This document shows positions 1-64,000 of a DNA stretch of 64,000 nucleotides, one piece after another. This DNA comes from Candidatus Saccharimonadales bacterium. GTDB taxonomy: Bacteria; Patescibacteriota; Saccharimonadia; Saccharimonadales; UBA10212. Made by a program: the position numbers and the translations under genes. A model generated the notes under the pieces. That model was not told the DNA's origin. It worked only from the letters and a program-made list of their open reading frames with translations, and ran no database searches. The DNA is taken from positions 145,691 through 209,690 of the forward strand of contig DASTHW010000014.1 in NCBI GenBank assembly GCA_035717985.1. Reading direction: 5' to 3'. How positions within the stretch are numbered: position 1 is the first letter of the stretch; each line of letters begins with the position of its first letter.

Positions 1-3000
1 GCGAACTGCTAAAGCAATACGGCGAGGGGCTGATTGTTTTGTCCGGCTGTATCGGCGGCCAGGTCAGCGACTATCTGCGCCAGGGTCAGTATGATTTAGC
101 TTTTGAGACAGCCAAGTGGTACAAGGAAACTTTTGGCGACCGCTATTATATAGAGCTTCAAGATCACGGACATCCCGCCCACCCCACGGCCTGGGATGAG
201 CAGACTAAAGTCAACGACCAACTGCTGAAAATTGCTGGTAAGCTAAAAATACCAGCGGTAGTTACCTGCGACGCCCACTATCTAAATCACGAAGACCAAG
301 AGGCTCACGAAATTTTGCTCTGCGTACAGACCGGAGCTTTTTTAGCCGATGAGCAGAGGTTTAGTCTCAAAGAGTTTGAACTGCATGTAGCCGACCCTAA
401 AGACATAATTGCCCGCTGGGGCGCTGAGCACCCCGAGCTGATAACCAACACAAGAAAAATCGCTGAGCGCTGTAACTTAGAAATTGAACTAGGCAAGATC
501 TTGATTCCGCAGTTTCCGGTGCCGAGCGGTGAAACCGAAAAGGGCCTGCTGGAAAAACTGGTATGGCAGGGGCTAGCTTGGCGCTACGGTGGTAAACCCC
601 GCCCGTCTGCCAGAAAATTGAAAATAGCTGAAATCAAAAAACTGTTAACAAAAGAAATTATCGAACGGGCCCAGTACGAGCTATCGGTGGTAGACCGGAT
701 GGGCTTCAACGGCTACTACCTGATTGTGGCCGACTTTATCAACTGGGGTAAGGATAACGGTATTGTTTTTGGCCCAGGCCGGGGGAGTGCCGCCAGCTCC
801 ATCATGGCTTACGCCCTACGGATTACTGAAATTGACCCGATGGCTTATAGGTTACTGTTTGAGCGGTTTTTAAACCCCGGGCGCATCAGCATGCCGGATA
901 TGGATATCGACATTCAGGACAGCCGCCGTGATGAAGTCATAGACTACTGTATAAAAAAATACGGTCGGGAGAGGGTGGCAAACATTGTTACCTTTGGCCG
1001 GATGGCCGCCCGAAACTCAGTCCGCGATGTAGCTAGAGTTCTGCAGGTGCCGTATGCCGAAGCCGACCGGCTAGCTAAAATGATTCCGCCGCCAATTCAA
1101 GGCCGGCATACGCCGCTAGCAGACTCGTTAAAAGAAGTTAGCGAGCTAAAGGCGGAAAATGCGGATAACCCCCAGTCTGCCAGAGTGTTTGATTTAGCTA
1201 CCAAACTGGAAGGCACAATCCGGAGTCACGGAGTGCACGCCGCCGGCGTGGTAATTGCGCCGCAAGAAATAGTCAACTATTCACCGCTGGAAATGGCCCA
1301 AAAAGGGGTTATAACAACCCAATATTCAATGGGCCCGATTATGGATGACATCGGCCTGCTTAAAATGGACTTTTTGGGTCTGTCTAATCTGACCATTATT
1401 AAAAACGCGCTGAGAATCATAAAGCGGGTTTACGGCAAAGAAATTAAAATTGATTCCATTCCGCTGGATGACCCGGCCGTTTTTGAGCTAATGCGCCGTG
1501 GAGAGACTACTGGTATCTTTCAGTTTGAATCAGCCGGCATGGTGCGCTATCTAAAAGAGCTTAAGCCAAATCAGTTTGACGACATTATTGCCATGAACGC
1601 TCTTTACCGCCCTGGGCCAATGGCTGAGATTCCAGGCTTTATTAAGGGCAAAAATAATCCTAACAGCATTAGCTACCCACACCCCAGCCTAGAGCCGATT
1701 CTAAAGGATACTTACGGCGTTATAGTTTATCAGGAGCAAATTATCGGTCTGCTTCAGCTGATTGCCGGCTACTCGCCCGGCGAGGCCGATTTGGTTCGAA
1801 AGGCTATTGGTAAGAAAAAGCGCGATATCATGAAAGCCGAAGAGCCAAGGTTTATTACCGGCTGTCTGAAGCAGGGATTAAGCAAGGCGGGCGCAGAAAA
1901 ACTGTGGGGCCTAATCCAGCCGTTTGCTGATTATTCTTTCAATAAAGCTCACGCCGCCTGCTATGCACTAATTGCTTACCAAACAGCCTATTTAAAAGCT
2001 CATTATCCCACAGCTTTTATGGCGGCGCTGATGACTAGCGACTATGACAATATAGACCGCCTAGCTATCGAGATTAACGAGTGTCGGCGGATGGGGATTG
2101 AGGTGCTGGCGCCAGACATAAACGAATCATTCCATGAATTTGCCATTGTGCCAGGTAAGAATCAAGTACGTTTTGGCCTTGATGCTGTCAAAAATGTTGG
2201 CCACGGCGCGGCTGAGGAAATTTTGCAGGCTCGCGAGCGGGTTGGCGGTAAGATTAAAAGCCTGGAAGATTTTTATAAAGCCGTTAACCCCTCGGTGGTT
2301 AACCGTAAGGCCCTAGAAAGCTTAATCAAATCAGGCGCCCTAGATTCTCTTGGCGAGCGGAGCGTTTTGCTGGCTAACTTAGAGCAGATTTCAGCATTGT
2401 CAAACCAGCACCACAAGCGGCTAGCTAGCGGCCAGGTTGATTTATTTGGCGATTCGGTCGCCGCCGAGCCGCTAAAGCTGGTTTTGGCTAATCCGGCTGA
2501 AATTATTGATAGTCACCAGCAGTTAGTCTGGGAGCGCGAGCTACTCGGACTCTATCTGAGCCGACACCCGCTGGAAGATTATGAAATAATTTTGGCAGAA
2601 TCGTGCACGCCTATTTCTGCGCTAACACCAGCTATGGAGGGCCGTACGGTGACAGTGGGCGGTGCCGTGTCTGACGTACGGTCTATCACTACCAAAAACG
2701 GCTCGAAAATGGCCTTTGTAAAAATTGCCGATAAAGATGGTGAAATTGAAGTGGTGGTTTTTCCTAAATCATTCGAAAAGACGAGCGAACTCTGGCTGGT
2801 AGATAAAGTAGTGGTCATATCCGGCAGGGCCGACAGCCGGGACGGCGAGGTAAAAGTAATCGCCGAGTCAGCTAGAATTATTTCACTGGAAGATGCTAAA
2901 AGCTACCAGCCTACCGGCCGGCGGCCAGGGGCTAGACCTTCTTCAGTCTCAGAGGTTAAAAATGAGTCACCTCGGCTTTACATCCGCATGCTAGATAGCT

Positions 3001-3185
3001 CTAACCAGGAGCAGTTAATAAACCTCAAGGATAAACTGGACGGCTACCGGGGCGAAAATGAAGTAGTCTTAGTCACCGGCCCTAATAAACAGGCCATTAA
3101 GCTACCGCAAAAAGTTACTATTTCTGAAGAAAGCGTTAGAGAGCTAGCCGGCATTTTTGGCTCAACAAACGTAGTCGTCCGCTAA
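1..3185 (+). CDS. dnaE: DNA polymerase III alpha subunit, 5' end outside window
   Basis: The frame is open from nt 3 (ELLKQYGEGLIVLSGC...), so the TTG at 39 is not the true start. The translation shows DnaE core motifs (FGPGRGSAASS, MPDMDIDI) and a C-terminal OB-fold-like region. Confidence 0.95.
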   Translation, partial: ELLKQYGEGLIVLSGCIGGQVSDYLRQGQYDLAFETAKWYKETFGDRYYIELQDHGHPAHPTAWDEQTKVNDQLLKIAGKLKIPAVVTCDAHYLNHEDQEAHEILLCVQTGAFLADEQRFSLKEFELHVADPKDIIARWGAEHPELITNTRKIAERCNLEIELGKILIPQFPVPSGETEKGLLEKLVWQGLAWRYGGKPRPSARKLKIAEIKKLLTKEIIERAQYELSVVDRMGFNGYYLIVADFINWGKDNGIVFGPGRGSAASSIMAYALRITEIDPMAYRLLFERFLNPGRISMPDMDIDIQDSRRDEVIDYCIKKYGRERVANIVTFGRMAARNSVRDVARVLQVPYAEADRLAKMIPPPIQGRHTPLADSLKEVSELKAENADNPQSARVFDLATKLEGTIRSHGVHAAGVVIAPQEIVNYSPLEMAQKGVITTQYSMGPIMDDIGLLKMDFLGLSNLTIIKNALRIIKRVYGKEIKIDSIPLDDPAVFELMRRGETTGIFQFESAGMVRYLKELKPNQFDDIIAMNALYRPGPMAEIPGFIKGKNNPNSISYPHPSLEPILKDTYGVIVYQEQIIGLLQLIAGYSPGEADLVRKAIGKKKRDIMKAEEPRFITGCLKQGLSKAGAEKLWGLIQPFADYSFNKAHAACYALIAYQTAYLKAHYPTAFMAALMTSDYDNIDRLAIEINECRRMGIEVLAPDINESFHEFAIVPGKNQVRFGLDAVKNVGHGAAEEILQARERVGGKIKSLEDFYKAVNPSVVNRKALESLIKSGALDSLGERSVLLANLEQISALSNQHHKRLASGQVDLFGDSVAAEPLKLVLANPAEIIDSHQQLVWERELLGLYLSRHPLEDYEIILAESCTPISALTPAMEGRTVTVGGAVSDVRSITTKNGSKMAFVKIADKDGEIEVVVFPKSFEKTSELWLVDKVVVISGRADSRDGEVKVIAESARIISLEDAKSYQPTGRRPGARPSSVSEVKNESPRLYIRMLDSSNQEQLINLKDKLDGYRGENEVVLVTGPNKQAIKLPQKVTISEESVRELAGIFGSTNVVVR

Positions 3186-3188
3186 GAT

Positions 3189-4109
3189 TTATTGCACTAG
3201 GCCAGCTGTGCGGCTGAGAGTAAATAAAGCTAAAACAATCAATACTAAACCTAGATCCATTAGCGGGTGGGAAGCTACATAGGTTTCACCCTGGATTAAA
3301 GCTCTCCGCAGGCTAAAGAGGTGCCGCCCAATCCAGATACCGAGCACCAGTAGGCCGCCGCCTAGAGCCACCAAATCGGCGTAATTGACAAGCGGTGTCC
3401 GGGCTAGTGCCAACTGCGCCCGGCTGGTATCCACCGTTTTAACCGGCAAATTGGGTGAGCCCGAGCTAAGCAGATTAGCGCCAGTAACCGGTACGCTGGC
3501 GGTCTCCGGTTCGCCATAAAAGGCTACGACAATGGTCATTGGGCCGCCGCCTACGGCTTTGTAGTTAGGTACGTTGGCCCAGCCAAAGCCCACTTGGCTG
3601 AAAGACGGATCCAGCATATTGGCCCGGTGCTCTGGGCTGGCCATCCAACCATTTATGGTAGCTAGCGAATCTGAGAAGCCGGTGGCTAAGTTCTCGCCCA
3701 GTTTTTGATATTGATAATCTTGGGCCTGCACAAAAACCCACGGCGGATTGCCGTCCGGCGTGTCGTGGCTCCAATAGTCGCGGTTGGCCATATCTACGGC
3801 TTTGGCCTGCGCGGCTCGGGCAAGCTCCGTGTTTAGGCTTAAGGGTTTATCGCCGCCGGCTTGGCGGTCTTGGTTGGTATCATTTAGCAAATCATTAGCA
3901 CTGATGCTGCTGGCATAAGCCAGTACCCGGCTGGCGGGGTGTGAAATCATGGTTCGAAGGAGGCCATTTTGGGCCGATACGGCCGCCAGGGCCACCACCA
4001 TCGCAAAAACCGGTATGTAGGGCCAATAAACCTTTTCAAACGACCGCTTGCTGACGCCTTTTGGTTTATGCCGGTGAGAGGTAGTATGACTTTTTATTTT
4101 GGCGGACAT
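3189..4109 (-). CDS. membrane-anchored CAP/SCP (PR-1-like) domain protein
   Basis: 306 aa with an N-terminal TM helix (YIPVFAMVVALAAV) and a CAP-domain signature (YWSHDTPDG...NGWMASPEHRANML). The C-terminus is hydrophobic. Confidence 0.75.
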   Translation of the reverse strand: MSAKIKSHTTSHRHKPKGVSKRSFEKVYWPYIPVFAMVVALAAVSAQNGLLRTMISHPASRVLAYASSISANDLLNDTNQDRQAGGDKPLSLNTELARAAQAKAVDMANRDYWSHDTPDGNPPWVFVQAQDYQYQKLGENLATGFSDSLATINGWMASPEHRANMLDPSFSQVGFGWANVPNYKAVGGGPMTIVVAFYGEPETASVPVTGANLLSSGSPNLPVKTVDTSRAQLALARTPLVNYADLVALGGGLLVLGIWIGRHLFSLRRALIQGETYVASHPLMDLGLVLIVLALFTLSRTAGLVQ

Positions 4110-4144
4110 TTACCCCTATTTTACTTATGTCTAAGTGTGTTTGT

Positions 4145-4645
4145 CTATGTTCTAGTCCGTAAATCATACATGGCGATGGCGGCGGCCGAGGCGACGTTCA
4201 AAGACTCTTTGGTGCCCAGCATGGGTATTTCGATTATTTTATCGACGGTGCGCAAGACTTCCGGCTCAATACCTTCTACCTCCCGCCCGACAATGATTGC
4301 CAGTTTGGGTCCTGGTTGAAAATCATTTAAGGGAATCGACTTTCTGGATTGCTCGAGCGCGGTTATTTGAAATCCTTCTGCCCGCAGTTGTTCCAGCAGT
4401 TTAAAAATATCGCCATGGTGGACAAGGGGAACCGTCTTTTCAGCGCCTAGGGCGGTTTTAGCAATTTGTTTAGTGGCTTTGTCGGCTAGGTGGGGCAGGC
4501 GCGGATCATCCGCCTGTTTCGGGTAAGGGCTGTAGCCGGATAGATATACCTGATCTATTGCAAAAGCATCGGCACTTCTTAAAATACTGCCGACATTGTG
4601 GGCAGAGCGAAGATTATGAGCAATTAAAACAATTTTGGCTGGCAT
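4145..4645 (-). CDS. SpoU/TrmH-family RNA 2'-O-methyltransferase
   Basis: 166 aa with SPOUT motifs (HNVGSILRSADAF, IVGREVEGI, IPMLGTKESLNVASAAAIAMY). Confidence 0.85.
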   Translation of the reverse strand: MPAKIVLIAHNLRSAHNVGSILRSADAFAIDQVYLSGYSPYPKQADDPRLPHLADKATKQIAKTALGAEKTVPLVHHGDIFKLLEQLRAEGFQITALEQSRKSIPLNDFQPGPKLAIIVGREVEGIEPEVLRTVDKIIEIPMLGTKESLNVASAAAIAMYDLRTRT

Positions 4646-4710
4646 TATGGCCGTATTATAGCTTTTCAGTGGTAGGCGCTGGTAACGCTTATGCTCTATA
4701 CTAGTGGCTA

Positions 4711-6309
4711 ATGGGTGGCGAGCGTCAAAAAGAAGAATTGTCTACCGAGCGCCGGGCGGCGCTTTTGGGTTTTAAATACGTCGATACCAGCAAGGTTCAA
4801 AAACAGCTTTATAAAACTATCCTATCGGTACCCGAGCTTTATTCTGACCGAGTGGTGCCGCTGGTAGCCGATGAACACTATATAAATTTCGGCATTACGA
4901 CTACCACCTCCCAGCAGACTCTAAACGGCCTGCGCCAGCGTTTTACTGACCAGCGCCTGGAATTTTCGATCATTAGCGACAGCGGCTGGCAGGAGTATAT
5001 GCACCTTTATGATCCGCCCAAAAAGATTGAATATCAGGATATCGATATTGCCTCTGTCGACGATGCCAAAAAGCGCCTAGAGCAAGTCAGTGCCACGCTG
5101 GAGAAGGTCCGCCCCGACGACATGCTGGCTTATTTAGTTCAGCAAGCCTACCAGCTAAAAGCCAGCGACATCCATCTAGAAAACCAGCGCGATGATGTGC
5201 GGGTGCGCTTTCGGGTAGATGGGGTCCTGCATCCGGTAGCTAATCTCAGCCGTGAAAAATACCGCCACCTAGTTAGCTCGATTGCCAGCTCGGCTAATGT
5301 CTCTACCGACGCCCGCGACGCCCAATCCGGCCACATCAGCCGCGGCTTTACGCTGGCCACCGGCGAGCAGGTAACGGTTAACCTTCGGGTCGAGACCGTG
5401 CCGGCCGTATACGGCATGGACGTTGTAATGCGTCTGTTTAATCTAAAGCTCGAGTATTTCCAGCTGGATAATTTGGGTTTGGACTCAGCTGAGGCGGCTG
5501 TAGTTCAAGATATCATCGCCCACCCCACCGGCATGGTGATGGTGGTGGGCCCAACCGGCTCAGGCAAAACTACTACGCTATATTCAATTATTAACACCTT
5601 AAATAAGCCGGAGCGAAAAATTATCACCCTGGAAGATCCGGTGGAATATAACCTGCCGGGGGTGGTGCAGATACCGGTCGAGGGTCAGCTGGAGGGCCAG
5701 GGCTTTGCCGAAAAACTGCGGGCGGTACTTAGGCTGGACCCAGATGTAGTCATGGTTGGTGAAATCCGCGACCCCGATACTGCCAAAACGGCTCTTCAAG
5801 GGGCGCTGACCGGCCATCTGGTGCTATCTACTTTTCACGCCGCCAGCGCCGTGGCGGCCCTGACCCGCCTTCAGGATATGGTGGGCGCTAACCCGTTGTT
5901 TGCCAGTGCCATCCGTCTGATAATGGCCCAGCGGCTGGTGCGCCGCCTAGACGACGCTACCAAGCAGGCTTACCAGCCCGACCAGGCCTTAAAAGATAAA
6001 TTAAAAGAGGTTATTGACAGCCTGCCGGCTAGTATAGAAAGGCCGAACCTAGACTCCTTAACTCTCTATAAACCCGGCAGTTCAGCGGCTAACCCGTTTG
6101 GCTTTACCGGCCAGCTAGCCATCCGCGAGCAGTTAGTAATGACCCCTGGCGTGCAGGCTCTTTTAGGCGGCAGTTTAAATGAGGCTAACACTGATTCTTT
6201 ACAGGCCCAGGCTGTTAGCGAAGGCTTAAAAACCATGCTAGCCGATGGCGTACTTAAAGCCATTGCCGGTTTAACTACCATTGAAGAAGTCTACCGTGTC
6301 GCCGGCTAG
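4711..6309 (+). CDS. pilB: PilB/GspE-family secretion/type IV pilus assembly ATPase
   Basis: 532 aa with Walker A (GPTGSGKTTT), Walker B (VMVGEIRD) and a His box (GHLVLSTFH). No other pilus genes are adjacent. Confidence 0.85.
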   Translation: MGGERQKEELSTERRAALLGFKYVDTSKVQKQLYKTILSVPELYSDRVVPLVADEHYINFGITTTTSQQTLNGLRQRFTDQRLEFSIISDSGWQEYMHLYDPPKKIEYQDIDIASVDDAKKRLEQVSATLEKVRPDDMLAYLVQQAYQLKASDIHLENQRDDVRVRFRVDGVLHPVANLSREKYRHLVSSIASSANVSTDARDAQSGHISRGFTLATGEQVTVNLRVETVPAVYGMDVVMRLFNLKLEYFQLDNLGLDSAEAAVVQDIIAHPTGMVMVVGPTGSGKTTTLYSIINTLNKPERKIITLEDPVEYNLPGVVQIPVEGQLEGQGFAEKLRAVLRLDPDVVMVGEIRDPDTAKTALQGALTGHLVLSTFHAASAVAALTRLQDMVGANPLFASAIRLIMAQRLVRRLDDATKQAYQPDQALKDKLKEVIDSLPASIERPNLDSLTLYKPGSSAANPFGFTGQLAIREQLVMTPGVQALLGGSLNEANTDSLQAQAVSEGLKTMLADGVLKAIAGLTTIEEVYRVAG

Positions 6310-6360
6310 AGCATATAAGGTTGATTTTTAAGGTGTTTTTCGCTAGAATAATCTAGATTT

Positions 6361-6960
6361 ATGCAAAGTGTGGCGCAGAAAATTCAGGCCAAGTATCAAA
6401 AGAAAGCCGTCGTTGATGTAAAAAGCGGCGATACGGTTCGTGTGCACCAAAAAATTGTTGAGGGCGGCAAAGAGCGGGTTCAAATTTTTGAAGGCCTAGT
6501 AATTAAAGTATCCCGGCGCGCCAGCCTTACTCAAAGCTTTACAGTCCGGCGGATTGCCAGCGGCGTGGGTGTTGAAAAAACGTATCTGATTCACTCGCCT
6601 AACGTTTTAAAAATAGAGGTGGTTAGGCGAAGTAAGGTCCGCCGCAATTACCTAAGCTATATGCGCGGCCTTACCGGCAAAAGTGCCCGCTTGAGCGGAG
6701 TTGACTTTGACCGCCGGGCAGTTAATGCCGTACACGACGAGCAGGCCGAGGCTGAAGAAGCCAAGCTACATGAGCAAGCTGAGAGCCAGCACGAGGCGGC
6801 TGAAGCTGAAAAAACAGCTGAAAAGCAAGCCGAAGAAACCAAGGTAGCAGAAGCACTAGCCGCCCGCCAAACTGACGCCGAGAAGATTGAAAATCAGCCC
6901 GCTACCAAAAGCGACGCTAAAGCTCCGGCTGAGCCCCAAAACAAAGAAGAAAAGTCTTAG
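6361..6960 (+). CDS. rplS: 50S ribosomal protein L19 with long A/E/K-rich C-terminal extension
   Basis: The L19 core (VRVHQKIVEGGKERVQIFEGLVI...) occupies the first ~115 aa. About 80 further low-complexity residues follow. A TTGATT-17-TAGAAT promoter lies at 6321-6349. Confidence 0.9.
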   Translation: MQSVAQKIQAKYQKKAVVDVKSGDTVRVHQKIVEGGKERVQIFEGLVIKVSRRASLTQSFTVRRIASGVGVEKTYLIHSPNVLKIEVVRRSKVRRNYLSYMRGLTGKSARLSGVDFDRRAVNAVHDEQAEAEEAKLHEQAESQHEAAEAEKTAEKQAEETKVAEALAARQTDAEKIENQPATKSDAKAPAEPQNKEEKS

Positions 6961-7469
6961 TAAAGAATAAAAAACGTCCGTCCGGAACTGGGCAGGCGCC
7001 TAACGGCTACGCCGCTGGCATAGGCTACGCCGGCTGAGACCGGTTCGCCTCTTCTGGTAACGGCAAAACCGTGGCCGGCTAACGGGTCGAACTGATAGAC
7101 CGCAAAATCTCCAGCCTCATTTATATCTCCATTGCCGTACATCATTAGACTGACGTGCCGGTCATCGTCAACTACCGGCACGGCGGTGGTCCGTACTAAA
7201 CTAAACGGCTCGCGTGTGGCTAGTAGTGAAGAGCTGTCCGGCCTAGCTAGGTGTCTAGTTTGATATGTTATTGGTTCTGCTGGGGTCACTTCTATAACTA
7301 ACGATTCGTCTATCAAGACCGTGAGGTCTCTTGGCTCGACTGCTGGATTACTGCTTAAAATATCCTCCATATCAATAAGGCACCGACGGAGATTATCCTT
7401 CAGTTCGTCGCCTTTTGAGATCGCCTCTTGCTCTTGGCGGCTGGGTCCTGAGTTTGCTTCACCCATCAT
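6957..7469 (-). CDS. hypothetical protein (170 aa)
   Basis: Long ORF with no competing frame and no recognisable domain. It is convergent with rplS and overlaps it by 4 nt. Confidence 0.5.
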   Translation of the reverse strand: MMGEANSGPSRQEQEAISKGDELKDNLRRCLIDMEDILSSNPAVEPRDLTVLIDESLVIEVTPAEPITYQTRHLARPDSSSLLATREPFSLVRTTAVPVVDDDRHVSLMMYGNGDINEAGDFAVYQFDPLAGHGFAVTRRGEPVSAGVAYASGVAVRRLPSSGRTFFILY

Positions 7470-7531
7470 TGATACAGAATTTTGGCATAAGCAATCGTGG
7501 GCGCGAAGTAATATTTGTTACACTTATCTTT

Positions 7532-8110
7532 ATGGACGGGGAAGTTGGTATAGATGAGGTGGGTAGGGGGTGTCTAGCCGGACCGCTTTTGGTCGTAGCG
7601 GCAAGGGTAAACGGGGCTCTTCCCCTGGGGATCAAAGACTCAAAATTACTGACTCGCTCTCAACGAGAAGCTATATATCAACTGCTAATTACTAACTGCC
7701 AATTTGGCGAAGGCTGGGTAAAACCAGCTGAAATTGACCGGCTGGGGCTAACCGCGGCCACCCGGCTAGGCGTCCGCCGAGCGTTAAAAGACCTAGGCGT
7801 CTCTAAGATATCGACCATTATCATTGACGGCAACATAAACTACGCGCCAAGCTCTTATAAGAATGTACAAGTGCTTATTGACGCCGACGCGCTGGTGCCA
7901 ATAGTCAGTGCCGCCAGCATTTATGCCAAGGTTATCCGTGACCAGCACATGCGCCGCCTGGCGGCTAAGTATCCGCATTACGGGTGGTCTACTAATGTTG
8001 GCTACGGCACGGATTTTCACCTGAGAGCCCTTAGCCGGCTGGGCCCAGTCAAATACTTACATCGGCAAAGCTTTGCGCCACTGCGTTTATCCGCGGAGGC
8101 GGCCGAGTGA
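7532..8110 (+). CDS. rnhB: ribonuclease HII
   Basis: GIDEVGRGCLAGPL motif. I placed the start at ATG 7532, behind TGtTACACT (7516-7524), rather than the ORF-track start 7415, which overlaps the divergent gene. Confidence 0.9.
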   Translation: MDGEVGIDEVGRGCLAGPLLVVAARVNGALPLGIKDSKLLTRSQREAIYQLLITNCQFGEGWVKPAEIDRLGLTAATRLGVRRALKDLGVSKISTIIIDGNINYAPSSYKNVQVLIDADALVPIVSAASIYAKVIRDQHMRRLAAKYPHYGWSTNVGYGTDFHLRALSRLGPVKYLHRQSFAPLRLSAEAAE

Positions 8111-8460
8111 GCAGGCCCAGCCCGACTAGCCTCGGTAAAGCCGCCGAGGAGGCCACCGCCGAATACCTACGCAAAGGTAGTTATGAAATCTTAGAGCTTA
8201 ACTGGCGCCGGCGGACCTGCGAAATTGACGTTATCGCTAAAAAAGACGAGATTATTTACTTTGTTGAAGTGAAATACCGTACGGCCGCTAGCCAAGGTAG
8301 CGGGCTAGACTACATAACGCCAAAAAAGCTTAAGCAGATGCGCTTTGCCGCCAATTTTTGGGTGGCTGAGAATAATTGGCCTGGGGACTACCGGCTAATG
8401 GCGGCCGAGGTGGCGTCTGATAATTTAAAGCCAAAGCTTAGCAAGCTGGTTGAAGTCTAA
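8107..8460 (+). CDS. yraN: YraN-family (UPF0102) endonuclease-like protein
   Basis: 117 aa with the EIDVIAKKDEIIYFVEVKYR core. It overlaps the rnhB stop by 4 nt, which is the usual rnhB-yraN pairing. Confidence 0.85.
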   Translation: MSRPSPTSLGKAAEEATAEYLRKGSYEILELNWRRRTCEIDVIAKKDEIIYFVEVKYRTAASQGSGLDYITPKKLKQMRFAANFWVAENNWPGDYRLMAAEVASDNLKPKLSKLVEV

Positions 8461-8801
8461 ACAAAAAGTTCTTTTAAAAGTTCCGGTGGTCGATTTAGGC
8501 CACTCGCATGAATCTCCAGCTTAAGGCGGTATTCACCCGGGAAGACCAGTCCGGCTGTGTGAATGCGTGTTTGGCTCATAGTCGGCAAGTAGTTTATGCG
8601 GCTAACAGCTTGCTCGGTAACTTTATTTTTTTGAATATATTCTATTTTTGCCGCTAAGATTTTTAGCTCGGCGGTGTTAAGGGTAAAGCGTTTGTTTGGG
8701 CGCCCGGTCCGCCTGCCGGCTACCTCAAGATAGGTTCTGCCGCCGCTAGTTTTAATTTCCGCTGAGTCAGCTTTAAAGCTGGGCTGTCCGGGTTTAGCCA
8801 T
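8457..8801 (-). CDS. hypothetical protein (114 aa)
   Basis: ORF with its own extended -10 (TGCTACAAT on the minus strand at 8808-8816) 6 nt before the ATG. No recognisable domain. Confidence 0.55.
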   Translation of the reverse strand: MAKPGQPSFKADSAEIKTSGGRTYLEVAGRRTGRPNKRFTLNTAELKILAAKIEYIQKNKVTEQAVSRINYLPTMSQTRIHTAGLVFPGEYRLKLEIHASGLNRPPELLKELFV

Positions 8802-8818
8802 AGCTAAATTGTAGCAAT

Positions 8819-9460
8819 TTAATATTTAAGGTTAACCAGTTTCTGGATCTCACTTCGTAAAAATTGCATGAATGCGGGCTCATCATCCTTACTGGAGGGC
8901 GGATCTATCGGTTCCCCAAAGACAACTTCTGCCCGGTGACCGCGGACTGCCTGACCAAAAGTATCAACGCCACGAATGGCCGCAGGAATGGTAGGCGCGT
9001 CGCCCAAGTAGGCCCAACGGGCCACACCCGGAAACATTTCACCAAGTTCACTATTTTGCCGGCGAGTGCCCTCCGGCATAACGCCAACCAGGCGGTCGTC
9101 TTTTAGTCGTCGAACGACTTCCTTCATGGTCGAAGGCCCCGGGTTCTCCCGGTTAACTGGGATACTTTCCCATTTACTGAACAAAGTGCCCATAATAGGT
9201 GTGTCGTACACCTCTTTTTTGGCCACGATTGATAGATGCCTTTTGGGAATGGCGGTAGGTAACATAAAAATATCTAACCAGTGGCGATGGTTAGCCGCTA
9301 CCAGTGCTCGGCCCTCTTTGGGAATGTTTGCCTGCCCATAAACTTTCATACCTAGCAGTACTCTCTCTAGACCTCTAACCATTAAGTATGAGGATAGATA
9401 TAAAGACCAAGCCTTATCAACTTCGCCAAACGGCAAATTTTCCCTGGAAAATCTGGGCAT
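8819..9460 (-). CDS. plsC: 1-acyl-sn-glycerol-3-phosphate acyltransferase-like (LPLAT family)
   Basis: 213 aa with an HxxxxD motif (NHRHWLD) and an MPEGTR motif. Confidence 0.85.
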   Translation of the reverse strand: MPRFSRENLPFGEVDKAWSLYLSSYLMVRGLERVLLGMKVYGQANIPKEGRALVAANHRHWLDIFMLPTAIPKRHLSIVAKKEVYDTPIMGTLFSKWESIPVNRENPGPSTMKEVVRRLKDDRLVGVMPEGTRRQNSELGEMFPGVARWAYLGDAPTIPAAIRGVDTFGQAVRGHRAEVVFGEPIDPPSSKDDEPAFMQFLRSEIQKLVNLKY

Positions 9461-9610
9461 AGCGATATTTTTAACAGTAATCAGCTATTTTGTCCAAAGC
9501 TTGTGCTTAAAATAATCCTATACAGGCCGGCAAGCGTGTGCTAGTATTAAGTAGTTCAATCCGGCCGGAAAGGTCGGATTTTCACTTTTAAAGAACCAAA
9601 AAAGCATTTA

Positions 9611-9658
9611 CCAATTAACATATTTTCATTTAACAATTAATTATCAATTTACATTTGC
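9611..9658 (+). repeat. AT-rich CCAATTWACA-type repeats upstream of nusA
   Basis: CCAATTAACATATT lies at 9611-9624 and CAATTTACATTTGC at 9645-9658. The latter 14-mer recurs at 39901-39914. Confidence 0.4.
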
Positions 9659-9730
9659 AAGTACTCACAAGAGCGCTTTCAGGAAAGCTGGAAAATGGAA
9701 AATGATAAGAGAGAAACGGAGTGAAACGAC

Positions 9731-10930
9731 GTGGAAATGGATTTTAAACAACTAGCCCAAGCTATTAGAGTAATAGCCGAGGAAAAAAACTTGCCGGAAG
9801 ACCAGGTAGCCGATGTAGTTCAGCAGGCCCTAGCCGCCGCGTGGCGCCGCGATTACGGCGACCGCGAGCAGGAAGTGCGGGTAACTATGAACTTAAATAC
9901 CGGCGAGGTGACAGCCTACGTTACTAAAGAGATTGTTGACGATGTAGAAAACCCCAATACCCAGATAGGCCTATCAGCCGCCCAACTTATCCGTAAAAAT
10001 GCCAAAGTCGGCGAAACGATAGAGCAGAGCCAGAAGGTAGAGGATTTTGGCCGGGTGGCCGCTCAAACCGCCAAACAGGTGATCTTGCAAAGACTGCGCG
10101 AAGCCGAGCGCGAGATTGTGCTGGCTGAATATGAAGATAAGATCGGTGCCCTGGTTAACGGCATCATCAGCCGGGTGGAGGGCCGCTTGGTGCGGGTTGA
10201 ACTGGGCCGGGCACAAGGTATTATGCCGGCCAGTGAACAAATTCAGGGCGAGCGCTACTACCCTGGTCAGCGCCTTAAGTTTTTCTTAAAGGATGTTGAA
10301 AAAGGTTTTCGTGGGCCCCAGCTGATAGTCAGCCGCGGTAACCGAGAGTTTGTAGAGCAGTTATTCCGCGGCGAGGTCCCGGAAATGGAAAATAACTCTG
10401 TCGAAATTAAGGAAATCGCCCGTGAAGCCGGCGTTAGATCTAAAATCGCTGTGGCCAGTAGCGTGCCGGGCGTGGATCCAGTTGGTACTTTTGTGGGCGG
10501 CCACGGTACCCGCATTAACGCCGTTCGAGACGAGATTGGCAGTCAAGAGATGATAGACATAGTGGTTTGGGATGAGGACCCGGCTACCTTCATTTCTAAC
10601 GCTATGAAGCCGGCTAACATAGCTAAGGTGGAACTTGATGAGTCCAATAAAAAGGCAAGGGTAATTGTAGCGGAAGACCAGCTATCGATTGCCATTGGTA
10701 AATCCGGTCAAAATGTCCGCCTGGCCGGCAAGCTTACCGGTTACGACCTAGACGTCGAAGCCGAAAAGACAGAGGGAGCGGCCGAGCCTAAAGCTGGCGG
10801 CGAGGAAGCTCAGGCCCGCCCGGTGGTGCAAAAGCTGAAGAAAAAGAGCGAGCTGGAGTCCAGCCTGCTATCAGCTATCGAAGAGCACGGCACCGACAGC
10901 GAGCCGCAAAAAGACGAGCAAGCAAAGTAA
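9731..10930 (+). CDS. nusA: transcription termination/antitermination factor NusA
   Basis: 399 aa with the NusA N-terminus, S1 and two KH regions (PQLIVSRGNREFVEQLF, SIAIGKSGQNVRLAGKLTG) and an acidic tail. The start is GTG 9731 or ATG 9737. Confidence 0.93.
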   Translation: MEMDFKQLAQAIRVIAEEKNLPEDQVADVVQQALAAAWRRDYGDREQEVRVTMNLNTGEVTAYVTKEIVDDVENPNTQIGLSAAQLIRKNAKVGETIEQSQKVEDFGRVAAQTAKQVILQRLREAEREIVLAEYEDKIGALVNGIISRVEGRLVRVELGRAQGIMPASEQIQGERYYPGQRLKFFLKDVEKGFRGPQLIVSRGNREFVEQLFRGEVPEMENNSVEIKEIAREAGVRSKIAVASSVPGVDPVGTFVGGHGTRINAVRDEIGSQEMIDIVVWDEDPATFISNAMKPANIAKVELDESNKKARVIVAEDQLSIAIGKSGQNVRLAGKLTGYDLDVEAEKTEGAAEPKAGGEEAQARPVVQKLKKKSELESSLLSAIEEHGTDSEPQKDEQAK

Positions 10931-11001
10931 GTTAAGTTCTAGAGGCCCCTAGTCGCCTTAGAATCATAAGCGGATTATAGTGGTTATGCTACAATCCGCT
11001 T

Positions 11002-11337
11002 ATGAATGTAAAATCAGCATTCAAGCGTGCCAATGCCGTAGACACTTTTTCTCTACAGAAAGATACTTATCGCTTTGGCAGGATCTTCGGCGCAATACTC
11101 CTAGTTGAATACTTTATTCTAGCTAATTCCCCCACGGATGATACTGGACTCATGGTAGTCCTCTTAATAATATTAGTGTTTCTGCCACTTGATTTGATTC
11201 TATGGGTGCTGAATCTTACCAATTTCTTTATGCTAGTTAAAAATAAACGCATAGTTCCTGGGAGTCTTCTCTATTGGTCGCTGGCTTTTACTTTTATAAT
11301 GCCGTGTATCTTTCTCTTCTTACTACGAAATCATTAA
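11002..11337 (+). CDS. hypothetical small membrane protein in low-GC islet
   Basis: 111 aa with 2-3 hydrophobic helices. GC is clearly lower than the flanks. TGCTACAAT at 10987-10995 lies 6 nt before the ATG. Confidence 0.55.
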   Translation: MNVKSAFKRANAVDTFSLQKDTYRFGRIFGAILLVEYFILANSPTDDTGLMVVLLIILVFLPLDLILWVLNLTNFFMLVKNKRIVPGSLLYWSLAFTFIMPCIFLFLLRNH

Positions 11338-11377
11338 GGCGAGAACTAAAATTCTATAATTTAAATTGACGCCTGAA

Positions 11378-11404
11378 TTAGCACTCTTGACTTGAGAGTG
11401 CTAA
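11378..11404. promoter_or_regulatory. CIRCE inverted repeat (HrcA operator consensus) upstream of clpC
   Basis: TTAGCACTC-TTGACTTGA-GAGTGCTAA is an exact match to the TTAGCACTC-N9-GAGTGCTAA consensus. It is part of a 30-nt block identical to 35333-35362. Confidence 0.85.
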
Positions 11405-11535
11405 TTCGTGATATCATGAATAGGTACTTTTGACGTTTCAGTTAAAGACCTTACAGCTAGTCTTAAGCACTAAAAATAGAATAAACTCGAATGAGAATTC
11501 TTTAAGTAAATAGAAAGGATTCAAAGTATAAGCCT

Positions 11536-14025
11536 ATGATGCCAAATAGCCCAGATTTTCAAGATTTTTTGAGCCATTTAACCAATAACGCTTTGCATAG
11601 CCTAAAGCACGCTGACGCTATTGCCCGCGCCAGCGGCAGTGCCTATATTGGCACCGAGCATCTACTTTTAGGAATTTTGGCTCAAGAGGGCTCGATGGGC
11701 TCTAAGATTCTTAGCGGCGTAGGCGTAACACTTGACCGGGCCCGTTTGGCGCTGAATCTAACCCCTAAAACCTTAGTTATAAGTATGGGCGCAAAGGGTC
11801 TGTCTGAGACTGCTAAACTGACGCTTAAAATGGCCTGGGAAATTGCCCAGGAATTTAACCAGGACTTCTGTGGTACCGAGCACGTTTTATACAGTATTTT
11901 GAGCCAAAAGAATGCTCGGGCGACTACGCTACTGCGCGATATGAGTGTAGATGTGGATCAATTGTCCAGCGAGGTGGAGCAGTTTTTAAACCGTCAGCAA
12001 TACGAAGAGGAAGGCCGGCTGACCGGCACGGCTGGCCGCGCTAAAGGCGGCAAAAAGACAGCCTTAGAATTTTACGGGACTGATTTAACCGATCTTGCCC
12101 GCCAGGGCAAATTAGACCCGGTGGTGGGCCGTGAAGCCCAGATCCGCCGGCTAATTACCATTCTTAACCGGCGCACCAAAAACAACCCCGTGCTGATTGG
12201 CGAGCCCGGCGTTGGTAAAACGGCCATCGTGGAGGGTATTGCCCAGCGTATTGTCAATGAAGAGGTACCCGACAGTCTGCTGGATAAGCGGATTATTACT
12301 TTAGATCTTGCCGGCATGATAGCCGGTACCAAGTACCGCGGTGAGTTTGAGGAACGTCTGAAAAAAATCCTAGCTGAACTAGAAAAGGATAAAAATATTA
12401 TTGTCTTTATTGACGAGCTTCACCTGATAGTCGGCGCCGGCGCCGCCGAAGGCTCTATGGACGCCGGCAATATGCTTAAACCTTCACTCGCTCGAGGCAA
12501 GATCCGGATGATTGGCGCTACCACTACTGATGAATATTCCAAATACATTGAAAAAGATGCCGCCCTAGAGCGCCGCTTTCAGCCGGTACAGGTGCCGGAA
12601 ACTACACCTAGCGAAACAGTAGCCATTTTGAAAGGCCTACGCAAGCATTACGAGGAATTCCACGGAGTGAAAGTTAGTGACGAAGTGTTATCTGATACTG
12701 TCCAGTTTGCCCGCCGCTATATAAATGACCGCTATATGCCCGATAAAGCCATTGACCTGCTGGACGAGACAGCCGCTTACCTACGCGTCAACAAGGGTAA
12801 AACTCCACCGGAAATGCGGGCTCTGCAAAAAGAGCTAAAGCTGGTTAATACCCGCATTGAAGAAGCCGTAGACAATGAAGATTACGAAAAGGCGGCCCGC
12901 GAAAAACAGCAGGCCAGCCGATTGGGCGAACAAATTAAAGAAATGGAAGCCAAACACCGCACCGGTAAGCCGATTCAGCTGACGTCTGATGATGTAGCCG
13001 AGACCGTAGCCCGGATGACCGGCGTGCCGGTAACTAAAGTGATTAAAAGTGAGGCTAAATATCTGGTTAACCTGGAAAAGAACTTGAGCCGCTATATCAT
13101 CGGCCAGGACGAGGCCGTAGCCACCGTGGCCGGGGCCGTGCGCCGAAGCCGCTCCGGTATTGCCAGTGAAAAGCGTCCGATTGGCTCATTCATATTCCTC
13201 GGCCCAACCGGTGTTGGTAAGACCGAACTGGCTAGAGTTTTAGCCCGTGAGTTTTTTGGTAGTGATAATGCCTTAGTTAAGATCGATATGAGTGAGTTCG
13301 GCGAGCACCACACTGTATCTAGACTAGTTGGCGCTCCGGCCGGTTATGTAGGCTACGATGACGGCGGCCAGCTGACTGATAAAATCCGCCGCCAGCCCTA
13401 TAGCGTGGTGCTGTTTGACGAAATTGAAAAGGCCCACCCTGACGTCTTTAATATGCTCCTGCAAATTCTAGAAGACGGTGTTTTGTCTGACGCTAAGGGC
13501 CGTAAAATTGACTTTACTAATACCATTGTCATCATGACCAGCAACATTGGTGCCGAGAAACTGCAAAAAGAAGCTAACTTTGGCTTTTCTGCTAACAAAG
13601 CCGCTGACCTGAATAACCTGGACGAACTGCATGAGGCCAACAAAGATAAGGTTAATGACGAGCTTAAGAAAATATTGCGCCCAGAACTACTCAACCGGAT
13701 TGATAAAGTCATAGTCTTTAGGGCTCTGACTAAAAAAGACGCTCTAGCTATTTTGGATCTGCAGTTAGACGATTTACGTAATCGCCTAGTCAAAAAGGGC
13801 ATTGGCTTGCAGGTTAGCAAAGCCGCCAAAGAATACCTGCTTGAAGAGGGCTATGACGCTCATAACGGCGCCCGGCCGATGCGGCGTCTGCTCGCCGAAA
13901 CGCTTGAAGATGCTATTGCCGCTGGCCTACTGGACGACAGTTACCACAAGGGTGATGTTGTAACGGTAAGTACCCGGCAAAATAAGGCGCGAAAAGAGCT
14001 GGCTTACAGTTCGCAAGTTGAATAA
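11536..14025 (+). CDS. clpC: ATP-dependent Clp protease ATP-binding subunit ClpC
   Basis: 829 aa with Clp_N repeats, two AAA+ modules ([16 protein letters not shown]), a UVR-like segment ([12 protein letters not shown]) and an xGF loop (NFGF) for ClpP docking. Confidence 0.92.
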
Positions 14026-14046
14026 AACCTGACATAATAGCAGTCA

Positions 14047-15009
14047 ATGCGCCGCTATTTAAAGATTCTGTCAGTTGGTGGCCTGTTGGCTATAATTGTC
14101 TTGCTGATTATGGCCCTGACTCACCTCCAGGCCATAGAAGATTGGCAAAAATTACGTGGCTATAACCCGCCGGCGGCTATTACGGAACTAGCCGATCAAG
14201 ACACTATGACGGCCTATACGCGACATGTTTTTTACGTAAATCATCCGCAGATTGTTAGCGGGGTAGCTAACTTTCGCAAGGATTGCCCGGAAAGCGAGCA
14301 GACCATCGTGCTGGGCTGTTACCGATCTGGCCAAAACGGCATCTTTATTTATAATGTGCCCAATTCCCAGCTTTACGGCATTGCCCAGGTAACAGCCGCG
14401 CACGAAGTTCTGCACGCTGCCTATGCCCGTTTGAGCTCTAAAGACAAAGCCTATGTAGACGGCTTACTGCAGGATTATTACAAGCACGACTTAACCGATC
14501 AGCGGATTTTGGGTGAGATAAAACTCTATAAGCAAACCGAGCCAAACAACGTTGTCGATGAAATGCATTCAGTTTTTGGTACCGAGGCGGACAACTTACC
14601 TAAGCCACTGGAGAATTATTACAAACGCTATTTTTCTAACCGGTCGGTTATTGTTAACTTTAGCCAAAACTATCAATCTGAATTTGCCAGCCGCATCAAC
14701 CGAGTAAAGGCAGACGACCAAAAACTAGCCGCCATGAAGGCTCAAATTGACGCCCTGGAGCAGTCTTTAAACAGTCAGCTGACAGTCATCCAGTCTCAAC
14801 GGGCTCAGGTGCAATCTAGTAATGACCCAGGCCAAATTAACCGCTACAACGCCGAAGTCACGGCTTACAATAACGGAGTCGCTGATTTGCAAAGTCAAAT
14901 TAGCACCTATAACCAATTGGTCGATGAGCGTAATGCCATTGCGGCCGACATCGCCAGTTTACAAAATTCTATTGATACGCGCCTTCAGCCCAAGGCCAAG
15001 GCCCAGTAA
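14047..15009 (+). CDS. membrane-anchored hypothetical protein with HExxH motif and Q-rich coiled-coil tail
   Basis: 320 aa with an N-terminal TM helix (ILSVGGLLAIIVLLIMAL) and AAHEVLHAAY (HExxH). The C-terminal ~100 aa show a heptad-like Q/A/L pattern. Confidence 0.6.
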   Translation: MRRYLKILSVGGLLAIIVLLIMALTHLQAIEDWQKLRGYNPPAAITELADQDTMTAYTRHVFYVNHPQIVSGVANFRKDCPESEQTIVLGCYRSGQNGIFIYNVPNSQLYGIAQVTAAHEVLHAAYARLSSKDKAYVDGLLQDYYKHDLTDQRILGEIKLYKQTEPNNVVDEMHSVFGTEADNLPKPLENYYKRYFSNRSVIVNFSQNYQSEFASRINRVKADDQKLAAMKAQIDALEQSLNSQLTVIQSQRAQVQSSNDPGQINRYNAEVTAYNNGVADLQSQISTYNQLVDERNAIAADIASLQNSIDTRLQPKAKAQ

Positions 15010-15011
15010 CC

Positions 15012-15045
15012 CTTTTGCCACCTTTTCGGTAAAAGGTGGCAAAAG
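15012..15045 (+). terminator. perfect 15-bp hairpin after the 14047-15009 gene
   Basis: CTTTTGCCACCTTTT-cggt-AAAAGGTGGCAAAAG. The downstream U-tract is only weak, so terminator function is inferred. Confidence 0.55.
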
Positions 15046-15086
15046 ACTTGGTTCTTTAGCGAAAGAACATTCTATATAATTAGTTT

Positions 15087-16433
15087 ATGGCTAAGAAAAC
15101 TTTGGGGGTTCGCTTTGTTTGTAGTGCCTGCGGTGCCGAGTATTTATCCTGGACCGGTAAATGCCAGACCTGCGGGCAGTGGAATAGCCTGACCGAGCAG
15201 GTCCAAATATCGGCTGAATCAGCCGGCACCAGCGGGATACGCCTGGCTTCCGAATCTATTGCTAAGGCTGTGACTGATGACGCCAAAAGGCTATTGACCG
15301 GCATTGGCGGGGTAGATGAGGTCTTAGGCGGAGGTTTAGTCGCCGGTAGTGTTAATTTGCTGGCCGGTCAGCCCGGTATCGGTAAAAGTACGCTCTTACT
15401 CCAAATAGCCCATAACGCGGCTAGCCGGCACAAGGTTCTATATGTTAGCGGCGAAGAATCCGTCCGCCAAATAGCCCTTCGGGCTCAGCGGCTGGGGACT
15501 CGCGCCAGCAATCTCCAGCTGGCGGTGTCGGCTAGCGCCAATGACGTCTCGGCTACCATTGCCGCCGGCCAATTTGATTTAGTGATAGTAGATTCCATCC
15601 AGACCATGGCAGTAGCTGAAGTCGCCTCGCCGGCCGGCTCGGTTAGCCAAATTACCAATAGTACTCAACTGCTTAGCGCTGGCGCAAAAGCCACGGGCAC
15701 GGCCCTGATATTGGTCGGACACGTCACTAAAGAGGGCTCCATCGCCGGCCCCAAAGTGTTGGAGCACGTAGTTGACGTGGTCTTACAGCTAGAGGGAGAC
15801 CGCTATGGCGGCTTCAAAATCCTGCGCGGTGTTAAAAACCGCTATGGCTCCACTAACGAGACGGCTATTTTTGAAATGAGCGACAAGGGCCTATCCTTAG
15901 TAGACAACCCATCTTCGGCCTTACTGGCAGAGCGTCAAGCTAGCGATGGTTCGATTGTCCATGCCTGCCTGGAGGGTAGCCGGGCTATCCTGGTAGAAAT
16001 TCAGGCACTAGTTAATCGTACTAGCTATGGCTACCCCAAGCGTACGGCCAGCGGCATCGATTTAAATCGTATTAATCTACTGATTGCCATGTTGGAGAGA
16101 CGGACTAAACTAAAACTGGCCGATAAGGACATCTACGTTAACGTCGTTGGCGGCATAAAGTTAACCGAGCCGGCGGCCGACCTGGCGGTCTGCATGGCTA
16201 TTGCTAGTGCTGACCGAGGCATGCAGTTATCGAAGAACTTAGTAGTGTTTGGCGAAGTCGGTTTAGCTGGCGAAGTGCGTCATGTGCCGCAAATTGAAAA
16301 GCGTCTAGTGGAGGCTAAAAAATTGGGTTTTGATGGTGCCGTTGGCCCGCTGGTGCGCTCCGGCAAAAAGCCAGCTGGCCTGTCGACGGTGAGTGACGTC
16401 CGCTCAGCCCTCAATAGCTTTTTAGAAGACTAA
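15087..16433 (+). CDS. radA: DNA repair protein RadA/Sms
   Basis: 448 aa with a zinc ribbon (CSACGAEYLSWTGKCQTCGQWNS), Walker A (GQPGIGKST), KNRYG and a Lon-like C-terminal domain. TATAAT at 15075-15080 lies 6 nt before the ATG. Confidence 0.95.
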   Translation: MAKKTLGVRFVCSACGAEYLSWTGKCQTCGQWNSLTEQVQISAESAGTSGIRLASESIAKAVTDDAKRLLTGIGGVDEVLGGGLVAGSVNLLAGQPGIGKSTLLLQIAHNAASRHKVLYVSGEESVRQIALRAQRLGTRASNLQLAVSASANDVSATIAAGQFDLVIVDSIQTMAVAEVASPAGSVSQITNSTQLLSAGAKATGTALILVGHVTKEGSIAGPKVLEHVVDVVLQLEGDRYGGFKILRGVKNRYGSTNETAIFEMSDKGLSLVDNPSSALLAERQASDGSIVHACLEGSRAILVEIQALVNRTSYGYPKRTASGIDLNRINLLIAMLERRTKLKLADKDIYVNVVGGIKLTEPAADLAVCMAIASADRGMQLSKNLVVFGEVGLAGEVRHVPQIEKRLVEAKKLGFDGAVGPLVRSGKKPAGLSTVSDVRSALNSFLED

Positions 16434-16440
16434 ATATTTT

Positions 16441-19400
16441 TTAAAACAGCAGTAGCAGTTTGTTTTTGAAAAAACTATCAAGGAAACCAAAATCGCCCGG
16501 GCAGATTCGGTGATGGCCCGGCTTACAGTCTGGGAAGGGGTAATTGATGCCGGTGCCGCCCCCGCCTCCACCAGTCTGTCCGCCGCCGTTTCCGCCACCG
16601 GTCTGACCACCTTGAGTTGTGCTGGTATAGCTAATGGTGACACTACTTGAGGCGCCTTGGTAGAGCACGCTATCGACGACTTGGGCCGAGATAGTAGCCG
16701 TGCCGGTACCGCTGGGAGGAGTATAAGTATACGACTTAGTAGTCGAGCTGGCATCAGCGGCTCCCAGGCTGACTTTATTTACGGATTGCCCATTAACCAG
16801 GAACTCAACATAACCGCCGCCGGCCGAGGCGTACTGCGAATCATATAGCGGGTGGGTACCGGCCGAGACGGTGGCTACGAACTGACAGGTGCCATTGCAG
16901 GTGGCCGAACCTGAAGCAGTAGAAGAATTCCCATCACTGCCGTTGACCGTTAGCGTAATAGTTGGGGCTTGATCACTACAGCTGTGGACGCTATCAGTCC
17001 CTAGCGAGCTGGCGGCATTAGCTGTCTGGGTAGACGCATTATTGCCGGGCGGATAGAAGTCATCCACCGAAAAGGCATTGGGGGCGGCATTACCGCCTTC
17101 GGTTTGCTTGGCCATAGCCGGGGTACAGGAGGTAGCTACCTTGCCGGATACTTTGTCAATCGTGATGCTTTGGCTACTGACCGGCGACTGCTTGTACCAG
17201 GAGGGATAAATATCGGTACTCGGGCTAGGCACTATTTCACCGTTACGGCTAATTTTGCTGTGCATAACGTAGGCCGGCAGGTGCTGGATACCGCTGGGTT
17301 CGGTCCAGTTAACAGGCGTAGTGTGCAGGCTGTCTAGCGCGTATTCCATAAAGTTTTTAGTTAGAGGCAGGGTTAGGTTTTCCATGAATGTGGTCAAAGC
17401 TTTATTTCTGGTGTGATAGCCCACCCATGCGCCGACGGCAAACTGAGTGTTCCAGCCCATCATTAATCCATCAAAGCTGTCGTTGGTAGTACCGGTTTTA
17501 ACAGCGGTGTCCCACCCCTTATAATGGTGCCATTTTTCGCCGCCCACCAGGTAGCTGGCATTCGGATCGGACAGCATATTATCGACTATGTAGGCGGCGT
17601 CTTGGCGGACCACTTGCTTACCTTTAGGTTGTTTAAACTGGTAAAAAGTCTTACCGCTGGCGTCTTTTATGCTCAAAATATAGGTCTGCGGGATGGCGTA
17701 GCCTAGGCGAGCTAGGCTAGCCAAACCATTGACATGATTATCAAGGTGGATATAGGCGCCGTCGCCGATGGCTGACGATGAATAACACTGGGTTTCTTCA
17801 GATGGTTTAGCCTCGCTGACGTCGGTGCCAGGCTTATAGCACCTGTAGGCATCAGGAGTGTCCATTAGGGCGTCCGCCGTTTGGATGGTTTTATTAATTG
17901 AGGCTGTGCGGTTAGTGCTGGTGTCGTTGGGCAGGGCCTCGACCATTGCCTTAATAGCCGGCACGTTCCTAGAGCCGCCCAGGGCGTAGCGTAGGGTCTC
18001 CGGGCCTGGATAATTAAAATCATAGTCGTGAGCGCAGTTACCGGTAGGACCGGAGCCGGTTGTACAAGGGTATCCGGGGATCGGGCCCTTACTGTCGTAT
18101 AAAACTGAGCCGGCTCCGACGTTATTGTTATTGTTGATAAAAGTTGTGTAATCATAGGGCTTAAAGCTGGAGCCTGGCGAGACGTTAACACTGTGGGCAA
18201 AGTTCAGCTGGCCGTGGTCGGGATTGGTAAAGTCTGTGCCGCCAACAGCGGCCAGCACCTGGCCGGTTTTTACGTCTTCGGCTACCAGAGCCTCTTCGTC
18301 GCCGCCGTAGCGTTCCAGGTTGGGTAGATTTTTCTGGACCACGCTCTCAGCTTCGCTCTGCAAATCCATATTTACAGTGGTGGTAACTTTCCAGCCACCA
18401 ATCTTATTACAGCCACTGGTGTTGGAGCTGGAGCAGTTGATGAATCTCTGCTGAAGCTCATCTTTAGCAGACAGCACAAAATATGGTGCCTGAATGCCGG
18501 CGTACTTGGTCTGCTGGGGCTGGACCTCGGCCAAAACATCGGTCTTTTTGGCGGCCTGGGCTTGAGCTTTAGTTATGTAGTGGGTCTGAACCATAGAATC
18601 AAGCACGTAGTCATAGCGGCTTAGGAATAACTGCTTATTAAATAGCTCCTTATTATATGGCGAGTAAACTGAGGGCGATTTAGGGATGGCCGCCAGCATA
18701 GCCGCCTCTGGCAGGGTCAAATCTTTAGCACTTTTATGAAAATAGTCGCTGGCGGCCGTCTGGACGCCGTAGTCAACACCGCCGTACGGGGCGGCGTTAA
18801 GATAAGCCGTTAAAATTTCATCCTTGGTATAAGAGCGTTCCAGCTCCACCGCCAAAATCAGCTCTTTTACTTTCCTGGTAATGGTGCGCTGGTCGGTCCA
18901 GTCCAGGTTTAGTTTGACTAACTGCTGGGTGATAGTTGAGCCTCCCTGGGTGCTACCTCTATGAAAAACATCATTAACGGCCGCCCGGACAATACCTTTT
19001 ACGTCAAAGCCGCGCTCATTATAAAAATTGCGGTCCTCGGTAGCTATGGTGGCGTCCTTCATATAAGGAGAAATCTGGTTACTCTCCACCGGCACCCGCT
19101 TAACAGCGTTATAGTCCTCCCACAACAAGGTTTTGCCAGTGCGGTCATAATAGCTGATACTGCCGCCCAGGCTTTGGCCGTTGACCGAAATATCCGGTAA
19201 ATCCTTTCGAAAGTAGGCAAAGACGCCCAGAGTAAAAATAAACAGCACTAAAATGGCAATGCCGGCGGCCTTTAAGGCCATGATGGCACCGTCACGGCTA
19301 AACCAGTACTCAGCCTGCCTACGAGGATTCATCCGCCAGAGAATGCGCTTAAAGCGCGACTTAGGCAGGCCGCGTAGCCTCTGTGACTTACGCAGGGCCT

Positions 19401-19509
19401 TGGCTTCGCGCATGGCCGTCCAGCGGGCGCCGATTGAGCGGTTCACTTTAAGAACACGCCCGCTTCTGGTGGTAATGCGGTTACTCGGGCGCCTTCGTCT
19501 ATCTGCCAT
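16441..19509 (-). CDS. class A penicillin-binding protein (transglycosylase/transpeptidase) with long C-terminal extension
   Basis: 1022 aa with GT51 motifs (EDRNFYNERGFD, GGSTITQQLVK) and transpeptidase motifs SSFK, SRN and KTGTT. About 250 extra S/T/G-rich residues end in a poly-Gly tract. Confidence 0.93.
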   Translation of the reverse strand: MADRRRRPSNRITTRSGRVLKVNRSIGARWTAMREAKALRKSQRLRGLPKSRFKRILWRMNPRRQAEYWFSRDGAIMALKAAGIAILVLFIFTLGVFAYFRKDLPDISVNGQSLGGSISYYDRTGKTLLWEDYNAVKRVPVESNQISPYMKDATIATEDRNFYNERGFDVKGIVRAAVNDVFHRGSTQGGSTITQQLVKLNLDWTDQRTITRKVKELILAVELERSYTKDEILTAYLNAAPYGGVDYGVQTAASDYFHKSAKDLTLPEAAMLAAIPKSPSVYSPYNKELFNKQLFLSRYDYVLDSMVQTHYITKAQAQAAKKTDVLAEVQPQQTKYAGIQAPYFVLSAKDELQQRFINCSSSNTSGCNKIGGWKVTTTVNMDLQSEAESVVQKNLPNLERYGGDEEALVAEDVKTGQVLAAVGGTDFTNPDHGQLNFAHSVNVSPGSSFKPYDYTTFINNNNNVGAGSVLYDSKGPIPGYPCTTGSGPTGNCAHDYDFNYPGPETLRYALGGSRNVPAIKAMVEALPNDTSTNRTASINKTIQTADALMDTPDAYRCYKPGTDVSEAKPSEETQCYSSSAIGDGAYIHLDNHVNGLASLARLGYAIPQTYILSIKDASGKTFYQFKQPKGKQVVRQDAAYIVDNMLSDPNASYLVGGEKWHHYKGWDTAVKTGTTNDSFDGLMMGWNTQFAVGAWVGYHTRNKALTTFMENLTLPLTKNFMEYALDSLHTTPVNWTEPSGIQHLPAYVMHSKISRNGEIVPSPSTDIYPSWYKQSPVSSQSITIDKVSGKVATSCTPAMAKQTEGGNAAPNAFSVDDFYPPGNNASTQTANAASSLGTDSVHSCSDQAPTITLTVNGSDGNSSTASGSATCNGTCQFVATVSAGTHPLYDSQYASAGGGYVEFLVNGQSVNKVSLGAADASSTTKSYTYTPPSGTGTATISAQVVDSVLYQGASSSVTISYTSTTQGGQTGGGNGGGQTGGGGGGTGINYPFPDCKPGHHRICPGDFGFLDSFFKNKLLLLF

Positions 19510-19727
19510 TAAATGTCATTGACTCCTATAACGACTATTATATCAACAAACGGCCTATCAGCTAATGGTTAATCATCTGAAAGATCGGACCGGTCAGTAA
19601 GGTATACTATCACTAATAAATGTTAACTATATGTCTGAGAATTAGCTTATGAATCCCGTTAGAAGTAAGTATTTTATTAAAAATAAAATCTGCCATTTGC
19701 TTGGCGTGGAAATGGACTTCTAGCGGG

Positions 19728-20966
19728 ATGAAATTGTCTGAAGATTTAGCCTGGCGCGGGCTTTTGAAAGATAAGACTTTTGATGATACGGCTTATCTTG
19801 ATCAGCCAAAGTCTTTTTACTGGGGTGTTGACGCCGCTAGTGCCGACAGTTTGACAGTGGGCAATCTAGCCCCGCTCTTGCTAGCCCAGCGGCTAGCGCG
19901 GGCTGGCTGGAAGGCAGTTTTACTAGTAGGCGGCGCCACCAGCCTAATCGGCGACCCCGGCGGCAAGGATACCGAGCGGCCATTACTGCCGCGCGAGCAG
20001 GTAGCTGGTAACATATCGGCCATCAAAGGCCAGGTGTCTAGGCTGTTTGGCGACTCCCAGTTCCAGTTGGTTGATAATTATGATTGGTTCTCATCTTTAG
20101 GCTATCTAGACTTTCTACGTGATGTTGGCAAACATTTTTCAATGAGCGAACTAATCCAGCGCGAGTATATTACCGAGCGCATGGGCGAGAGCGGCACCGG
20201 TATCAGCTACGCTGAGTTCAGTTATTCGCTAATCCAGGGCTATGATTTTTGGCACCTTTATAAAGAATTTGGTGTTAATTTACAGATGGGTGGCTCAGAC
20301 CAGTGGGGCAATATGCTATCCGGCGTGGCCCTGATTCGCAAAAAAGAAGGTGCCGAGGCCCAAGCTTTATCTATGCCACTGGTCATCAATAAGGCTACCG
20401 GCAAGAAATTCGGCAAAAGTGAGGAAGGTACGATCTGGCTGGACCCGGCTAAAACTTCCGAGACCCAGTTTAGACAGTTTTGGATTAATGTTGATGACGC
20501 CGACGTTGGCGACTATCTAAAATTCTTCACCTTTATATCTAAAGAAGAATTCGGCCAGCTGATGAGTGAGCACAACGCTCATCCCGAGAACCGCCAGGCC
20601 CAAAATTACTTAAGTCAAAAGGTAACTGAACTTGTCTACGGCACCGGCGCTGGCCAGGCGGCTGAGCAAATCCAGAAGGTTTTAACGGGCCAGACGCCAA
20701 TCGATTCAGTAGACAGTCAACTGCTGTCGGCCCTGCGTAAGGAGATTCCGGTAATTGCTGGCAAGACCAGCGTCATTGAAGCCCTGGTCTCTACCGGATT
20801 GGCCTCATCTAATTCCGACGCCCGCCGCTTGCTAGCCGCCGGCGCTGTCTATATAAATGGCCAGAGCACCCAGTCCGAGCAGTTTAAGCCAGATGATTTT
20901 AAAAACGGCCGCTTGCTCCTACGCCGCGGCAAGGCCTATAAAGATTCAGCCGTCATAGAGCAATGA
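19728..20966 (+). CDS. tyrS: tyrosyl-tRNA synthetase (HIGH motif replaced by TVGN)
   Basis: Aligns along TyrRS (GGATSLIGDPGGK, the KFGKS loop, a C-terminal S4-like domain). I placed the start at ATG 19728 rather than TTG 19701. Confidence 0.9.
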   Translation: MKLSEDLAWRGLLKDKTFDDTAYLDQPKSFYWGVDAASADSLTVGNLAPLLLAQRLARAGWKAVLLVGGATSLIGDPGGKDTERPLLPREQVAGNISAIKGQVSRLFGDSQFQLVDNYDWFSSLGYLDFLRDVGKHFSMSELIQREYITERMGESGTGISYAEFSYSLIQGYDFWHLYKEFGVNLQMGGSDQWGNMLSGVALIRKKEGAEAQALSMPLVINKATGKKFGKSEEGTIWLDPAKTSETQFRQFWINVDDADVGDYLKFFTFISKEEFGQLMSEHNAHPENRQAQNYLSQKVTELVYGTGAGQAAEQIQKVLTGQTPIDSVDSQLLSALRKEIPVIAGKTSVIEALVSTGLASSNSDARRLLAAGAVYINGQSTQSEQFKPDDFKNGRLLLRRGKAYKDSAVIEQ

Positions 20967-20995
20967 AGGGCCTCTCGCTGTTAGCTTTTTAAACT

Positions 20996-22261
20996 ATGCG
21001 GGACTGGCTAGGCACCTTTATTGGCAAATCCGTTAGGCTGGGGCTGGTTTTTAGGCGCGGCGGCGGGCAGGCCCTGCCGGGATTAGTTGTTGAAAGACTT
21101 TTGCCTGGCTACGTTCCGTCACTGCTAGCCAAACTACCGGAAGGCGTAGTCATAATCACCGGTACCAACGGCAAGACCACCACCACTAAAATGGTGGTCG
21201 AAATCTTAAGGGCCAACGGCAAGCGAGTTCTCACTAACTCCACCGGCAGTAATCTGGTCCGCGGCATTGCCTCGTCTTTAGCCCGTAATGCCTCGTGGCG
21301 TGGCAATTTAGATTTTGACATTGCCGTTTTAGAAGTAGACGAAGCCACGGCCCGGCTTTTAAGCCAAGCAGTTCACCCGCGCTGGGCGGCGGCCCTTAAC
21401 GTCAGCCGCGACCAGCTGGACCGCTTTGGCGAGGTGGATACTATCGCCAGGTACATTTCCGACACCTTAAAACAGGCCACCGAAGGCGTGGTTGTCAATG
21501 CCGGCGACCCGCTGTTGTCAGCCACCGCTGGAGTACTGGCTAAAAGCCTGGCGGTAGTTTACTTTAGCGCTGGTTCAAAGCTAGCTAAATATTTCCCCAG
21601 CGATTTTGAGCTGGGCGCCGTCAAAAGATCGGCTAAGACTAAAACATCTGCAAAAGCCGAGGTAGAGCTAGCTGATTTTGATGGCCAAACTGTTAAATTC
21701 CGGATAGGCGGTCGGCTCTACCAGGCTGAACTTAAAACATCGGGTCAGCATAATTACCTAAACGGCGCGGCGGCGCTAGCGCTATGCCGGCATTTACTGC
21801 CGGATGTGCCGGCTGAAAATCTAGTCAGCCAGCTAGCAGAAGTGCCGCTGGCCTTCGGCCGCGGTGAAAGATACCGGCTAGCCGGCGGCGAGGTAGAACT
21901 GGTACTGGTTAAGAATCCGGCCAGTTTTACGCAGGCGCTGGCTTCTTACGGCTCGGCCGGCGGCCGGTTTATGATTGCTATCAACGATAATATTGCCGAC
22001 GGCCGGGATGTCTCCTGGCTGTGGGATGTTAATTTCCAGCCGCTTGGCCGCCGCAAGGTAGACATTACCAGCGGTACCCGGGCGGCCGATATGGCCCTGC
22101 GCTTAAGTTATGACGGTACTGTGGTTGGTGCGGTGGAGCCAAATCTGGCGGCGGCAGTCCGGCTGTTTAGCGCCGAGCCTGGGCGCAAAATCATCCTGGC
22201 TACCTATACGGCAATGCTCAGCCTTTATCAACTGCTCAACAAACAGGGTGAAAAAATATGA
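20996..22261 (+). CDS. murT: lipid II isoglutaminyl synthase subunit MurT (Mur ligase family)
   Basis: 421 aa with GTNGKTTT and a DUF1727-type C-terminus (DGRDVSWLWDVNF). It overlaps the following gatD by 4 nt. Confidence 0.85.
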   Translation: MRDWLGTFIGKSVRLGLVFRRGGGQALPGLVVERLLPGYVPSLLAKLPEGVVIITGTNGKTTTTKMVVEILRANGKRVLTNSTGSNLVRGIASSLARNASWRGNLDFDIAVLEVDEATARLLSQAVHPRWAAALNVSRDQLDRFGEVDTIARYISDTLKQATEGVVVNAGDPLLSATAGVLAKSLAVVYFSAGSKLAKYFPSDFELGAVKRSAKTKTSAKAEVELADFDGQTVKFRIGGRLYQAELKTSGQHNYLNGAAALALCRHLLPDVPAENLVSQLAEVPLAFGRGERYRLAGGEVELVLVKNPASFTQALASYGSAGGRFMIAINDNIADGRDVSWLWDVNFQPLGRRKVDITSGTRAADMALRLSYDGTVVGAVEPNLAAAVRLFSAEPGRKIILATYTAMLSLYQLLNKQGEKI

Positions 22262-22971
22262 CCAAACTCAATATCCTGCACCTTTACCCCAATGAGCTAA
22301 ATACTTACGGCGACCACGGCAATGCCTTGACTCTAGTGCGCAGAATCAGCTGGCACGGGCTAGAGCCGGTTGTCCACCATCACCATCCGGGCGCCAAACT
22401 GCCGGCTAAGATTGATTTAGTGATTGGCGGCGGTGGCCAGGATTCAGCTCAAGCCGATGTGCAGGCCGATATTTTAAAGATTGGCGGCCGTCTGCATAAA
22501 ATGGCTGACACCGGCACCCCCATGCTGTTAATCTGCGGCACTTACCAGCTGTTTGGCCACCGCTATGTTACATCTGAAGGCCAAGAGGTAAAAGGCATCG
22601 GCATTTTTGACGCCGAGACATATGGTGCCAAAAAACGGATGATTGGCAATGTCATGGTAGATTCGCACTTTGGCCGTCTGTTTGGCTTTGAGAATCATAG
22701 CGGCCAGACCTTTTTGGGCGCCGGCCAGGCACCGCTGGGCCGCGTTTTGCGCGGCGGCGGCAACAACGGCAAGGATAAAACTGAAGGCGCCCGCACGGTC
22801 AACGTCTTTGGTACTTATATGCACGGGCCGGTGTTACCCAACAATCCGCTATTTTGCGATGAGCTGATTAAAATTGCCGCGCTCAAGCGCTTTGGCCACT
22901 TTTCGCTAAAAAGCGTTGACGATTCGCTAGCCCAAGTGGCCCGCGACAGCGCTCGCCACCGCAAATACTAA
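22258..22971 (+). CDS. gatD: lipid II isoglutaminyl synthase glutaminase subunit GatD
   Basis: 237 aa with a GATase1/CobQ-like fold, the N-terminus LNILHLYPNELNTYGDHGN, a nucleophile Cys in LLICGTYQLFG, and YMHGP. Confidence 0.85.
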   Translation: MTKLNILHLYPNELNTYGDHGNALTLVRRISWHGLEPVVHHHHPGAKLPAKIDLVIGGGGQDSAQADVQADILKIGGRLHKMADTGTPMLLICGTYQLFGHRYVTSEGQEVKGIGIFDAETYGAKKRMIGNVMVDSHFGRLFGFENHSGQTFLGAGQAPLGRVLRGGGNNGKDKTEGARTVNVFGTYMHGPVLPNNPLFCDELIKIAALKRFGHFSLKSVDDSLAQVARDSARHRKY

Positions 22972-22989
22972 AGCGCTAAACTATTTATA

Positions 22990-25026
22990 GTGAATTTAGA
23001 TGACCCAGTAACCGAGCTTAAGGGGGTGGGGGACGAGTTAGCGAAAAAGCTAGCTAGCCTTGGCGTGCACGCGGTCGGCGACTTGATTGAGTATTACCCT
23101 AGGCGCTACGAAGATTATTCGCAGGTTTTGCCAATTGAGAAACTGCGCCCCGGCACGGTAACTTTAAAAGCTAAAATCAGCTCCCCTAACGGCCGGTATG
23201 TCCGCCGCGGTCTGCATATAACTGAGGCCATTGCCAGTGACGAAACTGCCAGCGTCCGTTTGGTTTGGTTTAACCAGCCTTACCGGGCTACCGCCATTAA
23301 AAAGGATGAGGATTATTATATTTCGGGCGAGTTTGCACTGCGCCGCGGCCGCTTTAGCCTAACTAACCCATCGGTGGAACTAGTAAGCAGTTTTCCGGTC
23401 AACACGGCCAGAATTATCCCGGTATACCGCGAGACCAAGGGCTTAAAATCGCGTGCCATCAGAAAGCTGGTCCGCGAGGCCATTATAGCCGCCCGCGAAC
23501 TGCCGGAGCATCTGCCAGCCTGGATCTTAGACGAAAATCAGCTGGTGGTTTATGCCCGGGCGGTTAGCGAAATGCACTTTCCTAGCGGTGCCACAGCCCT
23601 AAAAATGGCTCAAAAACGCCTTGGTTTTGAAGAGGTTTTTCAGCTTAGCCTGGCGGCTCTTTTAAATAAGGCAGAGTTTGCCGGTGAGCAGGGCTTGCCA
23701 ATACCTTTTAAGGAGGAACTGGCCCGCGCCTTTACCGCTAAACTGCCTTTTAAACTAACTAATGCCCAGCGCAAAGTTATCTGGCAAATCTATCAGGACT
23801 TAGCCAAATCTCAACCGATGAACAGACTAATCGAAGGGGATGTTGGTAGTGGCAAAACGGTAGTCGCGGCCATGACCGCCCTGATGGCCATGGAACAGGG
23901 GTACCAAGTGGTGCTAATGGCGCCAACTGAAATCTTAGCCCGCCAGCACGCCGAGAGCGTATATAAGCTTTTAGAGCCGGTTGGCTTTGCCGGCCAGGTG
24001 GGGCTTTTGACCGGAAGCCTAAAACCAAAGGCCAAGAAATTGATGCACGAGAAAATCAAAGCCGGCGAGGTACGCTTTATTGTTGGCACTCACGCGCTTA
24101 TATCCGAAAAAGTGGATATGAAAAACTTAGGTCTAATTATTGTCGATGAGCAACACCGTTTTGGTGTTGAGCAGAGAAAGAAGCTACAGGCCAAAGCTGG
24201 TCACATGCCGCACGTTCTGCATTTAACAGCTACGCCAATTCCGCGCAGTCTAGCCCTAACTCTCTACGGCGAGCTAGACATCTCGGTTCTTGATGAACTG
24301 CCGCCGGGCCGCAAGGTTATTGCTACCAAAATTGTGTCACCTAATTCTAAAAAGCAGCTGTACGAGCAGATTGATAAAGAGCTGGCCGCCGGCCGGCAGA
24401 TGTTTGTCGTTTGTCCGCTGATATCCGACACGCAAGTAAGCCAAGGTCTGTCGGCCGAAGAAGTGTTTAAGCAGTTATCCGAGCACGAATTTAAACACCG
24501 CCGGATTGGCCTGCTCCACGGCCAAATGAAGCCAGCCGACAAAGAGCGGGTTATGCAGGATTTTTTGGACAAAAAGTATGATATTTTGGTCAGCACCACG
24601 GTGATTGAGGTAGGTGTTGATGTGCCGAATGCCGCTGTAATGCTGATAATGGGGGCCGAGCGGTTTGGTCTAGCCCAAATTCACCAGCTCCGCGGCCGGG
24701 TAGGCCGCGGTGCACACCGGAGTTACTGCTTTTTGATGATGAGTGACTCTAGTGCACCCAGCCAGCGCCTGCGGGCTCTAGAGACCGTTAATGACGGCTT
24801 TCGTCTTGCTGAAATAGATTTAGAAATGCGCGGCCCCGGTGCCATTTATGGGGTAGTTCAGCACGGCGCGCTAGACCTGCGGGTAGCCAAGCTAACCGAT
24901 ACAAAATTGATTGCCTCTGCCCGCGCTAGCGCTCAGGAATTTATTGATAAAAAAGAAACCCTTAAAAAGTATCCGCACCTGCACGCCAAGGTCACTGCCC
25001 TGCGCGCCATCACCAACCTTAATTGA
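22990..25026 (+). CDS. recG: ATP-dependent DNA helicase RecG
   Basis: 678 aa with a wedge/OB N-terminus and helicase motifs GDVGSGKT, DEQHRFGV and QLRGRVGRG. GTG start. Confidence 0.93.
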   Translation: MNLDDPVTELKGVGDELAKKLASLGVHAVGDLIEYYPRRYEDYSQVLPIEKLRPGTVTLKAKISSPNGRYVRRGLHITEAIASDETASVRLVWFNQPYRATAIKKDEDYYISGEFALRRGRFSLTNPSVELVSSFPVNTARIIPVYRETKGLKSRAIRKLVREAIIAARELPEHLPAWILDENQLVVYARAVSEMHFPSGATALKMAQKRLGFEEVFQLSLAALLNKAEFAGEQGLPIPFKEELARAFTAKLPFKLTNAQRKVIWQIYQDLAKSQPMNRLIEGDVGSGKTVVAAMTALMAMEQGYQVVLMAPTEILARQHAESVYKLLEPVGFAGQVGLLTGSLKPKAKKLMHEKIKAGEVRFIVGTHALISEKVDMKNLGLIIVDEQHRFGVEQRKKLQAKAGHMPHVLHLTATPIPRSLALTLYGELDISVLDELPPGRKVIATKIVSPNSKKQLYEQIDKELAAGRQMFVVCPLISDTQVSQGLSAEEVFKQLSEHEFKHRRIGLLHGQMKPADKERVMQDFLDKKYDILVSTTVIEVGVDVPNAAVMLIMGAERFGLAQIHQLRGRVGRGAHRSYCFLMMSDSSAPSQRLRALETVNDGFRLAEIDLEMRGPGAIYGVVQHGALDLRVAKLTDTKLIASARASAQEFIDKKETLKKYPHLHAKVTALRAITNLN

Positions 25027-25062
25027 TAAAACTAGCAGTTTATTATATAATAGCTATTAATT

Positions 25063-26049
25063 ATGTCAGAACCTGGGCATGAGTCGGGCGGGGCGCCGCC
25101 GAGCGAAAAGTTATTTATGAGGAGCCTAGCCTTAGCCCGGCGCGGGCTTAATTTTGTCAGCCGTCATGCCTACTTTGGCCCTATCAGCGTCCATACCCAG
25201 CATGGCGACCTTTTTGCGGGAGAAGAGGCTCGGCATGAGCTAAGGATTAATACAGAGGCCTTTCTATTTTGGCTTAATGTCAGGGATGACGGCAAGATTA
25301 AGTCTGAGACGTTTGTCTTTGATGAAGATGACGATAAGGGCGGCCTAGCAGATTGGAATATCTATGCTCAGCTGGAAGCCGACGTGTCTGGCTTAAACGA
25401 AATTACCAACCAGCAGGGCCTTGGTTATATAAAGTTCCTAGAGTATTTATATCAGGTAAGCGAGGAAGCTGAGGCGGCCGGAATCAGCCCAAGTCAGCTT
25501 GGCGATTCTTTTTTGGAAGCCGTAGAGGCCACCGCTGAAAATCAAGATGAACCCGATCCTCTGCAGGAGCGGACAGCCGAAAGAATAAAAGAACTCTTAG
25601 AAGAGCTCACCCTCAAACAACCGCCGGAGTCTATGGCCTACATTCAGGGTCTCTTGGCGGATGAAACGCAGAGCGGGTGCCCCCGGCACATTACTATAAG
25701 CGTGCCGCTGTCATCTCCTGATCAACTATTTTCGCTTAGCTATATGGACTATCAAGACGGCCATCCTCACAGCCTTGAGTTTGAGGCATTTAAAGACGGC
25801 ACTATGCTATTTAAATCCGGGCCGACACCCGACCCGGAGCAGAAATGGGAACTGCTTGAAAAGACCCGGAGCGTAGCCGGCAACCGAACAGAGCGACTGT
25901 TAATGATGGGCTATAGACTTGCTCTTGAGGATGACATTCAGAAAGTAGAAGCACTTTTAAACGAGGCAGAAACCGGCGGAATCCACTACGCTGAAACCGG
26001 TATCCAAGGCCTGCAGGCACCAGGTGACTTTCCGCCGCCCGAGAATTGA
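25063..26049 (+). CDS. hypothetical acidic protein (328 aa)
   Basis: Long ORF with a TTGATA-17-TATAAT promoter (25023-25051) 11 nt before the ATG. No recognisable domain. Confidence 0.6.
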   Translation: MSEPGHESGGAPPSEKLFMRSLALARRGLNFVSRHAYFGPISVHTQHGDLFAGEEARHELRINTEAFLFWLNVRDDGKIKSETFVFDEDDDKGGLADWNIYAQLEADVSGLNEITNQQGLGYIKFLEYLYQVSEEAEAAGISPSQLGDSFLEAVEATAENQDEPDPLQERTAERIKELLEELTLKQPPESMAYIQGLLADETQSGCPRHITISVPLSSPDQLFSLSYMDYQDGHPHSLEFEAFKDGTMLFKSGPTPDPEQKWELLEKTRSVAGNRTERLLMMGYRLALEDDIQKVEALLNEAETGGIHYAETGIQGLQAPGDFPPPEN

Positions 26050-26074
26050 CAATTATTAACGCTTATGGTAAAAT
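26046..26074 (+). promoter_or_regulatory. near-consensus sigma70-type promoter driving the high-GC gene
   Basis: TTGACA (26046-26051), a 17-nt spacer, then TAAAAT (26069-26074) preceded by TGg. The -35 box overlaps the TGA stop of the upstream ORF. Confidence 0.55.
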
Positions 26075-26145
26075 ATGTCAGACTCTAGGAGCTGAGTTTG
26101 CGCTCCTCCTGGAGCGTATTTCTCACTCCAGTTGGGAGATTTTAA

Positions 26146-26679
26146 GTGAGCAACCCGACCAATGGCCGTCTCGGTAAGGTCGTGAACGCGCTCGGCTACC
26201 CCTCGTGGGTGCCGGAGGCGCTGACCTGGCTGTTCGTGGGCACCGCGATCAGCGTACAGCTGTACGTGACGTCGTCGGACTACGACATCGTCTCATTCGG
26301 CTCGAAGTCGCTCCAGAACACCGACTCGCTGGGCGTCCAGGTGATCACCTGGCTCCCCGCCGTCGCGTTCGTGGCCGCCTGCGTGCTCTGCACGCTTCGC
26401 CGGGCCGACAAGACGCTGGTGGCGATGGGTTTCGGCCTGCTCGCCTACGGTCTGACGCACGGCTCGGAGGCGATCATCCTGCCCTCGCAGAAGTGGGGGT
26501 GGGGCGTCGCTCTCGCGTTCGCCTGCCTGCTCCTGCCGATGCTCGGCAAGATCGTCTGGTGGACGCTCGCGTTCATCGGCCTCGCCCGGCCGGCGGAGAT
26601 TGTCAAGAACTTCTTCGTTCGCTGGGGCGGCAAGCGCATCGAGAAGGCGAACGCCCGCGTCAGCGCGGCGAACGCGTAG
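26146..26679 (+). CDS. high-GC, probably horizontally acquired 4-TM membrane protein (177 aa)
   Basis: GTG start behind GGGAG. GC is about 60-72% per 60-nt line, against ~50% in the flanks. Nearly every codon ends in G/C. Four hydrophobic helices are visible in the translation. Confidence 0.75.
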   Translation: MSNPTNGRLGKVVNALGYPSWVPEALTWLFVGTAISVQLYVTSSDYDIVSFGSKSLQNTDSLGVQVITWLPAVAFVAACVLCTLRRADKTLVAMGFGLLAYGLTHGSEAIILPSQKWGWGVALAFACLLLPMLGKIVWWTLAFIGLARPAEIVKNFFVRWGGKRIEKANARVSAANA

Positions 26680-26702
26680 GCACTCCCGGCCATGGAGTGG
26701 GA

Positions 26703-26729
26703 AAGAGGCGGTCCTCGCGGCCGCCTCTT
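26703..26729 (+). terminator. GC-rich hairpin closing the high-GC cassette
   Basis: AAGAGGCGG-tcctcgcgg-CCGCCTCTT followed by CTC. The U-tract is poor, so function is inferred. Confidence 0.5.
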
Positions 26730-26749
26730 CTCATAGTTATAATAAGTGT

Positions 26750-27277
26750 ATGAGAGTTATTGCCGGCTCGCTAAAAGGGCGGGAGTTTAAAAGCCCGCGC
26801 GGTGCTAAGACTCACCCCATGAGCGATAAGGTGCGCGGCGCTTTGTTTAATATGCTTGGCGATATCGCCGGCTTGACCTTTTTAGATACTTTTGCTGGTA
26901 GCGGCGCGCTAAGCTTTGAGGCCGTTAGCCGCGGAGCCATCAGCGCCACCGCCATAGACTATGATAAATCAGCTCACCGGGCGCTAGACCAAAACGTCAA
27001 AGAATTAAAATTAACTAACGTCAAAGTTATTCATGCCGGCGCCAGCGGCTGGAGCGAAAATAACCAGGATAAGACATTTGATATTGTCTTGCTGGATCCG
27101 CCGTACGACAATTTGCAGATTAATCTACTCGAAAAACTAGTTGATAGGCACGTTAAGCCCGGCGGCCTAGCGGTACTGTCTCTGGCTGGTAAATTAGACC
27201 CGCCCGAGCTGGGATTAGAAATTGCCGCCCGCAAAAGCTACGGAGACGCTCAGCTAGTTTTCTATCGTAAATCTTAG
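26750..27277 (+). CDS. rsmD: 16S rRNA (guanine966-N2)-methyltransferase RsmD
   Basis: MRVIAGSLKGREFKSPRG...LDPPY. The start is ATG 26750, 6 nt after TATAAT (26738-26743). The ORF-track start at 26600 is an out-of-context extension into the high-GC cassette. Confidence 0.88.
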   Translation: MRVIAGSLKGREFKSPRGAKTHPMSDKVRGALFNMLGDIAGLTFLDTFAGSGALSFEAVSRGAISATAIDYDKSAHRALDQNVKELKLTNVKVIHAGASGWSENNQDKTFDIVLLDPPYDNLQINLLEKLVDRHVKPGGLAVLSLAGKLDPPELGLEIAARKSYGDAQLVFYRKS

Positions 27278-27984
27278 ATTGCTTTGACGGCTTTAATCTG
27301 CAGGTAGCGGATGGCCTGTGCGCAACAGTAAACAACTGAGCCGATAGTGCTTATCACCCCGCCTATAAACGGCACTACCCAGCTGATTACCGCTAGCACT
27401 ATATAGACAGCCGTCATACCCCAGATACTTTTAGAAAAGGGTTTTGAGTCCGCGGCGCTTTTATCTAAAGATTCAAACACCTTGCCGTCCTCGTCTATCA
27501 GGTAAAAAGGTGCCAGCATCCAGCGCCGCCAGATAAACAGCCCCGGCACAATCAGCAGTAAAAAGCCTAGAAAGATAATGAAATTGCGGACTATGTATAG
27601 GCCTAGTACCCGCCAAAAATAGTGCAAACACTGCTTAAAGTTAGCCCGGTAGGTGGTTTTTACGCCCCTGGCGCTTTGGTATTTCAGTAGCGTCATGTAG
27701 GAGCCGTAGAAAATCAGCATGGAGGCAATTGCCAAAATGCCTAAGATTATAGCCAGTATGTTTACAGCCGCCCCGGCCGAGGGTCCGCTATTTTGTAGGG
27801 TGCCGTTAGCTGATTCCTGAAAATGAAAGCCGAAAAATATAATGACTGGGACGATAAGCAGAATAATCGGTGTCAGCCAGCCGGCTACAAAGGGCCACCA
27901 GTTAAGGGCAAATGCCTTGCCGCTAGGGTTAAAAAGATCAAATGCACCAGGCAGTCTGGTGTCGCGGTGATAATCTTTTTCCAT
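27274..27984 (-). CDS. polytopic membrane protein, paralog A
   Basis: 236 aa with multiple TM helices. Its C-terminal half is clearly similar to the 30960-31715 product (IVPGLFIWRRWMLAPFYLID / IIPGLIMLRRYYLAPYVLLD; SKPFS..IWG / SKPYS..IWG). Confidence 0.7.
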   Translation of the reverse strand: MEKDYHRDTRLPGAFDLFNPSGKAFALNWWPFVAGWLTPIILLIVPVIIFFGFHFQESANGTLQNSGPSAGAAVNILAIILGILAIASMLIFYGSYMTLLKYQSARGVKTTYRANFKQCLHYFWRVLGLYIVRNFIIFLGFLLLIVPGLFIWRRWMLAPFYLIDEDGKVFESLDKSAADSKPFSKSIWGMTAVYIVLAVISWVVPFIGGVISTIGSVVYCCAQAIRYLQIKAVKAI

Positions 27985-28210
27985 TAGTCTAACCTCTTTA
28001 TTTTTTACTCTTAAACCTCATTATAAGGTCATTTGTTAATTTAACAATAAAAGATGGCTAAACTTTATCTCCCGGTTTACGTCAGAATGGACTATCAGCT
28101 TACGTTTGTTCGCTAAAGGTGCTTACAAGCTTTCGCTTTTCGTCATTCTTCCTTTCAGATGAGCGAACAGCATAGCTTGGTTCACCCATCTGTTTTATAA
28201 TCATTTTGCT

Positions 28211-28295
28211 GGGCGGATGGCGAAACTGGTAGACGCGCTAGCCTTAGGAGCTAGTGGAGCAATCCATGGAGGTTCGAGTCCTCTTCCGCCCACCA
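28211..28295 (+). tRNA. tRNA-Leu (anticodon UAG), CCA encoded
   Basis: Hand-folded. Acceptor stem GGGCGGA/TCCGCCC, anticodon stem CTAGC/GCTAG with loop CT-TAG-GA, a long variable arm (TGGAGCAATCCATG), a TTCGAGT T-loop, discriminator A, then CCA. Confidence 0.92.
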
Positions 28296-28320
28296 CGCAA
28301 AAGCTCGGCTTTTGGGACAA

Positions 28321-28367
28321 GAAGCTGACACTAGGTAAAGCCTGCTGTCAGCTTCTTTGTCTTTTCT
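28321..28367 (+). terminator. rho-independent terminator after tRNA-Leu
   Basis: GAAGCTGACA (28321-28330) pairs with TGTCAGCTTC (28346-28355), followed by TTTGTCTTTTCT. Confidence 0.65.
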
Positions 28368-28498
28368 GCGTCTTTTGCTTTTCCGCTTGTCTTATTCCTC
28401 AAGACAAGCGGGTCCCTAGATTACGCTGGACCATAAGCGGTATGTACTGGCTCGCTTGGTTAGTATATGATTGCTCATAAAGTAACAAGGTGGATGCA

Positions 28499-29722
28499 AT
28501 GCAGGAAGAATTAAATCAGGGTGAGCAAGTTCAGCCAGGCGCCGAGCCAGCTAAAAGTCAACCTAGTGCCGGCGGGCCGGAGCCTAAGTTAAGCGCTTTT
28601 TCGGGCCTATCCGGCAATGAAATGTTCTGCGTAGATTTAATAGGCTATAAACCCGGCAATCTGCTGGTGGGTAACAGCATATTTTCAATGGGCGTGCTGG
28701 GCGGCCTAAAAAGCCTAGGCAGGGGTTTTATTGGCGGCGAAGTAAAATCCTTCACCGAGATGATAGCTGAGGGCCGGCGCCTGTCTTTTGAGCGTCTAGC
28801 CGGCGAAATGGAGTCAAATAATGCTCACGGCGTCAGCGGTGTGGGTAGTGAGCTGGTCTTTCACGGCACCAACGCCGAATTTTTATCAATCGGCTCGGCA
28901 CTGCACGCCAAAAACCAGGCCTCCGGCCAGGCATTTACCTCTTCATCTGACGGCCAGGAGCTATTTTGTCAGGTAGACGTCGGCTATGAGCCGAAGTCTT
29001 TTGTTTTTGGCAATGTGGCTTACTCTATTGGTGTTAGCCGGGGCATAACCGGTGCCTTTAAAAAGCTGGTTAAAGGCGAGGTCCGCCAGTACACCGAGAT
29101 TTTTACCAGCACCAGGAATCTAGCCCTGCAGAGGATAACCGACGAAGCCAAAGCGGCCGGTGCCAACGCCGTAGTCGGCATTAGAACCAGCATTTTGCCT
29201 TACGGTACCACTGGCGTGCAGGAAATGGTAATGATAGGTACCGCCTCGACTCACGCCCTGGCAGATCATGCCCGCCCCGGCGGCGTAATTACCAGCGACT
29301 TAACAGCTGAAGAAATGTGGAACGTAGCCAAAATGGGCTACATGCCTCAACAGCTGGTGATTGGTACATCGGTTTACTCGGTTGGGTTTGTGGGCGGCTT
29401 TAAGTCCTTCCTGCGCGGGTTTGTGAAGGGAGAGATTACCGAAATGACTCAGCTGATTTACGGTGCCCGCGAAGAATCACTAAAGAAGGTCCAAGCCCAG
29501 GCCGACGAGCTGGGGGCCGACGACGTGCTGGGTCTGCGCACCTATATTTATAGTCTTGGCGGCGGGCTGATTGAATTTTTGGTGATTGGCACGGCTGTTA
29601 AAAAAGTTGAAGGTATTAAAACTCGGTCTGAGCAGTTACCGCCGCAGGCTATCATCCGCGACAAAGATACCTTTGTAAACCGGGTGGTCTACGGCGTAGA
29701 TTTAAACATGCAGGGCGCCTAA
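28499..29722 (+). CDS. protein made of three tandem YbjQ/UPF0145 (DUF74)-like repeats
   Basis: Three ~105-aa repeats each read (F/M)xxxxxGYxP...G.S.(F/Y)S.G...G...(F/L)..GE(V/I)...T......R......(L/I)...A...GA(N/D)(A/D)V(V/L)G(I/L)R. ATG 28499 follows an AAGGTGG SD; GTG 28490 is an alternative start. Confidence 0.8.
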   Translation: MQEELNQGEQVQPGAEPAKSQPSAGGPEPKLSAFSGLSGNEMFCVDLIGYKPGNLLVGNSIFSMGVLGGLKSLGRGFIGGEVKSFTEMIAEGRRLSFERLAGEMESNNAHGVSGVGSELVFHGTNAEFLSIGSALHAKNQASGQAFTSSSDGQELFCQVDVGYEPKSFVFGNVAYSIGVSRGITGAFKKLVKGEVRQYTEIFTSTRNLALQRITDEAKAAGANAVVGIRTSILPYGTTGVQEMVMIGTASTHALADHARPGGVITSDLTAEEMWNVAKMGYMPQQLVIGTSVYSVGFVGGFKSFLRGFVKGEITEMTQLIYGAREESLKKVQAQADELGADDVLGLRTYIYSLGGGLIEFLVIGTAVKKVEGIKTRSEQLPPQAIIRDKDTFVNRVVYGVDLNMQGA

Positions 29723-29801
29723 AAAACAGCTAAACCGGGAACGAAGCTAACTGTTTAATCGGTTACGGAATTATCCGGCTATTTGTCGGTTAATACTTTC
29801 T

Positions 29802-30347
29802 ATGGACAATCCGAAATTCGAGAGACAGAGCGATATTTACCGAGGTTGGGAAATCACTTCCATGGGCATTCCTTATAAATTAATTTTGGCCATAAGAGCT
29901 TTTCAGAAACAAATTGGCGGCTACACCTCGGCCGCCGAGCTGGGGGCAAAATTAGCCTCCTTGGAAAATTTGCGGGATGCTGACGAAGAGGTGATAAGGC
30001 GCCTGGCCCGGCTAGCCCTAAACGGATTTGACGCCGTGCCGATAGATATGTCGACTGTCGATGTACCCGGCCCGGACTACACATCCGAGATAGCCCTGGA
30101 AAAGATGAGACTAGAAGAAGAGTCTAAACAGCTGGAAGAGTTCTTATTACAGTTAACACCCGGGCAAAGGACCGTAATCCTAGAGCGTTATGGCGCCAGC
30201 GGTAAAGAAAAAGGCCAGCCTCAGTTGGCCCGTGAGCTGGGAATTTCTACAACCAGAGTGTCGCAGTTGGAGCGCAAAGCCCTAAGTTTGCTAAGAAACA
30301 AATACCGGCGGGCCGGCTATACCAGCCGTGAACGCGAAGGGCAGTAA
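29802..30347 (+). CDS. sigma-70 region-4-like HTH protein lacking region 2
   Basis: 181 aa. The C-terminal LTPGQRTVILERYG...LARELGISTTRVSQLERKALSLLR matches sigma region 4.1/4.2. The N-terminal 110 aa are not sigma-like. Confidence 0.65.
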   Translation: MDNPKFERQSDIYRGWEITSMGIPYKLILAIRAFQKQIGGYTSAAELGAKLASLENLRDADEEVIRRLARLALNGFDAVPIDMSTVDVPGPDYTSEIALEKMRLEEESKQLEEFLLQLTPGQRTVILERYGASGKEKGQPQLARELGISTTRVSQLERKALSLLRNKYRRAGYTSREREGQ

Positions 30348-30349
30348 AG

Positions 30350-30967
30350 CTAGGCTTTGTCTTTGACGCCGCGTTGGTCGATTCTAAAAACGTGCGGCGC
30401 ATGCCGGTAATCTTCGCGCAGAAGCAGTAGCTCGCAATTACCAAAATGAAAGTGCTTGAGTACCTCGCGCCAGGGCTCGCCGTGGAAACTGGCAAAGATC
30501 ATCTTGCCAATGTCGCCGTGAGTTACTAAAAGCACTTTACCGTCTGCGTGGGCGGCCCGTACCTTATCCAGCACCTTGGCGGCACGTTTGAGCGTAGCCG
30601 GAAAAGACTCGCCGATATCTAAAAAATAATTTACCTTCTCAGTTTGGATTACATTTTTAGAGACTTTTAAAATGTCGCTTGAGGGGTGGCCGGTTAGATT
30701 GCCCAAATCCCGCTCAATGAGTTCCGGCATGATAATTGGCGTCGGCGAGCCGGTAGCGCTGGCAATAATCTCGGCCGTCTGGCGGGCGCGGATAAGCGGC
30801 GAGACGTAAACATGGTCAAACTTAAGGTGGTTATCCTTGGCTAGCTGGGCTACTTCGGTCGCCTGCTGGCGGCCAATTTCAGTTAGCGGCAGGTCGCGGT
30901 GGCCGTTTAAAATTTGTGCCGCGTTATCTTCATTTTGGCCGTGGCGGGCCAGATATATCTCAAGCAT
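30350..30967 (-). CDS. histidine phosphatase family protein (phosphoglycerate mutase-like)
   Basis: 205 aa with the RHG motif (IYLARHGQNEDN) and a second catalytic His region (LLVTHGD). Confidence 0.85.
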   Translation of the reverse strand: MLEIYLARHGQNEDNAAQILNGHRDLPLTEIGRQQATEVAQLAKDNHLKFDHVYVSPLIRARQTAEIIASATGSPTPIIMPELIERDLGNLTGHPSSDILKVSKNVIQTEKVNYFLDIGESFPATLKRAAKVLDKVRAAHADGKVLLVTHGDIGKMIFASFHGEPWREVLKHFHFGNCELLLLREDYRHAPHVFRIDQRGVKDKA

Positions 30968-31715
30968 GGATTTTCTTTAACTCTTGGTAGCGCAGAGCCG
31001 GCGCCACGGTGTAAAGCGAGCCGACAATAAAGGCCGCCAAGCCGCCAATAAGCGGGATAACGTTGAGCAGGCTAATCAAAAACATCACACCAATCACGCC
31101 CCAAATGTAGCCGGAATAAGGCTTAGAAATGCGGGCGCTTTCTTCCATAGCTTCTTTAATGCCGCATTTTTTATCCAGCAGTACATACGGCGCCAGGTAG
31201 TAGCGCCTGAGCATAATCAATCCCGGGATTATCAGCAAAATCAGACCAACCAGTACGTATAGCGTGATTAAGATGTAAAGGCCGACCATTCGCCAGCCCA
31301 GCTCTTCAGCCGTTTGCCACAGCCGGCCAAAGTGGGGCGATTTGCCCTCAGCGCTATCCAGCTGGGCTTGCTGGAGCAAAATCTGTGTAACCACCGAGAT
31401 AACAATCATGATAATGGCCGTCAGGCTCAGGCTTAAGAAGAGCCCCCAACTGTAATTAGGTAATCCCGTACTGAGCCAGCCGCCGCTATGGTTAGTCAGG
31501 TCATAGCGCCAGCGGCCGCCGCCGTGCAGGGTGGAATGGTTAGTCAGCCAAGTGTTGATAATAAATAACAACTGAATAGCCAGCAGGGGCCCAAAAACCC
31601 ACCGATTATCTAAAACTAACTGCTTACTGTTACTAAAAAGTTCAAATGACGGGGTGATGTGCAGGGGGCTACCGCGCCGAGTTTTACGTTTGGTCATCAA
31701 ACCAAATTTTATCAT
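30960..31715 (-). CDS. polytopic membrane protein, paralog B
   Basis: 251 aa, paralogous to the 27274-27984 product. It overlaps the downstream phosphatase gene by 8 nt. Confidence 0.7.
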   Translation of the reverse strand: MIKFGLMTKRKTRRGSPLHITPSFELFSNSKQLVLDNRWVFGPLLAIQLLFIINTWLTNHSTLHGGGRWRYDLTNHSGGWLSTGLPNYSWGLFLSLSLTAIIMIVISVVTQILLQQAQLDSAEGKSPHFGRLWQTAEELGWRMVGLYILITLYVLVGLILLIIPGLIMLRRYYLAPYVLLDKKCGIKEAMEESARISKPYSGYIWGVIGVMFLISLLNVIPLIGGLAAFIVGSLYTVAPALRYQELKKIHA

Positions 31716-31760
31716 GGCTCTTGGCCGCTGGGCTGGCCGCTGGCATAATAAGCAATAACT

Positions 31761-33005
31761 ATGCCGCTTTCTACTAAAGCCTATAAAGGCGCTCGCGATT
31801 TTTATCCCGAGGATATGCGCGTCCGCAAGTATATGTTCGCTGTTCTGCGGCGGGTGGTAGAGAGTTTTGGTTATCAGGAATACGACGCGCCGTTTTTAGA
31901 GGCTTTTGAACTTTACGCCGCTAAAACCGGCGACGAGATAGTCAATGAACAGTTATACAGTTTTACCGATAAGGGTGGGCGCAAAGTGGCTATCCGGCCG
32001 GAGATGACGCCGAGCGTCAGCCGGATGGTGGCCGGCCGGCGCCAAGAACTGGCTTATCCTCTGCGTTGGTACAGCATTCCCAATTTGTGGCGCTATGAGC
32101 GGCCCCAGCGCGGCCGCCTGCGTGAGCACTATCAGCTAAATGTCGATCTGTTCGGCGAGGCCGGGATCTCAGCCGATTTTGAAATAATTTTAGTGGCCGA
32201 CAAAATTTTAAAGGCTTTTGGCGCCGGGCCTGATATGTATGAAATCAAACTGAACAGCCGCAAAGCGATGGATGGGTCGCTAAAAAGCCTGGAATTATCA
32301 GAGGACCAAGTGTCGAGCCTGGTTAAACTGATTGACAAAAAAAGCAAAATGGAATCTAGCGACTTTACAAGTGCTGTGGCCGAGCAAATTGGCCAGCCAA
32401 AGGCTGAGCAGTTAAGTAGCTATTTAGAGGGCAAAATGCCGCCTGAGCCGGTAGAACGTCTGCTTAACCTGCTGAACAATTCAGGTGTAAATAACGCTGT
32501 TTATGACCCATCGGTGGTGCGCGGCTTTGATTATTACAGCGACATTGTTTTTGAGGTTTATGATAAAAACCCCGACAACAACCGCTCGATGTTTGGCGGC
32601 GGCCGGTATGACGGCCTGGTGGGCCTGTTTGGCGTCGAACCAGTGCCGACCGTCGGCTTTGGCATGGGTGACGTGACCCTGCGGAATTTTCTGGAAGGCC
32701 ACAACCTTTTACCGGAGCTTAAGACCGAGACTGACGTAGCGGTTATTTTAATCGGCGATGTATTTATTAAAGCTCAGCCGGTAATTGAGTCTTTGCGGGC
32801 CGGCGGCCTAAACCTGGCCGTAGACAGCACTGGGCGCAAGCTGGATGTCCAGCTAAAGCACGCCGTCAAAGCCGGCGCGCCGTTTGTAATTTTCATTGGC
32901 GAGCAAGAACTAGCTGAGGGCCAATATAAACTGCGCGATCTAGCTAAAAGCGAAGAAACCAAACTGCCGGCCGATAAAATTCTAGAGGCGATTAAAAGAG
33001 CTTAA
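31761..33005 (+). CDS. hisS: histidyl-tRNA synthetase
   Basis: 414 aa with class II motifs (RPEMTPSVSRMVA, WRYERPQRGRLREHYQLNVDLFG, GGGRYDGL). A TTGGCC-17-CATAAT promoter lies 11 nt before the ATG. Confidence 0.93.
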   Translation: MPLSTKAYKGARDFYPEDMRVRKYMFAVLRRVVESFGYQEYDAPFLEAFELYAAKTGDEIVNEQLYSFTDKGGRKVAIRPEMTPSVSRMVAGRRQELAYPLRWYSIPNLWRYERPQRGRLREHYQLNVDLFGEAGISADFEIILVADKILKAFGAGPDMYEIKLNSRKAMDGSLKSLELSEDQVSSLVKLIDKKSKMESSDFTSAVAEQIGQPKAEQLSSYLEGKMPPEPVERLLNLLNNSGVNNAVYDPSVVRGFDYYSDIVFEVYDKNPDNNRSMFGGGRYDGLVGLFGVEPVPTVGFGMGDVTLRNFLEGHNLLPELKTETDVAVILIGDVFIKAQPVIESLRAGGLNLAVDSTGRKLDVQLKHAVKAGAPFVIFIGEQELAEGQYKLRDLAKSEETKLPADKILEAIKRA

Positions 33006-33045
33006 GCTCGGCAAGGCAATCTAAAACCTGTATACTGCCACACTA

Positions 33046-33360
33046 ATGCCTAGTAGTGAGCTTTCTAGAGTGTTTTGCTATGTCTATGTTTTATACTCTG
33101 AAAAGAGCAATAATTTATATGTCGGTTTCACCCATGATTTGCGGGCTCGATTGGCAAAACACAATAATGGCTTAAATTTTTCTACAAAACCATATCGTCC
33201 CTGGAGCCTTATTTATTATGAGGCGCATACTAAAGAATCTGATGCCAAAAGACGCGAACGATACCTTAAGACAACGGCAGGAGACCGAGCTTTACGAAGA
33301 ATGCTGAGAGAAAAGCTAAATGGAGTTAAAAATTTAAGTCGCCAGAAAGTCTACTACTAG
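33046..33360 (+). CDS. stand-alone GIY-YIG nuclease-domain protein
   Basis: 104 aa with YVYVLYSEKSNNLYVGFTHDLRARLAKHN...YYE....A..RE..LK. GC is visibly lower than in hisS and tig. Confidence 0.85.
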   Translation: MPSSELSRVFCYVYVLYSEKSNNLYVGFTHDLRARLAKHNNGLNFSTKPYRPWSLIYYEAHTKESDAKRRERYLKTTAGDRALRRMLREKLNGVKNLSRQKVYY

Positions 33361-33362
33361 GC

Positions 33363-34640
33363 ATGCAGATTGTTAAGACCGAGAACAGCCCGACAAACAT
33401 TAGCCTAAAAATAACCGGCGATAGTACCGACCTGGCGCCGATTAAACGCCATGTGCTAGACCACTTTAAGGATGTAAAGGTCCCCGGCTTTAGGGCTGGC
33501 AGAGCGCCGCTTGAGCTGATAGAAAAAAGTATCGACCAGCAAAAACTGCTGGATGAATTTATGGAGCACGCCCTTAATGATTTATTCGTCCGGGCGGTAG
33601 AGACTGAAAGCCTGCAGCCCGTCGGCCAGCCGGACGTTAAGCTGAAGAAGTTCGTGCCTTATTCCGAACTGGAATTTGATGTGACCATAGATGTGGTGGG
33701 GCCGGTTAAGCTAGCTAACTATAAGTCGATTAAACTAGCTAAACCCAAAGTCGAAGTTACAGCTAAAGATGTTAATGATGTCTTAGATACTCTGCGCCAG
33801 CGCCTGGCTGAGCGTGCGGAAGTAACCCGGCCGGCTCATGACGGTGACGAGGTGATAATCGACTTTAGCGGTAAAGACTCTGAGGGCAAGCCGGTAGCCG
33901 GCGCCGATGGTAAAGATTACCCGCTGGTACTGGGCTCGAAGACCTTTATTCCTGGTTTTGAAGAGAATCTTACCGGTCTAAAAGCCGGCGACAAAAAAGA
34001 CTTTAAAATTACTTTTCCTAAAGATTACGGCGTGGCCGCCCTGCGGAGCCGTGAGGTTAGCTTTAGTGTCGAAGCAAAAAAGGTGAGCCAGCTGAGCCAG
34101 CCTAAACTAGATGACGCCTTTGCTAAGAAAGCCGGCGCATTTTCTAACCTCGCCGAGCTAAAAGCCGACATTAAAAAGCAGGTTAAAAGCGAAAAGCAGT
34201 ATCAGGCCGACCGCGACTTTGAAAACCGGCTAATCCAAGCCATCAGCGAAAAGTCCAAGCTAGAGGTACCGGAGGCACTGGTTGACAATGAGATTGCCCA
34301 GATGGAGGCCCAAGAAAAGAATAATCTAGCCTACCGCGGCCAAACCTGGCAGGAGCACCTTCAGGCCGAAGGCCTGACTGAGGAGGAGCACCGCCAGCGC
34401 CAGCGCCCGGACGCGTTAGTCCGGGTTAAAGCCGGCCTAATCCTGAGTGAAATCGCCAAAGCCGAGAAGGTAACCGTTGCACCCGAAGAGTTAGATATCC
34501 GCCTGCAGATTTTAAAGGGCCAATATCAAGACCCGGCCATGCAGGCCGAGCTGGCTAAGCCCGAGGCCCGCCGCGACATCGAAGCCCGCTTGCTAACCGA
34601 AAAAACCATCGCCAAACTGACCGAATACGCCAGTAAATAG
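33363..34640 (+). CDS. tig: trigger factor
   Basis: 425 aa with a ribosome-binding N-domain (VPGFRAGRAP), an FKBP-like middle and a C-terminal arm domain. Confidence 0.92.
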   Translation: MQIVKTENSPTNISLKITGDSTDLAPIKRHVLDHFKDVKVPGFRAGRAPLELIEKSIDQQKLLDEFMEHALNDLFVRAVETESLQPVGQPDVKLKKFVPYSELEFDVTIDVVGPVKLANYKSIKLAKPKVEVTAKDVNDVLDTLRQRLAERAEVTRPAHDGDEVIIDFSGKDSEGKPVAGADGKDYPLVLGSKTFIPGFEENLTGLKAGDKKDFKITFPKDYGVAALRSREVSFSVEAKKVSQLSQPKLDDAFAKKAGAFSNLAELKADIKKQVKSEKQYQADRDFENRLIQAISEKSKLEVPEALVDNEIAQMEAQEKNNLAYRGQTWQEHLQAEGLTEEEHRQRQRPDALVRVKAGLILSEIAKAEKVTVAPEELDIRLQILKGQYQDPAMQAELAKPEARRDIEARLLTEKTIAKLTEYASK

Positions 34641-34695
34641 CCCACGCGTTAAATTGCTAACAGCGTGATATTACGACTGGCATCATTATTAATCG

Positions 34696-35085
34696 ATGGC
34701 AAGGGGTAATAATTCAAAGCCGGCCGAGGGTCCGGCTGACAAGGATTTTGAAGCTAACTTTAAAGCTGAACACGATAGAGACCGGTTCCGTGAAGACAAG
34801 CAGGCTTTTAGAGACTATGTAGCCGGTGTGGTGGCTAAATATGCGGCCGGCCAATCTGTTTGGATGGTGAGGCTAGCCGGCGAGCCGACCTCCTATACGC
34901 TGTTTTCTAGATATCGTACAGTGGGGCGCCTGGAGACAACAGACGGCTCAGTAAGCGATCTATATATTGGTGCCCGGCAGGACGGACAGACGCCGGTCGG
35001 CAGAGTGCCGCTGGGCGTGGGCGTGAGGGCGCTCAGCGCCTTTGCCGAGGTAGAACAGATAGCAGAATCTATGGAAACTGAGTAG
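34696..35085 (+). CDS. hypothetical protein (129 aa)
   Basis: ORF without a competing frame. No recognisable domain. Confidence 0.5.
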   Translation: MARGNNSKPAEGPADKDFEANFKAEHDRDRFREDKQAFRDYVAGVVAKYAAGQSVWMVRLAGEPTSYTLFSRYRTVGRLETTDGSVSDLYIGARQDGQTPVGRVPLGVGVRALSAFAEVEQIAESMETE

Positions 35086-35161
35086 ACTCGGTAAACAATT
35101 TTACGGCGCGCGAGGGGTGTTTGGTCTACTCTAAAACTACATATCTAAGCGAAAGGATAAG

Positions 35162-35311
35162 ATGAGTGAGAGCCGGCCAATCATATTATTTGGGGTGGTT
35201 ATCTTCATCGTTTTGGCAATAATAATCGGAATTGCCGCTAGCCAGCCCAGCAGTAATAACCTAACGGCTGTAGACAAATCTGGCACCCATTCCCCGCATG
35301 ACGGCAAGTAA
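35162..35311 (+). CDS. candidate 49-aa single-TM small protein (below ORF-track cutoff)
   Basis: My own translation is MSESRPIILFGVVIFIVLAIIIGIAASQPSSNNLTAVDKSGTHSPHDGK. An AAAGGA SD lies 5 nt upstream. It explains the region better than the antisense 80-aa ORF. Confidence 0.45.
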   Translation: MSESRPIILFGVVIFIVLAIIIGIAASQPSSNNLTAVDKSGTHSPHDGK

Positions 35312-35333
35312 GCAGGACGGCTACCGGACCGGA

Positions 35334-35360
35334 TTAGCACTCTTGACTTGAGAGTGCTAA
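35334..35360. promoter_or_regulatory. CIRCE inverted repeat embedded in the clpP promoter
   Basis: TTAGCACTC-TTGACTTGA-GAGTGCTAA. The spacer TTGACT (35343-35348), 17 nt and TACAAT (35366-35371) form a promoter. The ATG at 35380 lies 8 nt after the -10 box. Confidence 0.85.
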
Positions 35361-35379
35361 TTTCATACAATAAATACAT

Positions 35380-36018
35380 ATGGATAGTACCGTTAAACCC
35401 ACTTCGCAGATTTTAGTTCCCACCGTCATTGAGCAAGAGGGCCGCATGGAGCGCGCCTACGATATCTATAGCCGTCTTTTAAAAGACCGGGTTATCTTCC
35501 TGGGCGATGACGTTAATGAGCACACCGCCAATCTAGTGGTTGCCCAAATGCTGTTTTTGGAAAACCAAGATGCCAACAAAGACATTATCCTTTATATCAA
35601 CAGCCCCGGCGGTAGCGTTTATGACGCCATGGCTATTTATGACACCATGCAGTTTGTGAAAAGTGATATCCAGACCGTGGGTATTGGCGTGCAGGCCAGT
35701 GCCGCCGCTTTTCTACTGAGCTCCGGCACTAAAGGTAAAAGGCTGTTACTGCCGCATGCCACCGTAATGATCCATCAGCCCAGCTCCGGCACCCGTGGTA
35801 AAGTAACCGATCAGGAAATCGATCTGCGCGAAGCCCTGCGCGTTAAGAAAATGCTGGAAGAAATTATGGCGCGTAACACCGGTCAGAAGCTGGAAAAAAT
35901 CCATCACGACATGGAGCGTGATTTTTGGATGACTGCGGAAGAAGCTAAGAAGTACGGCTTGGTTGATAAAATTGTCGACAGCCGCAAACTAGCCGACTCC
36001 ATCCCCAAAAAAGCCTAA
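35380..36018 (+). CDS. clpP: ATP-dependent Clp protease proteolytic subunit
   Basis: 212 aa with [30 protein letters not shown]. The catalytic Ser (GVQASAAAF), His (MIHQP) and Asp (ERDFWM) contexts are present. Confidence 0.95.
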
Positions 36019-36161
36019 TTTATTGGTGATTATTCTACAACACATTTTTTCGCCCAAAGGGTTGAAGGCTTGGCGAAAACTCTTTAGACTTAAATTCAAG
36101 AAGTAGTGTACTTTGGCTCTGCTGTGGTCTCATGACGCCGGACAGCCGAACGTAGTGGGCT

Positions 36162-36260
36162 TCCCCAGCACTTCCCGATAGGGATTTAAGGCGCTGGAAA
36201 GTAAAGGCACAAATTGCCAGCAATTAGGTATATGGTCAGCTATATAGCTGAGTGCTGGGG
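36162..36260 (+). other. candidate structured RNA / leader element upstream of rpoB
   Basis: CCCCAGCACT (36162-36171) and AGTGCTGGGG (36251-36260) can close a 99-nt domain. Inner hairpins include the palindrome CAGCTATATAGCTG at 36237-36250. Confidence 0.3.
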
Positions 36261-36329
36261 AAAAATCAAATTGCTAGATAAAAATTTATAAATTTTAACC
36301 TATAGTTCGAAGGGAGCGGAGAGTTACGC

Positions 36330-39300
36330 ATGGCCAAAAATCAGGCGACTGATACCCCAACACAAAAACGAGTTTACTTTACAAAACAAGACGACGCGAT
36401 AGACAGGCCCAACCTGGTCAGCCACCAGAATAATTCTTTTCAGTGGTTTATTGACGAGGGACTAGGTGAACTGCTGGCTGAAATCAGTCCGATTGACGAT
36501 TATACCGGCACCAAGCTGTCTATAGCTTTTAAGGATTATCACTTTGAAAAGCCCAAACTGACGGAAGCCGAAGCCCGCGAGAACAACGTTAGCTTTGAAG
36601 CACCGCTGAAAGCCACGGTTATTCTAACCAATAAGGTGACCGGCGAGGTCAAAGAACAGGAAATTTACCTGGGCGACTACCCATGGATGACCAGCCGCGG
36701 CACCTTTGTGATTAACGGCGCCGAGCGGGTGGTTGTATCGCAGTTAATTAGGAGCTCCGGAGTCTTCTTTACGGCCGATCCGCATGGCACCACCAAACTT
36801 TATGGAGCCAAGATCATCCCGGTCCGGGGCGCCTGGCTGGAGTTTGAAACCAGCACCAGCGGGGCTCTGTACGTTAAGATTGACCGCAAGCGCAAAATTG
36901 CCGTCACTACCTTACTACGGGCTTTGGGCCTATCGGAACAACAGATTAGAAGTGCTTTTTCCCATGTTGATACGGCCGAGAATAGCTATCTGACCGCCAC
37001 TTTTGAAAAAGACCCAACTAGCAGTACTAACGAAGCTTTAATTGAGGTTTACCGGCGCCTGCGGCCCGGTGACCTAGCTACCGTTGATAATGCCCGGTCT
37101 CTGCTAGAAAATATGTTCTATAACTTTAAACGCTTTGATTTTGGCCGGGTGGGCCGCTACAAAATCAATAAGCGCCTGAATTTAGACGTACCCAACACTA
37201 TTGAAAACCGGGTACTAAGAATTGACGACCTGCTAGCTATCATCGCCGAGATTATCCGCCTGGATGTCACCCAAGAGCCGGCTGATGAAATCGACTCGCT
37301 AGCTAACCGCCGGGTGAAATTAGTCGGCGAACTAGTTCAGCGGCAATTTAGGATTGGCCTATTGCGCATGGAGCGTAACGCCAAAGACCGCATGAGTATG
37401 AGCGAAATTGAGACGGTTACGCCGGCGCAATTAATTAACGCCCGGCCGGTAGTAGCCGCCGTGCGCGAATTCTTTGCTTCCAGCCAGCTGAGCCAGTTCA
37501 TGGACCAAATCAACCCTTTGAGCGAACTAGCCCACAAGCGCCGCCTATCTTCCATGGGCCCCGGCGGCCTAAGCCGCGAGCGGGCTGGTTTCGAGGTGCG
37601 CGACGCCCACGCTACCCACTACGGCCGTATTTGCCCGGTAGAGACGCCGGAAGGCGCCAACATCGGCTTGGTTCTAAACCTAGCCAGCTATAGCCGGATT
37701 AATGAGTACGGTTTTATTGAGACACCTTACCGCAGGGTTATCAATGCCGTCACGCCCAAAGAGGCGCCTGGCCACATTGCCCGCGCCGATTTAGAGGATG
37801 AAGAAGGCAAAGTGATTGTTAAAAGAGGTCAAAAAATTACCGAGGCTCAGGCTAAAAAACTGGCCACCGTTAAAGATCAAAAGACTTGGCCGGTCCGAGC
37901 TAAAGTTACTAACCAAATCGTTTATCTAGACGCCGCCGAAGAAGAGCAGGCTGTTATTGCCGGTGCCGGTAGCGACATTGGCCCGGACGGCTATTTTGCC
38001 GAGCCACGTATCAGCGCCCGAAACCGCCTAGAACCGGAAGAAGTAGACGCCGACGATGTTACTCACATGGATGCTAGCCGTAGTTTAACGATTGGTTCCA
38101 GCGCCGGTTTGATCCCGTTTGTTGAGAAAAACTACGTCCTGCGTAGCCTTATGGGCTCTAACCAACAGAGGCAGGCCGTACCGCTAATTAAGCCGGAAAG
38201 TCCGATTGTAGGCACCGGCCTTGAGGCTGTAGTCGCCGCTAACACCGGCCAGCTGGTGGTCGCCGAAGAAGACGGCGTGGTAGAAAAAGCCACCGCCGAC
38301 GAAGTAACCGTTAAATATAAGAAGTCCGGTACACATACCTATGAGCCCCAGCACTTTGTCCGTAGTAACGAAGGCAGTTCTATTAACCAAAAAGTAGTCG
38401 TGTCAACTGGCGACAAAGTAAAAGCCGGCGATCCACTGATTGAGGGCATGAGTATTGCCGACGGCGAGCTAGCGCTTGGCAAAGATCTACTGGTAGCCTT
38501 TATGCCCTGGAATGGCTATAACTTCGAAGACGCTATCATCATCTCCCGCCGCCTAGTCCAAGACGACACTCTGACCTCTATTCACATCGTTGATTACATG
38601 ACCGAGGTGCGCGAGACCAAGCTGGGCCCAGAAATTGTCACCCGGGATATCCCGAATGTCTCAGAAGAAGCCCTGCGCCACCTAGATGAGGACGGTATTG
38701 TCCGCATTGGCGCCGAGGTTCACCCTGGCGACATCCTGGTTGGCAAAATTACGCCAAAAGGCGAGCAGGAACTGTCCAGCGAGGAACGGCTCCTGCGGGC
38801 TATCTTTGGCGAGAAAGCTAAAGAAGTTCGCGATACATCTCAACGCATGAGCACCGGTCGTCATGGCAAAGTAGTCGGCGTTAAGGTCTTTTCTCGCGCC
38901 AACGGACATGAACTTAAAGCCGGCGTCATCATGCAGATCCAGGTCTTTGTGGCCCAAATGCGTAAAATCTCTGTCGGCGATAAATTGGGTGGCCGCCACG
39001 GTAACAAAGGCGTTATTGCCCGTATTTTGCCCGTGGAAGACATGCCCTTTACCGAAGACGGCACACCTATTGACGCCATCTTAAATCCGCTAGGCGTTCC
39101 ATCACGTATGAACATTGGCCAGTTGTTTGAGACCCATCTTGGTATGGCCGCTCGGGCTTTAGGCATCCGGGTAGCCAGCCCAGCCTTTAACGGCGTACCT
39201 ATCGGTAAAATTCAGGAACTGCTGAAAGAGGCCAAACTACCCGACGATGGCAAGCAACAGCTATACGACGGCCGCTCTGGTGAACCGTTCTCAGAGCGCA

Positions 39301-39872
39301 CCACTGTGGGCTCGATGTATATCATCAAGCTTAACCACATGGTTTCGGACAAGATTCACGCCCGCTCGACTGGTCCTTACACCATGGTTACTCAGCAACC
39401 GCTGGGCGGAAAAGCCCAAAACGGCGGCCAGCGCTTTGGTGAAATGGAGGTCTGGGCGCTAGAAGCTTACGGCGCCGCCCATACCCTACAGGAAATGCTG
39501 ACTATTAAATCAGACGATGTTTACGGACGGGCCAAAGCCTACGAATCTATCATCAAGGGCACCCAAATTCAGGGTCCCAAAGTGCCGGAGAGCTTTAATG
39601 TGCTGGTTAAAGAACTTCAAGGACTAGGCCTAAAAGTTGACCTGCTAGCCGAAGATCATGTGATTGACGCCGAGCAAGTGCTGGCCCAGAACATCAAGGA
39701 CGAGGCTCATTCTGCCCCGTCAGTCAAGGAAGATAAAGATACTGTCGACGACGCTCAGATAACCGAAGAGGCTGTAGCCGAAGAGCTGGCCTTAATGGAA
39801 GAGGTTGAGGAGGGCGCCGTACCGGTAACCGGCCAGGACATTAGTTTAGAAGATAACCAGGAGGAGGCTTAG
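36330..39872 (+). CDS. rpoB: DNA-directed RNA polymerase beta subunit
   Basis: 1180 aa with canonical RpoB blocks (GTFVINGAERVVVSQL, NMQRQAVPL-like SNQQRQAVPL, GGRHGNKGV, GEMEVWALEAYGAA). An AAGGGAG SD is present. Confidence 0.97.
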   Translation: MAKNQATDTPTQKRVYFTKQDDAIDRPNLVSHQNNSFQWFIDEGLGELLAEISPIDDYTGTKLSIAFKDYHFEKPKLTEAEARENNVSFEAPLKATVILTNKVTGEVKEQEIYLGDYPWMTSRGTFVINGAERVVVSQLIRSSGVFFTADPHGTTKLYGAKIIPVRGAWLEFETSTSGALYVKIDRKRKIAVTTLLRALGLSEQQIRSAFSHVDTAENSYLTATFEKDPTSSTNEALIEVYRRLRPGDLATVDNARSLLENMFYNFKRFDFGRVGRYKINKRLNLDVPNTIENRVLRIDDLLAIIAEIIRLDVTQEPADEIDSLANRRVKLVGELVQRQFRIGLLRMERNAKDRMSMSEIETVTPAQLINARPVVAAVREFFASSQLSQFMDQINPLSELAHKRRLSSMGPGGLSRERAGFEVRDAHATHYGRICPVETPEGANIGLVLNLASYSRINEYGFIETPYRRVINAVTPKEAPGHIARADLEDEEGKVIVKRGQKITEAQAKKLATVKDQKTWPVRAKVTNQIVYLDAAEEEQAVIAGAGSDIGPDGYFAEPRISARNRLEPEEVDADDVTHMDASRSLTIGSSAGLIPFVEKNYVLRSLMGSNQQRQAVPLIKPESPIVGTGLEAVVAANTGQLVVAEEDGVVEKATADEVTVKYKKSGTHTYEPQHFVRSNEGSSINQKVVVSTGDKVKAGDPLIEGMSIADGELALGKDLLVAFMPWNGYNFEDAIIISRRLVQDDTLTSIHIVDYMTEVRETKLGPEIVTRDIPNVSEEALRHLDEDGIVRIGAEVHPGDILVGKITPKGEQELSSEERLLRAIFGEKAKEVRDTSQRMSTGRHGKVVGVKVFSRANGHELKAGVIMQIQVFVAQMRKISVGDKLGGRHGNKGVIARILPVEDMPFTEDGTPIDAILNPLGVPSRMNIGQLFETHLGMAARALGIRVASPAFNGVPIGKIQELLKEAKLPDDGKQQLYDGRSGEPFSERTTVGSMYIIKLNHMVSDKIHARSTGPYTMVTQQPLGGKAQNGGQRFGEMEVWALEAYGAAHTLQEMLTIKSDDVYGRAKAYESIIKGTQIQGPKVPESFNVLVKELQGLGLKVDLLAEDHVIDAEQVLAQNIKDEAHSAPSVKEDKDTVDDAQITEEAVAEELALMEEVEEGAVPVTGQDISLEDNQEEA

Positions 39873-39885
39873 TCGTGATGCCACT

Positions 39886-39914
39886 CCAATTTACACTTAC
39901 CAATTTACATTTGC
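39886..39914 (+). repeat. tandem 14-nt repeat CCAATTTACAYTTR in rpoB-rpoC spacer
   Basis: CCAATTTACACTTA (39886-39899) is immediately followed by CCAATTTACATTTG (39900-39913). The 14-mer CAATTTACATTTGC also occurs at 9645-9658. Confidence 0.45.
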
Positions 39915-39990
39915 CCATTTCTAAGATGGCCAGCAGTTCAGCCAATGATAAATGGCTAATGTTTAATAAAGCGACGGAAAGGAGCTTTTA

Positions 39991-42900
39991 GTGCGCCAGT
40001 ATTCACAAGGAACCAACATTGCCGATTTTGACGCTGTCAGACTAGCCATTGCCAGCCCGGAAGACATTTTGGAATGGAGTTATGGCGAGGTCACCAAGCC
40101 CGAGACTATTAACTACCGCACCCAAAAACCGGAGCGCGACGGTCTATTTTGTGAGCGCATTTTTGGCCCAGTCAAAGACATAAATCCACACGACGCTAAA
40201 TATAAAGGCGTCCGCTCGCGCGAAGCGGCCGTTGATAAAAACGGCGAGCTGGTTACCCGCTCAATTGTGCGCCGCGAGCGCATGGGCCACATCCAGCTGG
40301 CTTCGCCGGTGGTCCACACTTGGTTTTTGCGCGGCACACCTAGCGCCATTGGCCTGATTTTGGGCATGACCGTTAAAAACCTCGAGCGCGCGGCTTACTT
40401 TGCCAGCTACATCGTTAAAAGTGTAGACACCGCGGTCCGCGACAAAATCATGGAAGACCGCACCAGCGAATTTACGGCCGCCGAGCAGGCTATCAATGCC
40501 CGCTATGAAAAAGAAGCTGAAAAAGAAGGCGCCGACGTACGGGCTCTGGCAGAAGCCAGAACCAAAGAGCTGGAAGAGCTAGCGGCTGAATTTAACACCT
40601 TTAAAGAGCAGGTTGATAGCCTAGAGAAACTGCGCCTGATGAGTGAAACTGATTATCGGAACCTGCCAGAAGAACTGCAGGCTGTCGTTACTGTCGGTAT
40701 GGGCGGCTCAGCCCTTAAGGATCTGCTGGATGAAGTCGATCTAGAAAAACTGATTGAAAACTTAACGGCTGAGGCTGAAGAGGCTAAGGGCCAGCGCAAG
40801 AAGAAAATCATGAAGCGCCTGCGTCTGCTGGAGAGCATGCATAGAGCCGGTATCAAGCCTTCGAGCATGTGTGTCAGCGTCTTACCGGTTATCCCGCCGG
40901 ATCTAAGACCAATGGTCCAGCTAACCGGCGGCCGGTTTGCTACGTCTGATCTAAACGACCTATATCGCCGCGTCATTAACCGCAATAACCGCCTGAAGAA
41001 GCTGATTGAGCTTAACGCGCCGGAAGTCATCCGCCGAAACGAGCAGAGAATGCTCCAAGAGGCAGTTGACGCTCTGATTGACAATAACAGCGCCCGCTCA
41101 GGCCGGGCGGTGGCCGCCACCGGCCAGCGCCGCCGGCTAAAGAGCCTATCTGACATGCTAAAAGGCAAGCAGGGCCGCTTCCGCCAAAACCTACTGGGTA
41201 AGCGCGTAGACTATTCCGGCCGAAGCGTGATTGTAGCCGGTCCGGAACTGAAGATGTATCAGTGCGGCCTACCCAAAACTATGGCGCTGGAGCTGTTCAA
41301 GCCGTTCGTCATTGGCCGCTTGATCGACCAGGAGCTAGCCCACAACATCCGAAGTGCCACCCGCATGATTGAAATGGGTGAGTCAGCTGTCTGGGACGCC
41401 CTGGATGAGGTAATTAAAGGCAAATACGTGCTACTTAACCGAGCGCCCAGCCTGCACCGACTCAGCATTCAAGCTTTTCAGCCCGTGCTGATTGAAGGTA
41501 AAGCTATTCAGCTTCACCCGCTGGTTTGTAAAGGTTTTAACGCCGACTTTGACGGCGACCAAATGGCCGTGCACCTGCCGCTGTCGGATATGGCTCAGTG
41601 GGAGGCCCGCGAAATTATGGCTTCCAATAAGAATTTGCTGAAGCCGGCCGACGGCGCCCCGATTCTGCACGTTGAGCAAGATATCGTCTTAGGTTGTTAC
41701 TACCTAACCTACGAGCGCCCTGGTTCTGAAAACAAGCCCTACGCGCCTTATGCCAGCTTAGAAGAAGTGCTGATGGCCGTTGACGGCGGCAAACTAAGCG
41801 TTCAGAGCCGAGTTAAGGTGCCTTTCCGCGGTGAAAGCCGTGAAACCACCGTTGGCCGCCTGCTGTTTAACGAAATCTTCCCAGAAGATTTCGCTTTCCA
41901 AAACACCGCTATGTCCAACAAGCGCCTGGATAAGGTAATGTCGACCATCTATGCCAAATACGGCCAGGATGAAACCGCCCGCATAGCTGACGATCTAAAA
42001 GATCTTGGCTTCCGCTATGCTACTTTCTCTGGCTTGTCTGTCGGTATGGATGACTTTTCCGACCTCAAGAATCTAGCCAAAATTGTGGCCGACGGTGAGG
42101 TTAAAGCAACTGAAATTTCCGAGCAGTATGCCGCCGGCTTCATTACTGATGAAGAGCGTTACCGTCTGACCGTAGAGACCTGGACGCACGTCGACGCCGA
42201 GGTTGAAAAAGCTCTGGCCGAGCAGTTTAGCCACGAGGACAACACCATGAGTATTGCCGTCGCTAGCGGCGCCCGTGGTAACCTTTCCCAAATGAAAGAT
42301 TCCGTCGGTATGATTGGCGTCCGCGCGGATGCTACCGGCCGGGCCATGGAGCTTCCAGTGCGGTCTAACTATAAATATGGCCTAGACCCGCTGGAGTACT
42401 TCACAGCCACCCGTGGTACTCGAAAATCGCTAGTTGATATTGCCCTAAGAACAGCTGACTCCGGCTATCTGACCCGCCGTCTAGTAGACGTCGCTCAAGA
42501 TGTATTCACGGTTGAGCCGGAAGCCGATGACCCAGGTCTCGCGGTTTACCGCTCAGATTCTGAGTTGGTCGGCACCACCTTTGGTTCTCGGCTTGAAGGC
42601 CGCTTTACAGCGGAAGCCGTTAAAAAGCATATTAAAGCCGGCCAGCTGATTACACCCGAGATTGCTGACGCTATTGAGGCCGATGAGTCAGTTGAGGAAG
42701 TCAAGATTAAGAGTGTGCTATCTTGCACAAGCGTCAAAGGCGTTAGCCGCGAGAGCTACGGCATAGATCTTGCTACCGGCGAGCTGGTAGCCGCCGACTA
42801 TCCTATCGGCGTAATTGCCGCTCAGTCTATCGGCGAGCCTGGCACCCAGCTATCTCTTGACTCTAAGCACCGCGCCGGTGCTGTTACCAGCGGCGACGAC

Positions 42901-43827
42901 GTCACCCAGGGTCTAACCCGTGTAGAGGAAATCCTAGAAGTCAGGACGCCAAAAGGCCAGGCCTACCTGACCGACATTGCTGGTAGTGTGAATTCCTGGG
43001 AAGAGGGCGACCACTATATTGTCCAAGTGACCGCTAAGGAACAAAAACCGCTGAAACTGCCCTTAAACGGCCGTGTGCCGCAGGTAAGTGACGGCGATGA
43101 GGTGGTAATTGGCGATGTGCTGGCTACCCAAGACGACGGTAGTGAGCCAATCACCGCCGCCATGGCCGGTAAGGTTCACGTAACCGACACTACCATCACC
43201 ATCAACCCTAGTGCTAAAAGCCAAGTCCGCTATGAGATCCCCGGCTTCAAGCAATTATTAGTCAAAGACGGCGACGAAGTGATCGCCGGTCAGCGTCTGA
43301 CGAATGGTTCGATTAACTTACATGAGCTAATGCGTCTGCAGGGCGTTGAGGCGACTCAGCGCTACATCATGAACGAAGTGCTGTACATCTTTGCCAGCCA
43401 AGGCCAAAACATCGCCGATAAGCACCTAGAGGTGATTGTCCGGCAAATGTTTAGCCGCGTACAGATTGAGGATTCCGGCGACAGCGAGTTCATCACCGGT
43501 GACATTGTCAGTAAATTGTCGGTAGCTGAAACCAACGAAGCTCTGCTGGCTAAAGGTAAGAATCCGGTCAAATATAACCAGCTACTGCTTGGTATTACCA
43601 AGGCGTCTTTGAGCACCGATTCCTTCCTGAGCGCCGCTTCGTTCCAGGACACCACCCGCGTACTGATAGGCGCCGCCACTAGCGGTAAAGTAGATCACCT
43701 GTACGGTTTGAAGGAAAATGTCATCCTGGGCCGGCGTATCCCAGTAGGAACCGGCGCCATACCGGAAGATGAAGAAGAGGCCGACATAGCCGAGCAAGAG
43801 GCTGAGACGGTTGAAGCAAGGAGTTAA
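39991..43827 (+). CDS. rpoC: DNA-directed RNA polymerase beta' subunit
   Basis: 1278 aa with NADFDGDQMAVH, the bridge helix and trigger-loop regions. GTG start behind an AAAGGAG SD. Confidence 0.97.
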   Translation: MRQYSQGTNIADFDAVRLAIASPEDILEWSYGEVTKPETINYRTQKPERDGLFCERIFGPVKDINPHDAKYKGVRSREAAVDKNGELVTRSIVRRERMGHIQLASPVVHTWFLRGTPSAIGLILGMTVKNLERAAYFASYIVKSVDTAVRDKIMEDRTSEFTAAEQAINARYEKEAEKEGADVRALAEARTKELEELAAEFNTFKEQVDSLEKLRLMSETDYRNLPEELQAVVTVGMGGSALKDLLDEVDLEKLIENLTAEAEEAKGQRKKKIMKRLRLLESMHRAGIKPSSMCVSVLPVIPPDLRPMVQLTGGRFATSDLNDLYRRVINRNNRLKKLIELNAPEVIRRNEQRMLQEAVDALIDNNSARSGRAVAATGQRRRLKSLSDMLKGKQGRFRQNLLGKRVDYSGRSVIVAGPELKMYQCGLPKTMALELFKPFVIGRLIDQELAHNIRSATRMIEMGESAVWDALDEVIKGKYVLLNRAPSLHRLSIQAFQPVLIEGKAIQLHPLVCKGFNADFDGDQMAVHLPLSDMAQWEAREIMASNKNLLKPADGAPILHVEQDIVLGCYYLTYERPGSENKPYAPYASLEEVLMAVDGGKLSVQSRVKVPFRGESRETTVGRLLFNEIFPEDFAFQNTAMSNKRLDKVMSTIYAKYGQDETARIADDLKDLGFRYATFSGLSVGMDDFSDLKNLAKIVADGEVKATEISEQYAAGFITDEERYRLTVETWTHVDAEVEKALAEQFSHEDNTMSIAVASGARGNLSQMKDSVGMIGVRADATGRAMELPVRSNYKYGLDPLEYFTATRGTRKSLVDIALRTADSGYLTRRLVDVAQDVFTVEPEADDPGLAVYRSDSELVGTTFGSRLEGRFTAEAVKKHIKAGQLITPEIADAIEADESVEEVKIKSVLSCTSVKGVSRESYGIDLATGELVAADYPIGVIAAQSIGEPGTQLSLDSKHRAGAVTSGDDVTQGLTRVEEILEVRTPKGQAYLTDIAGSVNSWEEGDHYIVQVTAKEQKPLKLPLNGRVPQVSDGDEVVIGDVLATQDDGSEPITAAMAGKVHVTDTTITINPSAKSQVRYEIPGFKQLLVKDGDEVIAGQRLTNGSINLHELMRLQGVEATQRYIMNEVLYIFASQGQNIADKHLEVIVRQMFSRVQIEDSGDSEFITGDIVSKLSVAETNEALLAKGKNPVKYNQLLLGITKASLSTDSFLSAASFQDTTRVLIGAATSGKVDHLYGLKENVILGRRIPVGTGAIPEDEEEADIAEQEAETVEARS

Positions 43828-43868
43828 ATTTGTTAAACTTAACAGTCGAATCTCTAGGAGAAGTGTAA

Positions 43869-44282
43869 GTGCCAACTATTAACCAACTAGTCCGAAAATC
43901 TAGAAAAAGCACATCCGGCAAAAGTAAAAGCCCGGCTCTACTTCGAGTGACCAATAATCTAAAGACAAAAAGCTATGAGCGGCCTAGCCCGTTTAAGCGC
44001 GGTGTTTGTGTGCGTGTAACCACTAAAACTCCTAAGAAACCTAACTCGGCTTTGCGCAAAGTGGCCCGCGTGCGCCTGACAAACGGCCATGAAGTCTGGG
44101 CCTACATTGGCGGCGAGGGCCATAATCTGCAGGAACACGCCGTCGTGCTAGTGCGCGGCGGTCGGGTTAAGGATTTGCCTGGCGTGCGTTACCACATAGT
44201 CCGCGGCTCGTTAGACCTGCAAGGTGTGCAGAACCGCAAGCAGGGCCGCAGTAAATACGGCTCTAAGAAAGAGGGCAAGTAA
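43869..44282 (+). CDS. rpsL: 30S ribosomal protein S12
   Basis: [13 protein letters not shown]...[19 protein letters not shown] start behind an AGGAG SD. Confidence 0.96.
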
Positions 44283-44479
44283 TGAGTGGCGAAGCTATTT
44301 CATCAGAGACAGCCATGCCGGAAACGGGCAGAGGCGAACACATAGATTCCTTAGTGCGGCGCTGGAAAGCTGGTGAAGCACACACGATGACGGGCGAGGA
44401 AGTTGACGAATTGGATAATGCCATTGAACTCGGTCTTGTTACACAGGAAGAATTAATGGAGAGGCCCGATGCCGCGTAA
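44282..44479 (+). CDS. ORFan (65 aa) intercalated between rpsL and rpsG
   Basis: The ATG overlaps the rpsL stop (TAATG) behind AAAGAGGG. Its stop lies 11 nt inside rpsG. Acidic, no known domain. Confidence 0.5.
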
Positions 44480-44948
44480 AGTTACCAAATCACTTGTCCG
44501 TCCGGTAGAACCAGACCGCCTATATAATTCCATAGTTGTAGCTAAACTCATTAACCGGGTCATGCTGGACGGCAAGAAACAGCTGGCCGAGCGCTTGGTT
44601 TATGGTGGCATGCAAAAAGCCGCCGATAAGCTCAAAGTGCAGAATCCACTAGAAGTCTTTGAGCAGGCGTTTGGCAATATTCGTCCGCACCTAGAGACCC
44701 GCTCGCGCCGGGTTGGTGGTGCCAACTATCAGATCCCGTTTGAGGTTAAAGGCCAGCGCCAACAGCACCTGACTATTATGTGGTTTGTCGAGGCCGCCAG
44801 GGCCCGCTCCGGCATGAGCATGGAAGACCGCATAGCCGCAGAATTAGTTGATGCCTATAACAACACCGGCGGAGCCGTTAAGAAAAAAGAAGATACCCAC
44901 CGCATGGCTGAGGCCAACCGCGCCTTTGCCCACTTCGCCAGGAGCTAA
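44469..44948 (+). CDS. rpsG: 30S ribosomal protein S7
   Basis: [21 protein letters not shown]...[21 protein letters not shown] is present. Confidence 0.96.
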
Positions 44949-44951
44949 CTC

Positions 44952-45275
44952 ATGGAAGCTATAGATACGAAACTGGCCAATTTAGTTTATATGCCCGAAG
45001 GCGTTTGTTCGGCCGATTGTCCTTTGGCGCATGGCCATAGGGCTAATCCTGACTTTCTTCAAGTCTCGGTCGACGGTGGGGAAGAACTCCCGACCGGGAT
45101 TACCGTAAGCTCATTCAATGGCCGCTTGCGGACTACTGAAATACGGATACCCGGTGCCCTGCGCGCGAGTGGAGTAACTGAAATGTTAAACAAGCCAACA
45201 GGCGATGCCGTTGATGACGGGCATCTGGCCTGCAATGCGCTCTGTGCACTAGCCGCGGCCAGAAGGGGTGAGTAG
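44952..45275 (+). CDS. ORFan (107 aa, two CxxxC motifs) intercalated between rpsG and fusA
   Basis: The ATG lies 3 nt after the rpsG stop, behind AGGAG. Its TAG stop overlaps the fusA GTG (TAGTG). It carries C19xxxC23xxxHxH and H91xxC94xxxC98. Confidence 0.55.
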
Positions 45276-47362
45276 TGGCAGAGAAAAAATACGCACTCGA
45301 GCATGTTAGAAATATCGGTATCATTGCCCACATTGACGCTGGTAAAACCACCACCACCGAAGGCATTCTTTACCGCACCGGTTTGAAGCACAAGATTGGC
45401 GAAGTGCACGCCGGCGAGGCCACAACCGACTGGATGGCCCAGGAAAAAGAGCGGGGTATTACTATTACCGCCGCCGCCGTGACCTGTTTTTGGAAAGACC
45501 GCAAGATAAACATTATCGATACGCCCGGCCACATCGACTTCACGGTTGAGGTGGAGCGGAGCCTGCGCGTGCTAGACGGCGCGGTAACCGTTTTTGACGG
45601 CAAGATGGGCGTGGAGTCTCAATCAGAGACCGTCTGGCGCCAAGCCGACAAATACGGCGTGCCCAGAATTTGTTTTATCAATAAGATCAACCAGACCGGC
45701 GGCGATTTTTATAAATCGCTGGAGTCTATCCACCACCGCTTAAATAAGCGGGCTTTCCCGATCCATCTGCCAATTGGCTTTGAGCAGTCCGTTAAGGGCA
45801 TAGTCGACCTGATTGATATGAAGGCCTATACCTATAACGAGTACACCGACCACGAGCTAAAGGTAGGTGAAATCCCTTCTGATATGGCCGATTCTGTTAG
45901 AAAATACCGCTCGCTTTTGATTGAAAACGCCGTCGCCGAAGACGAGCAAATGCTGGAAAAGTATTTTGAAGTTGGCGAAGAAGGCTTAAGCGAAGATGAC
46001 ATTAAAAAAGCTATCCGCTCAGCCGTACTATCGGGAAATTTCTTTGCCGTCACCGGTGGTGATGGCCGCGGCGTGATTGTTGAGAAACTTCTAGACGCGA
46101 TTGCCGATTTTCTGCCTAGTCCGATTGACCGCGGTTCCACCTGGGGCACTAACCCCAAAAGCGGTGACGAGCTGGAGCGAAAACCTGAGGAATCAGAGCC
46201 ATTTTCAGCTTTGGCCTTTAAGATTGCCACTGATCCGTTTGTCGGCAAGCTAGCTTTTTTTAGAGTTTATTCAGGTAAGGTAACGGCCGGGAGCTATATC
46301 TTGAACAGTTCTACCGGCGAGAAAGAGCGCGTCGGCCGGATTGTGCGGATGCACTCTAATGACCGGACTGATGTTACTGAAGTCGGCGCCGGCGACATTG
46401 CCGCCATTGTGGGCCTTAAAGGCACTACTACCGGCAATACGCTTTGTGACCCCGCGAGCCCCATTTTGCTAGAAAGTATTACTTTCCCAGAGCCGCCGGT
46501 GTCTATCGCTATTGAGCCTAAAACTAAGGCCGACCAGGAAAAAATGAGCCTGGCGCTGGGCCGCCTAGCAGAAGAAGACCCGACCTTCCGCATCCGGGTG
46601 GACCACGAGACCGGCCAGACAATCATCTCTGGTATGGGTGAGCTTCACCTTGAAATTATTGTCGATAGAATGAAGCGGGAGTTCACAGTGGAGGCTAACG
46701 TAGGCCAGCCGCAGGTAGCCTACCGGGAGACCATCCGTAAAGACGGCGTCGAGGCCGAGGGTAAATTTATACGCCAGTCCGGTGGCCGCGGCCAGTACGG
46801 CCATGTTTGGCTAAGATTATCTCAAAATGAGGCCGGCAAGGGCTTTGAGTTTATCAACAGCATCAAAGGCGGCGTGGTACCCAGCGAATATATCCCCGCT
46901 ATCCGTAGTGGTATTGAAGAAGCTATGAGTAATGGTGTGCTGGCCGGCTACCCGGTTGTCGATATCCGGGCAGAGCTTTATGACGGCTCTTTCCATGAAG
47001 TTGACTCCTCTGAAATGGCCTTTAAAATTGCCGGCTCTATGGCCCTCCAAGAAGGCGTCAAAAAGGCCGCGCCGGTGCTGATGGAACCAATTATGAAAGT
47101 TGTCGTCGTGACACCGGAAGATTTTATGGGTGATGTAATCGGCGACCTTAATGCTAAGCGCGGCCGAGTTGAATCAATGGATGACCTGCAAAACTCAGTT
47201 AAGCAAATTACAGCCTTTGTGCCCTTAGGCGAAATGTTTGGCTATACCACTAACCTGCGTTCAATGACTCAAGGTCGAGCCTCAAGCTCGATGGAGCTAG
47301 ACCACTACGCCGATGTGCCGGGTAATGTAGCCCAAGAAATCATAGCTAAATCCGGCAAGTAA
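45275..47362 (+). CDS. fusA: elongation factor G
   Basis: 695 aa with [20 protein letters not shown] and NKINQ, and all five EF-G domains. GTG start behind GGGGTGAG. Confidence 0.97.
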
Positions 47363-47367
47363 GCTCT

Positions 47368-47808
47368 ATGTCCACCGAAAATAGCGGCAGTAGATTGGAT
47401 GAAATCTACTTCCTTAAAACTGAGGACGCCGCTGATCTTAGCTCGGCTAATCCGTTAGCTCGGTGGCGCGCCTTTGATCATTTGCCTGACTCACTTTCGC
47501 CGGCTGATATTGGTTATATTGCTCAGCACGTTCACCGAACACACTATTACGCCGGTGAGCGCCGAATCCGTGCCTACCAACGCCGGGCTATAAAATCAAT
47601 CGGCGACCTGTCTCTTTCAAGGACCTTGCAGAGCGAGGAGTCTGCCCCGGTAGCCGATATTGCTACAGCCGCCAGTGCGGCCGCTTGGCTGGAGCGAGGC
47701 TCACTTTTATCTAGATTTTATGCCAGACGCCTGAGGGCTAAAATCGAGACCGAAATTGTTGATTTTTCGGCCAAGCTAGATTCACCCCAAGGCCAAGAAA
47801 GCTTATAG
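47368..47808 (+). CDS. ORFan (146 aa) directly after fusA
   Basis: The ATG lies 5 nt after the fusA stop. There is no competing frame, no clear SD and no known domain. Confidence 0.5.
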   Translation: MSTENSGSRLDEIYFLKTEDAADLSSANPLARWRAFDHLPDSLSPADIGYIAQHVHRTHYYAGERRIRAYQRRAIKSIGDLSLSRTLQSEESAPVADIATAASAAAWLERGSLLSRFYARRLRAKIETEIVDFSAKLDSPQGQESL

Positions 47809-47856
47809 CTAAAATTCTTACTGCTCACGCGTCTAAGCGCTAACTATAATCGGCTC

Positions 47857-49386
47857 GTGAGGAGACGAATCTTAAGGCCTATCAGACCTATTTTTATTGG
47901 CGCCGGCTTTAAGGGCGTGACTCCGTCTATGGCTCTTCGCTCGGTTACTAGTAAAAACGGTATGGGCGTTTTTGCCAGCTCGGATCATCTATATAAAAAC
48001 GCCGTTTTTGGCCGCGATTCACTGGAAGTGGCCGAAGATTTAATGCCCATTCGCCGAAAACTAGTCGAGCGGATACTGCTGACTTTGGCTAGTCTGCAGG
48101 GTGAGACGCTAAACGAGGATAATGAAGAAGAACCCGGCAAAATTATTCATGAGTATCGCTCTAGCCGGATTGACGGTAAGCCGATAGACGATCACTCGGC
48201 AGAAATTCTGCGCCGGCTGAGCGAGCGCTGGGGTGGCACCACCAGCCAGCTGGCCTACTACGGTTCGGTAGACTCTACGCCGCTATTTTTGAGGGCTGTT
48301 TATTGGTACTGCACGCTTTACGGCAAGACCATTTTAGATAAGCGGGTTCAGTTACTCAGCGGTCACATCCAGACTTTTTCTAATGTGGTTGATAATGCCG
48401 CTGATTGGCTAGTTAACAAGATTAGCGAGAGTAAAAGCGGCTTGATTGAATACCACCGCCTGAACCCCAAAGGCATTGAAAATCAGGTCTGGAAAGATAG
48501 CAATGAATTTTACGTACATACTAACGGCCGTCCGGCCAACCATGCCGGCCCAATTGCCTCTGTTGAGGTTCAGGGGCTAGCTTACGATGCCCTGCTGGCC
48601 GCCGCCAAAATGCTAGACCATAGAGCCGATGAGTTAAATGCTTTAGCCGCTCAGCTCAGAACCCGGACGCTTGAGCTCTTATGGATTCCCCAGCTCGACT
48701 ATTTTGCTTTAGGGGCCGACTACGACCAAGATGGGCGCGTAAGACTAATTGAGACTATTACTGCAAACCCGGCTGAACTACTGGATACTACCTTTTTCGG
48801 TGGTATGCCTAGCGAGCAGGCTCAACGGATGATTAGTGGGATTGCCCACCGCATACTTGGTCCCGAGTTTTTAACTGACGCCGGCGTCAGAAGTCGCTCA
48901 TTATATGAGGCGAATCTAGTCTCCTTCTGGGATTATCACGGCAGTTACACCTCTTGGCCTAAAGAAACTTATGATATTGCCAAAGGCTTTAAGCGTCAGG
49001 GCCTGCCACGCCTGGCTTATGAGCTGGAGAATCGCCTGCTTAATATGACTCGGGCCATGAAGTCCTTCCCTGAATTTGTCTATGTAGACCTGCGCGGCCG
49101 GGTAATGGGCATGCCAAACCGCCGTACCAGCCACGGCCAGCTAGTCTTTGTCGATAGTAAAAATAAGCCCGAAAAAGTCCAGGCCTGGACGGTCTCGGCT
49201 ATTACGGCCATTAACGCCGCCAAACGGCCCAGAAAATTTAAAACTAGCGATAGCTGGCAGGCCAAACTTGAAAGCGAGATGCTAGCCGACATTCCACACA
49301 TGCCAAAACTTAAAACTCAAAAAGAACTTTCTGCCCGCTATCCAGCCTACCCCTATAAATTGATTGATAATCAGCTAGTCCAGTAA
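47857..49386 (+). CDS. amylo-alpha-1,6-glucosidase / glycogen-debranching-enzyme C-terminal-domain-like six-hairpin glycosidase
   Basis: 509 aa with GDE_C-type motifs (VFGRDSL, PGKIIHEY, QVWKDSN). The start is GTG 47857 (6 nt after TATAAT) or ATG 47929. Confidence 0.7.
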   Translation: MRRRILRPIRPIFIGAGFKGVTPSMALRSVTSKNGMGVFASSDHLYKNAVFGRDSLEVAEDLMPIRRKLVERILLTLASLQGETLNEDNEEEPGKIIHEYRSSRIDGKPIDDHSAEILRRLSERWGGTTSQLAYYGSVDSTPLFLRAVYWYCTLYGKTILDKRVQLLSGHIQTFSNVVDNAADWLVNKISESKSGLIEYHRLNPKGIENQVWKDSNEFYVHTNGRPANHAGPIASVEVQGLAYDALLAAAKMLDHRADELNALAAQLRTRTLELLWIPQLDYFALGADYDQDGRVRLIETITANPAELLDTTFFGGMPSEQAQRMISGIAHRILGPEFLTDAGVRSRSLYEANLVSFWDYHGSYTSWPKETYDIAKGFKRQGLPRLAYELENRLLNMTRAMKSFPEFVYVDLRGRVMGMPNRRTSHGQLVFVDSKNKPEKVQAWTVSAITAINAAKRPRKFKTSDSWQAKLESEMLADIPHMPKLKTQKELSARYPAYPYKLIDNQLVQ

Positions 49387-49472
49387 GATTTTGGCGGCGA
49401 AGATTAGCCTAATTAAAAGCGATTATTCTTACAGCCTCACCTTCGTATAGCTAATAGACTAGAGGCACATTC

Positions 49473-50621
49473 ATGAGAGTAGCAATTGTGGCTGACCCAT
49501 ATGTACCCATACCGCCTACCGGATACGGCGGCATAGAAAAGATAATTTATTATCTTATCCAGGGGTTGATGGAGCAGGGCCATGAGCCAATTTTGATAGG
49601 CCCGGGGGATTCAAGGGTGCCATGTGAGCTTTTGCCTACCTGCCCAAGAGCCGAGTTCTTTCCTAGTGACACAGCAAAACTGCCGGCTTTTGAAGCTAAG
49701 GTTAGAGATATTAAAAAGCGGAGCAGGAACATCATTCGAGAGATTTTGCCGCGGGTAGATATTATCCATTCGCACGGTTTTGATTTGTCTAGCTTTAGGG
49801 ACTATCCAAACCTAACTACCTTACATGGTCCGATTAATCTGCATCAGTTAAAGTACTATCATTCCGATATCAGAAAGAGTCTTTATTATGTAGCTATTTC
49901 TAAAAATCAGGCGGCGGCCCTGCCTAGCCTGCAGTATGTCGGTATCGTTTATAACGGTGAAGACCCCAAAGAATTTCCAATTATCCAAAACCCTGATAAT
50001 TACGTTTGTTTTGTTGGCCGCTTTGACCGCGAAAAGAACCCGCATCTGGCCATCGAGCTGGCGCTGAGCCTGGATATGAAGATAAAGTTAGCGGGTAAAG
50101 TAGATTTTCAGGGCCGCGACTATTTTGATCAGGAGATTAAAAAATATCTTGACCATCCGCTAGTTGAATACTTGGGTGTTTTGCCGCCGGAAGACAGCGC
50201 CAAGCTTATGGCGCACGCCCGCTGCAACCTTCATCCTACCGGATTTCGTGAGCCTTTTGGGCTGACGATTTTGGAGGCCGCCTATGCCGGCACGCCGACG
50301 TTGGCTATTGCCCGCGGCGCTCCGCCAGAGATTATCGAGGACGGCCGAACAGGTGTGCTGGTAGAGGACTTTGTCGAGGGGCATCATTTGCTTAACGATT
50401 GTTTTGAGATGGACCGTGCCTACATTGCCGCTCGCGCCCGCGCTCTATTTAATTATCAGGTCATGACCAAGCAGTACATCAGAGCCTATCAGAAAGTCAT
50501 CGGCCTGATGGGGATAAAGCGGGCTCAGCGTAGCAGACTGCAGAATTTAACCGCTAAAACAATTCGAGAACTGCGTCATATTTGGGAAGATTCGGTCGGG
50601 CCGCCGGATTCTAACGATTAA
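49473..50621 (+). CDS. GT-B glycosyltransferase, family 4-like
   Basis: 382 aa with the N-terminal GGIEK motif and a C-terminal E-x7-E region (EPFGLTILEAAYAGTP...GRTGVLVED). Confidence 0.88.
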   Translation: MRVAIVADPYVPIPPTGYGGIEKIIYYLIQGLMEQGHEPILIGPGDSRVPCELLPTCPRAEFFPSDTAKLPAFEAKVRDIKKRSRNIIREILPRVDIIHSHGFDLSSFRDYPNLTTLHGPINLHQLKYYHSDIRKSLYYVAISKNQAAALPSLQYVGIVYNGEDPKEFPIIQNPDNYVCFVGRFDREKNPHLAIELALSLDMKIKLAGKVDFQGRDYFDQEIKKYLDHPLVEYLGVLPPEDSAKLMAHARCNLHPTGFREPFGLTILEAAYAGTPTLAIARGAPPEIIEDGRTGVLVEDFVEGHHLLNDCFEMDRAYIAARARALFNYQVMTKQYIRAYQKVIGLMGIKRAQRSRLQNLTAKTIRELRHIWEDSVGPPDSND

Positions 50622-50684
50622 AGCTAAAGCCCTAGACTAAAAAATAATTGCTAAATCATCAAAATAAGTCTTATATATATTCTG

Positions 50685-51632
50685 ATGAGAGGTGAGGAGA
50701 AAACAGCTTTTGGCTTTCCAGGTCAAGGAGCGGATTATTCGGAGCTGGTCCGGGACTTAACCGACGAGAACATTGTAGGTCAGGAAACGGCCGATATTGC
50801 CAATGAGGTTATTGGTGAGGTTAGTGACGCCTCGGAAGTAGATGTTTTAAAGCTGGCTCGAGAGGGCACTGAAGACGAGCGGGTCGACACCAGAAACGCC
50901 CAAATTATTCTACTAGCCGGCGGTGCCGCCGGGGCGGCCTACTTAATGAAGAAGCGAAAGATTAACCCAGATTTCGTGCGGGGCCATAGTGCGGCCGCTT
51001 TTACGGCGGCGGCCGTCGGCGGCGCTTTAGCTTTACGTCAAGCCGCCATTGCTATCAAGGAACGGGGCATTTCGATGCATGAAGCGTCCATTGAACATCC
51101 AGGTGGGATGGCCGCCGTTAAAGACATCTCTTTAGAGAGACTAGATACCATCTGCCAAAACGTCGGAGCTTTTATCTCTAATTTAAATTCACCTATTCAA
51201 ACCATTATCGCCGGACCGCACGAGGCGCTGGAGGAAGCCAAGAAGAAAATTACTCAGGCTGGCGGCAAAGCTACGCTTTTCCGTAATTGGAAAGCCGGAA
51301 TTGCTCATACACCCCATGTAATGGTGGTCCAGGAGAGGTTAAATGAGATCCTGGGACCCAATATCGTCAGCGACTCAACAATTGCGGTAGTTAAAAACAG
51401 AGATGGTAAAGCCACCAAAGAGGCTGAGCAAATCCGCCAAGACTTAACCGCCGCCGCCGAACAGGTCAGATGGGCCGCCGGCACCGAGACTCTAGATGAG
51501 GAAGGCGTAGTCCGGCATATAGAGGTCAGCTCTAAAAGCAAGAGGGTTATATCCAATCTGCTGAAGGAGCATGACCTGAGAGAAGGCGTCGAGATTGAAC
51601 ATATCAGCGAATTAATGGACGAGGAGAAATAA
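50685..51632 (+). CDS. divergent FabD-like acyltransferase (malonyl-CoA:ACP transacylase fold)
   Basis: 315 aa with FPGQGADY (canonical GQGSQ), GHSAAAF (canonical GHSLGE), ERGISM and AHTPHVM. It appears to have its own promoter with the ATG close to the -10 box. Confidence 0.75.
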   Translation: MRGEEKTAFGFPGQGADYSELVRDLTDENIVGQETADIANEVIGEVSDASEVDVLKLAREGTEDERVDTRNAQIILLAGGAAGAAYLMKKRKINPDFVRGHSAAAFTAAAVGGALALRQAAIAIKERGISMHEASIEHPGGMAAVKDISLERLDTICQNVGAFISNLNSPIQTIIAGPHEALEEAKKKITQAGGKATLFRNWKAGIAHTPHVMVVQERLNEILGPNIVSDSTIAVVKNRDGKATKEAEQIRQDLTAAAEQVRWAAGTETLDEEGVVRHIEVSSKSKRVISNLLKEHDLREGVEIEHISELMDEEK

Positions 51633-51636
51633 ACCC

Positions 51637-52638
51637 ATGAGTGAAATACCTATTATAATTGCCAGAAATCCCGGCCAGGGTTCACAGTATCAGGGCATGG
51701 GCGAGGTGGCGGGGGACTGCGCCTGGGCTCAGTATACTTTTGACGAGGCCACCGAAATATTAGCTAAAGATAACCGGCTGTACGAGGGTAGCCGTATTGA
51801 TATCCGTTGGCTGGTAACTGAAGCCGACGACGAAACGCTCGCTCAAAACCATCTAACTCAACTGGCCATTTTTGCTTCTACCATAGCCGCCCAACGGCGG
51901 CTGAGTGTCGAACAACCGGATATGGGAGCCGACATTTGGGCCGGCCACAGCATTGGCGAGTACGCCGGTTTAGTAGATGCTGGCGTTTTAAGTTTTGAAG
52001 AGGCTCTACTACTAGTTGATGCCCGCGCACGCTATATGACCAGCGCCGGAGATCTAGCCAGGGCAAAGGGTCAGGAAGGCGGCATTGGTGTAGTGATTGG
52101 CGATCCGGAGGCTGTCGAGAGATCGGCTGGTAAAAACGACGTTTATATTGCCAACTACAACAATCCTAAGCAGACTGGCGTATCTGGCGCTAAAGACGAT
52201 CTAGCCGGCGTTAAAGAGGAGTTTGGCAGTCGATATATAGAGATTCCGGTCAGCGAGGCGGTGCACTCTCCGTTTATGTCCTGGGCGGAATATAAGCTAC
52301 GAAATTACATCGGTGACGGCCACGACTTCAAAGATCCGGCTCCGGAAACTGTGGTTCTAAATTACACCGGCCGCTTTGCCGAGTCCGGACAGGAAATAGC
52401 TCAGAACGCGCCTATGCAGGTTACCAATCCCGTTATGTGGCTCCCCGGCATGGAGCTGGCACTGATTGACTACGTAGATCATGATAATGCTCCCCCGGTT
52501 ATACTGCTCGAAGTGGGCGCTAAAATGGTCTTAAGCGGTATAGATAAACACTTCGCGCGTAGCTATCCAAACGTTAAGATTGTCACTTTTGAGCAGGCTA
52601 TTAAGACCGGTCTAGACCCCGAAAGCCTAGCGGCTTAA
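51637..52638 (+). CDS. FabD-like acyltransferase (malonyl-CoA:ACP transacylase family)
   Basis: 333 aa with PGQGSQYQGMG, the GHSIGEYAGLV nucleophile elbow, an Arg in DARARYM and VHSPFM. The start lies 4 nt after the previous stop. Confidence 0.8.
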   Translation: MSEIPIIIARNPGQGSQYQGMGEVAGDCAWAQYTFDEATEILAKDNRLYEGSRIDIRWLVTEADDETLAQNHLTQLAIFASTIAAQRRLSVEQPDMGADIWAGHSIGEYAGLVDAGVLSFEEALLLVDARARYMTSAGDLARAKGQEGGIGVVIGDPEAVERSAGKNDVYIANYNNPKQTGVSGAKDDLAGVKEEFGSRYIEIPVSEAVHSPFMSWAEYKLRNYIGDGHDFKDPAPETVVLNYTGRFAESGQEIAQNAPMQVTNPVMWLPGMELALIDYVDHDNAPPVILLEVGAKMVLSGIDKHFARSYPNVKIVTFEQAIKTGLDPESLAA

Positions 52639-52819
52639 GCCGCCCCCCTTAACTAACCCTTGGCTAAGGTATTTACAATATAAGCGTTTTTCACTATACT
52701 TACGGGGTAATTTGCGCGTGAGTGGCTATTGCTGTTATGCGCTAAAATCATTATTTAATTTAAGACTAACCGGCTGGCGGTTACTAGAGTGACCCAGGCG
52801 GTGATAGAGGAGACAATAA

Positions 52820-54004
52820 ATGGCAGAATCCTTCGACCGAAGCAAGCCGCACGTCAACGTTGGGACCATGGGTCATGTCGACCACGGTAAGACCACTTTA
52901 ACCGCGGCTATCACCACGGTGCTAGCGAAGCGCCTACCATCGGCAGTTAACAAGCCGATAGCTTATGATCAGATCGATAACGCGCCGGAAGAAAAACAGC
53001 GCGGTATCACCATCGCTACTTCACACCAGGAATACGAGAGCGAAAAGCGCCACTACGCCCACGTAGACATGCCCGGCCACGCCGACTACATTAAGAACAT
53101 GATTACCGGTGCCGCCCAGATTGACGGTGCTATTTTGGTGGTCAGCGCCGCTGACGGCCCTATGCCCCAGACCCGCGAGCATGTACTTCTGGCTAAGCAA
53201 GTCGGGGTCCCCTCTATCTTAGTTTTTCTAAACAAGATGGACCTGGCTGACCCGGAGCTGGTTGAACTAGTCGAGGAAGACGTCCGCGACCTACTGGCAA
53301 AGCACGATTTTGACCGCGAAGCCCCCATTATCAAGGGTTCTGCCACCAAGGCTCTAGACGGCGACAAAGAAGCTGAAGATGCCATCATGGAGCTAGTCAA
53401 AGCCATGGACGACTACATTCCTGAACCAAAGCGTGAGCTAGATAAGCCGTTCATGATGGCCATTGAAGACGTTTTCTCCATCAAGGGCCGTGGCACCGTG
53501 GCTACTGGCCGCATCGAAACCGGCATAGTTAAGGTTAACGACGAAGTTGAAATTGTTGGTATCCGTCCCACTACCAAGAGTGTGGTTACCGGCGTGGAAA
53601 TGTTTAAGAAGAACCTAGACCAGGGCCAAGCCGGCGACAACGTTGGTATTCTGCTCCGCGGTATCGAGCGCGACGACATCGAGCGCGGTCAGGTGCTAGC
53701 CAAGCCCGGCACCATTACTCCGCACACCGAATTTGACGCCGAAGTCTATATCCTAAACAAGGAAGAGGGCGGCCGTCACACCCCGTTCTTTAAGGGCTAT
53801 AAGCCGCAGTTCTACTTCCGCACCACAGACGTAACCGGCGAGGTAGAACTACCGGCCGACAAAGAAATGGTCATGCCTGGCGACACCGTCACCTTTAAGG
53901 TAAAACTACTGGCCCCGATCGCCATGGAGCAGGGCTTGCGCTTTGCTATCCGCGAAGGCGGACGCACCGTCGGCGCTGGAGTTGTTACCAAAATCAACAA
54001 GTAA
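52820..54004 (+). CDS. tuf: elongation factor Tu
   Basis: 394 aa with [18 protein letters not shown] and NKMD. It has a GAGGAG SD and a TTTACA-17-TATACT promoter about 130 nt upstream. Confidence 0.97.
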
Positions 54005-54005
54005 G

Positions 54006-54287
54006 ATGATTCACAGTAGAGAAGGTCACCCTATTTCGCCAGAAGCCCTGAGCGCTAACAGAGCCAGAGTTGGCTACGTTATGGAAAAATGGGGTCGCCT
54101 TCGTGAGTATTATCAACCAGAAGTTGATGGTTTGAGCAGTCCGAATGTGCACTTGCGTGAAGCCGTCACGCCGGTTACGGCCACAGCCGTAATAAGGGAC
54201 ATTAACTCGAAATATGGAGTCTTTTTCCTTCGCGACAGTGAAGTTGCGCATAAGCTGGTGAGGTCACAGGAACAGGTAGAGCTTTAA
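54006..54287 (+). CDS. ORFan (93 aa) intercalated between tuf and rpsJ
   Basis: The ATG lies 1 nt after the tuf stop. Its TAA overlaps the rpsJ ATG (TAATG). No known domain and a weak SD. Confidence 0.5.
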
Positions 54288-54622
54288 TGGCAGAGTCTAA
54301 AAAAACTGAACCGGAGATTAAGCAGAGGATCCGTATCCGCTTGAAGGCCTATGACCATAAGGTCATTGATCAAAGTGCCAAGCAGATTGTTGATACGGCT
54401 ATTCGCACCGGCGCCAAAATTGCCGGCCCTATACCGCTACCGACCCGCAAAAGCACCTTCACGGTGGTTAAAAGCCCCCACGTCTACAAAAAAGGCCGCG
54501 AGCAGTTTGAAATGCGTATTCATAAAAGGTTGATTGATATCACCGATCCCACACCCAAGACAGTAGATTCTCTAATGAACTTGTCTCTGCCGGCCGGCTG
54601 CGACGCTGAAATAAAGATGTAA
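54287..54622 (+). CDS. rpsJ: 30S ribosomal protein S10
   Basis: [26 protein letters not shown]...GPIPLPT. Confidence 0.95.
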
Positions 54623-54637
54623 TTAACCTTTGAAACT

Positions 54638-54676
54638 AAAAAAAGACGAGGCTTCTTCGGCCTCGTCTTTTTTCTT
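54638..54676. terminator. strong bidirectional rho-independent terminator after rpsJ
   Basis: AAAAAAA-GACGAGGC-ttcttcg-GCCTCGTC-TTTTTT. Confidence 0.85.
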
Positions 54677-54694
54677 GAAAAATCTGTCTTGCTA

Positions 54695-54871
54695 TCAGTC
54701 GTTCTCGGCTGGTTCGGCTTGAAGCTTAGCCAAAATTTCCGGTGGGATTTGATTAAAATCAAAGCCCTCGGCCCCCGCCTTCGCCAGCTGATAAATCTGG
54801 CGCCACCGGGCTAGGCTGGCACCGGAAATCTCCCCGGACTCATTATCAGAATTTGACGGCTTTTGCTCCAC
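54695..54871 (-). CDS. possible 58-aa ORF (below ORF-track cutoff)
   Basis: My own translation is VEQKPSNSDNESGEISGASLARWRQIYQLAKAGAEGFDFNQIPPEILAKLQAEPAEND. The GTG start lies 15 nt downstream of the 54887-55834 gene. Weak evidence. Confidence 0.3.
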   Translation of the reverse strand: MEQKPSNSDNESGEISGASLARWRQIYQLAKAGAEGFDFNQIPPEILAKLQAEPAEND

Positions 54872-54886
54872 GGTAGACTATCAACC

Positions 54887-55834
54887 CTAATCCACTAGGC
54901 GTCGGTATTCAGCCATAAAATCGGCCGCCGGTCCCTCTTCGTCACTTAGCTTGTCGACGGACTTGGCAATTGCTGAGATGGTAGCAAGTTCAATTTCTCT
55001 ATCTACTAAAGCCTGGTCTAATGCCTCTGCCAGTTCTGCCCGGCTGGGCTCGTCTGCCAGCAGGGCTCTAACGGCTACATCTTTCAGGCCTGGGCTTAAA
55101 ATTACGAAATTGGGGTCAGATCCGGCCAGCATTTCATTAACCGGTTCATCCGGCAGGACCACAGCTGAGCTTTCTAGGTATAAATTATCAATCCGGCGCC
55201 GGAGTTCATCTAAAAATATTGTTTTAGATTTACTACCTCCGGCCGGCGGCTCCATCGGCTCGCCAAAAGCCACTCTAGCCGCCCGCCGCTGGCCGCGTTT
55301 TAGTGGGTTGTCCTGCCCGGAAATCGCCGCCGGTACAGTCGGGGCATTATGCCGGCGAGCAAAGCTGGCGACACCCGGCTTGAAAGGGCCAAGATTAGGC
55401 CGGGGATCAGATTTTCGTAAATTTTTATCGCCGCGGGTTTCTTCCGAAAAAATACCCACGGCTTTGCCCTCAGCCATCGGCCGGTCGACTGCCCGGTAAT
55501 TATCCCCGGAGAAGCCGTGGCGCTTTATTTGAATTACGCCGGTATGTTTAAAGAACCACTGGATAAATGGGTTAGATGAGTAGTCGTCGCGGGCCACCAT
55601 AAGTAAAGCTCTGTCGCGTACCGCAAGAGGAAGTGTTAGGGAGTCCAAGAGGGAGCGGTGATTAGAGGCTACCAAGACGGCTCCTTCACTTGGTATATTT
55701 TCGCGCCCGCTCACCTTAAGGCCCAGGGCCAATTGGGCCAGCGGCTTATATAAGCAGTAAGCGCCCGTATACGTTAGCCGGTTCCGCCGGCTATCCAGCT
55801 CGTTATAGCGCCATAAAATATCAATTCCGCTCAC
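54887..55834 (-). CDS. LPLAT-family acyltransferase with ~100-aa C-terminal extension
   Basis: 315 aa with HxxxxD (NHRSLLD) and an EETRG-like motif. GTG start, tightly following the upstream basic-protein ORF. Confidence 0.8.
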   Translation of the reverse strand: MSGIDILWRYNELDSRRNRLTYTGAYCLYKPLAQLALGLKVSGRENIPSEGAVLVASNHRSLLDSLTLPLAVRDRALLMVARDDYSSNPFIQWFFKHTGVIQIKRHGFSGDNYRAVDRPMAEGKAVGIFSEETRGDKNLRKSDPRPNLGPFKPGVASFARRHNAPTVPAAISGQDNPLKRGQRRAARVAFGEPMEPPAGGSKSKTIFLDELRRRIDNLYLESSAVVLPDEPVNEMLAGSDPNFVILSPGLKDVAVRALLADEPSRAELAEALDQALVDREIELATISAIAKSVDKLSDEEGPAADFMAEYRRLVD

Positions 55835-55836
55835 TT

Positions 55837-56157
55837 TTACCTATTTTTATACTTTAAAAGTGCTACTGGCAAGCTTAAGAGCTTTTGTCTTAATAAACAG
55901 AACTGGCCTTTTAAGCCAGCTCTGCTTTCTTGCTTACTCGCTTGGACTTCAAGAGGTTTTTGCCTTCTTGAGGTTGAGATAGCCCTCCTTCTCAAAAACT
56001 TTTTATAGTTTCTTTGAATTTTTGTGCTAACAGGCTGTAAGCGCGAATTTTGTGCCTTGGCGAGAGTTCTTTCTGCCTTTTGCTTCCGGACGCTTTTGGG
56101 CTTTGAAGCCTCTTCCTTGGCTTTTATAGCGTTTAGGGGCACTTTTGATGACCCCAA
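55837..56157 (-). CDS. possible highly basic K/R-rich protein (106 aa)
   Basis: Only TTG or GTG starts are available. GC is lower than average. No domain, and the composition resembles nucleic-acid-binding tails. Confidence 0.4.
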   Translation of the reverse strand: MGSSKVPLNAIKAKEEASKPKSVRKQKAERTLAKAQNSRLQPVSTKIQRNYKKFLRRRAISTSRRQKPLEVQASKQESRAGLKGQFCLLRQKLLSLPVALLKYKNR

Positions 56158-56278
56158 ACAGCAGGGCTCCAGCTTTTTGGAAGGAGCACCTATTTGGCAA
56201 AATACGCTTAAGCTTAGCTTAAGTCAAGCGATAATGCGACATACCCAGGCCTTAATTTAGCTGTATAATAACTATTCA

Positions 56279-57490
56279 ATGGACTATCAACCGCCGGAAA
56301 AAACCTTGGAGAAATATGCTCAGGTGTTGGTTAACTTCGCACTAGGCGGCGGCACGGGCATTAAAGAGGGCGACGTGGTTTATCTGCAGGGTCCCACCTC
56401 GGCCTTGCCGTTTTATAATGCTCTATCAAAGGTTTTGATTAATTCTGGCGCGATGACTATCGGCGGTCTGGGCGACGATATGCATGGCATGGGCAAGTAC
56501 TATTATGACCACGCCAGCCCCAAGCAGTTGACTACTTTCCTGGATAAATATTATCGGGGCTTGGTAGATCAGACCGATCACCGCATTGCCATAATTGCCG
56601 ACCATGACGTGCACGAGCTAGACGGTGTGGACCCAAAGAAAATGATGACTCGCCAAAAAACGGCTAAGCCGGTTTCAGACTGGTTTAACGCCAAAGAAAA
56701 CGCCGGCAAATATACCTGGACGCTGGCCCTTTACGGCACCCCCAGCATGGCCAAAGAAGCCGGTCTGTCGCTAAAAGCTTATTGGGATCAAATCATCAAG
56801 GCCTGCTACCTGGATAAACCTGATCCGATAGCCGAGTGGAAAAAGACCTCCGCCGAGATTGAGCGGGTAGCGGCTAAGCTGACTAAAATGCAGATAGCTA
56901 AACTGCATATCCACGGTAAAGATATAGACATGCATTACACCTTGGGCAAAAAGCGTAAATGGCTGGGCGGTAGCGGCCGCAATATCCCTAGTTTTGAAGT
57001 GTTTACTTCTCCGGATTGGCGGGGTACAGAGGGCTGGGTGCGCTTTAACCAGCCGTTATATTACTACGGTCCTAAGGTTCAAGATATTGAGTTGACCTTT
57101 AAAGCCGGCCGAGTGGTTAAAGCCACCGCCAGCAAAAATCAGAAATTACTGCGGGAAATGCTGGCGACAGATACCGGCGCCAGCCAAATTGGTGAAATTT
57201 CGCTGACCGACCGGCGCCTAAGTCACATAACCAAATTCATGGCCGAGACCCTTTTTGACGAAAATATGGGCGGTCCCTACGGCAACACCCACCTAGCTGT
57301 CGGCAAATCCTACCATGATACCTATAACGGCGACACCAGTAAGATGACGCCAGCTCTATCTAAAAAGCTTGGTTATAACGAATCGGCTATCCACGTAGAT
57401 ATGATTTCGACTACCGACCGCACGGCTACGGCGACTTTAGCCGACGGCTCCGAAAAAGTGATTTATAAAAAAGGCCAATTTACGGTTTGA
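56279..57490 (+). CDS. M29-family aminopeptidase (AmpS/PepS-like)
   Basis: 403 aa. The N-terminus (LEKYAQVLVNFALGGGTGIKEGDVVYL) and C-terminal metal-site region (HLAVGKSY, AIHVDMI) fit the M29 family. Confidence 0.85.
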   Translation: MDYQPPEKTLEKYAQVLVNFALGGGTGIKEGDVVYLQGPTSALPFYNALSKVLINSGAMTIGGLGDDMHGMGKYYYDHASPKQLTTFLDKYYRGLVDQTDHRIAIIADHDVHELDGVDPKKMMTRQKTAKPVSDWFNAKENAGKYTWTLALYGTPSMAKEAGLSLKAYWDQIIKACYLDKPDPIAEWKKTSAEIERVAAKLTKMQIAKLHIHGKDIDMHYTLGKKRKWLGGSGRNIPSFEVFTSPDWRGTEGWVRFNQPLYYYGPKVQDIELTFKAGRVVKATASKNQKLLREMLATDTGASQIGEISLTDRRLSHITKFMAETLFDENMGGPYGNTHLAVGKSYHDTYNGDTSKMTPALSKKLGYNESAIHVDMISTTDRTATATLADGSEKVIYKKGQFTV

Positions 57491-57787
57491 AAGACAACCT
57501 ATCGGTTTTCCTTCAACGCTCAGTCGGCAAAGCCGACCCTTACGCGCAAGCCGAGCTGGTACCTTTCCCTTGAATTAGAATAGTGCTGTTGTAATATAAT
57601 CTTCGCATTGACTGGGGTGGCTTTGCCATGGTAATCTGTTGACAGTACTTAAGATTCTTATACGTCTCTGGTATTTCAGCAAGTCTAGCCTAACAGGGGT
57701 AGAAACTGCTAAAGCCAGAGGTTTTTAGAGTCAGTATCAAAAAATTATCAATGAGTTTGAGTAGATTAATCATTAACCTAAGGAGCG

Positions 57788-58402
57788 ATGAAAGCTTTAA
57801 TCACCAGAAAAATCGGCATGACCAGCGTGATCGGCGACGATGGCACGGCGGTGCCTATTACCCTGCTTTCAGCCTCTCCCAATACGGTTACAAAGGTCAA
57901 ATCTAACGAGTCTGACGGTTATTCGGCCGTCCAGCTCGGTTTTGAAGAAGATAAAAAGGCCGGCAAGACCAAACAAGGTATCTTTAAGCCGGCCGGCGTT
58001 ATGCCCAAGATTATTCGTGAATTCCGCCTCAAGGATGACGATAGCGAGATAAACGTCGGCGAAAAACTTTCCGCCGACGTTTTTAATATCGGCGAGCTGG
58101 TAGATGTATCCGGCCTTAGTAAGGGCAAGGGCTGGGCCGGCACAATTAAGCGGCACAACTTTCACCGCGGCCGCAAGACCCACGGCGGCCAAAGCTACCG
58201 CCGGCCGGGCTCAATCGGCTCAATGTATCCTCAACACATTTTAAAGGGTAAGAAAATGGCCGGCCGCATGGGCCACGAGCGGGTTACCACTAAGCGTCTG
58301 CGGGTTGAACTGGTTGATACGGATTTAAATGTTATCGGGGTGCGCGGCGCTGTGCCGGGCCCGCGCAAAGGCATAGTTATGATCAGGGAGGCTAAGTCAT
58401 GA
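57788..58402 (+). CDS. rplC: 50S ribosomal protein L3
   Basis: MKALITRKIGMTSV...KGKGWAGTIKRHNF. An AAGGAG SD is present. Confidence 0.96.
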   Translation: MKALITRKIGMTSVIGDDGTAVPITLLSASPNTVTKVKSNESDGYSAVQLGFEEDKKAGKTKQGIFKPAGVMPKIIREFRLKDDDSEINVGEKLSADVFNIGELVDVSGLSKGKGWAGTIKRHNFHRGRKTHGGQSYRRPGSIGSMYPQHILKGKKMAGRMGHERVTTKRLRVELVDTDLNVIGVRGAVPGPRKGIVMIREAKS

Positions 58403-58432
58403 GTTCTCTGCAGTTCAGGGAAAAGACAGCCC

Positions 58433-58502
58433 GACAAAATGTATTCCATTTTGCCGGCGCGATAGAAAAAACCGGGGCCCCCGCAAAATGCATTTTGTGG
58501 GG
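58433..58502 (+). other. two related hairpins in the unusual rplC-rplD spacer
   Basis: CAAAATG-tattc-CATTTTG lies at 58435-58453 and CCCCGCAAAA-tgca-TTTTGTGGGG at 58479-58502. GGGG at 58474-58477 could compete for the CCCC arm. Confidence 0.35.
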
Positions 58503-58547
58503 TGATAGTACCGTAGGTTTGTCCTATAAGCCCGGAGGGCGCAGTTA

Positions 58548-59216
58548 ATGGCTGTCGCTACCTATACCAAGAGTGGCGCTAAGGCCGCTACACCGGCCAA
58601 GCTGGATAAGGCCGTTTTTGGCGTCGAGGTGAAAAACCACGAACTGCTAAAGCAGGCTTATCAGACATATCTTGCCAACGGCCGGCCAAATCTGGCCAAA
58701 ACCAAGCGCCGCGGCGAGGTCCGCGGCGGCGGTGCTAAGCCGTGGCGCCAAAAAGGTACCGGCCGGGCCCGTTTTGGTTCCAGCCGAAACCCGATTTGGA
58801 CCGGCGGCGGCGTGGCTTTTGGACCAACCGGTAAAGAAAATTATTCTAAGAAACTTAACGTCAGTGCTAAGCGGGCGGCTATTCGCCAGGCCCTATCTTT
58901 AGCGGCTAGCGAAGACCGGATTAAAGTGATTGACAGTTTTACCACTCTTGAAGGCAAAACTAAAGATATGGCCGCTTTTTTAAAGAAAATTGATGCCGCC
59001 GGCCGGATTTTACTGGTCAGCGACCAAAGAAACCCGTCTAAAGAACTAGCTGTCAGAAATCTGCAAGACGTAAAGCCAGTCTCGGCCGTTTACCTAAACG
59101 TTTATGACATCTTAAATGCCGACGTAGTGGTAATCAGTGCTAAAGCCCTCGAATCAATCTCGGGCTGGCTAGGTTCGGCTAAGCCTAAGGCTAAAAAGGA
59201 GACGGCCAATGTCTAA
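58548..59216 (+). CDS. rplD: 50S ribosomal protein L4
   Basis: [35 protein letters not shown]. Confidence 0.96.
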
Positions 59217-59544
59217 ATCTGCCGCTCTTAAGCCTAAAATCAGCGAAAAAAGCTACGGGCTCGCTGAAACTGCCAATACCTACGTTTTTGCCGTAGATAA
59301 GACCGTCAACAAGCATGATTTGGCCCGCTCGGTAGCCGCTCAGTATGAGGTGACGGTTATGCGTGTACGGATTGCCGGTACGGCCGGCAAAACCCGGCGC
59401 AGTGTCCGCGGCCGCGGCCGAAACATTTTCAGAGGCCAAACCTCTCCTGTCCGCAAGGCCTACGTCACTCTTAAAGAAGGCGACAAATTGCCAATCTTCT
59501 CGGCCGTAGAGGAACCAGCTAAGCCCGACAAGGATAAAAAGTAG
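59209..59544 (+). CDS. rplW: 50S ribosomal protein L23
   Basis: YVFAVDKTVNKHDLARSVAAQYEVTV. It overlaps rplD by 8 nt. Confidence 0.93.
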   Translation: MSKSAALKPKISEKSYGLAETANTYVFAVDKTVNKHDLARSVAAQYEVTVMRVRIAGTAGKTRRSVRGRGRNIFRGQTSPVRKAYVTLKEGDKLPIFSAVEEPAKPDKDKK

Positions 59545-59546
59545 AT

Positions 59547-60383
59547 ATGGCTATTCGTCAGTATAAACCGGTTACCCCAGCCCAGCGCGGCATGAGCACG
59601 CAGGATTTTGATGCAATTACCGCCAAAAAGCCGCTTAAAAAGCTAACTGTGATTAAAAAAGGCGCGGTTGGCCGTAATAACCAGGGCCGGATTACGACCC
59701 GCCACCGTGGCGGCGGCGCTAGACGCTATTACCGCTTGGTTAACTTCAAGCTGTCCGGCGAGCTCTCCGGCACGATTGAGCAAATTGAGTACGACCCCAA
59801 CCGCAGTGCCCGCATTGCCCGGGTTAAGGACGATCAGGGTAATTATCACTATGTCTTAGCGGCCAAGGGTATGAAGCCTGGCAGTAAGTTCAAGGTCGGC
59901 GAAGAGACGTCTATCGAACAGGGCAACCGCTTACCGCTTAAAAATATTCCATCCGGCACGCTTATCCATGCTATTGAGCTTCAGCCCGGTCGGGGCGCCC
60001 AGCTAGTCAGATCTGCTGGCGCTAGCGCTCAGTTAGTAGCTAAAGAGGAAGATTATGCCCAAGTCAGACTGCCTAGCGGCGAAGTCCGGCTGATTAATGT
60101 CAACAGCTATGCCACAATCGGCACTTTAGGTAACGAACAGCACCAAAACGTGCAGATTGGTAAGGCCGGCCGCAAGCGCCACATGGGCATTAGGCCAACT
60201 GTCCGCGGTGTGGTTATGGCCGCGGCCGATCACCCGCACGGCGGTGGTGACGGCGGCCGGCACGGCACGGCTAAAGATCCACGTACGCCCTGGGGCCAAA
60301 AGACCTTAGGCTATAAGACCCGCCGCCGCAAAGTCAGTACTAAATTTATTGTCCGCACCCGACACCAAGGAAAGAGAGGTTAA
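59547..60383 (+). CDS. rplB: 50S ribosomal protein L2
   Basis: GRNNQGRITTRHRGGG...DHPHGGGDG. Confidence 0.97.
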   Translation: MAIRQYKPVTPAQRGMSTQDFDAITAKKPLKKLTVIKKGAVGRNNQGRITTRHRGGGARRYYRLVNFKLSGELSGTIEQIEYDPNRSARIARVKDDQGNYHYVLAAKGMKPGSKFKVGEETSIEQGNRLPLKNIPSGTLIHAIELQPGRGAQLVRSAGASAQLVAKEEDYAQVRLPSGEVRLINVNSYATIGTLGNEQHQNVQIGKAGRKRHMGIRPTVRGVVMAAADHPHGGGDGGRHGTAKDPRTPWGQKTLGYKTRRRKVSTKFIVRTRHQGKRG

Positions 60384-60662
60384 ATGAGCCGTAGCCTTAA
60401 AAAAGGACCTTTTGTAGACCCGAAGCTAGCTAAGAAAGTAGCCGCACTGGGGCCGGAAGACCGCACGGTTATCCGTACCTGGGCCCGGGCTAGCACCATT
60501 GCGCCGGAGTTTGTTGGCCGGACTATCGCTGTCCATAACGGCAAGGTGCACGTGCCGGTATTTATCACTGAGAATATGGTCGGTCACAAGCTGGGCGAAT
60601 TTGCGCCCACCCGTAAATTCCGCGGGCACGGCGGTAAATTAGCTAAGGCCCAGGGTGCTTAA
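60384..60662 (+). CDS. rpsS: 30S ribosomal protein S19
   Basis: [15 protein letters not shown]...[24 protein letters not shown]. Confidence 0.96.
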
Positions 60663-60674
60663 AAGGATCAAATC

Positions 60675-61058
60675 ATGCCAGTAACTGCTAAAAACCAGAG
60701 AGTCAGAATCGCCCCTAGAAAAGTGGCGATAGTGGCTGATTTGGTACGCGGCCGGACAGTATCCGACGCCTTGGTTATTTTAGAGCACACTCCCCGGCGC
60801 TCGGCCCGTGAGGTAGCTAATACGGTTAAAAGCGCTAAAGCCAACGCTGAGCACAACCATAGCTATAAACCCGATTCACTGATTATCACTGAAATCACCG
60901 TTATGCCTGGTCCGCGTCTTAAGCGCTGGCGGCCGGCGGCCCGCGGCCGGGCTCTGCGTTTCGCCCGGAAGACCAGCCACATAAGAGTTGTAGTCGACGG
61001 CGAAAAGCGAGTCGCTAAGAAAACGCCTGAAAAAACTACTGAAAAGGAGACTGCCTGA
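60675..61058 (+). CDS. rplV: 50S ribosomal protein L22
   Basis: IAPRKVAIVADLVRGRTVSDALVILEHTPR. Confidence 0.95.
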   Translation: MPVTAKNQRVRIAPRKVAIVADLVRGRTVSDALVILEHTPRRSAREVANTVKSAKANAEHNHSYKPDSLIITEITVMPGPRLKRWRPAARGRALRFARKTSHIRVVVDGEKRVAKKTPEKTTEKETA

Positions 61059-61690
61059 TGGGCCAAAAAGTAAACCCAATTTCCATGCGTCTGCAAGTCA
61101 ACAAAGACTGGCGGAGTAAGTGGTTTGTCGGTAAGCGCGAATATGCTGACTATTTAAAGCAAGATCTAGCGGCCCGCAAGCTGATTGAGCGCAAACTTGG
61201 TAGCCGGGCGGCAGTCAGCAAAGTGGATATTGAACGCTCGCCTAACCTAGTGACCGTTACTATTCAAACCGCTAAGGCTGGCGTTGTTATCGGCCGCGGC
61301 GGTTCTGGTGCTACTGAACTTAAAAATGAAATCGAAAAACTTTACGGCGTGCCGGTAAGAGTTAATATCGAGGAAATCAAGCGGCCTGAACTGCAGGCCA
61401 AACTAGTCGCCGAGAATATTGCCCACCAGCTAGAGCGTCGCATTGCCTTCCGCCGGGCTATAAAGTCATCCGCCGCCGCTACTATGCGGGCCGGCGCCAA
61501 AGGCGTGCGTATTGAAGTATCCGGCCGCCTGGGCGGTAACGAGATGAGCCGCCGCGAAAAAGAAGTCCAAGGTAGCGTGCCCCTGCAGACCCTGAGGGCC
61601 GACGTTGATTATGCCTCTGCCCGGGCACTTTACCCCGGTGCCGGCGTCATTGGTGTTAAGGTTTGGATTTATAGAGGGGAGAGTGTCTAA
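61058..61690 (+). CDS. rpsC: 30S ribosomal protein S3
   Basis: [23 protein letters not shown], with a KH domain. Confidence 0.96.
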
Positions 61691-62106
61691 TGTTAATGCC
61701 TTCCCGAACTAAATATCGCAAAGTCCGAAAGGGTCGCATTCATGGTGGTACGGCCACGGTCTTAACCACTATTGCTTACGGCCGCTATGGGTTAATTAGC
61801 CTCGACAGCGAGCGGATAACCAGCCGCCAGATAGAGGCCGCCCGCCAGGCCATGACCCGCTATGTTAAACGCGGCGGCCAGATATGGATTAGAGTTTTTC
61901 CGCACACGCCGGTTACCCGCAAGCCCCAAGACGTCAAAATGGGTAGCGGCAAAGGAAATCCTGAGTTTTTTGTGGCTAAAATCAAGCCCGGAACAGTGAT
62001 GTTTGAGATGGACGGCGTACCGGAGGAGACCGCCCGCGAGGCCATGCGCCTAGCCGGCCACAAACTGCCGGTTAAAACTGCTTTCACCATCAAGGAGGAA
62101 GTATGA
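61690..62106 (+). CDS. rplP: 50S ribosomal protein L16
   Basis: [19 protein letters not shown]. Confidence 0.96.
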
Positions 62107-62303
62107 AACTAGCCGATATCCGTAAAATGTCCACTGCCGAACTGACGTCGGAGAGCAATAAACTGCGGGATGAAATCGTTGAACTGCGCCGACGGTTATA
62201 TAGCGGCGAAGTCCAGAATGTCCGACTTTTGCGCCACAAGCGCAAGGATTTGGCCCGTGTTTTAACAGTGCTAGGTGAGCAATTGTCTAGGGAGAAAATA
62301 TAA
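62103..62303 (+). CDS. rpmC: 50S ribosomal protein L29
   Basis: [27 protein letters not shown]. Confidence 0.93.
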
Positions 62304-62680
62304 TGAAGACTATTACCGGCCGAGTGACTAGCGACAAAGGCGATAAGACCATCGTCATTACCTTTACAGAGCGCAAGACGCATCCGGTCTATAAGAAACA
62401 GTATAGCGTCAACACCAAGTTTATGGCTCATGACGAGAAAAATGAAGCCAAAGTTGGCGATACCGTGATGATTGCTGAAAGTCGGCCGTACAGCGCCCGT
62501 AAGCGGTTCGTACTGGCAAAAATTGTAGAGCGCGGCGGCGTGCATTTTGAAGAGACCGATGCCACGGCTGATATCCCCCAGGAAGAACCAGCGCCAGAAG
62601 TTAAAGAGCCAAAGGCTAAGAAACCCACCCCCGCCAAAAAGGCTAAGACCGATAAACCGGCCAAGGAAGACGAGCAATGA
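62303..62680 (+). CDS. rpsQ: 30S ribosomal protein S17 with K/P/A/E-rich C-terminal extension
   Basis: [31 protein letters not shown] core plus a ~45-aa tail. Confidence 0.94.
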
Positions 62681-63048
62681 TTCAACAGGAAAGCCGATTA
62701 ATTGCCACAGATAACAGCGGTGCCCGCCAACTGCTTTGTATTAGAGTACTGGGCGGTTCCGGCCGGCGTTATGCCCGGGTGGGAGACATTATCGTAGCTA
62801 GCGTCAAAACAGCTAATCCAGCCGGCGGCGTAAAGCGTAAAAGTATTGTTAAGGCAGTGGTGGTGCGCACCCGTAATCCTATACGCCGCTCAGATGGCTC
62901 GTCTATCAAATTCGACGATAATGCCGCCGTCCTGCTGGCAGAAGATAATAAATCGCCGCGCGGTACGCGTATTTTTGGGCCAGTGCCCAGAGAACTGCGT
63001 GAAAAGGGCTATAGCCGCATAATTTCACTTGCTCCGGAGGTTCTATAA
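62677..63048 (+). CDS. rplN: 50S ribosomal protein L14
   Basis: [28 protein letters not shown]. Confidence 0.96.
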
Positions 63049-63381
63049 ATGAATCAGCCAGTTTACAAAATTAGGCTCAAAAAGGGCGACACCGTTATGG
63101 TCCGCTCTGGCAAATATAAAGGTAAAACCGGCAAAATTTTGGCGGTTCACCCTAGCCTAAACAAAGTTACAGTTGAAGGCATTAATGTGGTCAAGCGCCA
63201 CCTTAAGCCAACGCAAACTCGCCCGCAGGGTGGCATTAAAGAGCTGACTAAGCCAATTTGGGTCAGCAAAGTCGGGCTTTTAGACAATTCGGCCAAGAAG
63301 CCGTCGCGCGTTGGCTTTAAATTTGACGCCAAAGGCAATAAGACAAGAGTTCTTAAAACTTCCGGCAAGGAGGTCAAGTAA
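63049..63381 (+). CDS. rplX: 50S ribosomal protein L24
   Basis: KKGDTVMVRSGKYKGKTGKILAV (KOW motif). Confidence 0.95.
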   Translation: MNQPVYKIRLKKGDTVMVRSGKYKGKTGKILAVHPSLNKVTVEGINVVKRHLKPTQTRPQGGIKELTKPIWVSKVGLLDNSAKKPSRVGFKFDAKGNKTRVLKTSGKEVK

Positions 63382-63382
63382 A

Positions 63383-63973
63383 ATGGCTAACACTACCGCT
63401 GAAAAGAAAGCTAAATCGATGTACCAGCCCCGGCTAAAACAGCTCTACCGAGAGAAAATTACCAAAGAACTGCTTAGTGAGTTAAAACTTGACAATATTA
63501 ATGAAGTGCCAAAGCTGGAAAAGATTGTCTTGAACGTGGGGCTGGGACGGGCCAAAGATGAAAAGCGCCTGCTGGATGTGGCCAGCAATACGCTACGAAA
63601 AATTACCGGCCAGCAGCCAATTCCGACAGTCGCTAAGAAGTCTATTGCCAGTTTTAAGCTGAGAGAAGGCAGTAATATAGGCCTAAAGCTGACACTACGC
63701 GGCGACCGTATGTATGAGTTTGCCGACCGGCTGATTAACATTGTTCTGCCGCGCCTGCGCGACTTTCACGGAGTCAGCGCTAAAGCCTTTGATAAATACG
63801 GTAATTATTCGCTGGGCTTCACTGACCAATCAGTTTTCCCGGAGCTAAGCTATGAAGACACAGCCACAAGCCACGGCCTGCAGGTAGTGCTAGTGATGAG
63901 AGTAAAAAAACCTGAGCATGCTAGGCCGCTGTTAGAGAAACTTGGCATGCCGTTTCAGAAAGGAGAAAGATAG
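63383..63973 (+). CDS. rplE: 50S ribosomal protein L5
   Basis: YQPRLKQLYREKITKELLSELKLDNINEVPKLEKIVLNVGLG. The start is ATG 63383, not the ORF-track 63311, which overlaps rplX. Confidence 0.95.
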   Translation: MANTTAEKKAKSMYQPRLKQLYREKITKELLSELKLDNINEVPKLEKIVLNVGLGRAKDEKRLLDVASNTLRKITGQQPIPTVAKKSIASFKLREGSNIGLKLTLRGDRMYEFADRLINIVLPRLRDFHGVSAKAFDKYGNYSLGFTDQSVFPELSYEDTATSHGLQVVLVMRVKKPEHARPLLEKLGMPFQKGER

Positions 63974-64000
63974 TGGCTAAAAAATCCATTTTGGCTAGAG
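63973..64000 (+). CDS. rpsN: 30S ribosomal protein S14, 5' fragment (runs off window)
   Basis: The GTG overlaps the rplE TAG (TAGTG). The translation VAKKSILAR fits the S14 N-terminus and the spc-operon order. Confidence 0.7.

Follow-up and report, generated by a model that had tools for sequence, protein, structure and literature searches.

An operator that classically precedes chaperone operons raises a question when it stands in front of the genes of the Clp protease: which regulator would read it there, and would that regulator tie the protease to the chaperones? We met this question in a 64,000-nucleotide stretch of DNA from a Candidatus Saccharimonadales bacterium (referred to here as the window). 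Saccharibacteria and other bacteria of the candidate phyla radiation have tiny genomes, and their gene regulation is almost undescribed. Full-text literature searches returned no paper on HrcA or CIRCE in Saccharibacteria, Patescibacteria or the candidate phyla radiation, and clp genes are the textbook targets of CtsR in Firmicutes. A preliminary description of the window had noticed a 30-nucleotide block that occurs once upstream of clpC and once upstream of clpP. We consider it highly probable that each copy is an HrcA operator built into a housekeeping-type promoter, through which clpC and clpP are coregulated with the chaperones.

The 30-mer ATTAGCACTCTTGACTTGAGAGTGCTAATT was recovered on the + strand at 11377-11406 and at 35333-35362, exactly where it had been placed before, and the two copies are identical at 30 of 30 positions, including the four unconstrained bases of the spacer. 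The earlier identification of the core as the exact HrcA operator consensus also held, as TTAGCACTC-N9-GAGTGCTAA is present with 0 mismatches in both copies (11378-11404 and 35334-35360). The parts of the two elements are as follows.

11377 to 11406, + strand: 30-nucleotide block, copy 1, made up of the CIRCE core and the flanking A and TT of the family consensus
11378 to 11386, + strand: left arm of CIRCE, TTAGCACTC, clpC copy; GCACTC is the same in all 65 unique sites of relatives
11387 to 11392, + strand: -35-like hexamer TTGACT within the 9-nucleotide spacer (11387-11395), clpC copy, read from the sequence
11396 to 11404, + strand: right arm of CIRCE, GAGTGCTAA, clpC copy
35333 to 35362, + strand: 30-nucleotide block, copy 2
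35334 to 35360, + strand: CIRCE core before clpP, with arms at 35334-35342 and 35352-35360

A scan of both strands with up to 3 mismatches found these two CIRCE matches in the 64-kb window and no others. Dinucleotide shuffles gave a mean of 0.03 matches per window, and 0 of 100 shuffles gave two. From the last base of the core to the ATG there are 131 nucleotides at clpC and 19 nucleotides at clpP, in agreement with the distances described before (about 130 nucleotides and immediately upstream). Outside the 30-mer, the flanking sequences are dissimilar between the copies (cgcctga before and cgtgatatc after the block at clpC versus ggaccgg and tcatacaat at clpP), which rules out a duplicated segment.

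The genes that follow the two copies, all on the same strand as the elements, are listed below.

11536 to 14025, + strand: gene for a clpC-type AAA+ ATPase of 829 amino acids, predicted to open the regulated unit
14047 to 15009, + strand: open reading frame (ORF) of 320 amino acids with no Pfam or NCBIfam family match, 21 nucleotides past clpC
15087 to 16433, + strand: radA (TIGR00416, above cut-off), 77 nucleotides beyond the 320-amino-acid ORF
35380 to 36018, + strand: clpP (above the NCBIfam subfamily cut-off)

The product of ORF 11536-14025 is a class-I Clp/Hsp100 ATPase. Its middle domain is short, and we take its FGF tripeptide to occupy the loop where ClpC proteins have the ClpP-docking VGF. 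We assigned it to the ClpC type rather than to ClpB because of the short middle domain and the FGF loop. Judging from the spacing, the 320-amino-acid ORF at 14047-15009 is possibly cotranscribed with clpC from the CIRCE promoter, and radA possibly also belongs to this transcription unit. The genes before clpC are nusA and a 111-amino-acid membrane-like ORF without a family match. At clpP, the gene order is hisS, tig, small ORFs, clpP, rpoB and rpoC. None of hrcA, dnaK, dnaJ, groES, groEL or hsp20 is encoded in the 64-kb window, and Rfam lists one tRNA in the window and no other RNA element.

Both copies of the element coincide with promoter-like sequences, as listed below.

35343 to 35371, + strand: sigma-70-type promoter TTGACT-17 nt-TACAAT before clpP, with 10 of 12 matches
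11409 to 11417, + strand: extended -10 element TGaTATCAT of the clpC promoter, 19 nucleotides past TTGACT, read from the sequence

The -35 hexamer of the clpP promoter coincides with bases 1 to 6 of the CIRCE spacer, its -10 hexamer lies at 35366-35371, and the promoter scan found no other promoter-like site in the 1.8 kb between 34600 and 36400. The clpP ATG starts 8 nucleotides after the -10 hexamer and has no Shine-Dalgarno sequence, from which we predict that the clpP mRNA is leaderless or has a leader of 1 to 3 nucleotides. The clpC promoter was not listed by the scan, which was limited to spacings of 16 to 18 nucleotides. Its predicted transcription start lies near 11424, which would give a leader of about 112 nucleotides, and this leader folds no better than shuffled sequence (z 0.10). 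Several Nanosyncoccus-type clpC genes in GTDB loci (e.g., L005 and L017) share the predicted leaderless geometry of clpP.

We then compared the upstream regions of clp genes in relatives. A pattern scan of one genome per GTDB species with TTAGCACTC-TTGAC-N4-GAGTGCTAA returned at least 120 loci, about three quarters of which belong to genome bins of Candidatus Saccharibacteria or Saccharimonadales. We read these sites with TTGAC pointing forward and classified the first downstream gene. Among the matches listed, 74 sites were labelled Saccharibacteria, and the downstream gene encoded DnaK (28 sites), ClpC (25), an HrcA-like protein (10), ClpP (8) or Hsp20 (3), with no other gene at any of the 74. 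The best identity to the ClpC of the window among the GTDB matches listed was 76%. The closest proteins found were 92% (ClpP) and 90% (ClpC) identical to those of the window, and the closest ClpP proteins, which come from a large protein collection, are named as Candidatus Saccharibacteria or Saccharimonadales. The dnaJ genes that adjoin dnaK in relatives have a CIRCE of their own, with TTGCA in the spacer.

A pattern scan finds only loci that have the element, and we therefore also sampled relatives by protein homology alone. For clpC, this sample consisted of 80 metagenome loci with 74 to 90% ClpC identity. A CIRCE with up to 3 mismatches was present 19 to 227 nucleotides upstream of clpC in 76 of the 80, 32 of these being perfect, and the remaining four loci have just 87 to 173 nucleotides of upstream DNA before the contig ends, so that the element was found in 76 of 76 assessable loci. 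For clpP, we used six independent lineages found by ClpP homology with 83 to 92% identity (P0009, P0080, P0119, P0056, P0089 and P0001), and all six have a CIRCE with 0 or 1 mismatch. These frequencies support the earlier proposal of direct HrcA-type control of the Clp machinery.

The 65 unique clpC sites show which parts of the element are constrained. GCACTC-N9-GAGTGC is invariant, and only the outer three positions vary (TTA, TTG, CTA or CTG). TTGAC occupies spacer positions 1 to 5 in 51 sites and positions 5 to 9 in 7, and TTGCA is found in 6; overall, a forward TTGAC or TTGCA is present in 64 of the 65 spacers, and the reverse orientation in 0. The motif TGnTAnnnT follows CIRCE in 43 of the 65. 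The 30-mer of the window is the position-wise consensus of this family and recurs exactly at clpC in L146, L172 and L184. The identity of the two copies, which had been offered as evidence for direct control, is thus real but carries no special weight, and we no longer regard them as an exactly duplicated block, given their unrelated flanks and the recurrence of the same 30-mer at clpC in these three relatives.

The spacing of the promoter elements differs between the two genes. At clpP, the distance from TTGAC to the -10 hexamer is 17 to 18 nucleotides wherever TTGAC sits in the spacer, which is the behavior expected of a real -35 element. CIRCE ends 23 to 26 nucleotides before the clpP ATG in five of the six lineages, and the -10 hexamer ends 8 to 10 nucleotides before it (L201, L208, L215, L219 and L220); in L218, CIRCE lies about 175 nucleotides upstream of clpP with a 36-codon ORF between them. 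The role of TTGAC is less certain at clpC, because the distance to the -10 element is 19 nucleotides in the window and 15 to 19 nucleotides in relatives, and the clpC promoter may lean on its extended -10 element.

The model that we favor starts from observations: the sequence of the element and where it lies, how well it is conserved, which genes have it, and the presence of hrcA in relatives. The inverted repeat of TTAGCACTC and GAGTGCTAA brackets a 9-nucleotide spacer that holds the -35-like TTGACT, with the -10 element 5 to 7 nucleotides past the right arm. An HrcA dimer bound to both arms would cover about -45 to -19, a stretch that at both promoters takes in the -35 and spacer region, and would thereby block RNA polymerase from the promoter. 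Heat or protein-folding stress would lead to a loss of HrcA activity, and clpP and clpC, the latter perhaps together with the following ORF and radA, would then be transcribed along with dnaK, dnaJ, hrcA-grpE and hsp20. HrcA binding at the clpC and clpP sites and the relief of repression by stress are the steps that we infer from the DNA. In this small-genome lineage, chaperones and Clp protease, as two branches of protein quality control, would in this way answer to one repressor. In TM7x transcriptomes, a clp ATPase gene and clpP rise together, in papers that do not discuss regulation; this joint increase gives the HrcA model weak support.

The proposed repressor is encoded in relatives. HrcA-like proteins of 225 to 250 amino acids follow CIRCE in many loci of Saccharibacteria and other Patescibacteria. 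Pfam assigns them to the families HrcA and HrcA_DNA-bdg, and the winged-helix domain can be aligned with residues 15-98 of Thermotoga maritima HrcA (1STZ), including QPHxSxGRxPTDKxYR. At an E value of 1e-10 or lower there were more than 8000 HrcA candidates, and the best 120 of these more than 8000 are all 234 to 246 amino acids long. Several loci connect the repressor gene to its putative targets. In L180, CIRCE-hrcA-grpE (hrcA at 1044-1763) lies directly upstream of CIRCE-clpC, whose product is 75% identical to the ClpC of the window. In L103, to which the HrcA P0164 is linked, CIRCE-clpC is preceded at a distance of about 1.3 kb by an HrcA-like ORF that has a CIRCE of its own; the ClpC of this locus is 74% identical to that of the window. 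An 851-kb Saccharimonadales contig, L217, has CIRCE-hrcA-grpE (hrcA at 10001-10711) followed by two small ORFs, a tandem CIRCE, dnaK, one ORF and dnaJ, and a short HrcA is also present in L110 and others. The longest contig with the HrcA P0123 and the contig of the CIRCE-clpP locus L083 both measure 70,650 bp, so that the two genes probably share a contig. From these relatives, we infer that the genome of the window probably encodes hrcA as well.

Classical HrcA has about 340 amino acids, compared with 225 to 250 in Saccharibacteria and Patescibacteria, and the winged-helix domain of the short form is intact. Compared with the HrcA of Streptococcus (344 to 358 amino acids), the short protein has about 100 residues fewer, spread over the C-terminal region. 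An AlphaFold2 model of the short HrcA, built with 32 close homologues, reached a mean pLDDT of 41, too poor to locate the missing domain.

The classical CIRCE of groE and dnaK operons has an operator, TTAGCACTC-N9-GAGTGCTAA, that is identical to the one in the window, and the Saccharibacteria relatives share with the classical system both the predicted autoregulation of hrcA and dnaK as a predicted target. The two arrangements differ in their targets, which in Saccharibacteria include clpC, clpP and, in relatives, hsp20, and in the placement of the -35 element, which in Saccharibacteria lies inside the spacer. In B. subtilis, CIRCE lies downstream of the promoter. They also differ in the length of HrcA (about 100 amino acids shorter here) and in that no groESL target was seen in Patescibacteria among the matches listed.

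This last difference bears on how stress might be sensed. Among the matches listed from at least 120 loci found with one pattern, no locus of Saccharibacteria or Patescibacteria had groES or groEL behind CIRCE, whereas groEL or groES followed CIRCE in cyanobacterial, Dehalococcoides and Kapaibacterium matches; dnaK, dnaJ and hrcA-grpE have CIRCE in relatives. A groS gene has been reported in some Patescibacteria. Either groESL has an operator with a different spacer, or it is outside the regulon, or it is missing from Saccharibacteria and Patescibacteria genomes. The classical feedback by GroE titration is not to be assumed here, since no groES or groEL target was seen among the Patescibacteria matches listed. 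A more far-reaching proposal is that a truncated HrcA (about 235 to 245 amino acids, with about 100 C-terminal residues fewer) is the single master regulator of DnaK/DnaJ/GrpE, Hsp20, ClpC and ClpP through promoter-embedded CIRCE in Saccharibacteria, perhaps in Patescibacteria generally, and senses stress without GroEL titration, for instance intrinsically or through feedback from DnaK or ClpCP. The part about sensing without a GroEL loop is drawn from the lack of a groESL target among the matches listed. We think this proposal unlikely.

Could HrcA be one of several inputs, with a second regulator of the CtsR, ClgR or alternative-sigma type also driving the clp genes? Dual control by CtsR and HrcA is known in Firmicutes, and the 112-nucleotide clpC leader has room for other signals, but this leader is unstructured and its length is not conserved, CIRCE being 19 to 227 nucleotides from clpC in relatives, and clpP has a single promoter-like site. 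There is also no CtsR box near clpC or clpP: in the window, the box (A/GGTCAAANANA/GGTCAAA) has 4 weak matches at 3 mismatches, all inside genes, with 1.6 expected. The genes ctsR, mcsA and mcsB are absent upstream of clpC in the window. We judge a second regulator to be decidedly unlikely.

The known clp regulons place our favored reading, HrcA control of both clp genes, in context. The CtsR class III regulon of Firmicutes (ctsR-mcsA-mcsB-clpC, clpP and clpE) has the same outputs, clpC and clpP, and the same nonstress repression by a promoter-overlapping repressor, but the repressor family differs and its operator is a heptad direct repeat, which is absent from the window. The clpC-radA linkage is common to the Firmicutes clpC operon and the window, here without ctsR, mcsA and mcsB. 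In Streptococcus salivarius, CtsR is said to be the main clp regulator, with HrcA as an additional input on clpP. The dual regulation of clpP by CtsR and HrcA in that species (Chastanet and Msadek 2003, J Bacteriol 185:683, as cited in PMC3842655) places clpP in an HrcA regulon, as we propose here; the differences are that the window shows neither a CtsR box near the clp genes nor a ctsR gene, and that clpC is also a target. The HrcA regulon of Mycoplasma pneumoniae includes Lon, PepA, Pip, ClpB, DnaK, DnaJ and GroEL/ES (PMC7737663). This bacterium is likewise genome reduced and has HrcA/CIRCE on proteases as well as chaperones, but it belongs to an unrelated phylum, its target is Lon and not ClpCP, and groEL/ES is targeted (PMC7737663). 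The preliminary description had stated that CIRCE classically controls groESL and dnaK while clp genes are under other regulators; it was right about the canonical targets but overstated the rarity of the clp targets, considering clpP of S. salivarius (as cited in PMC3842655) and lon, clpB and pepA of M. pneumoniae (PMC7737663).

It is also conceivable that a regulator different from HrcA recognizes the conserved repeat, or that hrcA was lost from this genome and the sites are relics. There is no hrcA within the 64-kb window, and the HrcA of Patescibacteria is about 100 amino acids shorter than classical HrcA. However, the core is the exact HrcA consensus, the hrcA genes of relatives are preceded by the same element and encode a well-conserved DNA-binding domain, and relics would not be expected to stay perfect at both genes while their flanks diverge. 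These observations make a different reader or a relic very unlikely.

A perfect 9-bp stem with a 9-nucleotide loop could form from the repeat, and for other bacteria a role of CIRCE within the mRNA has been discussed. The repeat might then act as a nucleic-acid hairpin, either as the terminator of the upstream gene or as an mRNA stability element, and not as a protein operator. Neither copy is followed by a T-run, and the terminator scan lists nothing at either copy. The predicted transcription starts lie downstream of the repeat, and the directional content of the spacer also speaks against a hairpin. The outer arm positions vary independently in relatives, without compensatory change (Fisher P values of 0.78 and 0.37), and this lack of covariation speaks for a protein site that tolerates variation and against a hairpin. 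A hairpin is therefore highly improbable.

The identity at 30 of 30 positions, unconstrained spacer bases included, could also stem from a repeat that is dispersed or mobile, or from recent duplication or gene conversion, in each case without regulatory meaning, but this has a negligible chance of being correct, since there are just two copies in 64 kb with unrelated flanks, all related copies lie at promoters of quality control genes (74 Saccharibacteria sites among the matches listed), the CIRCE pattern has no match in 2.9 million viral contigs and the 30-mer is a family consensus that recurs in relatives. We excluded the dispersed or mobile repeat on the two copies with unrelated flanks, the promoter-only distribution and the absence of a viral match.

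These results describe a standard operator in a phylum without a described regulon, where it has clp targets that are unusual but not unprecedented, and one repressor probably controls both the chaperones and the main protease across Saccharibacteria. A clean regulon can be predicted from sequence, in which a canonical repressor-operator pair apparently couples the chaperones to ClpCP throughout the group. For organisms that are becoming genetically tractable, this would open a first way into their regulation and supply a stress-responsive promoter for use as a tool. The parallel with Mycoplasma is that genome reduction leaves HrcA as a general regulator of proteostasis. The understanding of how HrcA and CIRCE act is unchanged, and the finding is a fairly ordinary extension of a known system.

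Several minor observations concern the element in other loci. The dnaK promoters of relatives have tandem CIRCE copies (11906-11932 and 11952-11978 in L217; also in L011, L022, L078 and others), the first copy lying around the -35 element and the other, which is degenerate, past the -10 element; clpC and clpP have a single element. This difference suggests that repression is graded among the genes of the regulon. Outside Saccharibacteria, genes for Clp/Hsp100 ATPases likewise follow a CIRCE whose spacer contains TTGAC, in L004 (Fervidobacterium) and in two loci of other Patescibacteria, L044 and L111. The connection of HrcA with a Clp ATPase may therefore predate the Saccharibacteria lineage.

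Other observations concern the genes of the window. A 49-codon ORF with a good ribosome-binding site at 35162-35311 (+ strand), which encodes a single hydrophobic helix (MSESRPIILFGVVIFIVLAIIIGIAAS...), sits between the tig-side genes and the clpP operator. The small ORFs at this position differ in relatives, with three in L208 and the 36-codon ORF between CIRCE and clpP in L218. Between hisS and tig, a 104-amino-acid ORF at 33046-33360 (+ strand) has a weak, subthreshold match to the family of group I intron endonucleases of the GIY-YIG type (E 4e-4). Two further features are unusual in a very small genome: a 410-amino-acid protein with two YbjQ_1 domains (28490-29722, + strand) and two adjacent paralogous acyl-transferase (FabD-like) genes (50685-52638, + strand).

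What the first reader, a model, noticed from the sequence alone, without database searches (positions are those of the whole stretch)
26046..26743. Un-ameliorated high-GC gene cassette (4-TM protein) wedged between native genes behind a consensus native promoter
Seen in the sequence:
- GC jumps exactly at GTG 26146. My counts for three consecutive 60-nt lines are 63%, 60% and 72%, against ~50% in the flanks.
- Reading the frame codon by codon, only about a dozen of ~178 codons end in A/T.
- The alternative frame gives the R/G/P-rich ghost ORF (26205-26753) typical of very high-GC DNA.
- The anomaly ends at a GC-rich hairpin (26703-26729).
- Both flanks have native composition. Upstream is TTGACA-17-TAAAAT (26046-26074), whose -35 overlaps the stop of the previous ORF. 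A ~65-nt leader with mutually exclusive short hairpins (AGGAGC/GCTCCT vs CGCTCC/GGAGCG) follows. Downstream is the rsmD -10 box (26738-26743).
- The product has four hydrophobic helices and no domain I recognise.

Inference: this is a recent horizontal acquisition from a high-GC donor such as Actinobacteria. If the genome is Saccharibacteria-like, whose known hosts are Actinobacteria, this would be a host-to-epibiont transfer. That would make it a candidate host-interface or immunity factor.
Basis: partly seen in the sequence, partly recalled or inferred. Interest (0 to 1): 0.82.

Follow-up and report, generated by a model that had tools for sequence, protein, structure and literature searches.

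The report
Persistently GC-rich gene cassette in Saccharimonadales
A small membrane-protein gene with a base composition very unlike its host genome is real and is an inserted accessory unit, but its only relatives are equally GC-rich copies in other Saccharimonadales, so the odd composition is a lasting property of the gene family rather than proof of a recent jump from an actinobacterial host.

Summary
ORF 26146-26679 (177 aa, four transmembrane helices) has GC 0.67 and GC3 0.94 in a 51% GC window where all other long ORFs have GC3 0.34-0.64. An independent assembly is identical across both junctions.

The genome is Saccharimonadales and the gene is an accessory insertion between recG and rsmD. 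An exhaustive search of 1.84 billion protein representatives found no homolog in any high-GC organism, phage or plasmid. The only five relatives lie in other Saccharimonadales contigs: two in the same slot and three upstream of a Zincin_1 gene. They are 30-48% identical to this protein, and all have GC3 0.86-0.94 and their own AT-rich promoter.

Silent differences within the family are 56% G<->C transversions, against 14-23% in flanking genes. An unrelated ORF with GC3 0.91 fills the same slot in another genome.

Most likely this is a self-contained unit that moves among Saccharimonadales and whose GC3 is actively maintained. Repeated capture from unsampled high-GC donors remains a serious rival. 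The protein's function is unknown.

The parts
26046..26074 (+). Cassette promoter: TTGACA, 17-nt AT-rich spacer, TG-extended -10 TAAAAT (TTATGGTAAAAT). The -35 overlaps the ORF328 stop codon.
   Evidence: Scan gives 11/12 matches plus TG. The 12-nt motif TTATGnTAwwAT occurs once in the window against 0.12 expected. It is present in 5 of 6 family promoters, with 12 other hits in 0.96 Mb of loci.
26075..26145 (+). 5' leader of about 65-70 nt at native GC, containing hairpin 26099-26118 (UGCGCUCC/GGAGCGUA) and the Shine-Dalgarno GGGAG at 26134-26138. The SD region pairs with codons 3-5.
   Evidence: The 80-nt fold has MFE -32.1 kcal/mol and z=-3.84. The leader is significantly similar to that of L075 (z=6.3). 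There is no Rfam match.
26146..26679 (+). GC3-rich ORF (GTG start, 177 aa) encoding a predicted N-in/C-in membrane protein with four TM helices and a basic C-terminal tail. It belongs to an unnamed six-member family.
   Evidence: Composition. Homologs P0002-4, P0006 and P0007. The N-terminus (M-S...LGYPSWVP) aligns with ATG-started homologs. Helices. No family match.
26703..26729 (+). GC-rich hairpin AAGAGGCGGTC-CTCGC-GGCCGCCTCTT. This is the probable terminator and 3' end of the unit. It has no canonical T-run in this copy.
   Evidence: Fold. Not called by the terminator scan. Homologous hairpins sit at the 3' end of L074, L075 and L008 (z=5-11). The motif occurs once in the window and is absent from the slot in relatives that carry native-GC genes there.
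22990..25026 (+). recG, the conserved left border of the variable slot.
   Evidence: Pfam RecG_wedge, DEAD and Helicase_C. There are 72 related loci.
25063..26049 (+). ORF328: a second, native-GC (GC3 0.52) orphan unit in the same slot with its own promoter at 25023-25051. It is not a conserved partner of the cassette.
   Evidence: No family match. It is a singleton cluster. It is absent from L074, L075 and all relatives.
26750..27277 (+). rsmD (Cons_hypoth95 methyltransferase), the conserved right border of the slot. TATAAT at 26738-26743 lies 6 nt before its ATG.
   Evidence: Pfam E=8e-42. Synteny.

Best explanation
SHOWN. The finding is a self-contained, monocistronic expression unit of about 0.7 kb, spanning 26046-26729. 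It consists of a strong extended -10 promoter, a structured leader that partly occludes the Shine-Dalgarno sequence, a 177-aa gene for a four-helix membrane protein, and a GC-rich hairpin. It is an accessory insertion in a gene-turnover hotspot between the core genes recG and rsmD of a soil Saccharimonadales clade. The protein belongs to a very rare unnamed family. All six known members sit in Saccharimonadales contexts at two different intergenic slots, and related genomes have empty sites.

INFERRED. The unit has long been resident in Saccharimonadales and spreads laterally among them, probably by recombination after DNA uptake. Its extreme GC3 (0.86-0.94 in every member) is actively maintained and is not a relic of recent arrival. 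A/T-ending codons are continually removed, so silent divergence runs mainly through G<->C changes. The force I consider most likely is selection on the transcript or DNA composition itself, for example for a very stable, highly structured, slowly translated mRNA of a dosage-sensitive membrane protein. GC-biased repair or conversion tied to frequent recombination at the hotspot is the alternative. An ancient origin of the ORF in a high-GC organism is possible but not required.

UNKNOWN. The protein's function. From its topology I expect a small inner-membrane scaffold or channel-like accessory protein, not an enzyme.
For: - Exhaustive phmmer over 1.84 billion representatives gave only three true homologs. 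A profile search added two more.
- All five lie in 43-53% GC flanks with Saccharimonadales neighbour genes: recG, rsmD and gatD, or Zincin_1, whose best named homologs are all Saccharimonadales.
- All members have GC3 0.86-0.94 and a near-identical third-position signature.
- Most pairs are at chance identity at four-fold sites, for example L074-L075 at 0.30 against 0.38 expected.
- 190 of 339 silent differences (56%) are G<->C transversions, against 14-23% in recG and gatD.
- A family HMM finds no normal-GC member in 0.94 Mb of related loci.
- AT-rich promoters accompany every member. The window and L075 leaders are homologous (z=6.3). The 3' hairpin regions are homologous within the slot.
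- Empty-site versus occupied-site comparison shows that the insert carries its own promoter.
- Carriers are interleaved with non-carriers in one RecG clade.
- The codon choice is G/C-ending in general. It is neither native-optimal nor rare-codon usage.
- The mRNAs fold more stably than synonymous shuffles: mean z=-2.0 against -0.84 for 14 native genes, p=0.019.
Against: - No precedent is known to me for selection holding one small gene at GC3 0.9 in a 50% GC genome.
- An unrelated ORF with GC3 0.91 occupies the same slot in L008, and pyrF/pyrE-like genes with GC3 0.76-0.82 lie nearby. Influx from high-GC donors explains this more simply than a family-specific selection does.
- The window copy keeps significant synonymous similarity to L074 and L075 (excess 0.31-0.34, p about 0.001), while the flanking recG and gatD are saturated. 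This could mean the cassette is younger than its flanks.
- The mRNA-structure excess is weak, and the family members are not independent.
- Promoter sharing may be convergence on the known TRTG -16 strong-promoter class.
- Only six members exist, most on contigs of 1-4 kb.
Confidence: 0.5

Rival explanations
1. The recG|rsmD and 165aa|Zincin_1 intergenic sites are hotspots that repeatedly capture short-lived genes from unsampled high-GC donors, such as actinobacterial hosts or their mobile elements. Each of the six family members and the L008 ORF would then be a separate, recent, not yet ameliorated acquisition. The family's divergence would have happened inside high-GC genomes.
For: - The codon signature is the classic GC3>GC1>GC2 pattern of genes that evolved under GC mutation pressure, and amino acid use is slightly GC-shifted.
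- G<->C-dominated silent divergence is what evolution in a high-GC genome would give.
- An unrelated GC3 0.91 ORF sits in the same slot, and GC3-rich pyrF/pyrE lie nearby in L008.
- Distribution is patchy, with empty sites in relatives.
- The window cassette looks younger at silent sites than its flanks.
Against: - There are zero homologs in high-GC organisms among about 15 billion proteins, in IMG/VR, or in INPHARED phages and PLSDB plasmids. Six copies were recovered from the much rarer Saccharimonadales.
- The same two slots are used three times each.
- AT-rich Saccharimonadales-type promoters and leaders belong to the inserted unit and are homologous between members.
- Published analysis of TM7x found no strong signal of transfer from its Actinomyces host (PMC7427843).
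Confidence: 0.28
2. A mechanistic variant nested within the best explanation. The unit is resident in Saccharimonadales, and its GC3 is driven by GC-biased gene conversion or repair, because the hotspot recombines very often. There is no selection on the transcript.
For: - The slot is hypervariable and plausibly recombines often.
- Bacterial genes with more recombination have higher GC3 (Lassalle et al. 2015, PMC4450053, listed; the statement is from my own knowledge of that paper).
- Two unrelated ORFs in the slot are both GC3-rich.
Against: - The GC step coincides with the coding region. The promoter and leader inside the same unit, the native-GC ORF328 in the same slot (GC3 0.52) and the small ORF in L074 are unaffected.
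- Reported bacterial gBGC effects are far smaller than a shift from 0.55 to 0.94 (my own knowledge).
Confidence: 0.15
3. Assembly or binning artefact: a fragment of a high-GC organism was joined chimerically into a Saccharimonadales contig.
For: The compositional boundaries are sharp.
Against: - An independent Logan assembly is 100% identical over 19,217 bp spanning both junctions.
- The same promoter-leader-ORF-hairpin layout between the same flanking genes recurs in assemblies from five other samples.
- The boundaries coincide with functional signals: promoter, Shine-Dalgarno sequence and hairpin.
Confidence: 0.02
4. The GC-rich segment is not a protein gene in the annotated frame. It would instead be a structured RNA, or a gene in the +3 or antisense ghost frame.
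For: - The +3 and -1 frames are open in all members.
- The mRNAs are unusually stable.
Against: - GC is phase-specific: 0.60/0.48/0.94.
- Conservation is at the protein level, with 22 invariant residues and conserved TM helices across 30-48% identity.
- All members share the conserved M-S start and a Shine-Dalgarno sequence.
- Open alternative frames are the generic consequence of high GC3, and the unrelated L008 ORF shows them too.
- There is no Rfam match.
Confidence: 0.02

Closest known systems
Chromosomal HGT hotspots between conserved core genes (concept of Oliveira, Touchon, Cury and Rocha 2017; cited from my own knowledge)
   Same: A short interval between two conserved core genes (recG and rsmD) holds different, unrelated accessory genes in related genomes. 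It is empty in some. No integrase or transposase lies within +/-10 kb.
   Different: Each occupant is a single self-promoted gene. Two unrelated occupants share an extreme GC3 and a similar 3' hairpin. One family also occurs at a second slot.
Compositionally atypical island read as recent HGT, with amelioration over time (Lawrence and Ochman model; cited from my own knowledge)
   Same: GC, GC3 and codon usage are atypical relative to the host genome. The gene is absent from close relatives.
   Different: No donor-lineage homolog exists. Members have diverged to silent-site saturation without any amelioration. The promoter inside the unit has host-like composition.
Integron gene cassettes
   Same: A short single-ORF module ends in a GC-rich imperfect palindrome. 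Occupants of one site are interchangeable, and composition often differs from the host.
   Different: The unit carries its own promoter. The hairpin lacks attC core sites (no GTTRRRY/RYYYAAC). There is no intI within +/-10 kb, no cassette array, and no direct repeats at the junctions.
GC-biased gene conversion raising GC3 in recombining bacterial genes (Lassalle et al. 2015, PMC4450053)
   Same: GC3 is elevated at a locus that probably recombines often. Silent changes are biased towards G/C.
   Different: The magnitude is far larger. The effect is confined to the ORF, and adjacent non-coding parts and the neighbouring ORF328 are spared.

Membership tests
Recent horizontally acquired, un-ameliorated island | Base composition and codon usage atypical for the host genome | tested here: met
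   GC3 is 0.94 against native 0.554 +/- 0.038 (z=10.1). Codon-usage distance is at z=5.9.
Recent horizontally acquired, un-ameliorated island | Absent from close relatives at the syntenic site | tested here: met
   None of the 25 close GTDB relatives that keep recG->rsmD carries a homolog of this gene. One of them, L008, holds an unrelated GC-rich ORF in the slot. The sister genome L002 has no GC-rich cassette.
Recent horizontally acquired, un-ameliorated island | Homologs in a donor lineage whose composition matches the island | tested here: not met
   The exhaustive phmmer search, profile search, metagenome, viral, phage and plasmid scans returned only Saccharimonadales-context copies.
Recent horizontally acquired, un-ameliorated island | Recency: other recipients carry near-identical copies, or older copies show amelioration | tested here: not met
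   Copies are 30-48% identical in protein, and silent sites are at or near saturation. Even so, GC3 is 0.86-0.94 in all six.
HGT hotspot between core genes | Conserved flanking core genes with variable, unrelated content among relatives | tested here: met
   In the recG-rsmD slot the gap runs from 3 to 921 bp, against 1,724 bp in the window. Occupants of 161, 195, 236, 267 and about 273 aa, as well as GC-rich units, are found.
HGT hotspot between core genes | No mobility genes required in the interval | tested here: met
   No integrase or transposase Pfam hit on any gene within 10 kb on either side.
Integron gene cassette | attC recombination site with conserved core sites at the 3' end | tested here: not met
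   The hairpin is GGCGGyC...GrCCGCC, with no GTTRRRY or RYYYAAC at its borders.
Integron gene cassette | Promoterless ORF expressed from Pc, with intI adjacent | tested here: not met
   The unit has its own 11/12 consensus promoter. No integrase lies within +/-10 kb.
Transposable element or MITE | Terminal inverted repeats and target-site duplication | tested here: not met
   The empty and occupied junctions show neither. No repeat of the cassette occurs in the window.
Rho-independent terminator (for hairpin 26703-26729) | GC-rich stem-loop followed by a U-run | tested here: inconclusive
   The stem is strong, but the tail is CTCATAG and the scan did not call it. The homologous hairpin in L074 has TTTTTT.
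Known protein families (Pfam, NCBIfam, PHROGs, PADLOC, PDB) | Significant profile match | tested here: not met
   No hit at E<=0.1. The best permissive hits have E of 0.01-0.24 to unrelated TM families.
   The unit is monocistronic. ORF328 is absent from L074 and L075. Neighbours differ between the two slots. The interaction itself cannot be tested here.

The most novel reading that the evidence does not exclude
Soil Saccharimonadales carry a class of self-promoted, interchangeable single-gene units for membrane or secreted proteins. Their coding regions are held at actinobacterial-like codon composition by selection because the gene or its mRNA is exchanged with, or acts in, the high-GC host cell. 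The composition would then be a functional host-matching trait and not a record of ancestry.
Probability: 0.07. Interest if true: 0.9.

Novelty: new variant of a known kind. Interest (0 to 1): 0.6.

Why it matters
Atypical GC is routinely read as a sign of recent horizontal transfer. Here, the same extreme GC3 persists across a family that has diverged to silent-site saturation inside genomes of about 50% GC. It is linked to host-type promoters, and no donor is visible in 15 billion proteins.

There are two ways to read this. One is that a hidden high-GC gene pool, plausibly the hosts' mobilome, continually feeds specific hotspots in these epibionts. That would give a direct handle on host-epibiont gene flow. 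The other is that an unrecognised force, either selection on transcript composition or strong local biased conversion, can hold a single gene far from genomic equilibrium. That would undermine composition-based dating of transfers.

The work also defines a new protein family and two insertion hotspots in a poorly understood lineage.

Tried and rejected
- Protein identification: Pfam, PHROGs, PADLOC, NCBIfam and a PDB profile search gave no hits. The AlphaFold2 model from the 6-sequence alignment had pLDDT 55 and pTM 0.36, so I ran no fold search because the matches would be meaningless.
- Leader RNA: Rfam found nothing for the leader or the unit. A Ysr141 hit inside recG of L075 is far below the gathering score.
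- Mobile-element sources: viral contigs, phages and plasmids held no homolog of the family or of the L008 ORF.
- False positive: P0005, a 1,426-aa eukaryote-like Ig-repeat protein with E=2e-6, was treated as spurious.
- Native codon optimisation: rejected. Highly expressed native genes avoid CTC, GCG, TCG and ACG, which this ORF prefers.
- Rare-codon throttling: rejected. The ORF also uses the commonest native codons (GGC, GCC, CCG, ACC, CGC) and avoids rare A-ending ones.
- Amino acid composition as the cause: rejected. GARP and FYMINK are only mildly shifted.
- DGR or other repeat-templated diversification: no repeat of the region exists in the window.
- Target-site duplications or terminal inverted repeats: none at the junctions.
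- Integron attC: not present.
- Ameliorated homologs among slot ORFs of relatives: none found by phmmer or HMM.
- The AATTGAyA repeat at the recG and ORF328 stops is too short to interpret.
- ORF silent sites evolving faster than adjacent non-coding DNA: not supported.
- Literature searches found no description of this family or phenomenon.
Full report
**1. Observation.** ORF 26146-26679 (+, GTG start, 177 aa) has GC 0.670 and GC1/GC2/GC3 of 0.60/0.48/0.94. Only 11 of 178 codons end in A/T. The window is 0.510 GC. Among all 534-nt windows (mean 0.511, sd 0.035) the maximum lies on this ORF. Forty-seven native ORFs have GC3 of 0.554 +/- 0.038 with a maximum of 0.645, which puts this gene at z=10.1. 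Its codon-usage distance is at z=5.9. The GC step starts within about 15 nt of the start codon and ends right after the hairpin at 26703-26729. The promoter TTGACA-17-TAAAAT (26046-26074) matches 11/12 and has a TG extended -10. Its -35 overlaps the stop of ORF328. The leader folds into a strong hairpin at 26099-26118, and the Shine-Dalgarno region is partly paired. The R/G/P-rich ghost ORF exists but is the generic open +3 frame of any high-GC3 gene.

**2. Not an artefact; identity of the genome.** The protein is annotated in NCBI as a hypothetical protein of a Candidatus Saccharimonadales MAG. An independent Logan assembly of run SRR25158356 contains the gene on a 22.6-kb contig that is 100% identical to the window over 19,217 bp, spanning both junctions. 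The context is murT/gatD - recG - ORF328 - ORF177 - rsmD - UPF0259.

**3. Homologs.** The word-index search found only the protein itself. The exhaustive phmmer search of 1.84 billion representatives found three true relatives, P0002-P0004 at 42-48% identity, plus one spurious eukaryote-like Ig-repeat protein. A profile search added P0006 and P0007. The metagenome scan re-found two of these. No member occurs on viral contigs, phages or plasmids. Every member is a singleton on one contig.
- P0002 (L074) lies between a recG 3' end and an rsmD start.
- P0003 (L075) lies between gatD-recG and rsmD.
- P0004, P0006 and P0007 (L076, L079, L080) lie upstream of a Zincin_1 gene. That gene's best named homologs are all Saccharimonadales or Saccharibacteria.

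All six genes have GC 0.63-0.69 and GC3 0.86-0.94 in flanks of 0.43-0.53 GC. Their third-position signature is almost identical: A3 0.01-0.05, C3 0.48-0.54, G3 0.35-0.45, T3 0.04-0.09. A family HMM finds no normal-GC member among all ORFs of 0.94 Mb of related loci.

**4. Is the composition a sign of recent arrival?** At four-fold sites under identical amino acids, third-position identity is at chance for most pairs. For example, L074-L075 is 0.30 against 0.38 expected, and all comparisons between the two context groups are non-significant. Of 339 silent differences, 190 (56%) are G<->C transversions, against 14-23% in recG and gatD of the same genomes. The family therefore diverged for a long time under a regime that disfavours A/T at silent sites. 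Neutral evolution in a genome with GC3 near 0.55 would have produced mostly transitions to A/T and pulled GC3 well below 0.8.

One complication remains. The window copy keeps significant silent similarity to L074 and L075 (excess 0.31-0.34, p about 0.001), although recG and gatD between the window and L075 are saturated (excess 0.06-0.08, not significant). Either the cassette is younger than its flanks, which would mean lateral spread, or restricting silent changes to rare G<->C transversions slows saturation.

**5. What kind of codon bias is it?** It is not native translational optimisation. The ORF favours CTC (0.50 against native 0.05 and highly expressed 0.04), GCG (0.59 against 0.11), TCG (0.67 against 0.13), ACG (0.50 against 0.15) and TTC (1.00 against 0.22). 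It is not rare-codon enrichment either. It also uses the commonest native codons where these end in G/C, and avoids rare A-ending codons. Amino acid composition is only mildly GC-shifted. The bias is therefore nucleotide-level G/C pressure at silent sites. The mRNAs fold more stably than synonymous-codon shuffles: seven GC-rich ORFs have z from -0.8 to -4.0 (mean -2.0), against mean -0.84 for 14 native genes (Mann-Whitney p=0.019). This is suggestive but weak.

**6. The slot.** Twenty-five close relatives keep recG->rsmD, and the gap ranges from 3 to 921 bp. Outside one clade the slot holds a conserved native-GC ORF of about 273 aa. Inside the clade that contains the window it is hypervariable. 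It may be empty, hold unrelated ORFs of 161, 195, 236 or 267 aa, or hold a GC-rich unit. Carriers are interleaved with non-carriers; the window's sister L002 has no cassette.

L008, a 669-kb chromosome at 47% GC and the sister of L075, is striking. In the same slot it has an unrelated 129-aa ORF with a signal-peptide-like N-terminus and GC3 0.91 (hhalign probability 0.15%). This ORF sits in the same layout of promoter directly after the recG stop, leader of about 85 nt, ORF, and hairpin GGGGGCGGTCC...GGGCCGCCCC. The 3' hairpin regions of the window, L074, L075 and L008 are mutually similar (z=5-11). Among the close relatives (L002-L027), the hairpin motif is found only in these four slots. L008 also has pyrF- and pyrE-like genes with GC3 0.82 and 0.76.

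**7. Empty and occupied sites at the second slot.** Five relatives, with Zincin_1 72-78% identical to that of L080, have an empty site. It consists of a divergent 165-aa gene, a conserved intergenic element ending in a terminator, and then GATAAACTTTAAG..ATG of Zincin_1. In L076, L079 and L080 the insertion lies exactly between the terminator T-run and GATArACTTT. It comprises a spacer of 45-130 nt, an AT-rich extended -10 promoter, the leader, the GC-rich ORF and two hairpins. There are no target-site duplications and no terminal inverted repeats. The promoter therefore travels with the unit.

The motif TTATGnTAwwAT is present in 5 of 6 family promoters. It occurs once in the window (0.12 expected) and 12 times elsewhere in 0.96 Mb of loci. 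Because it matches the known TRTG -16 strong-promoter class (my own knowledge), this sharing could be homology or convergence. Leader homology is significant for window-L075 (z=6.3) and weaker across the two groups (L075-L079 z=4.0).

**8. The protein.** The AlphaFold2 model is of low confidence (pLDDT 55). It agrees with hydropathy on four TM helices at about 21-42, 61-85, 88-105 and 115-137. There is a cytoplasmic RRADK loop and a basic C-terminal tail, which gives an N-in/C-in topology by the positive-inside rule. Invariant residues cluster in TM2 (W69, P71, F75, A78, C82, L84) and TM4 (W117, W119, G120, V121, L123, A124). No catalytic motif is visible. ORF328 is a singleton orphan, is not linked to the family elsewhere, and gives no functional clue.

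**9. Explanations.**
- I favour (0.5) a resident, laterally mobile Saccharimonadales unit whose GC3 is actively maintained. The supporting points are the complete absence of donors, the repeated use of two slots, the host-type promoters and leaders that belong to the unit, and saturation without amelioration. The maintaining force is inferred, not shown. Selection on transcript composition or structure is my first choice, and GC-biased conversion at a recombination hotspot (0.15, nested within the 0.5) is the alternative. The conversion idea fits poorly with the sparing of the leader and of ORF328.
- The main rival (0.28) is repeated capture from unsampled high-GC donors with rapid turnover. 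It explains the unrelated L008 ORF and pyrFE most simply, and it fits the classic codon signature. It has to assume that the donors escaped a 15-billion-protein collection in which six copies from the much rarer recipients were caught.
- An artefact and a non-coding reading are each at about 0.02.

**10. Comparison with known systems.** The locus behaves like a chromosomal HGT hotspot between core genes. It fails two of the four defining tests of a recent un-ameliorated island: donor homologs and recency. It is not an integron cassette, because it has its own promoter, no attC core sites and no intI. It is not a transposon or MITE. McLean et al. 2020 (PMC7427843) reported no strong signal of transfer from Actinomyces to TM7x and a phylum GC range of 32-51%. 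That makes a 67% GC gene family within the phylum notable.

**11. Verdict.** The finding is more interesting as a persistent compositional anomaly in a mobile, self-promoted unit than as a single recent transfer. The protein family is new, and its function is unknown.

Noticed in passing
L008:8040-8590 (OZ246413.1, Ca. Saccharibacteria chromosome): An unrelated 129-aa ORF (8154-8543) with a signal-peptide-like N-terminus, four Cys and GC3 0.91 occupies the same recG->rsmD slot in a 47% GC genome. It has the same promoter-leader-ORF-hairpin layout as the window cassette. No Pfam, phage or plasmid match was found, and the exact sequence is not in the protein collection.
   Followed up: partly
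L008:12203-13869: pyrF-like (OMPdecase, GC3 0.82) and pyrE-like (Pribosyltran, GC3 0.76) genes form a 60% GC block in a 47% GC genome. They are likely imports from a high-GC lineage. I could not run a donor phylogeny.
   Followed up: partly
window 11377-11406 and 35333-35362: A perfect 30-nt palindrome, ATTAGCACTCTTGACTTGAGAGTGCTAATT, occurs twice. It matches the CIRCE/HrcA operator consensus TTAGCACTC-N9-GAGTGCTAA (my own knowledge). It sits upstream of a Clp ATPase gene (11536-14025) and clpP (35380-36018), not upstream of groESL or dnaK.
   Followed up: partly
window 33046-33360: A small GIY-YIG nuclease ORF (104 aa) with unusually low GC3 (0.34) lies between the hisS-like and trigger-factor genes. 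It is probably a separate AT-rich insertion of the homing-endonuclease type.
   Followed up: partly
L086:1575-1770; also L081:917-1145, L083:1931-2090, L084:1133-1328, L076:38-205: A conserved unannotated intergenic element of about 150-200 nt lies upstream of Zincin_1. Its conserved blocks are GACCGTTTGTAAAATCAC, GTGAGAATT, TAACAGAGC and GAGGGGTTTTGGGGAAGAGGAG, and it ends in an intrinsic terminator. There is no Rfam match, and RNAalifold gives only a weak consensus. It could be a small RNA. The cassette inserts immediately after it.
   Followed up: partly
window 26738-26750; also L011 and L004 upstream of rsmD: The -10 box TATAAT lies only 6 nt before the rsmD ATG, with no Shine-Dalgarno sequence. 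A similar arrangement is seen in relatives. This suggests that rsmD is translated from a leaderless mRNA.
   Followed up: no
window 25023-26051: ORF328 (25063-26049) is a native-GC, acidic singleton orphan with its own promoter at 25023-25051. Both the recG stop and the ORF328 stop are embedded in AATTGAyA, where the stop codon overlaps a -35 box. The units look stacked head-to-tail.
   Followed up: partly
window 27274-27984 and 30960-31715 (both on the - strand): Two paralogous UPF0259/DUF975-like membrane proteins lie 3 kb apart, and homologs recur near rsmD in many relatives.
   Followed up: no
L039:348-689 (- strand): A 113-aa ORF has GC3 0.85 in a 44% GC locus of a distant relative. It could be another GC-rich island or a ghost frame.
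   Followed up: no
L075:2066-2336 (- strand): An Rfam Ysr141 match (59.6 bits, E=3e-14, gathering score 196) lies inside the recG coding sequence. It is probably a spurious similarity to a model built on coding sequence.
   Followed up: no

Follow-up and report, generated by a model that had tools for sequence, protein, structure and literature searches.

The closest described counterparts of the locus reported here come from several separate systems. The canonical bacterial str operon has the gene order rpsL-rpsG-fusA-tufA. In cyanobacteria, the glucosylsucrose synthase TeGSS/alr1000 (PDB 7fg9) uses UDP-glucose to form alpha-1,2-glucosyl-sucrose, and its gene adjoins that of sucrose-phosphate synthase (PMC9909042). 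The founder of the GH176 family, TgAMY (7vma), was first reported as an alpha-1,6 debranching enzyme, and A8F5 of Arthrobacter humicola is a strict alpha-1,2-glucosidase of the same family (bioRxiv 10.64898/2026.07.01.735942). For acyltransferases, the nearest comparators are E. coli FabD (1mla) and the trans-acyltransferase DisD (3sbm).

Our studies concern a window of 64,000 nucleotides from a soil Saccharimonadales (CPR/TM7) metagenome-assembled genome. As in the canonical operon, the order rpsL, rpsG, fusA, tuf is retained, and rpsJ then follows tuf. In contrast to that operon, 1.7-5.5 kb of non-translational genes separate fusA from tuf in this arrangement, and tuf is preceded by a conserved promoter of its own and by a conserved leader hairpin. 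ORF calling placed five ORFs in the gap. Their positions and families agree in full with the initial annotation, including the start of ORF146 5 nt past the fusA stop, and we likewise regard this as an unusual place for them. The arrangement itself is real, with known enzyme families as its components; no published description of this fusA-tuf arrangement was found. The features, all on the plus strand, are as follows.

45275 to 47362, plus strand: fusA (EF-G), a 695-aa ORF, the upstream border of the slot.
47368 to 47808, plus strand: ORF146, a small all-helical protein found in a narrow clade only.
47857 to 49386, plus strand: single-domain GH176-like glycosidase (GH) of the clan GH-G type, an (alpha/alpha)6 protein and predicted inverting exo-alpha-glucosidase.
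49473 to 50621, plus strand: GT4 glycosyltransferase (Pfam Glycos_transf_1, 2e-21; Glyco_transf_4, 1.2e-11).
50685 to 51632, plus strand: AT1, FabD-like acyltransferase (Acyl_transf_1, 2.3e-16; match to FabD in the PDB, 9e-26).
51637 to 52638, plus strand: AT2, FabD-like acyltransferase 4 nt past AT1 (Acyl_transf_1, 5.4e-22).
52672 to 52700, plus strand: tuf promoter (TTTACA, 17 nt, TATACT; 10/12 in the scan), the downstream border of the slot.
52714 to 52742, plus strand: a hairpin conserved in the 5′ leader of tuf, with compensatory changes at 5 of its 7 pairs.
52820 to 54004, plus strand: tuf (EF-Tu), a 394-aa ORF with 84-93% identity across loci.

The rpoBC-rpsL-rpsG-fusA string is thus followed on its 3′ side by a cargo slot that runs from the fusA stop codon to tuf's own promoter. 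The promoter previously proposed ahead of tuf proved to be a conserved motif, present 5′ of tuf in 31/31 loci against a background of 0.06 per kb. The same motif occurs in 1/33 fusA-to-GH, 0/25 GH-to-GT4 and 0/28 rpoC-to-rpsL intergenic regions. In the leader hairpin, 91% of cells are paired, compared with 24-63% in slid controls, and it has no match in Rfam. Two further promoters had been proposed, ahead of the GH and ahead of AT1, and neither was upheld. The strings themselves exist (TATAAT at 47845-47850; TTGCTA at 50648 and, 19 nt on, TATATA at 50673-50678), but neither passes the consensus scan, which returned 11 promoter-like sites where 11.6 are expected by chance. No plus-strand terminator-like hairpin was detected across 43.5-55 kb. 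Solely from the lack of such a conserved promoter ahead of GH and GT4, we predict that transcription of the str operon probably continues into both genes.

The history of the cargo was traced in 43 related Saccharimonadales loci, 29 of which have complete fusA-tuf slots; their EF-G proteins carry the Pfam EF-G domains and are 80-89% identical to the fusA product of the window. In 35/43 loci the GH occupies the fusA-tuf gap, and the eight loci where it lies elsewhere form a single clade on the GH tree. In these exceptions GH and GT4 have relocated jointly beside trmD, and they remain adjacent in four of the eight. Within complete slots, GT4 adjoins GH in 22 of 29, in either orientation; the other seven, which include the deepest branches, have GH without GT4. 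A FabD-like acyltransferase (AT) is present in 8/29 complete slots, always with an adjacent GT4 in the surveyed loci, and most loci have GH and GT4 with no AT. AT and GT4 are not significantly associated (Fisher p = 0.07) across these loci, which are phylogenetically non-independent. A second AT and ORF146 were found in only a few near relatives. These counts uphold a link between GH and GT4. The three closest relatives (L042, L043 and L047) already differ in their cargo, and the block was not inserted as the five-gene unit that had been suggested. Based on this distribution, we conclude that GH in the slot is ancestral to the clade and that GT4, AT, the second AT and ORF146 joined it stepwise.

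Two slots show the same enzyme classes with other members. L047, a near relative (rpoC 85%), has fusA, an ORF146 homologue, another TeGSS-like GT4 (7fg9, 3.6e-61), an exo-alpha-glucosidase of family GH13 (3wy1, 9e-121), an AT and tuf. As judged from these matches, the GH176-like gene has been swapped for a GH13 alpha-glucosidase, a non-orthologous replacement. The slot of L024 contains GH, GT4, a second GH and an AT.

The FGRDSL, KIIHEY and WKDSN motifs noted earlier were found in the GH translation. Pfam gave a sub-threshold MGH1-like match only (8e-4), and a profile search of the PDB matched 7vma at 1e-24, an entry deposited as 'archaeal type glycogen debranching enzyme'. Foldseek with the AlphaFold2 model (pLDDT 77, pTM 0.82) also placed 7vma at the top (7.5e-12), followed by GH100 invertases and GH63 hydrolases. 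The window GH shares the (alpha/alpha)6 catalytic barrel of GH176 and, invariantly, its fixer Asp (FGRD), subsite +1 His-Glu, WKD catalytic acid, and YH..W and QxW platforms. Twelve residues (R53, D54, H98, E99, W212, D214, Y360, H361, W367, E406, Q442 and W444) show no or almost no variation across the 43 orthologues. They are counterparts of the residues with which the GH176 alpha-1,2-glucosidase A8F5 binds kojibiose and performs catalysis (R286, D287, H335, E336, W425, D427, Y565, H566, W571, E611/616, Q634 and W636) and lie in the motifs FGRD, HE, WKD, YH..W, PEF and QAW, of which the C-terminal catalytic base and QAW were placed by motif only. In contrast to GH176, the window GH has no N-terminal beta-sandwich domain (the alignment starts at TgAMY residue 238), is just 21% identical in structural alignment, and has an extra low-confidence loop (412-436) and a conserved C-terminal tail. 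Based upon these observations, we predict a cytoplasmic inverting exo-alpha-glucosidase whose linkage is probably alpha-1,2, an assignment drawn from the single A8F5 preprint and identities of 21-33%. Given the seven complete slots with GH and no GT4, the GH may act on imported or host-derived glucosides.

The best PDB match of the GT4 is TeGSS (3.6e-46, full length, 33% identity), followed by a tetrahydrobiopterin glucosyltransferase (7e-16). Its closest characterized relatives therefore glucosylate soluble small molecules (sucrose and tetrahydrobiopterin) and not lipids. The UDP-binding and catalytic residues of TeGSS (Y18, R179, K184 and E256) are present as Y18, R183, K188 and E260. At the acceptor rim, however, 7/8 TeGSS residues are changed (W10Y, Y70L, Y97F, R117P, T119N, N122Q and W254F), which means that sucrose need not be the acceptor. 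Unlike the cyanobacterial gene, this GT4 adjoins a glycosidase inside the str region.

AT1 and AT2 match FabD and DisD in sequence at the level of fold (1e-16 to 1e-26), and each scores about 130 bits against TIGR00128 fabD, half the equivalog cut-off of 260.9. Of the two, AT1 scores better against the single AT of the relatives (24-28% identity), and it retains the PGQG, GHS, Arg and His motifs. AT2 is 21% identical to AT1, and its best PDB match is DisD (2.5e-23). It has one close relative, P0122 (59%), on whose contig a divergent AT also lies immediately upstream; the next is a Poribacteria FabD (36%). FabD and trans-AT alignments concur on the catalytic residues (PGQG, GHSxG and the equivalents of Arg117 and His201), and the motifs are kept in 10/10 slot ATs with a recovered N-terminus, at 20-30% identity. 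With the catalytic Ser-His, oxyanion-hole Gln and carboxylate-binding Arg retained, both are likely active malonyl- or dicarboxyl-acyl transferases. On these comparisons both are fast-evolving, at 20-30% identity between species that have EF-G proteins of 80-89% identity, an extreme divergence for such close species. They also differ from FabD and the trans-ATs in forming a tandem pair beside sugar enzymes, in a lineage (Patescibacteria) where fatty-acid synthesis is reported to be absent (PMC12455944). Across 812 kb (the window plus the loci, which sample the same region repeatedly), no ACP was seen.

ORF146, previously called an ORFan, is better described as a near-ORFan. Three relatives were found among 1.84 billion representative proteins (60%, 58% (partial) and 37% identity), and the L047 homologue immediately after fusA is 59% identical. 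No match was found in Pfam, NCBIfam or PHROGs, and the AlphaFold2 model (pLDDT 84, pTM 0.77, from a 3-sequence alignment) has nothing in the PDB at E < 0.3.

One might read the cargo as ordinary housekeeping placed here by chance, with GH as a glycogen-debranching amylo-alpha-1,6-glucosidase, GT4 as a synthase of glycogen or alpha-glucan, and the ATs as true FabD acting in fatty-acid synthesis. Database labels favor this: JGI calls GH homologues 'glycogen debranching enzyme', the 7vma entry was deposited as an amylo-alpha-1,6-glucosidase, and NCBI labels AT2 'ACP S-malonyltransferase'. In addition, both ATs have the FabD catalytic residues. However, the alpha-1,6 activity of TgAMY is without direct evidence and its active site is that of the alpha-1,2-glucosidase. 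Against the glgA_Coryne and glgA models the GT4 reaches just 30 bits (cut-off 302) and 16.6 bits, respectively, and its nearest solved relatives use small soluble acceptors. The scores and divergence of the ATs are likewise unlike those of housekeeping FabD, no ACP was seen in the 812 kb that sample this region repeatedly, and Patescibacteria reportedly lack fatty-acid synthesis; we consider this reading quite unlikely. The glycolipid or acylated-glycan module originally suggested, in which the product of GT4, a glycosylated lipid or a glycan, is acylated by the ATs and trimmed by GH, seems to us equally improbable. The GH, GT4 and AT combination does recur with non-orthologous members (L047 and L024), and every AT seen had an adjacent GT4. 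The GT4 also has a weak NCBIfam match to GlcNAc-phosphatidylglycerol synthase and the L047 GT4 one to diacylglycerol glucosyltransferases, and PlsC-like acyltransferases lie nearby (54887-55834 and 8819-9460). Yet these lipid-glycosyltransferase matches fall far under their cut-offs (35 bits against 480), the best GT4 relatives have sucrose or tetrahydrobiopterin as acceptor, and most loci contain GH and GT4 but no AT. Furthermore, FabD-type enzymes load carrier proteins, and we know of none that acylates sugars. The conserved Arg of the ATs, equivalent to FabD Arg117, also points to a malonyl-type rather than a fatty acyl substrate.

It is also conceivable, though on balance unlikely, that the stretch from the fusA stop to the tuf promoter simply tolerates insertions and that unrelated genes and spacer ORFs build up in it, so that adjacency would tell little about function, certainly in the case of the ATs and ORF146. 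This would fit the differing cargo of L042, L043 and L047, the non-significant AT-GT4 association, and the unrelated small slot ORFs of L042 (157 aa), L017 (171 aa), L037 (117 aa) and L038 (196 aa); non-homologous small ORFs also occur at other str and S10 junctions, where 45 are singletons. In contrast, the GH-GT4 pairing survives inversion and relocation, what took the place of the hydrolase was a further alpha-glucosidase and not a random gene, and the same three enzyme classes recur.

Taken together, these analyses lead us to favor, tentatively and at slightly less than even chances, a cytoplasmic pair for synthesis and hydrolysis of an alpha-glucoside (probably alpha-1,2) at the 3′ end of the str operon, with the ATs and ORF146 as later additions. 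We infer that the retaining, TeGSS-type GT4 would transfer glucose from UDP-glucose as an alpha-glucosyl residue, most likely alpha-1,2, onto a soluble acceptor, and that the GH would remove it. In the subclade of the window, one FabD-type AT was gained after GT4, with two in this window; a carrier protein and the glucoside are candidate acceptors. ORF146 travels with fusA. GT4 and GH could thus build and mobilize a small alpha-glucoside or kojioligosaccharide-like compound that may serve these bacteria as a compatible solute or carbon reserve, and with read-through from the str operon, expression of the pair would track that of the translation machinery.

Our ORF map and family matches confirmed that five ORFs lie between fusA (EF-G) and tuf (EF-Tu), as the initial annotation had described. 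The features of this region are as follows:

5' of fusA, plus strand: rpoC, rpsL, a 65-aa ORF, rpsG and a 107-aa ORF, in that order
44282-44479, plus strand: the 65-aa ORF (small ORFs in the same slots in L002-L047, the loci of related genomes and contigs compared with the window)
44952-45275, plus strand: the 107-aa ORF (likewise, same slots in L002-L047)
45275-47362, plus strand: fusA
47368-47808, plus strand: ORF146, a 146-aa protein
47857-49386, plus strand: GH, a GH176-like glycosidase
49473-50621, plus strand: GT4, a TeGSS-like glycosyltransferase
50685-51632, plus strand: AT1, a FabD-like acyltransferase
51637-52638, plus strand: AT2, a FabD-like acyltransferase
52672-52677 and 52695-52700, plus strand: TTTACA and TATACT of the tuf promoter, a conserved motif
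52714-52742, plus strand: 7-bp tuf leader hairpin, from alignments A2 and A3 across 29-31 loci
52820-54004, plus strand: tuf, followed by rpsJ

The window is from a Candidatus Saccharimonadales (Saccharibacteria/TM7, CPR) metagenome-assembled genome, and its GH protein matches NCBI VFP35_03535, encoded on a 238-kb contig, at 100% identity. Related loci comprised 36 species-representative loci retrieved from GTDB genomes with a GH profile, together with metagenome contigs carrying GH, AT2 or ORF146 homologues, and slot contents were counted by mapping the window's proteins onto them. In 35 of 43 loci, GH is found in the fusA-tuf interval, and the eight loci with GH elsewhere group as one clade in the GH tree. 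GT4 is still found 3' of GH in four of these eight, and the relocated pair adjoins trmD in both loci that were examined (L021 and L022). Among the 29 complete slots, seven hold GH alone, the deepest branches among them, and 14 hold GH and GT4, with GT4 either 3' of GH in the same orientation or, in L011, L019, L026 and L038, 5' of it in the reverse orientation. The four enzymes had been proposed as one small module; GH and GT4 do stay adjacent, but a FabD-like acyltransferase joins them in only eight of the 29 slots.

Nor did the five genes behave as a single unit. The three nearest relatives (rpoC identity 85-86%) all have slot contents unlike those of the window: an unrelated 157-aa ORF followed by GH, GT4 and one acyltransferase in L042; GH, GT4 and one acyltransferase in L043; and, in L047, a homologue of ORF146 (59%), a different GT4, an oppositely oriented GH13 gene and a single acyltransferase. 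These differences, and the existence of GH-only and GH plus GT4 slots, indicate that the slot was filled stepwise and is still changing. A recently acquired horizontal island was considered and rejected, because the GC content of the block (0.44-0.53) is close to that of its flanks (0.53-0.55) and GH is ancestral at this site.

Other variants were seen in the slot. L024 has the order fusA, GH, GT4, GH2, AT, tuf, in which GH2 is a second GH paralogue, 26% identical, between GT4 and the acyltransferase (L024:12600-14177, L024:14290-15144). Two small families of 101-119-aa proteins occur 3' of GT4, where the window has its acyltransferases (L009:12663-13022, L014:12643-12987, L025:12650-12982 and L040:12610-12948; also L010:12648-12953 and L032:12679-12999). 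Small ORFs after GT4 or fusA in the relatives had no significant Pfam match and none is an ACP. Two records, L007 (DATIIZ010000012.1, titled 'Candidatus Babeliales bacterium') and L012 (DATIHJ010000019.1, 'Patescibacteria group bacterium'), have the Saccharimonadales-type fusA-GH-tuf arrangement and rpoC 75-83% identical to that of the window; their labels look imprecise or wrong.

GH had initially been described as a GDE_C-like glycosidase. Membership of GDE_C/GH133 was not upheld, as the window protein gave no PF06202 match at E values up to 0.01; its sole Pfam hit, to MGH1-like, scored 19.5 bits where the cut-off is 27, and a precomputed PF06202 match was present in 2 of the 120 listed GH homologues. 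When a profile of 14 GH orthologues was searched against the PDB, a single solved protein was found, TgAMY of Thermococcus gammatolerans (7vma, E 1.1e-24), aligned in two stretches (query 48-99 and 130-392). An AF2 model of GH (pLDDT 77, pTM 0.82) also retrieved 7vma first in Foldseek, followed by the barrels of GH100 (invertases), GH63 (glucosylglycerate and mannosylglycerate hydrolases) and GH37, all with probability 1.00. The CAZy family GH176 was founded with TgAMY, for whose alpha-1,6 activity there is no direct evidence (2026 preprint, 10.64898/2026.07.01.735942). A second member, from Arthrobacter humicola (A8F5), is a strict inverting alpha-1,2-glucosidase, a kojibiose hydrolase, and its substrate-binding residues are fully conserved in TgAMY (10.64898/2026.07.01.735942).

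The residues described for A8F5 are R286, D287, H335, E336, W425, D427, Y565, H566, W571, the base Glu and Q634/W636 (10.64898/2026.07.01.735942). Through the HMMER alignment to 7vma, the first nine, which cover the catalytic acid Asp, the fixer Asp and the subsite residues, could be matched in GH to R53 and D54 (FGRD), H98 and E99 (HE), W212 and D214 (WKD), and Y360, H361 and W367 (YH..W). All are invariant in 43/43 sequences, save E99 (42/43). The putative base E406 (PEF) and the putative C-terminal Q-x-W platform Q442/W444 (QAW), which are assigned by motif position only, are kept in 42-43 of 43. The C-terminal region of GH has no sequence alignment to 7vma, and its last 150 residues gave only chance matches to PDB sequences. 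We call GH GH176-like, and not a proven GH176 member, because the N-terminal beta-sandwich of that family is missing: the alignment starts at query residue 48, corresponding to TgAMY 238, and the AF2 model is helical from residue 23. The C-terminal tail (residues 467-509; window 49255-49386) contains 'ARYPAYPY' and the invariant positions W467, L471, E472, P480, L491, A493, Y495, P496, Y498 and Y500; it is modeled with low AF2 confidence, and nothing in the aligned part of 7vma corresponds to it.

The assignment of the second enzyme to the GT4-like glycosyltransferases was borne out, in that it matched Glyco_transf_4 and Glycos_transf_1, the domains of a GT-B fold, above their Pfam cut-offs. 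Scores against glycogen synthase and lipid glycosyltransferase models were far under their cut-offs. Its best solved relative is the retaining enzyme TeGSS (7fg9; 3.6e-46, full length, 33% identity), followed by a UDP-glucose:tetrahydrobiopterin glucosyltransferase (7e-16). The UDP-contact and activity residues of TeGSS (Y18, R179, K184 and E256) are all kept in GT4, as Y18, R183, K188 and E260, and the donor chemistry is thus likely shared. Of the residues that form the rim of the TeGSS acceptor cavity (W10, Y70, E74, Y97, R117, T119, N122 and W254), E74 alone is identical, the other seven positions being Y, L, F, P, N, Q and F in GT4.

GT4's closest family makes alpha-1,2-glucosides, and hydrolysis of alpha-1,2-glucosides by GH176 is the sole rigorously characterised activity of GH's closest family (10.64898/2026.07.01.735942). 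Adjacency of the two genes survives both inversion and relocation. In L047, a GH13 exo-alpha-glucosidase (9e-121 to 3wy1, an alpha-glucosidase of Halomonas) takes the place of the GH176-like gene, and the locus keeps a TeGSS-like GT4 (3.6e-61 to 7fg9) and an acyltransferase. The exchange of one alpha-glucosidase for another argues for function rather than chance. Based on the family activities, the adjacency through rearrangement and the replacement in L047, we read GH and GT4 as serving one function. We lean towards turnover of an alpha-glucoside in general, while an alpha-1,2 linkage specifically is proposed only tentatively. Our preferred scheme is a cytoplasmic make-and-break cycle, in which a small alpha-glucoside would be synthesized and hydrolyzed and would serve as a compatible solute or reserve. 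GH may, however, originally have digested imported, possibly host-derived, glucosides, a history with which the seven GH-only slots, basal ones among them, are in keeping.

The two acyltransferases are FabD-like, as first annotated, since both match Pfam Acyl_transf_1 and give full-length alignments to structures of FabD and trans-AT enzymes (FabD or DisD). Against the fabD model TIGR00128, AT1 and AT2 scored 130.4 and 129.6 bits, under the curated cut-off of 260.9. Equivalents of Gln11, Ser92 (GHSxG), Arg117 and His201 are present in both, within the motifs PGQG, GHS, KERG and AHT of AT1 and PGQG, GHSIGE, ARAR and VHS of AT2, which provide the oxyanion Gln (PGQG), the nucleophile elbow (GHS), the Arg and the catalytic His. 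We take the Arg to be the equivalent of E. coli FabD Arg117, which binds the malonyl carboxylate. The single acyltransferases of the relatives keep the same catalytic residues. The acyltransferases are only 20-30% identical to one another; in the same species, GH is 55-73% and EF-G 80-89% identical. AT1 scored best with the resident acyltransferases of L002 and L007. For AT2 there is a single close relative, 59% identical; next comes an ordinary Poribacteria FabD at 36%. The close relative is in L045, the one other contig with a tandem pair, where it follows a very divergent FabD-like ORF after a 1-nt gap. From these sequence comparisons, the acyltransferases are probably active enzymes under unusual evolutionary pressure.

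Among the loci, an acyltransferase was never seen without GT4, but the association was not significant (Fisher's test, p = 0.07) and the loci are not independent. No FAS gene was found within the 64-kb window. An E. coli ACP probe found no ACP in the window or the loci; as the loci all span one and the same stretch of the genome, this is weak evidence. Patescibacteria have been reported to lack fatty-acid synthesis (PMC12455944). We can speculate, at long odds, that fast-evolving FabD-type enzymes were repurposed in one subclade and now malonylate, or acylate in some other way, an acceptor other than ACP. This acceptor might be a rare alpha-1,2-glucoside (kojioligosaccharide- or sucroglucan-like), cycled in a growth-coupled manner from inside the str operon by soil Saccharimonadales that reportedly cannot make fatty acids. 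If true, the FabD fold would have a reaction of a new type, and the acylated glucoside would be a new class of anionic solute.

With regard to transcription, a generic scan gave no excess of promoter-like sites (11 versus 11.6 expected) or of terminator-like sites, and none of the latter lies on the plus strand between rpsL and rpsJ. However, the motif TT[TG]ACA, 16-19 nt, TA..[AC]T was present approximately 100 nt upstream of tuf in 31/31 loci; the promoter reads TTTACA, 17-18 nt, TATAAT or TATACT. The motif occurred in 1/33 fusA-to-GH, 0/25 GH-to-GT4 and 0/28 rpoC-to-rpsL intergenic regions, against a background of 0.06 per kb. This bears out the promoter initially noted ahead of tuf, and its conservation indicates that tuf is its own transcription unit. 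The cargo genes precede this promoter and stand at the tail end of the fusA gene string. The lack of a conserved motif ahead of GH or GT4, and of a terminator-like hairpin, is indirect evidence that they may be co-transcribed with rpsL-rpsG-fusA. Internal promoters had also been suggested ahead of GH (TATAAT) and AT1 (TTGCTA/TATATA); these strings are present, but no conserved counterpart of either was seen in the intergenic regions scanned. In the hairpin of the tuf leader, 91% of cells are paired versus 24-63% in slid controls, and five of seven pairs show compensatory changes. The leader matched nothing in Rfam at E values up to 1, and Rfam found one tRNA and nothing else over the whole window. 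The hairpin may be a hitherto undescribed element that regulates the EF-Tu mRNA in cis, or stabilises it, in Saccharimonadales.

When 1.84 billion representatives were searched exhaustively with HMMER, ORF146 had three relatives (60%, 58% partial and 37% identity), one of them directly 3' of fusA in L047. A three-sequence AF2 model was confidently helical (pLDDT 84) and had no fold relative in the PDB. ORF146 had no match in PHROGs and no similarity to the 157-aa ORF at the same position in L042. ORF146 is a real gene of a narrow clade that travels with fusA rather than with GH. Small ORFs are also found at the rpsL-rpsG, rpsG-fusA and tuf-rpsJ junctions in many Saccharimonadales loci. They had no Pfam or PHROGs match, and 45 of 49 are singletons (blastp, E up to 1e-3). 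Variable spacers, or small genes that evolve very fast, could account for them.

Elsewhere in the window, the S10 operon is split between rpsJ (54287-54622) and rplC (57788-58402) by a minus-strand PlsC-like acyltransferase, of 315 aa with ~140 extra C-terminal residues, and an M29 aminopeptidase (54887-57490). The same gap holds an M29 peptidase in L043 and NUDIX genes in L004 and L005. The window also encodes a second PlsC-like acyltransferase (8819-9460, minus strand), a MurT/GatD peptidoglycan-amidation pair (20996-22971, plus strand) and a 410-aa protein with three YbjQ_1 repeats (28490-29722, plus strand).

The enzymes themselves belong to or adjoin known families (GH176-like, TeGSS-type GT4 and the FabD superfamily). 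In the literature searched, there was nothing on a glucoside pair that has long resided between fusA and tuf in any CPR lineage, on a pairing of these two alpha-1,2 enzyme families, both defined only recently, or on fast-evolving FabD-like genes attached to such a pair. Likewise, no relevant literature was found on Saccharibacteria with glycogen debranching, FabD, kojibiose, the str operon or fatty-acid synthesis/ACP.

Saccharibacteria live as obligate episymbionts; their genomes are tiny, and little is known of any metabolism of their own. That genes to make and hydrolyze a sugar have been kept for so long at the tail of the translation-factor operon points to a small glucoside of physiological importance, with a role in stress protection or as a carbon reserve. 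To our knowledge, such a glucoside has never been looked for in these bacteria. The pair is also a natural case in which to test the alpha-1,2-glucosidase activity newly defined for GH176, here joined to the only soluble alpha-1,2-glucosyltransferase family that we know of. The FabD-like enzymes pose the question of a malonyl transferase in a lineage reported to be without fatty-acid synthesis, and the tuf promoter and leader hairpin provide landmarks for transcription studies in uncultured CPR bacteria. The finding is open to simple, cheap enzyme assays.

Follow-up and report, generated by a model that had tools for sequence, protein, structure and literature searches.

Between fusA and tuf, a soil Saccharibacteria genome carries two tandem genes, AT-A and AT-B, as the accessory cargo of a variable slot; its lineage has no 4'-phosphopantetheinyl transferase (PPTase) and almost never a recognisable acyl carrier protein (ACP). 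Both products have the FabD fold and, by their predicted catalytic residues, are best read as active malonyl-type transferases. We tentatively propose that the pair are anciently diverged, stand-alone FabD-fold acyltransferases (ATs), predicted to be competent, that serve without a holo-ACP of the cell's own making.

By its textbook definition, FabD is named for its acceptor, holo-ACP. Here, a host-dependent Saccharibacteria family keeps FabD-fold enzymes that look active from their sequences, sometimes two to a genome, with a PPTase in 0 of 49 genomes and an ACP in 2 of 49. Retention of the fold where the enzyme that makes holo-ACP is absent implies a carrier that the genome does not encode, an undescribed acceptor, or a second, translation-linked job. 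An unencoded carrier, if real, would bear on how epibionts of the CPR acquire and remodel the lipids of their hosts, and an undescribed acceptor would be a new one for FabD-fold enzymes. In this study, we examine the gene pair, its position, its relatives and its possible partners.

Results

The gene pair and the fusA-tuf slot

The window, which is the whole 64-kb stretch of DNA that was analysed, comes from a soil Saccharibacteria metagenome-assembled genome (MAG) of 835 kb in 16 contigs, 96% complete; the features that concern us are collected in Table 1. A preliminary description of the window had noted two adjacent open reading frames (ORFs) 4 nt apart, and their exact coordinates and strand were borne out. 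At the junction, the TAA stop of AT-A is followed by four bases and the ATG of AT-B, with a Shine-Dalgarno-like GAGGAG stretch before the ATG. What that description missed was the most informative feature, the conserved but variable slot in which the two genes lie. The two PlsC-like genes that it listed are both real, as judged by profile matches (PF01553/TIGR00530).

Table 1. Positions of AT-A, AT-B and associated features in the window
Feature	Position	Strand	Description
Second PlsC-like acyltransferase	8819..9460	-	TIGR00530 89.9 bits (cut-off 102.95)
fusA (EF-G)	45275..47362	+	Upstream slot border; 695-aa ORF; orthologues border AT in relatives
146-aa ORF, familyless	47368..47808	+	Directly 3' of fusA
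MGH1-like glycoside hydrolase (weak), slot cargo	47857..49386	+	PF22422 19.5 bits, cut-off 27
GT4 glycosyltransferase, slot cargo	49473..50621	+	PF00534 76.7 bits, PF13439 45.4 bits
AT-A	50685..51632	+	315 aa; FabD fold; small subfamily with GQGAD, RGHSAAA, ERG, AHT
AT-B	51637..52638	+	333 aa; FabD fold; canonical motifs GQGSQ, GHSIGE, RARYM, VHSPF
Promoter-like site TTTACA-17-TATACT, before tuf	52672..52700	+	10/12 consensus positions
tuf (EF-Tu)	52820..54004	+	Downstream slot border; ORF; 88-94% identity family-wide
rpsJ (S10), presumed; S10 operon start	54287..54622	+	ORF; orthologues 84-93% identical after relatives' tuf
PlsC-like acyltransferase	54887..55834	-	PF01553 73.5 bits; TIGR00530 64.7 bits (cut-off 102.95)

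An AT occupies the fusA-tuf slot at 17 of 18 relatives' loci, three of these having one flank past a contig end. The ORF equivalent to fusA at locus L039 contains an EF-G domain set. The name rpsJ is one that we assume from the position of the gene and from the usual order of the str/S10 operons. The nearest named record to the tuf product is from Candidatus Saccharibacteria, at 86%. The promoter-like site before tuf is weak evidence, because the region contains no more sites of this kind than chance predicts. Among the datasets listed for positions 49400-53000 of the window there was none of RNA, and the only one that covers this part in full was a soil metagenome, which may be the source sample itself.

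The slot is conserved in place and variable in cargo, some of which is unrelated. Orthologues of the glycoside hydrolase (GH), 55-74% identical, are found in the same slot in six relatives (G009, G066, G028, G070, G065 and G024), and an orthologue of the GT4 gene (53-60% identity) adjoins the AT at 7 of the 18 loci as well as in the present genome. The order (GH-GT4)-AT-tuf holds without exception, and GH stands beside GT4 wherever the contig extends that far. In one relative, G023, the orthologous gene gives way to one that resembles GT4 only distantly (27%) and runs on the opposite strand. The 146-aa ORF found no match in a Pfam search and no homologue among the ORFs of the relatives' slots. 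The orthologous GH/GT4 pair is missing beside the AT at 10 of the 17 slot loci, and GT4 or GH occurs without an AT in G006 and G005; the GH/GT4 and AT modules are thus separable. Literature searches returned no account of FabD-like genes in Saccharibacteria, nor of the fusA-tuf slot. Viewing this junction as a variable cargo slot helps in interpreting other accessory genes in Saccharibacteria.

Family, fold and catalytic residues

Both proteins match Pfam Acyl_transf_1 (PF00698; AT-A 60.6 bits, AT-B 79.1 bits, cut-off 32.7), and the best NCBIfam model for both is fabD, TIGR00128 (130.4 and 129.6 bits), whose equivalog cut-off of 260.9 bits is reached by neither, the scores being about half of it. 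The two align with each other at 21% identity across 269 residues (E 1e-8). Together, these matches and the alignment uphold the earlier view of a paralogous pair with the malonyl-CoA:ACP transacylase fold. The AF2 models (pLDDT 96.2 for AT-A, 95.9 for AT-B) agree: the top Foldseek matches of both are solved FabD/MCAT proteins (TM 0.82-0.89), the best for AT-A being solved FabD proteins at TM 0.86-0.89 and the best for AT-B being E. coli FabD in 6u0j. The fold in question consists of an alpha/beta core and a small ferredoxin-like subdomain. A search of the ESM Atlas with AT-A returned generic FabD clusters only.

In FabD, a Gln provides the oxyanion function, a Ser is the nucleophile, an Arg clamps the free carboxylate of malonyl-type substrates and a His completes the catalytic dyad with the Ser; the E. 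coli residues are Gln11, Ser92, Arg117 and His201. Of these, Ser92 and Arg117 are quoted in PMC11775670. Alignment to FabD gives the corresponding sets Gln14, Ser102, Arg127 and His208 in AT-A and Gln14, Ser105, Arg130 and His210 in AT-B. Across a 25-row alignment that included generic FabDs, Ser102, Arg127 and His208 were invariant and Gln14 was present in at least 90% of the rows. The same pattern extends to 21 family ATs that are 24-40% identical to AT-A or AT-B: Ser, Arg and His are found in 21/21, and the oxyanion Gln in 20/20 that cover GQG, the G065 ORF as called beginning past that motif. All 21 of the ORFs examined are intact.

The motifs noted in the preliminary description (GQGAD and GHSAAAF in AT-A; GQGSQ, GHSIGE, RARYM and VHSPFM in AT-B) are present in the sequences. 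Those of AT-A had been called degenerate, and this does not hold, since the catalytic Gln, Ser, Arg and His are all kept and the variant motifs are conserved across a subfamily of their own. They recur in G009 and in five library representatives (identity at least 39%), and RGHS, R127, H208 and NSPxQ are invariant in the subfamily alignment. Seven AT pairs compared by the NG86 method gave dN of 0.18-0.71, with dS saturated (no estimate) in six and 4.16 in the seventh; with this saturation, the pairs yield no usable dN/dS ratio.

Carrier and fatty-acid synthesis partners

The genome was searched for an ACP or PP-binding domain with PF00550 and TIGR00517, by phmmer and tblastn with the ACP-like protein of G067, and by phmmer with the ACP of G238 together with a 3-sequence HMM against 10,104 six-frame segments, and nothing credible was found. 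Apart from one TIGR00517 match, no hit in these searches fell below E 0.7. The exception (14.2 bits, E 0.028) is internal to a protein of 624 aa with no assigned family and looks spurious. As a positive control, the identical PF00550 search recovers the G238 ACP. No PPTase was detected with PF01648 in this genome or in any of the 49 family genomes. Searches of this genome likewise found no FabZ/FabA, MaoC dehydratase or PlsX, and no match to the acetyl-CoA carboxylase carboxyltransferase (PF01039). At 96% completeness, the absence of ACP and PPTase is likely rather than proven; a small gene may be missing from a 16-contig MAG, but, given the counts across the family, such a loss is unlikely to account for the absence in general.

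Ketosynthase (KS) genes present a different picture. The preliminary description had stated that no ACP or KS gene lay nearby, which is correct inside the 64-kb window but does not extend to KS in the whole genome, because fabH and fabF lie adjacent and intact 57 kb upstream of it, at C14:87954-90251 on the same contig. The fabH product scores 297 bits against NF006829 (cut-off 249) and has Cys-His-Asn; the fabF product scores 368 bits, has Cys-His-His, and is the sole KS-family (PF00109) match in the genome, with fabH beside it. A FabG-like short-chain reductase is also encoded (TIGR01830, 209.8 bits). Small ORFs near the KS genes of relatives look spurious, some being tRNA antisense.

Given the absence of ACP, PPTase, FabZ/FabA, MaoC, PlsX and the carboxyltransferase, AT-A and AT-B are not the ordinary FabD of a self-contained FAS II, and to that extent the earlier interpretation is supported. 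The outcome that would have refuted it was not observed: a complete FAS II set was not found in the genome, both copies fall short of the fabD cut-off, and AT-A is not a decaying duplicate.

Distribution and pairing

A FabD-like AT gene is present in 23 of the 49 family genomes, 22 of which have no ACP and all of which have no PPTase. A KS is found in 16 genomes, and 13 of these also carry an AT, as compared to 7.5 expected from the margins, a positive association. Ten of the 23 AT-positive genomes lack a KS, including G009, which is 98% complete and holds the closest relative of AT-A, and G016, which is 99% complete. An acyl/malonyl-CoA-ligase-like gene is unassociated with AT across the family (14 genomes with both, 9 with AT only, 12 with the ligase only). 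The sets of fab genes are incomplete, with a composition that varies from genome to genome, and sequence divergence among the AT clades is very high.

In an AT tree whose references were 29 FabD homologues, either unnamed or with generic names, a constraint placing all family ATs in one clade was not rejected (AU p 0.65). The tandem of an A-clade gene and a B gene was found only in the present genome (G000) and in G023. Just two B-clade relatives were found, P0122 (59%) and G023 (40%), and in both genomes in which the B-clade neighbourhood is known, G000 and G023, the B-clade gene is immediately preceded by one of the A clade. Solitary A-clade genes occur in G009, G021 and G024. A metagenome scan gave three loci, of which the sole B-type locus shares 99.98% DNA identity with the G023 locus and is therefore not independent; a search of genome contigs with a smaller alignment gave no further A-type loci. 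Prediction of an A+B heterodimer, run with no controls, scored 0.00 twice and is evidence neither way.

Discussion

The reading that we tentatively favour is that each enzyme would charge its own Ser with a malonyl or comparable dicarboxylic group drawn from CoA and would then hand this group to an acceptor other than a self-made holo-ACP. The likeliest use in this genome would be to supply the intact FabH and FabF and the FabG-like reductase, so that AT, FabH, FabF and FabG-like protein might work together as a truncated set for chain extension, modifying acyl chains that the cell scavenges. The carrier would be either foreign, that is host-derived, or unrecognisable, and the paralogues would differ by substrate or acceptor, neither of them being dead. 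Several observations weigh against this proposal. The AT must have a use without FabH and FabF, since 10 of the 23 AT-positive genomes have no KS. No dehydratase was found in this genome, nor an acetyl-CoA carboxylase, the source of malonyl-CoA; the CoA-ligase-like gene is unassociated with AT; and both proteins score at half the fabD cut-off. In addition, we know of no bacterium that uses the holo-ACP of a host.

The KS-less genomes, together with the near-complete lack of ACP and the complete lack of PPTase among AT-positive genomes, lend some weight to a possible, though doubtful, alternative in which the proteins work on their own as malonyl (acyl) transferases or hydrolases, acting independently of KS on a non-ACP acceptor. 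They might, for instance, O-malonylate a sugar, a glycolipid or a small molecule that the GT4/GH enzymes produce, or consume host malonyl-CoA. That an orthologous GT4 shares the slot, in fixed order, at the 7 relatives' loci and here is consistent with this idea. Against it, AT and GH/GT4 each occur without the other, and KS and AT are positively associated. To our knowledge, no FabD-fold enzyme has a non-carrier acceptor.

The preliminary description had suggested a heteromeric role, and an obligate A+B heteromer, in which the non-canonical AT-A regulates or scaffolds the canonical AT-B, appears unlikely. The 4-nt gap and Shine-Dalgarno-like site are compatible with coupled translation, and the A-clade gene directly precedes the B-clade gene in both tandems. 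The pair, however, has just these two independent occurrences, three other genomes have an A-clade gene by itself, and AT-A retains every catalytic residue. As far as is known, solved FabDs are monomeric enzymes.

Similarly, we consider it distinctly unlikely that the genes are relics of a lost fatty-acid synthase, without a role and kept by a strongly expressed slot and slow deletion. The patchy distribution of AT, the incomplete and varying fab sets and the very high divergence of the clades would all be expected of relics, whereas the intact ORFs, their retained Ser, Arg, His and Gln, and a dN far under the saturated dS would not. Moreover, genomes of 0.5-1.1 Mb are generally held to shed useless genes fast.

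By analogy with human mitochondrial MCAT, the FabD-fold enzymes of these ACP-less Saccharibacteria might have been recruited by the translation apparatus, a reading to which we assign a small probability. If true, it would imply that ribosomes or elongation factors are their targets or partners, and possibly that translation is coupled to the supply of host malonyl-CoA. In one family the AT genes lie in the fusA-tuf interval; in another they immediately precede rplJ-rplL.

An MdcH-type or trans-AT/acyl hydrolase (AH)-type identity, the latter a polyketide transferase with its proofreading hydrolase, is hardly credible: mdcH (TIGR03131) is the second-best NCBIfam model for both proteins and the trans-AT DisD is the best PDB sequence match of AT-B (2.5e-23), but the mdcH scores (115 and 102.2 bits) are far under the cut-off of 297.9, and no MdcC (TIGR03130, no match at E<=1), carboxyltransferase (PF01039, no match), polyketide synthase (PKS) or PP-binding domain was found in the genome. 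A proofreading AH/AT pair is in any case rejected, since the malonyl-binding Arg is kept as Arg127 in AT-A and Arg130 in AT-B.

Comparison with known systems

Bacterial FabD, as represented by the E. coli enzyme (PDB 1MLA, 2G2Z and 6U0J), has in common with AT-A and AT-B the fold, the Gln/Ser/Arg/His set, a similar length and a stand-alone form. The ATs differ in reaching only half the equivalog cut-off, in being two copies of low mutual identity, in their genome's lack of ACP and PPTase, and in lying between fusA and tuf, outside any fab cluster. AT-A further lacks the Gly and Glu of GHSxGE, and a D stands where GQGSQ has its second Gln. MdcH, the next family by score, has a carrier that does not need a PF01648-type PPTase, and neither MdcC nor the carboxyltransferase subunit was found here.

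The ATs and AHs of trans-AT PKS systems (DisD, 3SBM/5ZK4; PksC, 5DZ6; PksD, 8AVZ) are likewise stand-alone AT-fold proteins, canonical and non-canonical together, and PMC11775670 describes trans-AT PKS clusters that encode both. According to the same paper, AHs have the malonyl-binding Arg replaced, usually by Gln or His, whereas AT-A keeps it; in addition, the present genome has no PKS or carrier domain.

Among CPR bacteria, Nealsonbacteria also combine a tiny genome with a partial FAS II and an incomplete carrier system, for which bioRxiv 10.1101/465690 proposes an ACP-independent route. As described there, FabD and AcpS are missing, whereas here ACP and AcpS are missing and two FabD-like genes are present.

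Human mitochondrial MCAT (8CSP; PMC9892005) is a member of the FabD family that has a second role in the translation apparatus, as a mitoribosomal small-subunit assembly factor; 8csp_8 is among the Foldseek matches of both AT models. Human MCAT differs in that it also serves ACP in mitochondrial fatty-acid synthesis, and the slot described here holds unrelated cargo as well. In parallel with the translation link of MCAT, the AT genes of these Saccharibacteria sit inside translation operons.

Results

Tandem acyltransferases with complete active sites

The tandem FabD-like pair reported in the preliminary description is real. A and B are two adjacent ORFs (table) with Pfam Acyl_transf_1 matches of 60.6 and 79.1 bits, respectively (cut-off 32.7), and they are only 21% identical to each other (E 1e-8). 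The TAA stop of A is followed by four bases and the ATG of B, with GAGGAG just before that ATG. For both proteins the top NCBIfam model is fabD TIGR00128, at scores (130.4 and 129.6 bits) half of the equivalog cut-off of 260.9, and the second is mdcH (115 and 102 bits). They are the sole PF00698 matches in the whole genome, which was searched over 835,603 bases in 16 contigs (96.06% complete).

Alignment to solved FabDs places Gln14, Ser102, Arg127 and His208 of A, and Gln14, Ser105, Arg130 and His210 of B, at the catalytic positions. Among 25 sequences comprising relatives and generic FabDs, Q73, S102, R127 and H208 of A are invariant, and conservation reaches at least 90% at P12, G13, Q14 and G15; the invariant columns of the B alignment include G103, H104, S105, G107, E108, R130 and H210. 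AlphaFold2 models were confident, with pLDDT 96.2 for A and 95.9 for B (pTM 0.94). Their top Foldseek PDB matches were genuine FabD/MCAT structures, among them 3k89 for A (TM 0.86-0.89 for this and others) and E. coli FabD in 6u0j for B (TM 0.82/0.88). A HMMER scan of A against a library of 1.84 billion representatives returned 12,899 homologues at E<=0.001, only five of them at 39-46% identity. RGHS, R127, H208 and N-x-NSP-x-Q are invariant in A, those five and the G009 relative. The unusual motifs of A recur in close homologues together with the catalytic residues. They are not a sign of decay but the mark of a small subfamily, conserved in itself, in which each residue required for malonyl transfer is retained, and the earlier description of this copy as degenerate is not borne out.

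A quick IQ-TREE analysis combined 21 ATs from the family with 29 further homologues. In it A grouped with the G009 protein (support 99), with G023_A, G021 and G024 as sister (support 94), and B grouped (support 100) with G023_B and P0122, a relative 59% identical to B. There are five more family AT clades, and deep nodes are unresolved. A single genus can hold different clades, as G065, G066 and G067 illustrate; exchange or sorting of slot contents must therefore have taken place. Constraining all family ATs plus P0122 to one clade was not rejected and scored better than the free quick search, a result (AU p 0.65) possibly helped by long branches.

Coordinates of the genes and clusters discussed
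Feature	Location	Length	Context
A, FabD-fold acyltransferase, ORF	window 50685-51632	315 aa	same strand as B
B, FabD-fold acyltransferase, ORF	window 51637-52638	333 aa	same strand as A
fabH and fabF, adjacent	C14:87954-90251 (L004 8955-11252)		57 kb before the window, between isochorismatase gene and RRM-protein gene
Gap ORF	window 44952-45275	107 aa	rpsG-fusA-...-tuf-rpsJ
Gap ORF	window 47368-47808	146 aa	rpsG-fusA-...-tuf-rpsJ
Gap ORF	window 54006-54287	93 aa	rpsG-fusA-...-tuf-rpsJ
Protein of no known family	C14:25466-27340 (L005 922-2796)	624 aa	Glu/Gln/Lys-rich
ACP-like gene, G067	L022 540-878		
ACP-like gene, G036	L023 1450-1815		
Enoyl-reductase-like SDR and protein of no known family, G021	L047 1874-3829	335 aa (second protein)	beside fabF-like gene
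fabH-ACP-AT-fabF-AMP-ligase cluster, G238	L057 (G238:C1:48000-62500), ~5741-10734	79 aa (ACP)	
AT locus of a third family, G213	L056 6454-8684		directly upstream of rplJ-rplL
AT locus of a third family, G098	L058 5546-7709		directly upstream of rplJ-rplL

The fusA-tuf junction is a cargo slot

Besides the present genome, 22 genomes of the family carry an AT, and its neighbourhood was examined in 18 of them. The AT lies immediately 5' of tuf in 16 of these; in G017 the contig stops just past fusA-AT, and only in G025 is the AT outside the slot. On the far side fusA is seen in 14 of the 16 loci, the two remaining contigs beginning within the slot. The gene order, rpoC-rpsL-rpsG-fusA-[cargo]-AT-tuf-rpsJ, is that of the window. 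Seven of the 18 loci have an orthologous GT4 gene (53-60% identity) ahead of the AT; in six of them, all those whose contig extends so far, an MGH1-like GH gene comes before the GT4. One slot (G067) holds a methyltransferase, and that of G023 holds GH15-like and alpha-amylase genes and, on the opposite strand, a distant GT4-like gene (27%). In G008, which lacks the AT, fusA adjoins tuf, and other AT-negative relatives have a GT4, a GH or a 135-aa ORF in the AT's place; in more distant Saccharibacteria unrelated genes lie between fusA and tuf. Since contents vary in this way among relatives, the junction is a cargo slot, and functional readings from neighbouring genes are weakened accordingly. 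In a third family, distinct from this one and from that of G238, the ATs of G213 and G098 lie immediately 5' of rplJ-rplL and keep all four catalytic residues, and no ACP was detected in either genome.

Small ORFs also fill gaps along this region. The three have neither a Pfam match nor a homologue among the relatives' slot ORFs, and therefore may not be genuine genes.

Partner genes in the genome and the family

The preliminary description had the pair without KS or ACP partners nearby. Neither lies in the 64-kb window, and the genome search gave no ACP either, but the KS part needs correcting, since the genome carries fabH and fabF. FabH scores above the NCBIfam NF006829 cut-off (297.3 against 249 bits) and FabF below its own (368.4 against 387); the Cys-His-Asn motif of FabH and the Cys-His-His motif of FabF are present. 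One of four SDR matches is FabG-like (TIGR01830, 209.8 bits, cut-off 297.75), and the one acyl-CoA ligase scores below the cut-offs as both long-chain ligase (238.7 bits) and malonyl-CoA synthase (226.1 bits). Genome searches found no PP-binding/ACP, AcpS/Sfp PPTase, FabA/FabZ, MaoC dehydratase, PlsX, acetyl-CoA carboxylase carboxyltransferase or MdcC. The ACP search does detect the 79-aa ACP of G238, of the same order, inside a fabH-acp-AT-fabF cluster. The 624-aa protein gave an ACP-model match of 14.2 bits that is probably spurious.

The EF-Tu of the genome has Candidatus Saccharibacteria as its nearest named record (86%). Among the 49 family genomes, this one included, 23 have a FabD-like AT (PF00698), 16 a ketosynthase (PF00109), 26 an acyl-CoA ligase, two an ACP (PF00550), two a FabA/FabZ (PF07977) and none a PPTase (PF01648); the lineage shows no known route to holo-ACP. 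AT and KS occur together in 13 genomes, AT alone in 10, KS alone in three and neither in 23. AT without KS includes G009 (98% complete), which has A's closest relative, and G016 (99% complete). The ligase is not linked to AT (both 14, AT alone 9, ligase alone 12). Beyond the family, AT is rare: of 194 further genomes in the order, 4 gave a match, which in one case fell below the cut-off. G067 and G036 encode divergent ACP-like proteins of 112-121 aa with a DSLD motif, although none of the 49 genomes gave a PPTase match.

A second hot slot, between ThrRS-like and tgt-like genes (named by eye from sequence) and beside an apparent tRNA gene, houses the fabF-like KS of relatives (loci L042-L055), which may or may not be accompanied by fabH. 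KS identities are only 30-56%. This slot is empty in the present genome, where fabH-fabF adjoin the isochorismatase gene instead. The SDR of G021 matches PF13561 (50.5 bits). G238 belongs to a different family of Saccharimonadales. Its compact cluster is preceded by genes for an epimerase/reductase, a metallo-beta-lactamase-fold protein and a weakly matching AMP-binding protein, and has the look of a carrier-dependent pathway that was acquired.

Discussion

A and B are two intact FabD-fold enzymes, each with a complete malonyl-transfer site, in a lineage with no known route to holo-ACP. An AT is needed only where malonyl leaves CoA for another acceptor, and we therefore infer that an acceptor exists; the case for a non-canonical role is strengthened. 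The reading we tentatively prefer, though with less than even confidence, is that A and B, by way of a carrier that is foreign or has escaped recognition, supply malonyl units to FabH/FabF and the FabG-like reductase, a set whose outcome would be the extension of scavenged acyl chains. Co-occurrence of KS and AT above expectation in family genomes counts for this proposal. The 10 AT genomes without KS and the missing dehydratase count against it, and both leave room for a KS-independent role with an acceptor other than ACP, which we consider possible but rather doubtful.

That A and B form an obligate heteromer is unlikely. An A-clade and B-clade tandem occurs only here and in G023; A-clade genes are single in G009, G021 and G024, and B-clade genes were found only in the two tandem genomes and one 1.7-kb contig. 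Slightly less likely still is that both are relics.

The boldest reading, an improbable one, would give these FabD-fold enzymes a translation-linked role, because of their operon positions and because human MCAT is described in PMC9892005 as a mitoribosomal small-subunit assembly factor; 8csp_8 is among the Foldseek matches of A and B.

Literature searches turned up no paper that describes either the FabD-like genes of Saccharibacteria or the fusA-tuf slot. The view given in PMC12455944 is that CPR bacteria recycle lipids and lack synthesis of fatty acids, and oral Saccharibacteria models, as outlined in PMC6609349, contain neither ACP nor an ACP-using reaction. Some Nealsonbacteria, according to bioRxiv 10.1101/465690, have FAS II homologues and lack AcpS and FabD. 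Mdc or PKS roles for A and B are very improbable. In trans-AT polyketide synthases, loss of the Arg is diagnostic of acyl hydrolases (PMC11775670), and A and B both retain it.
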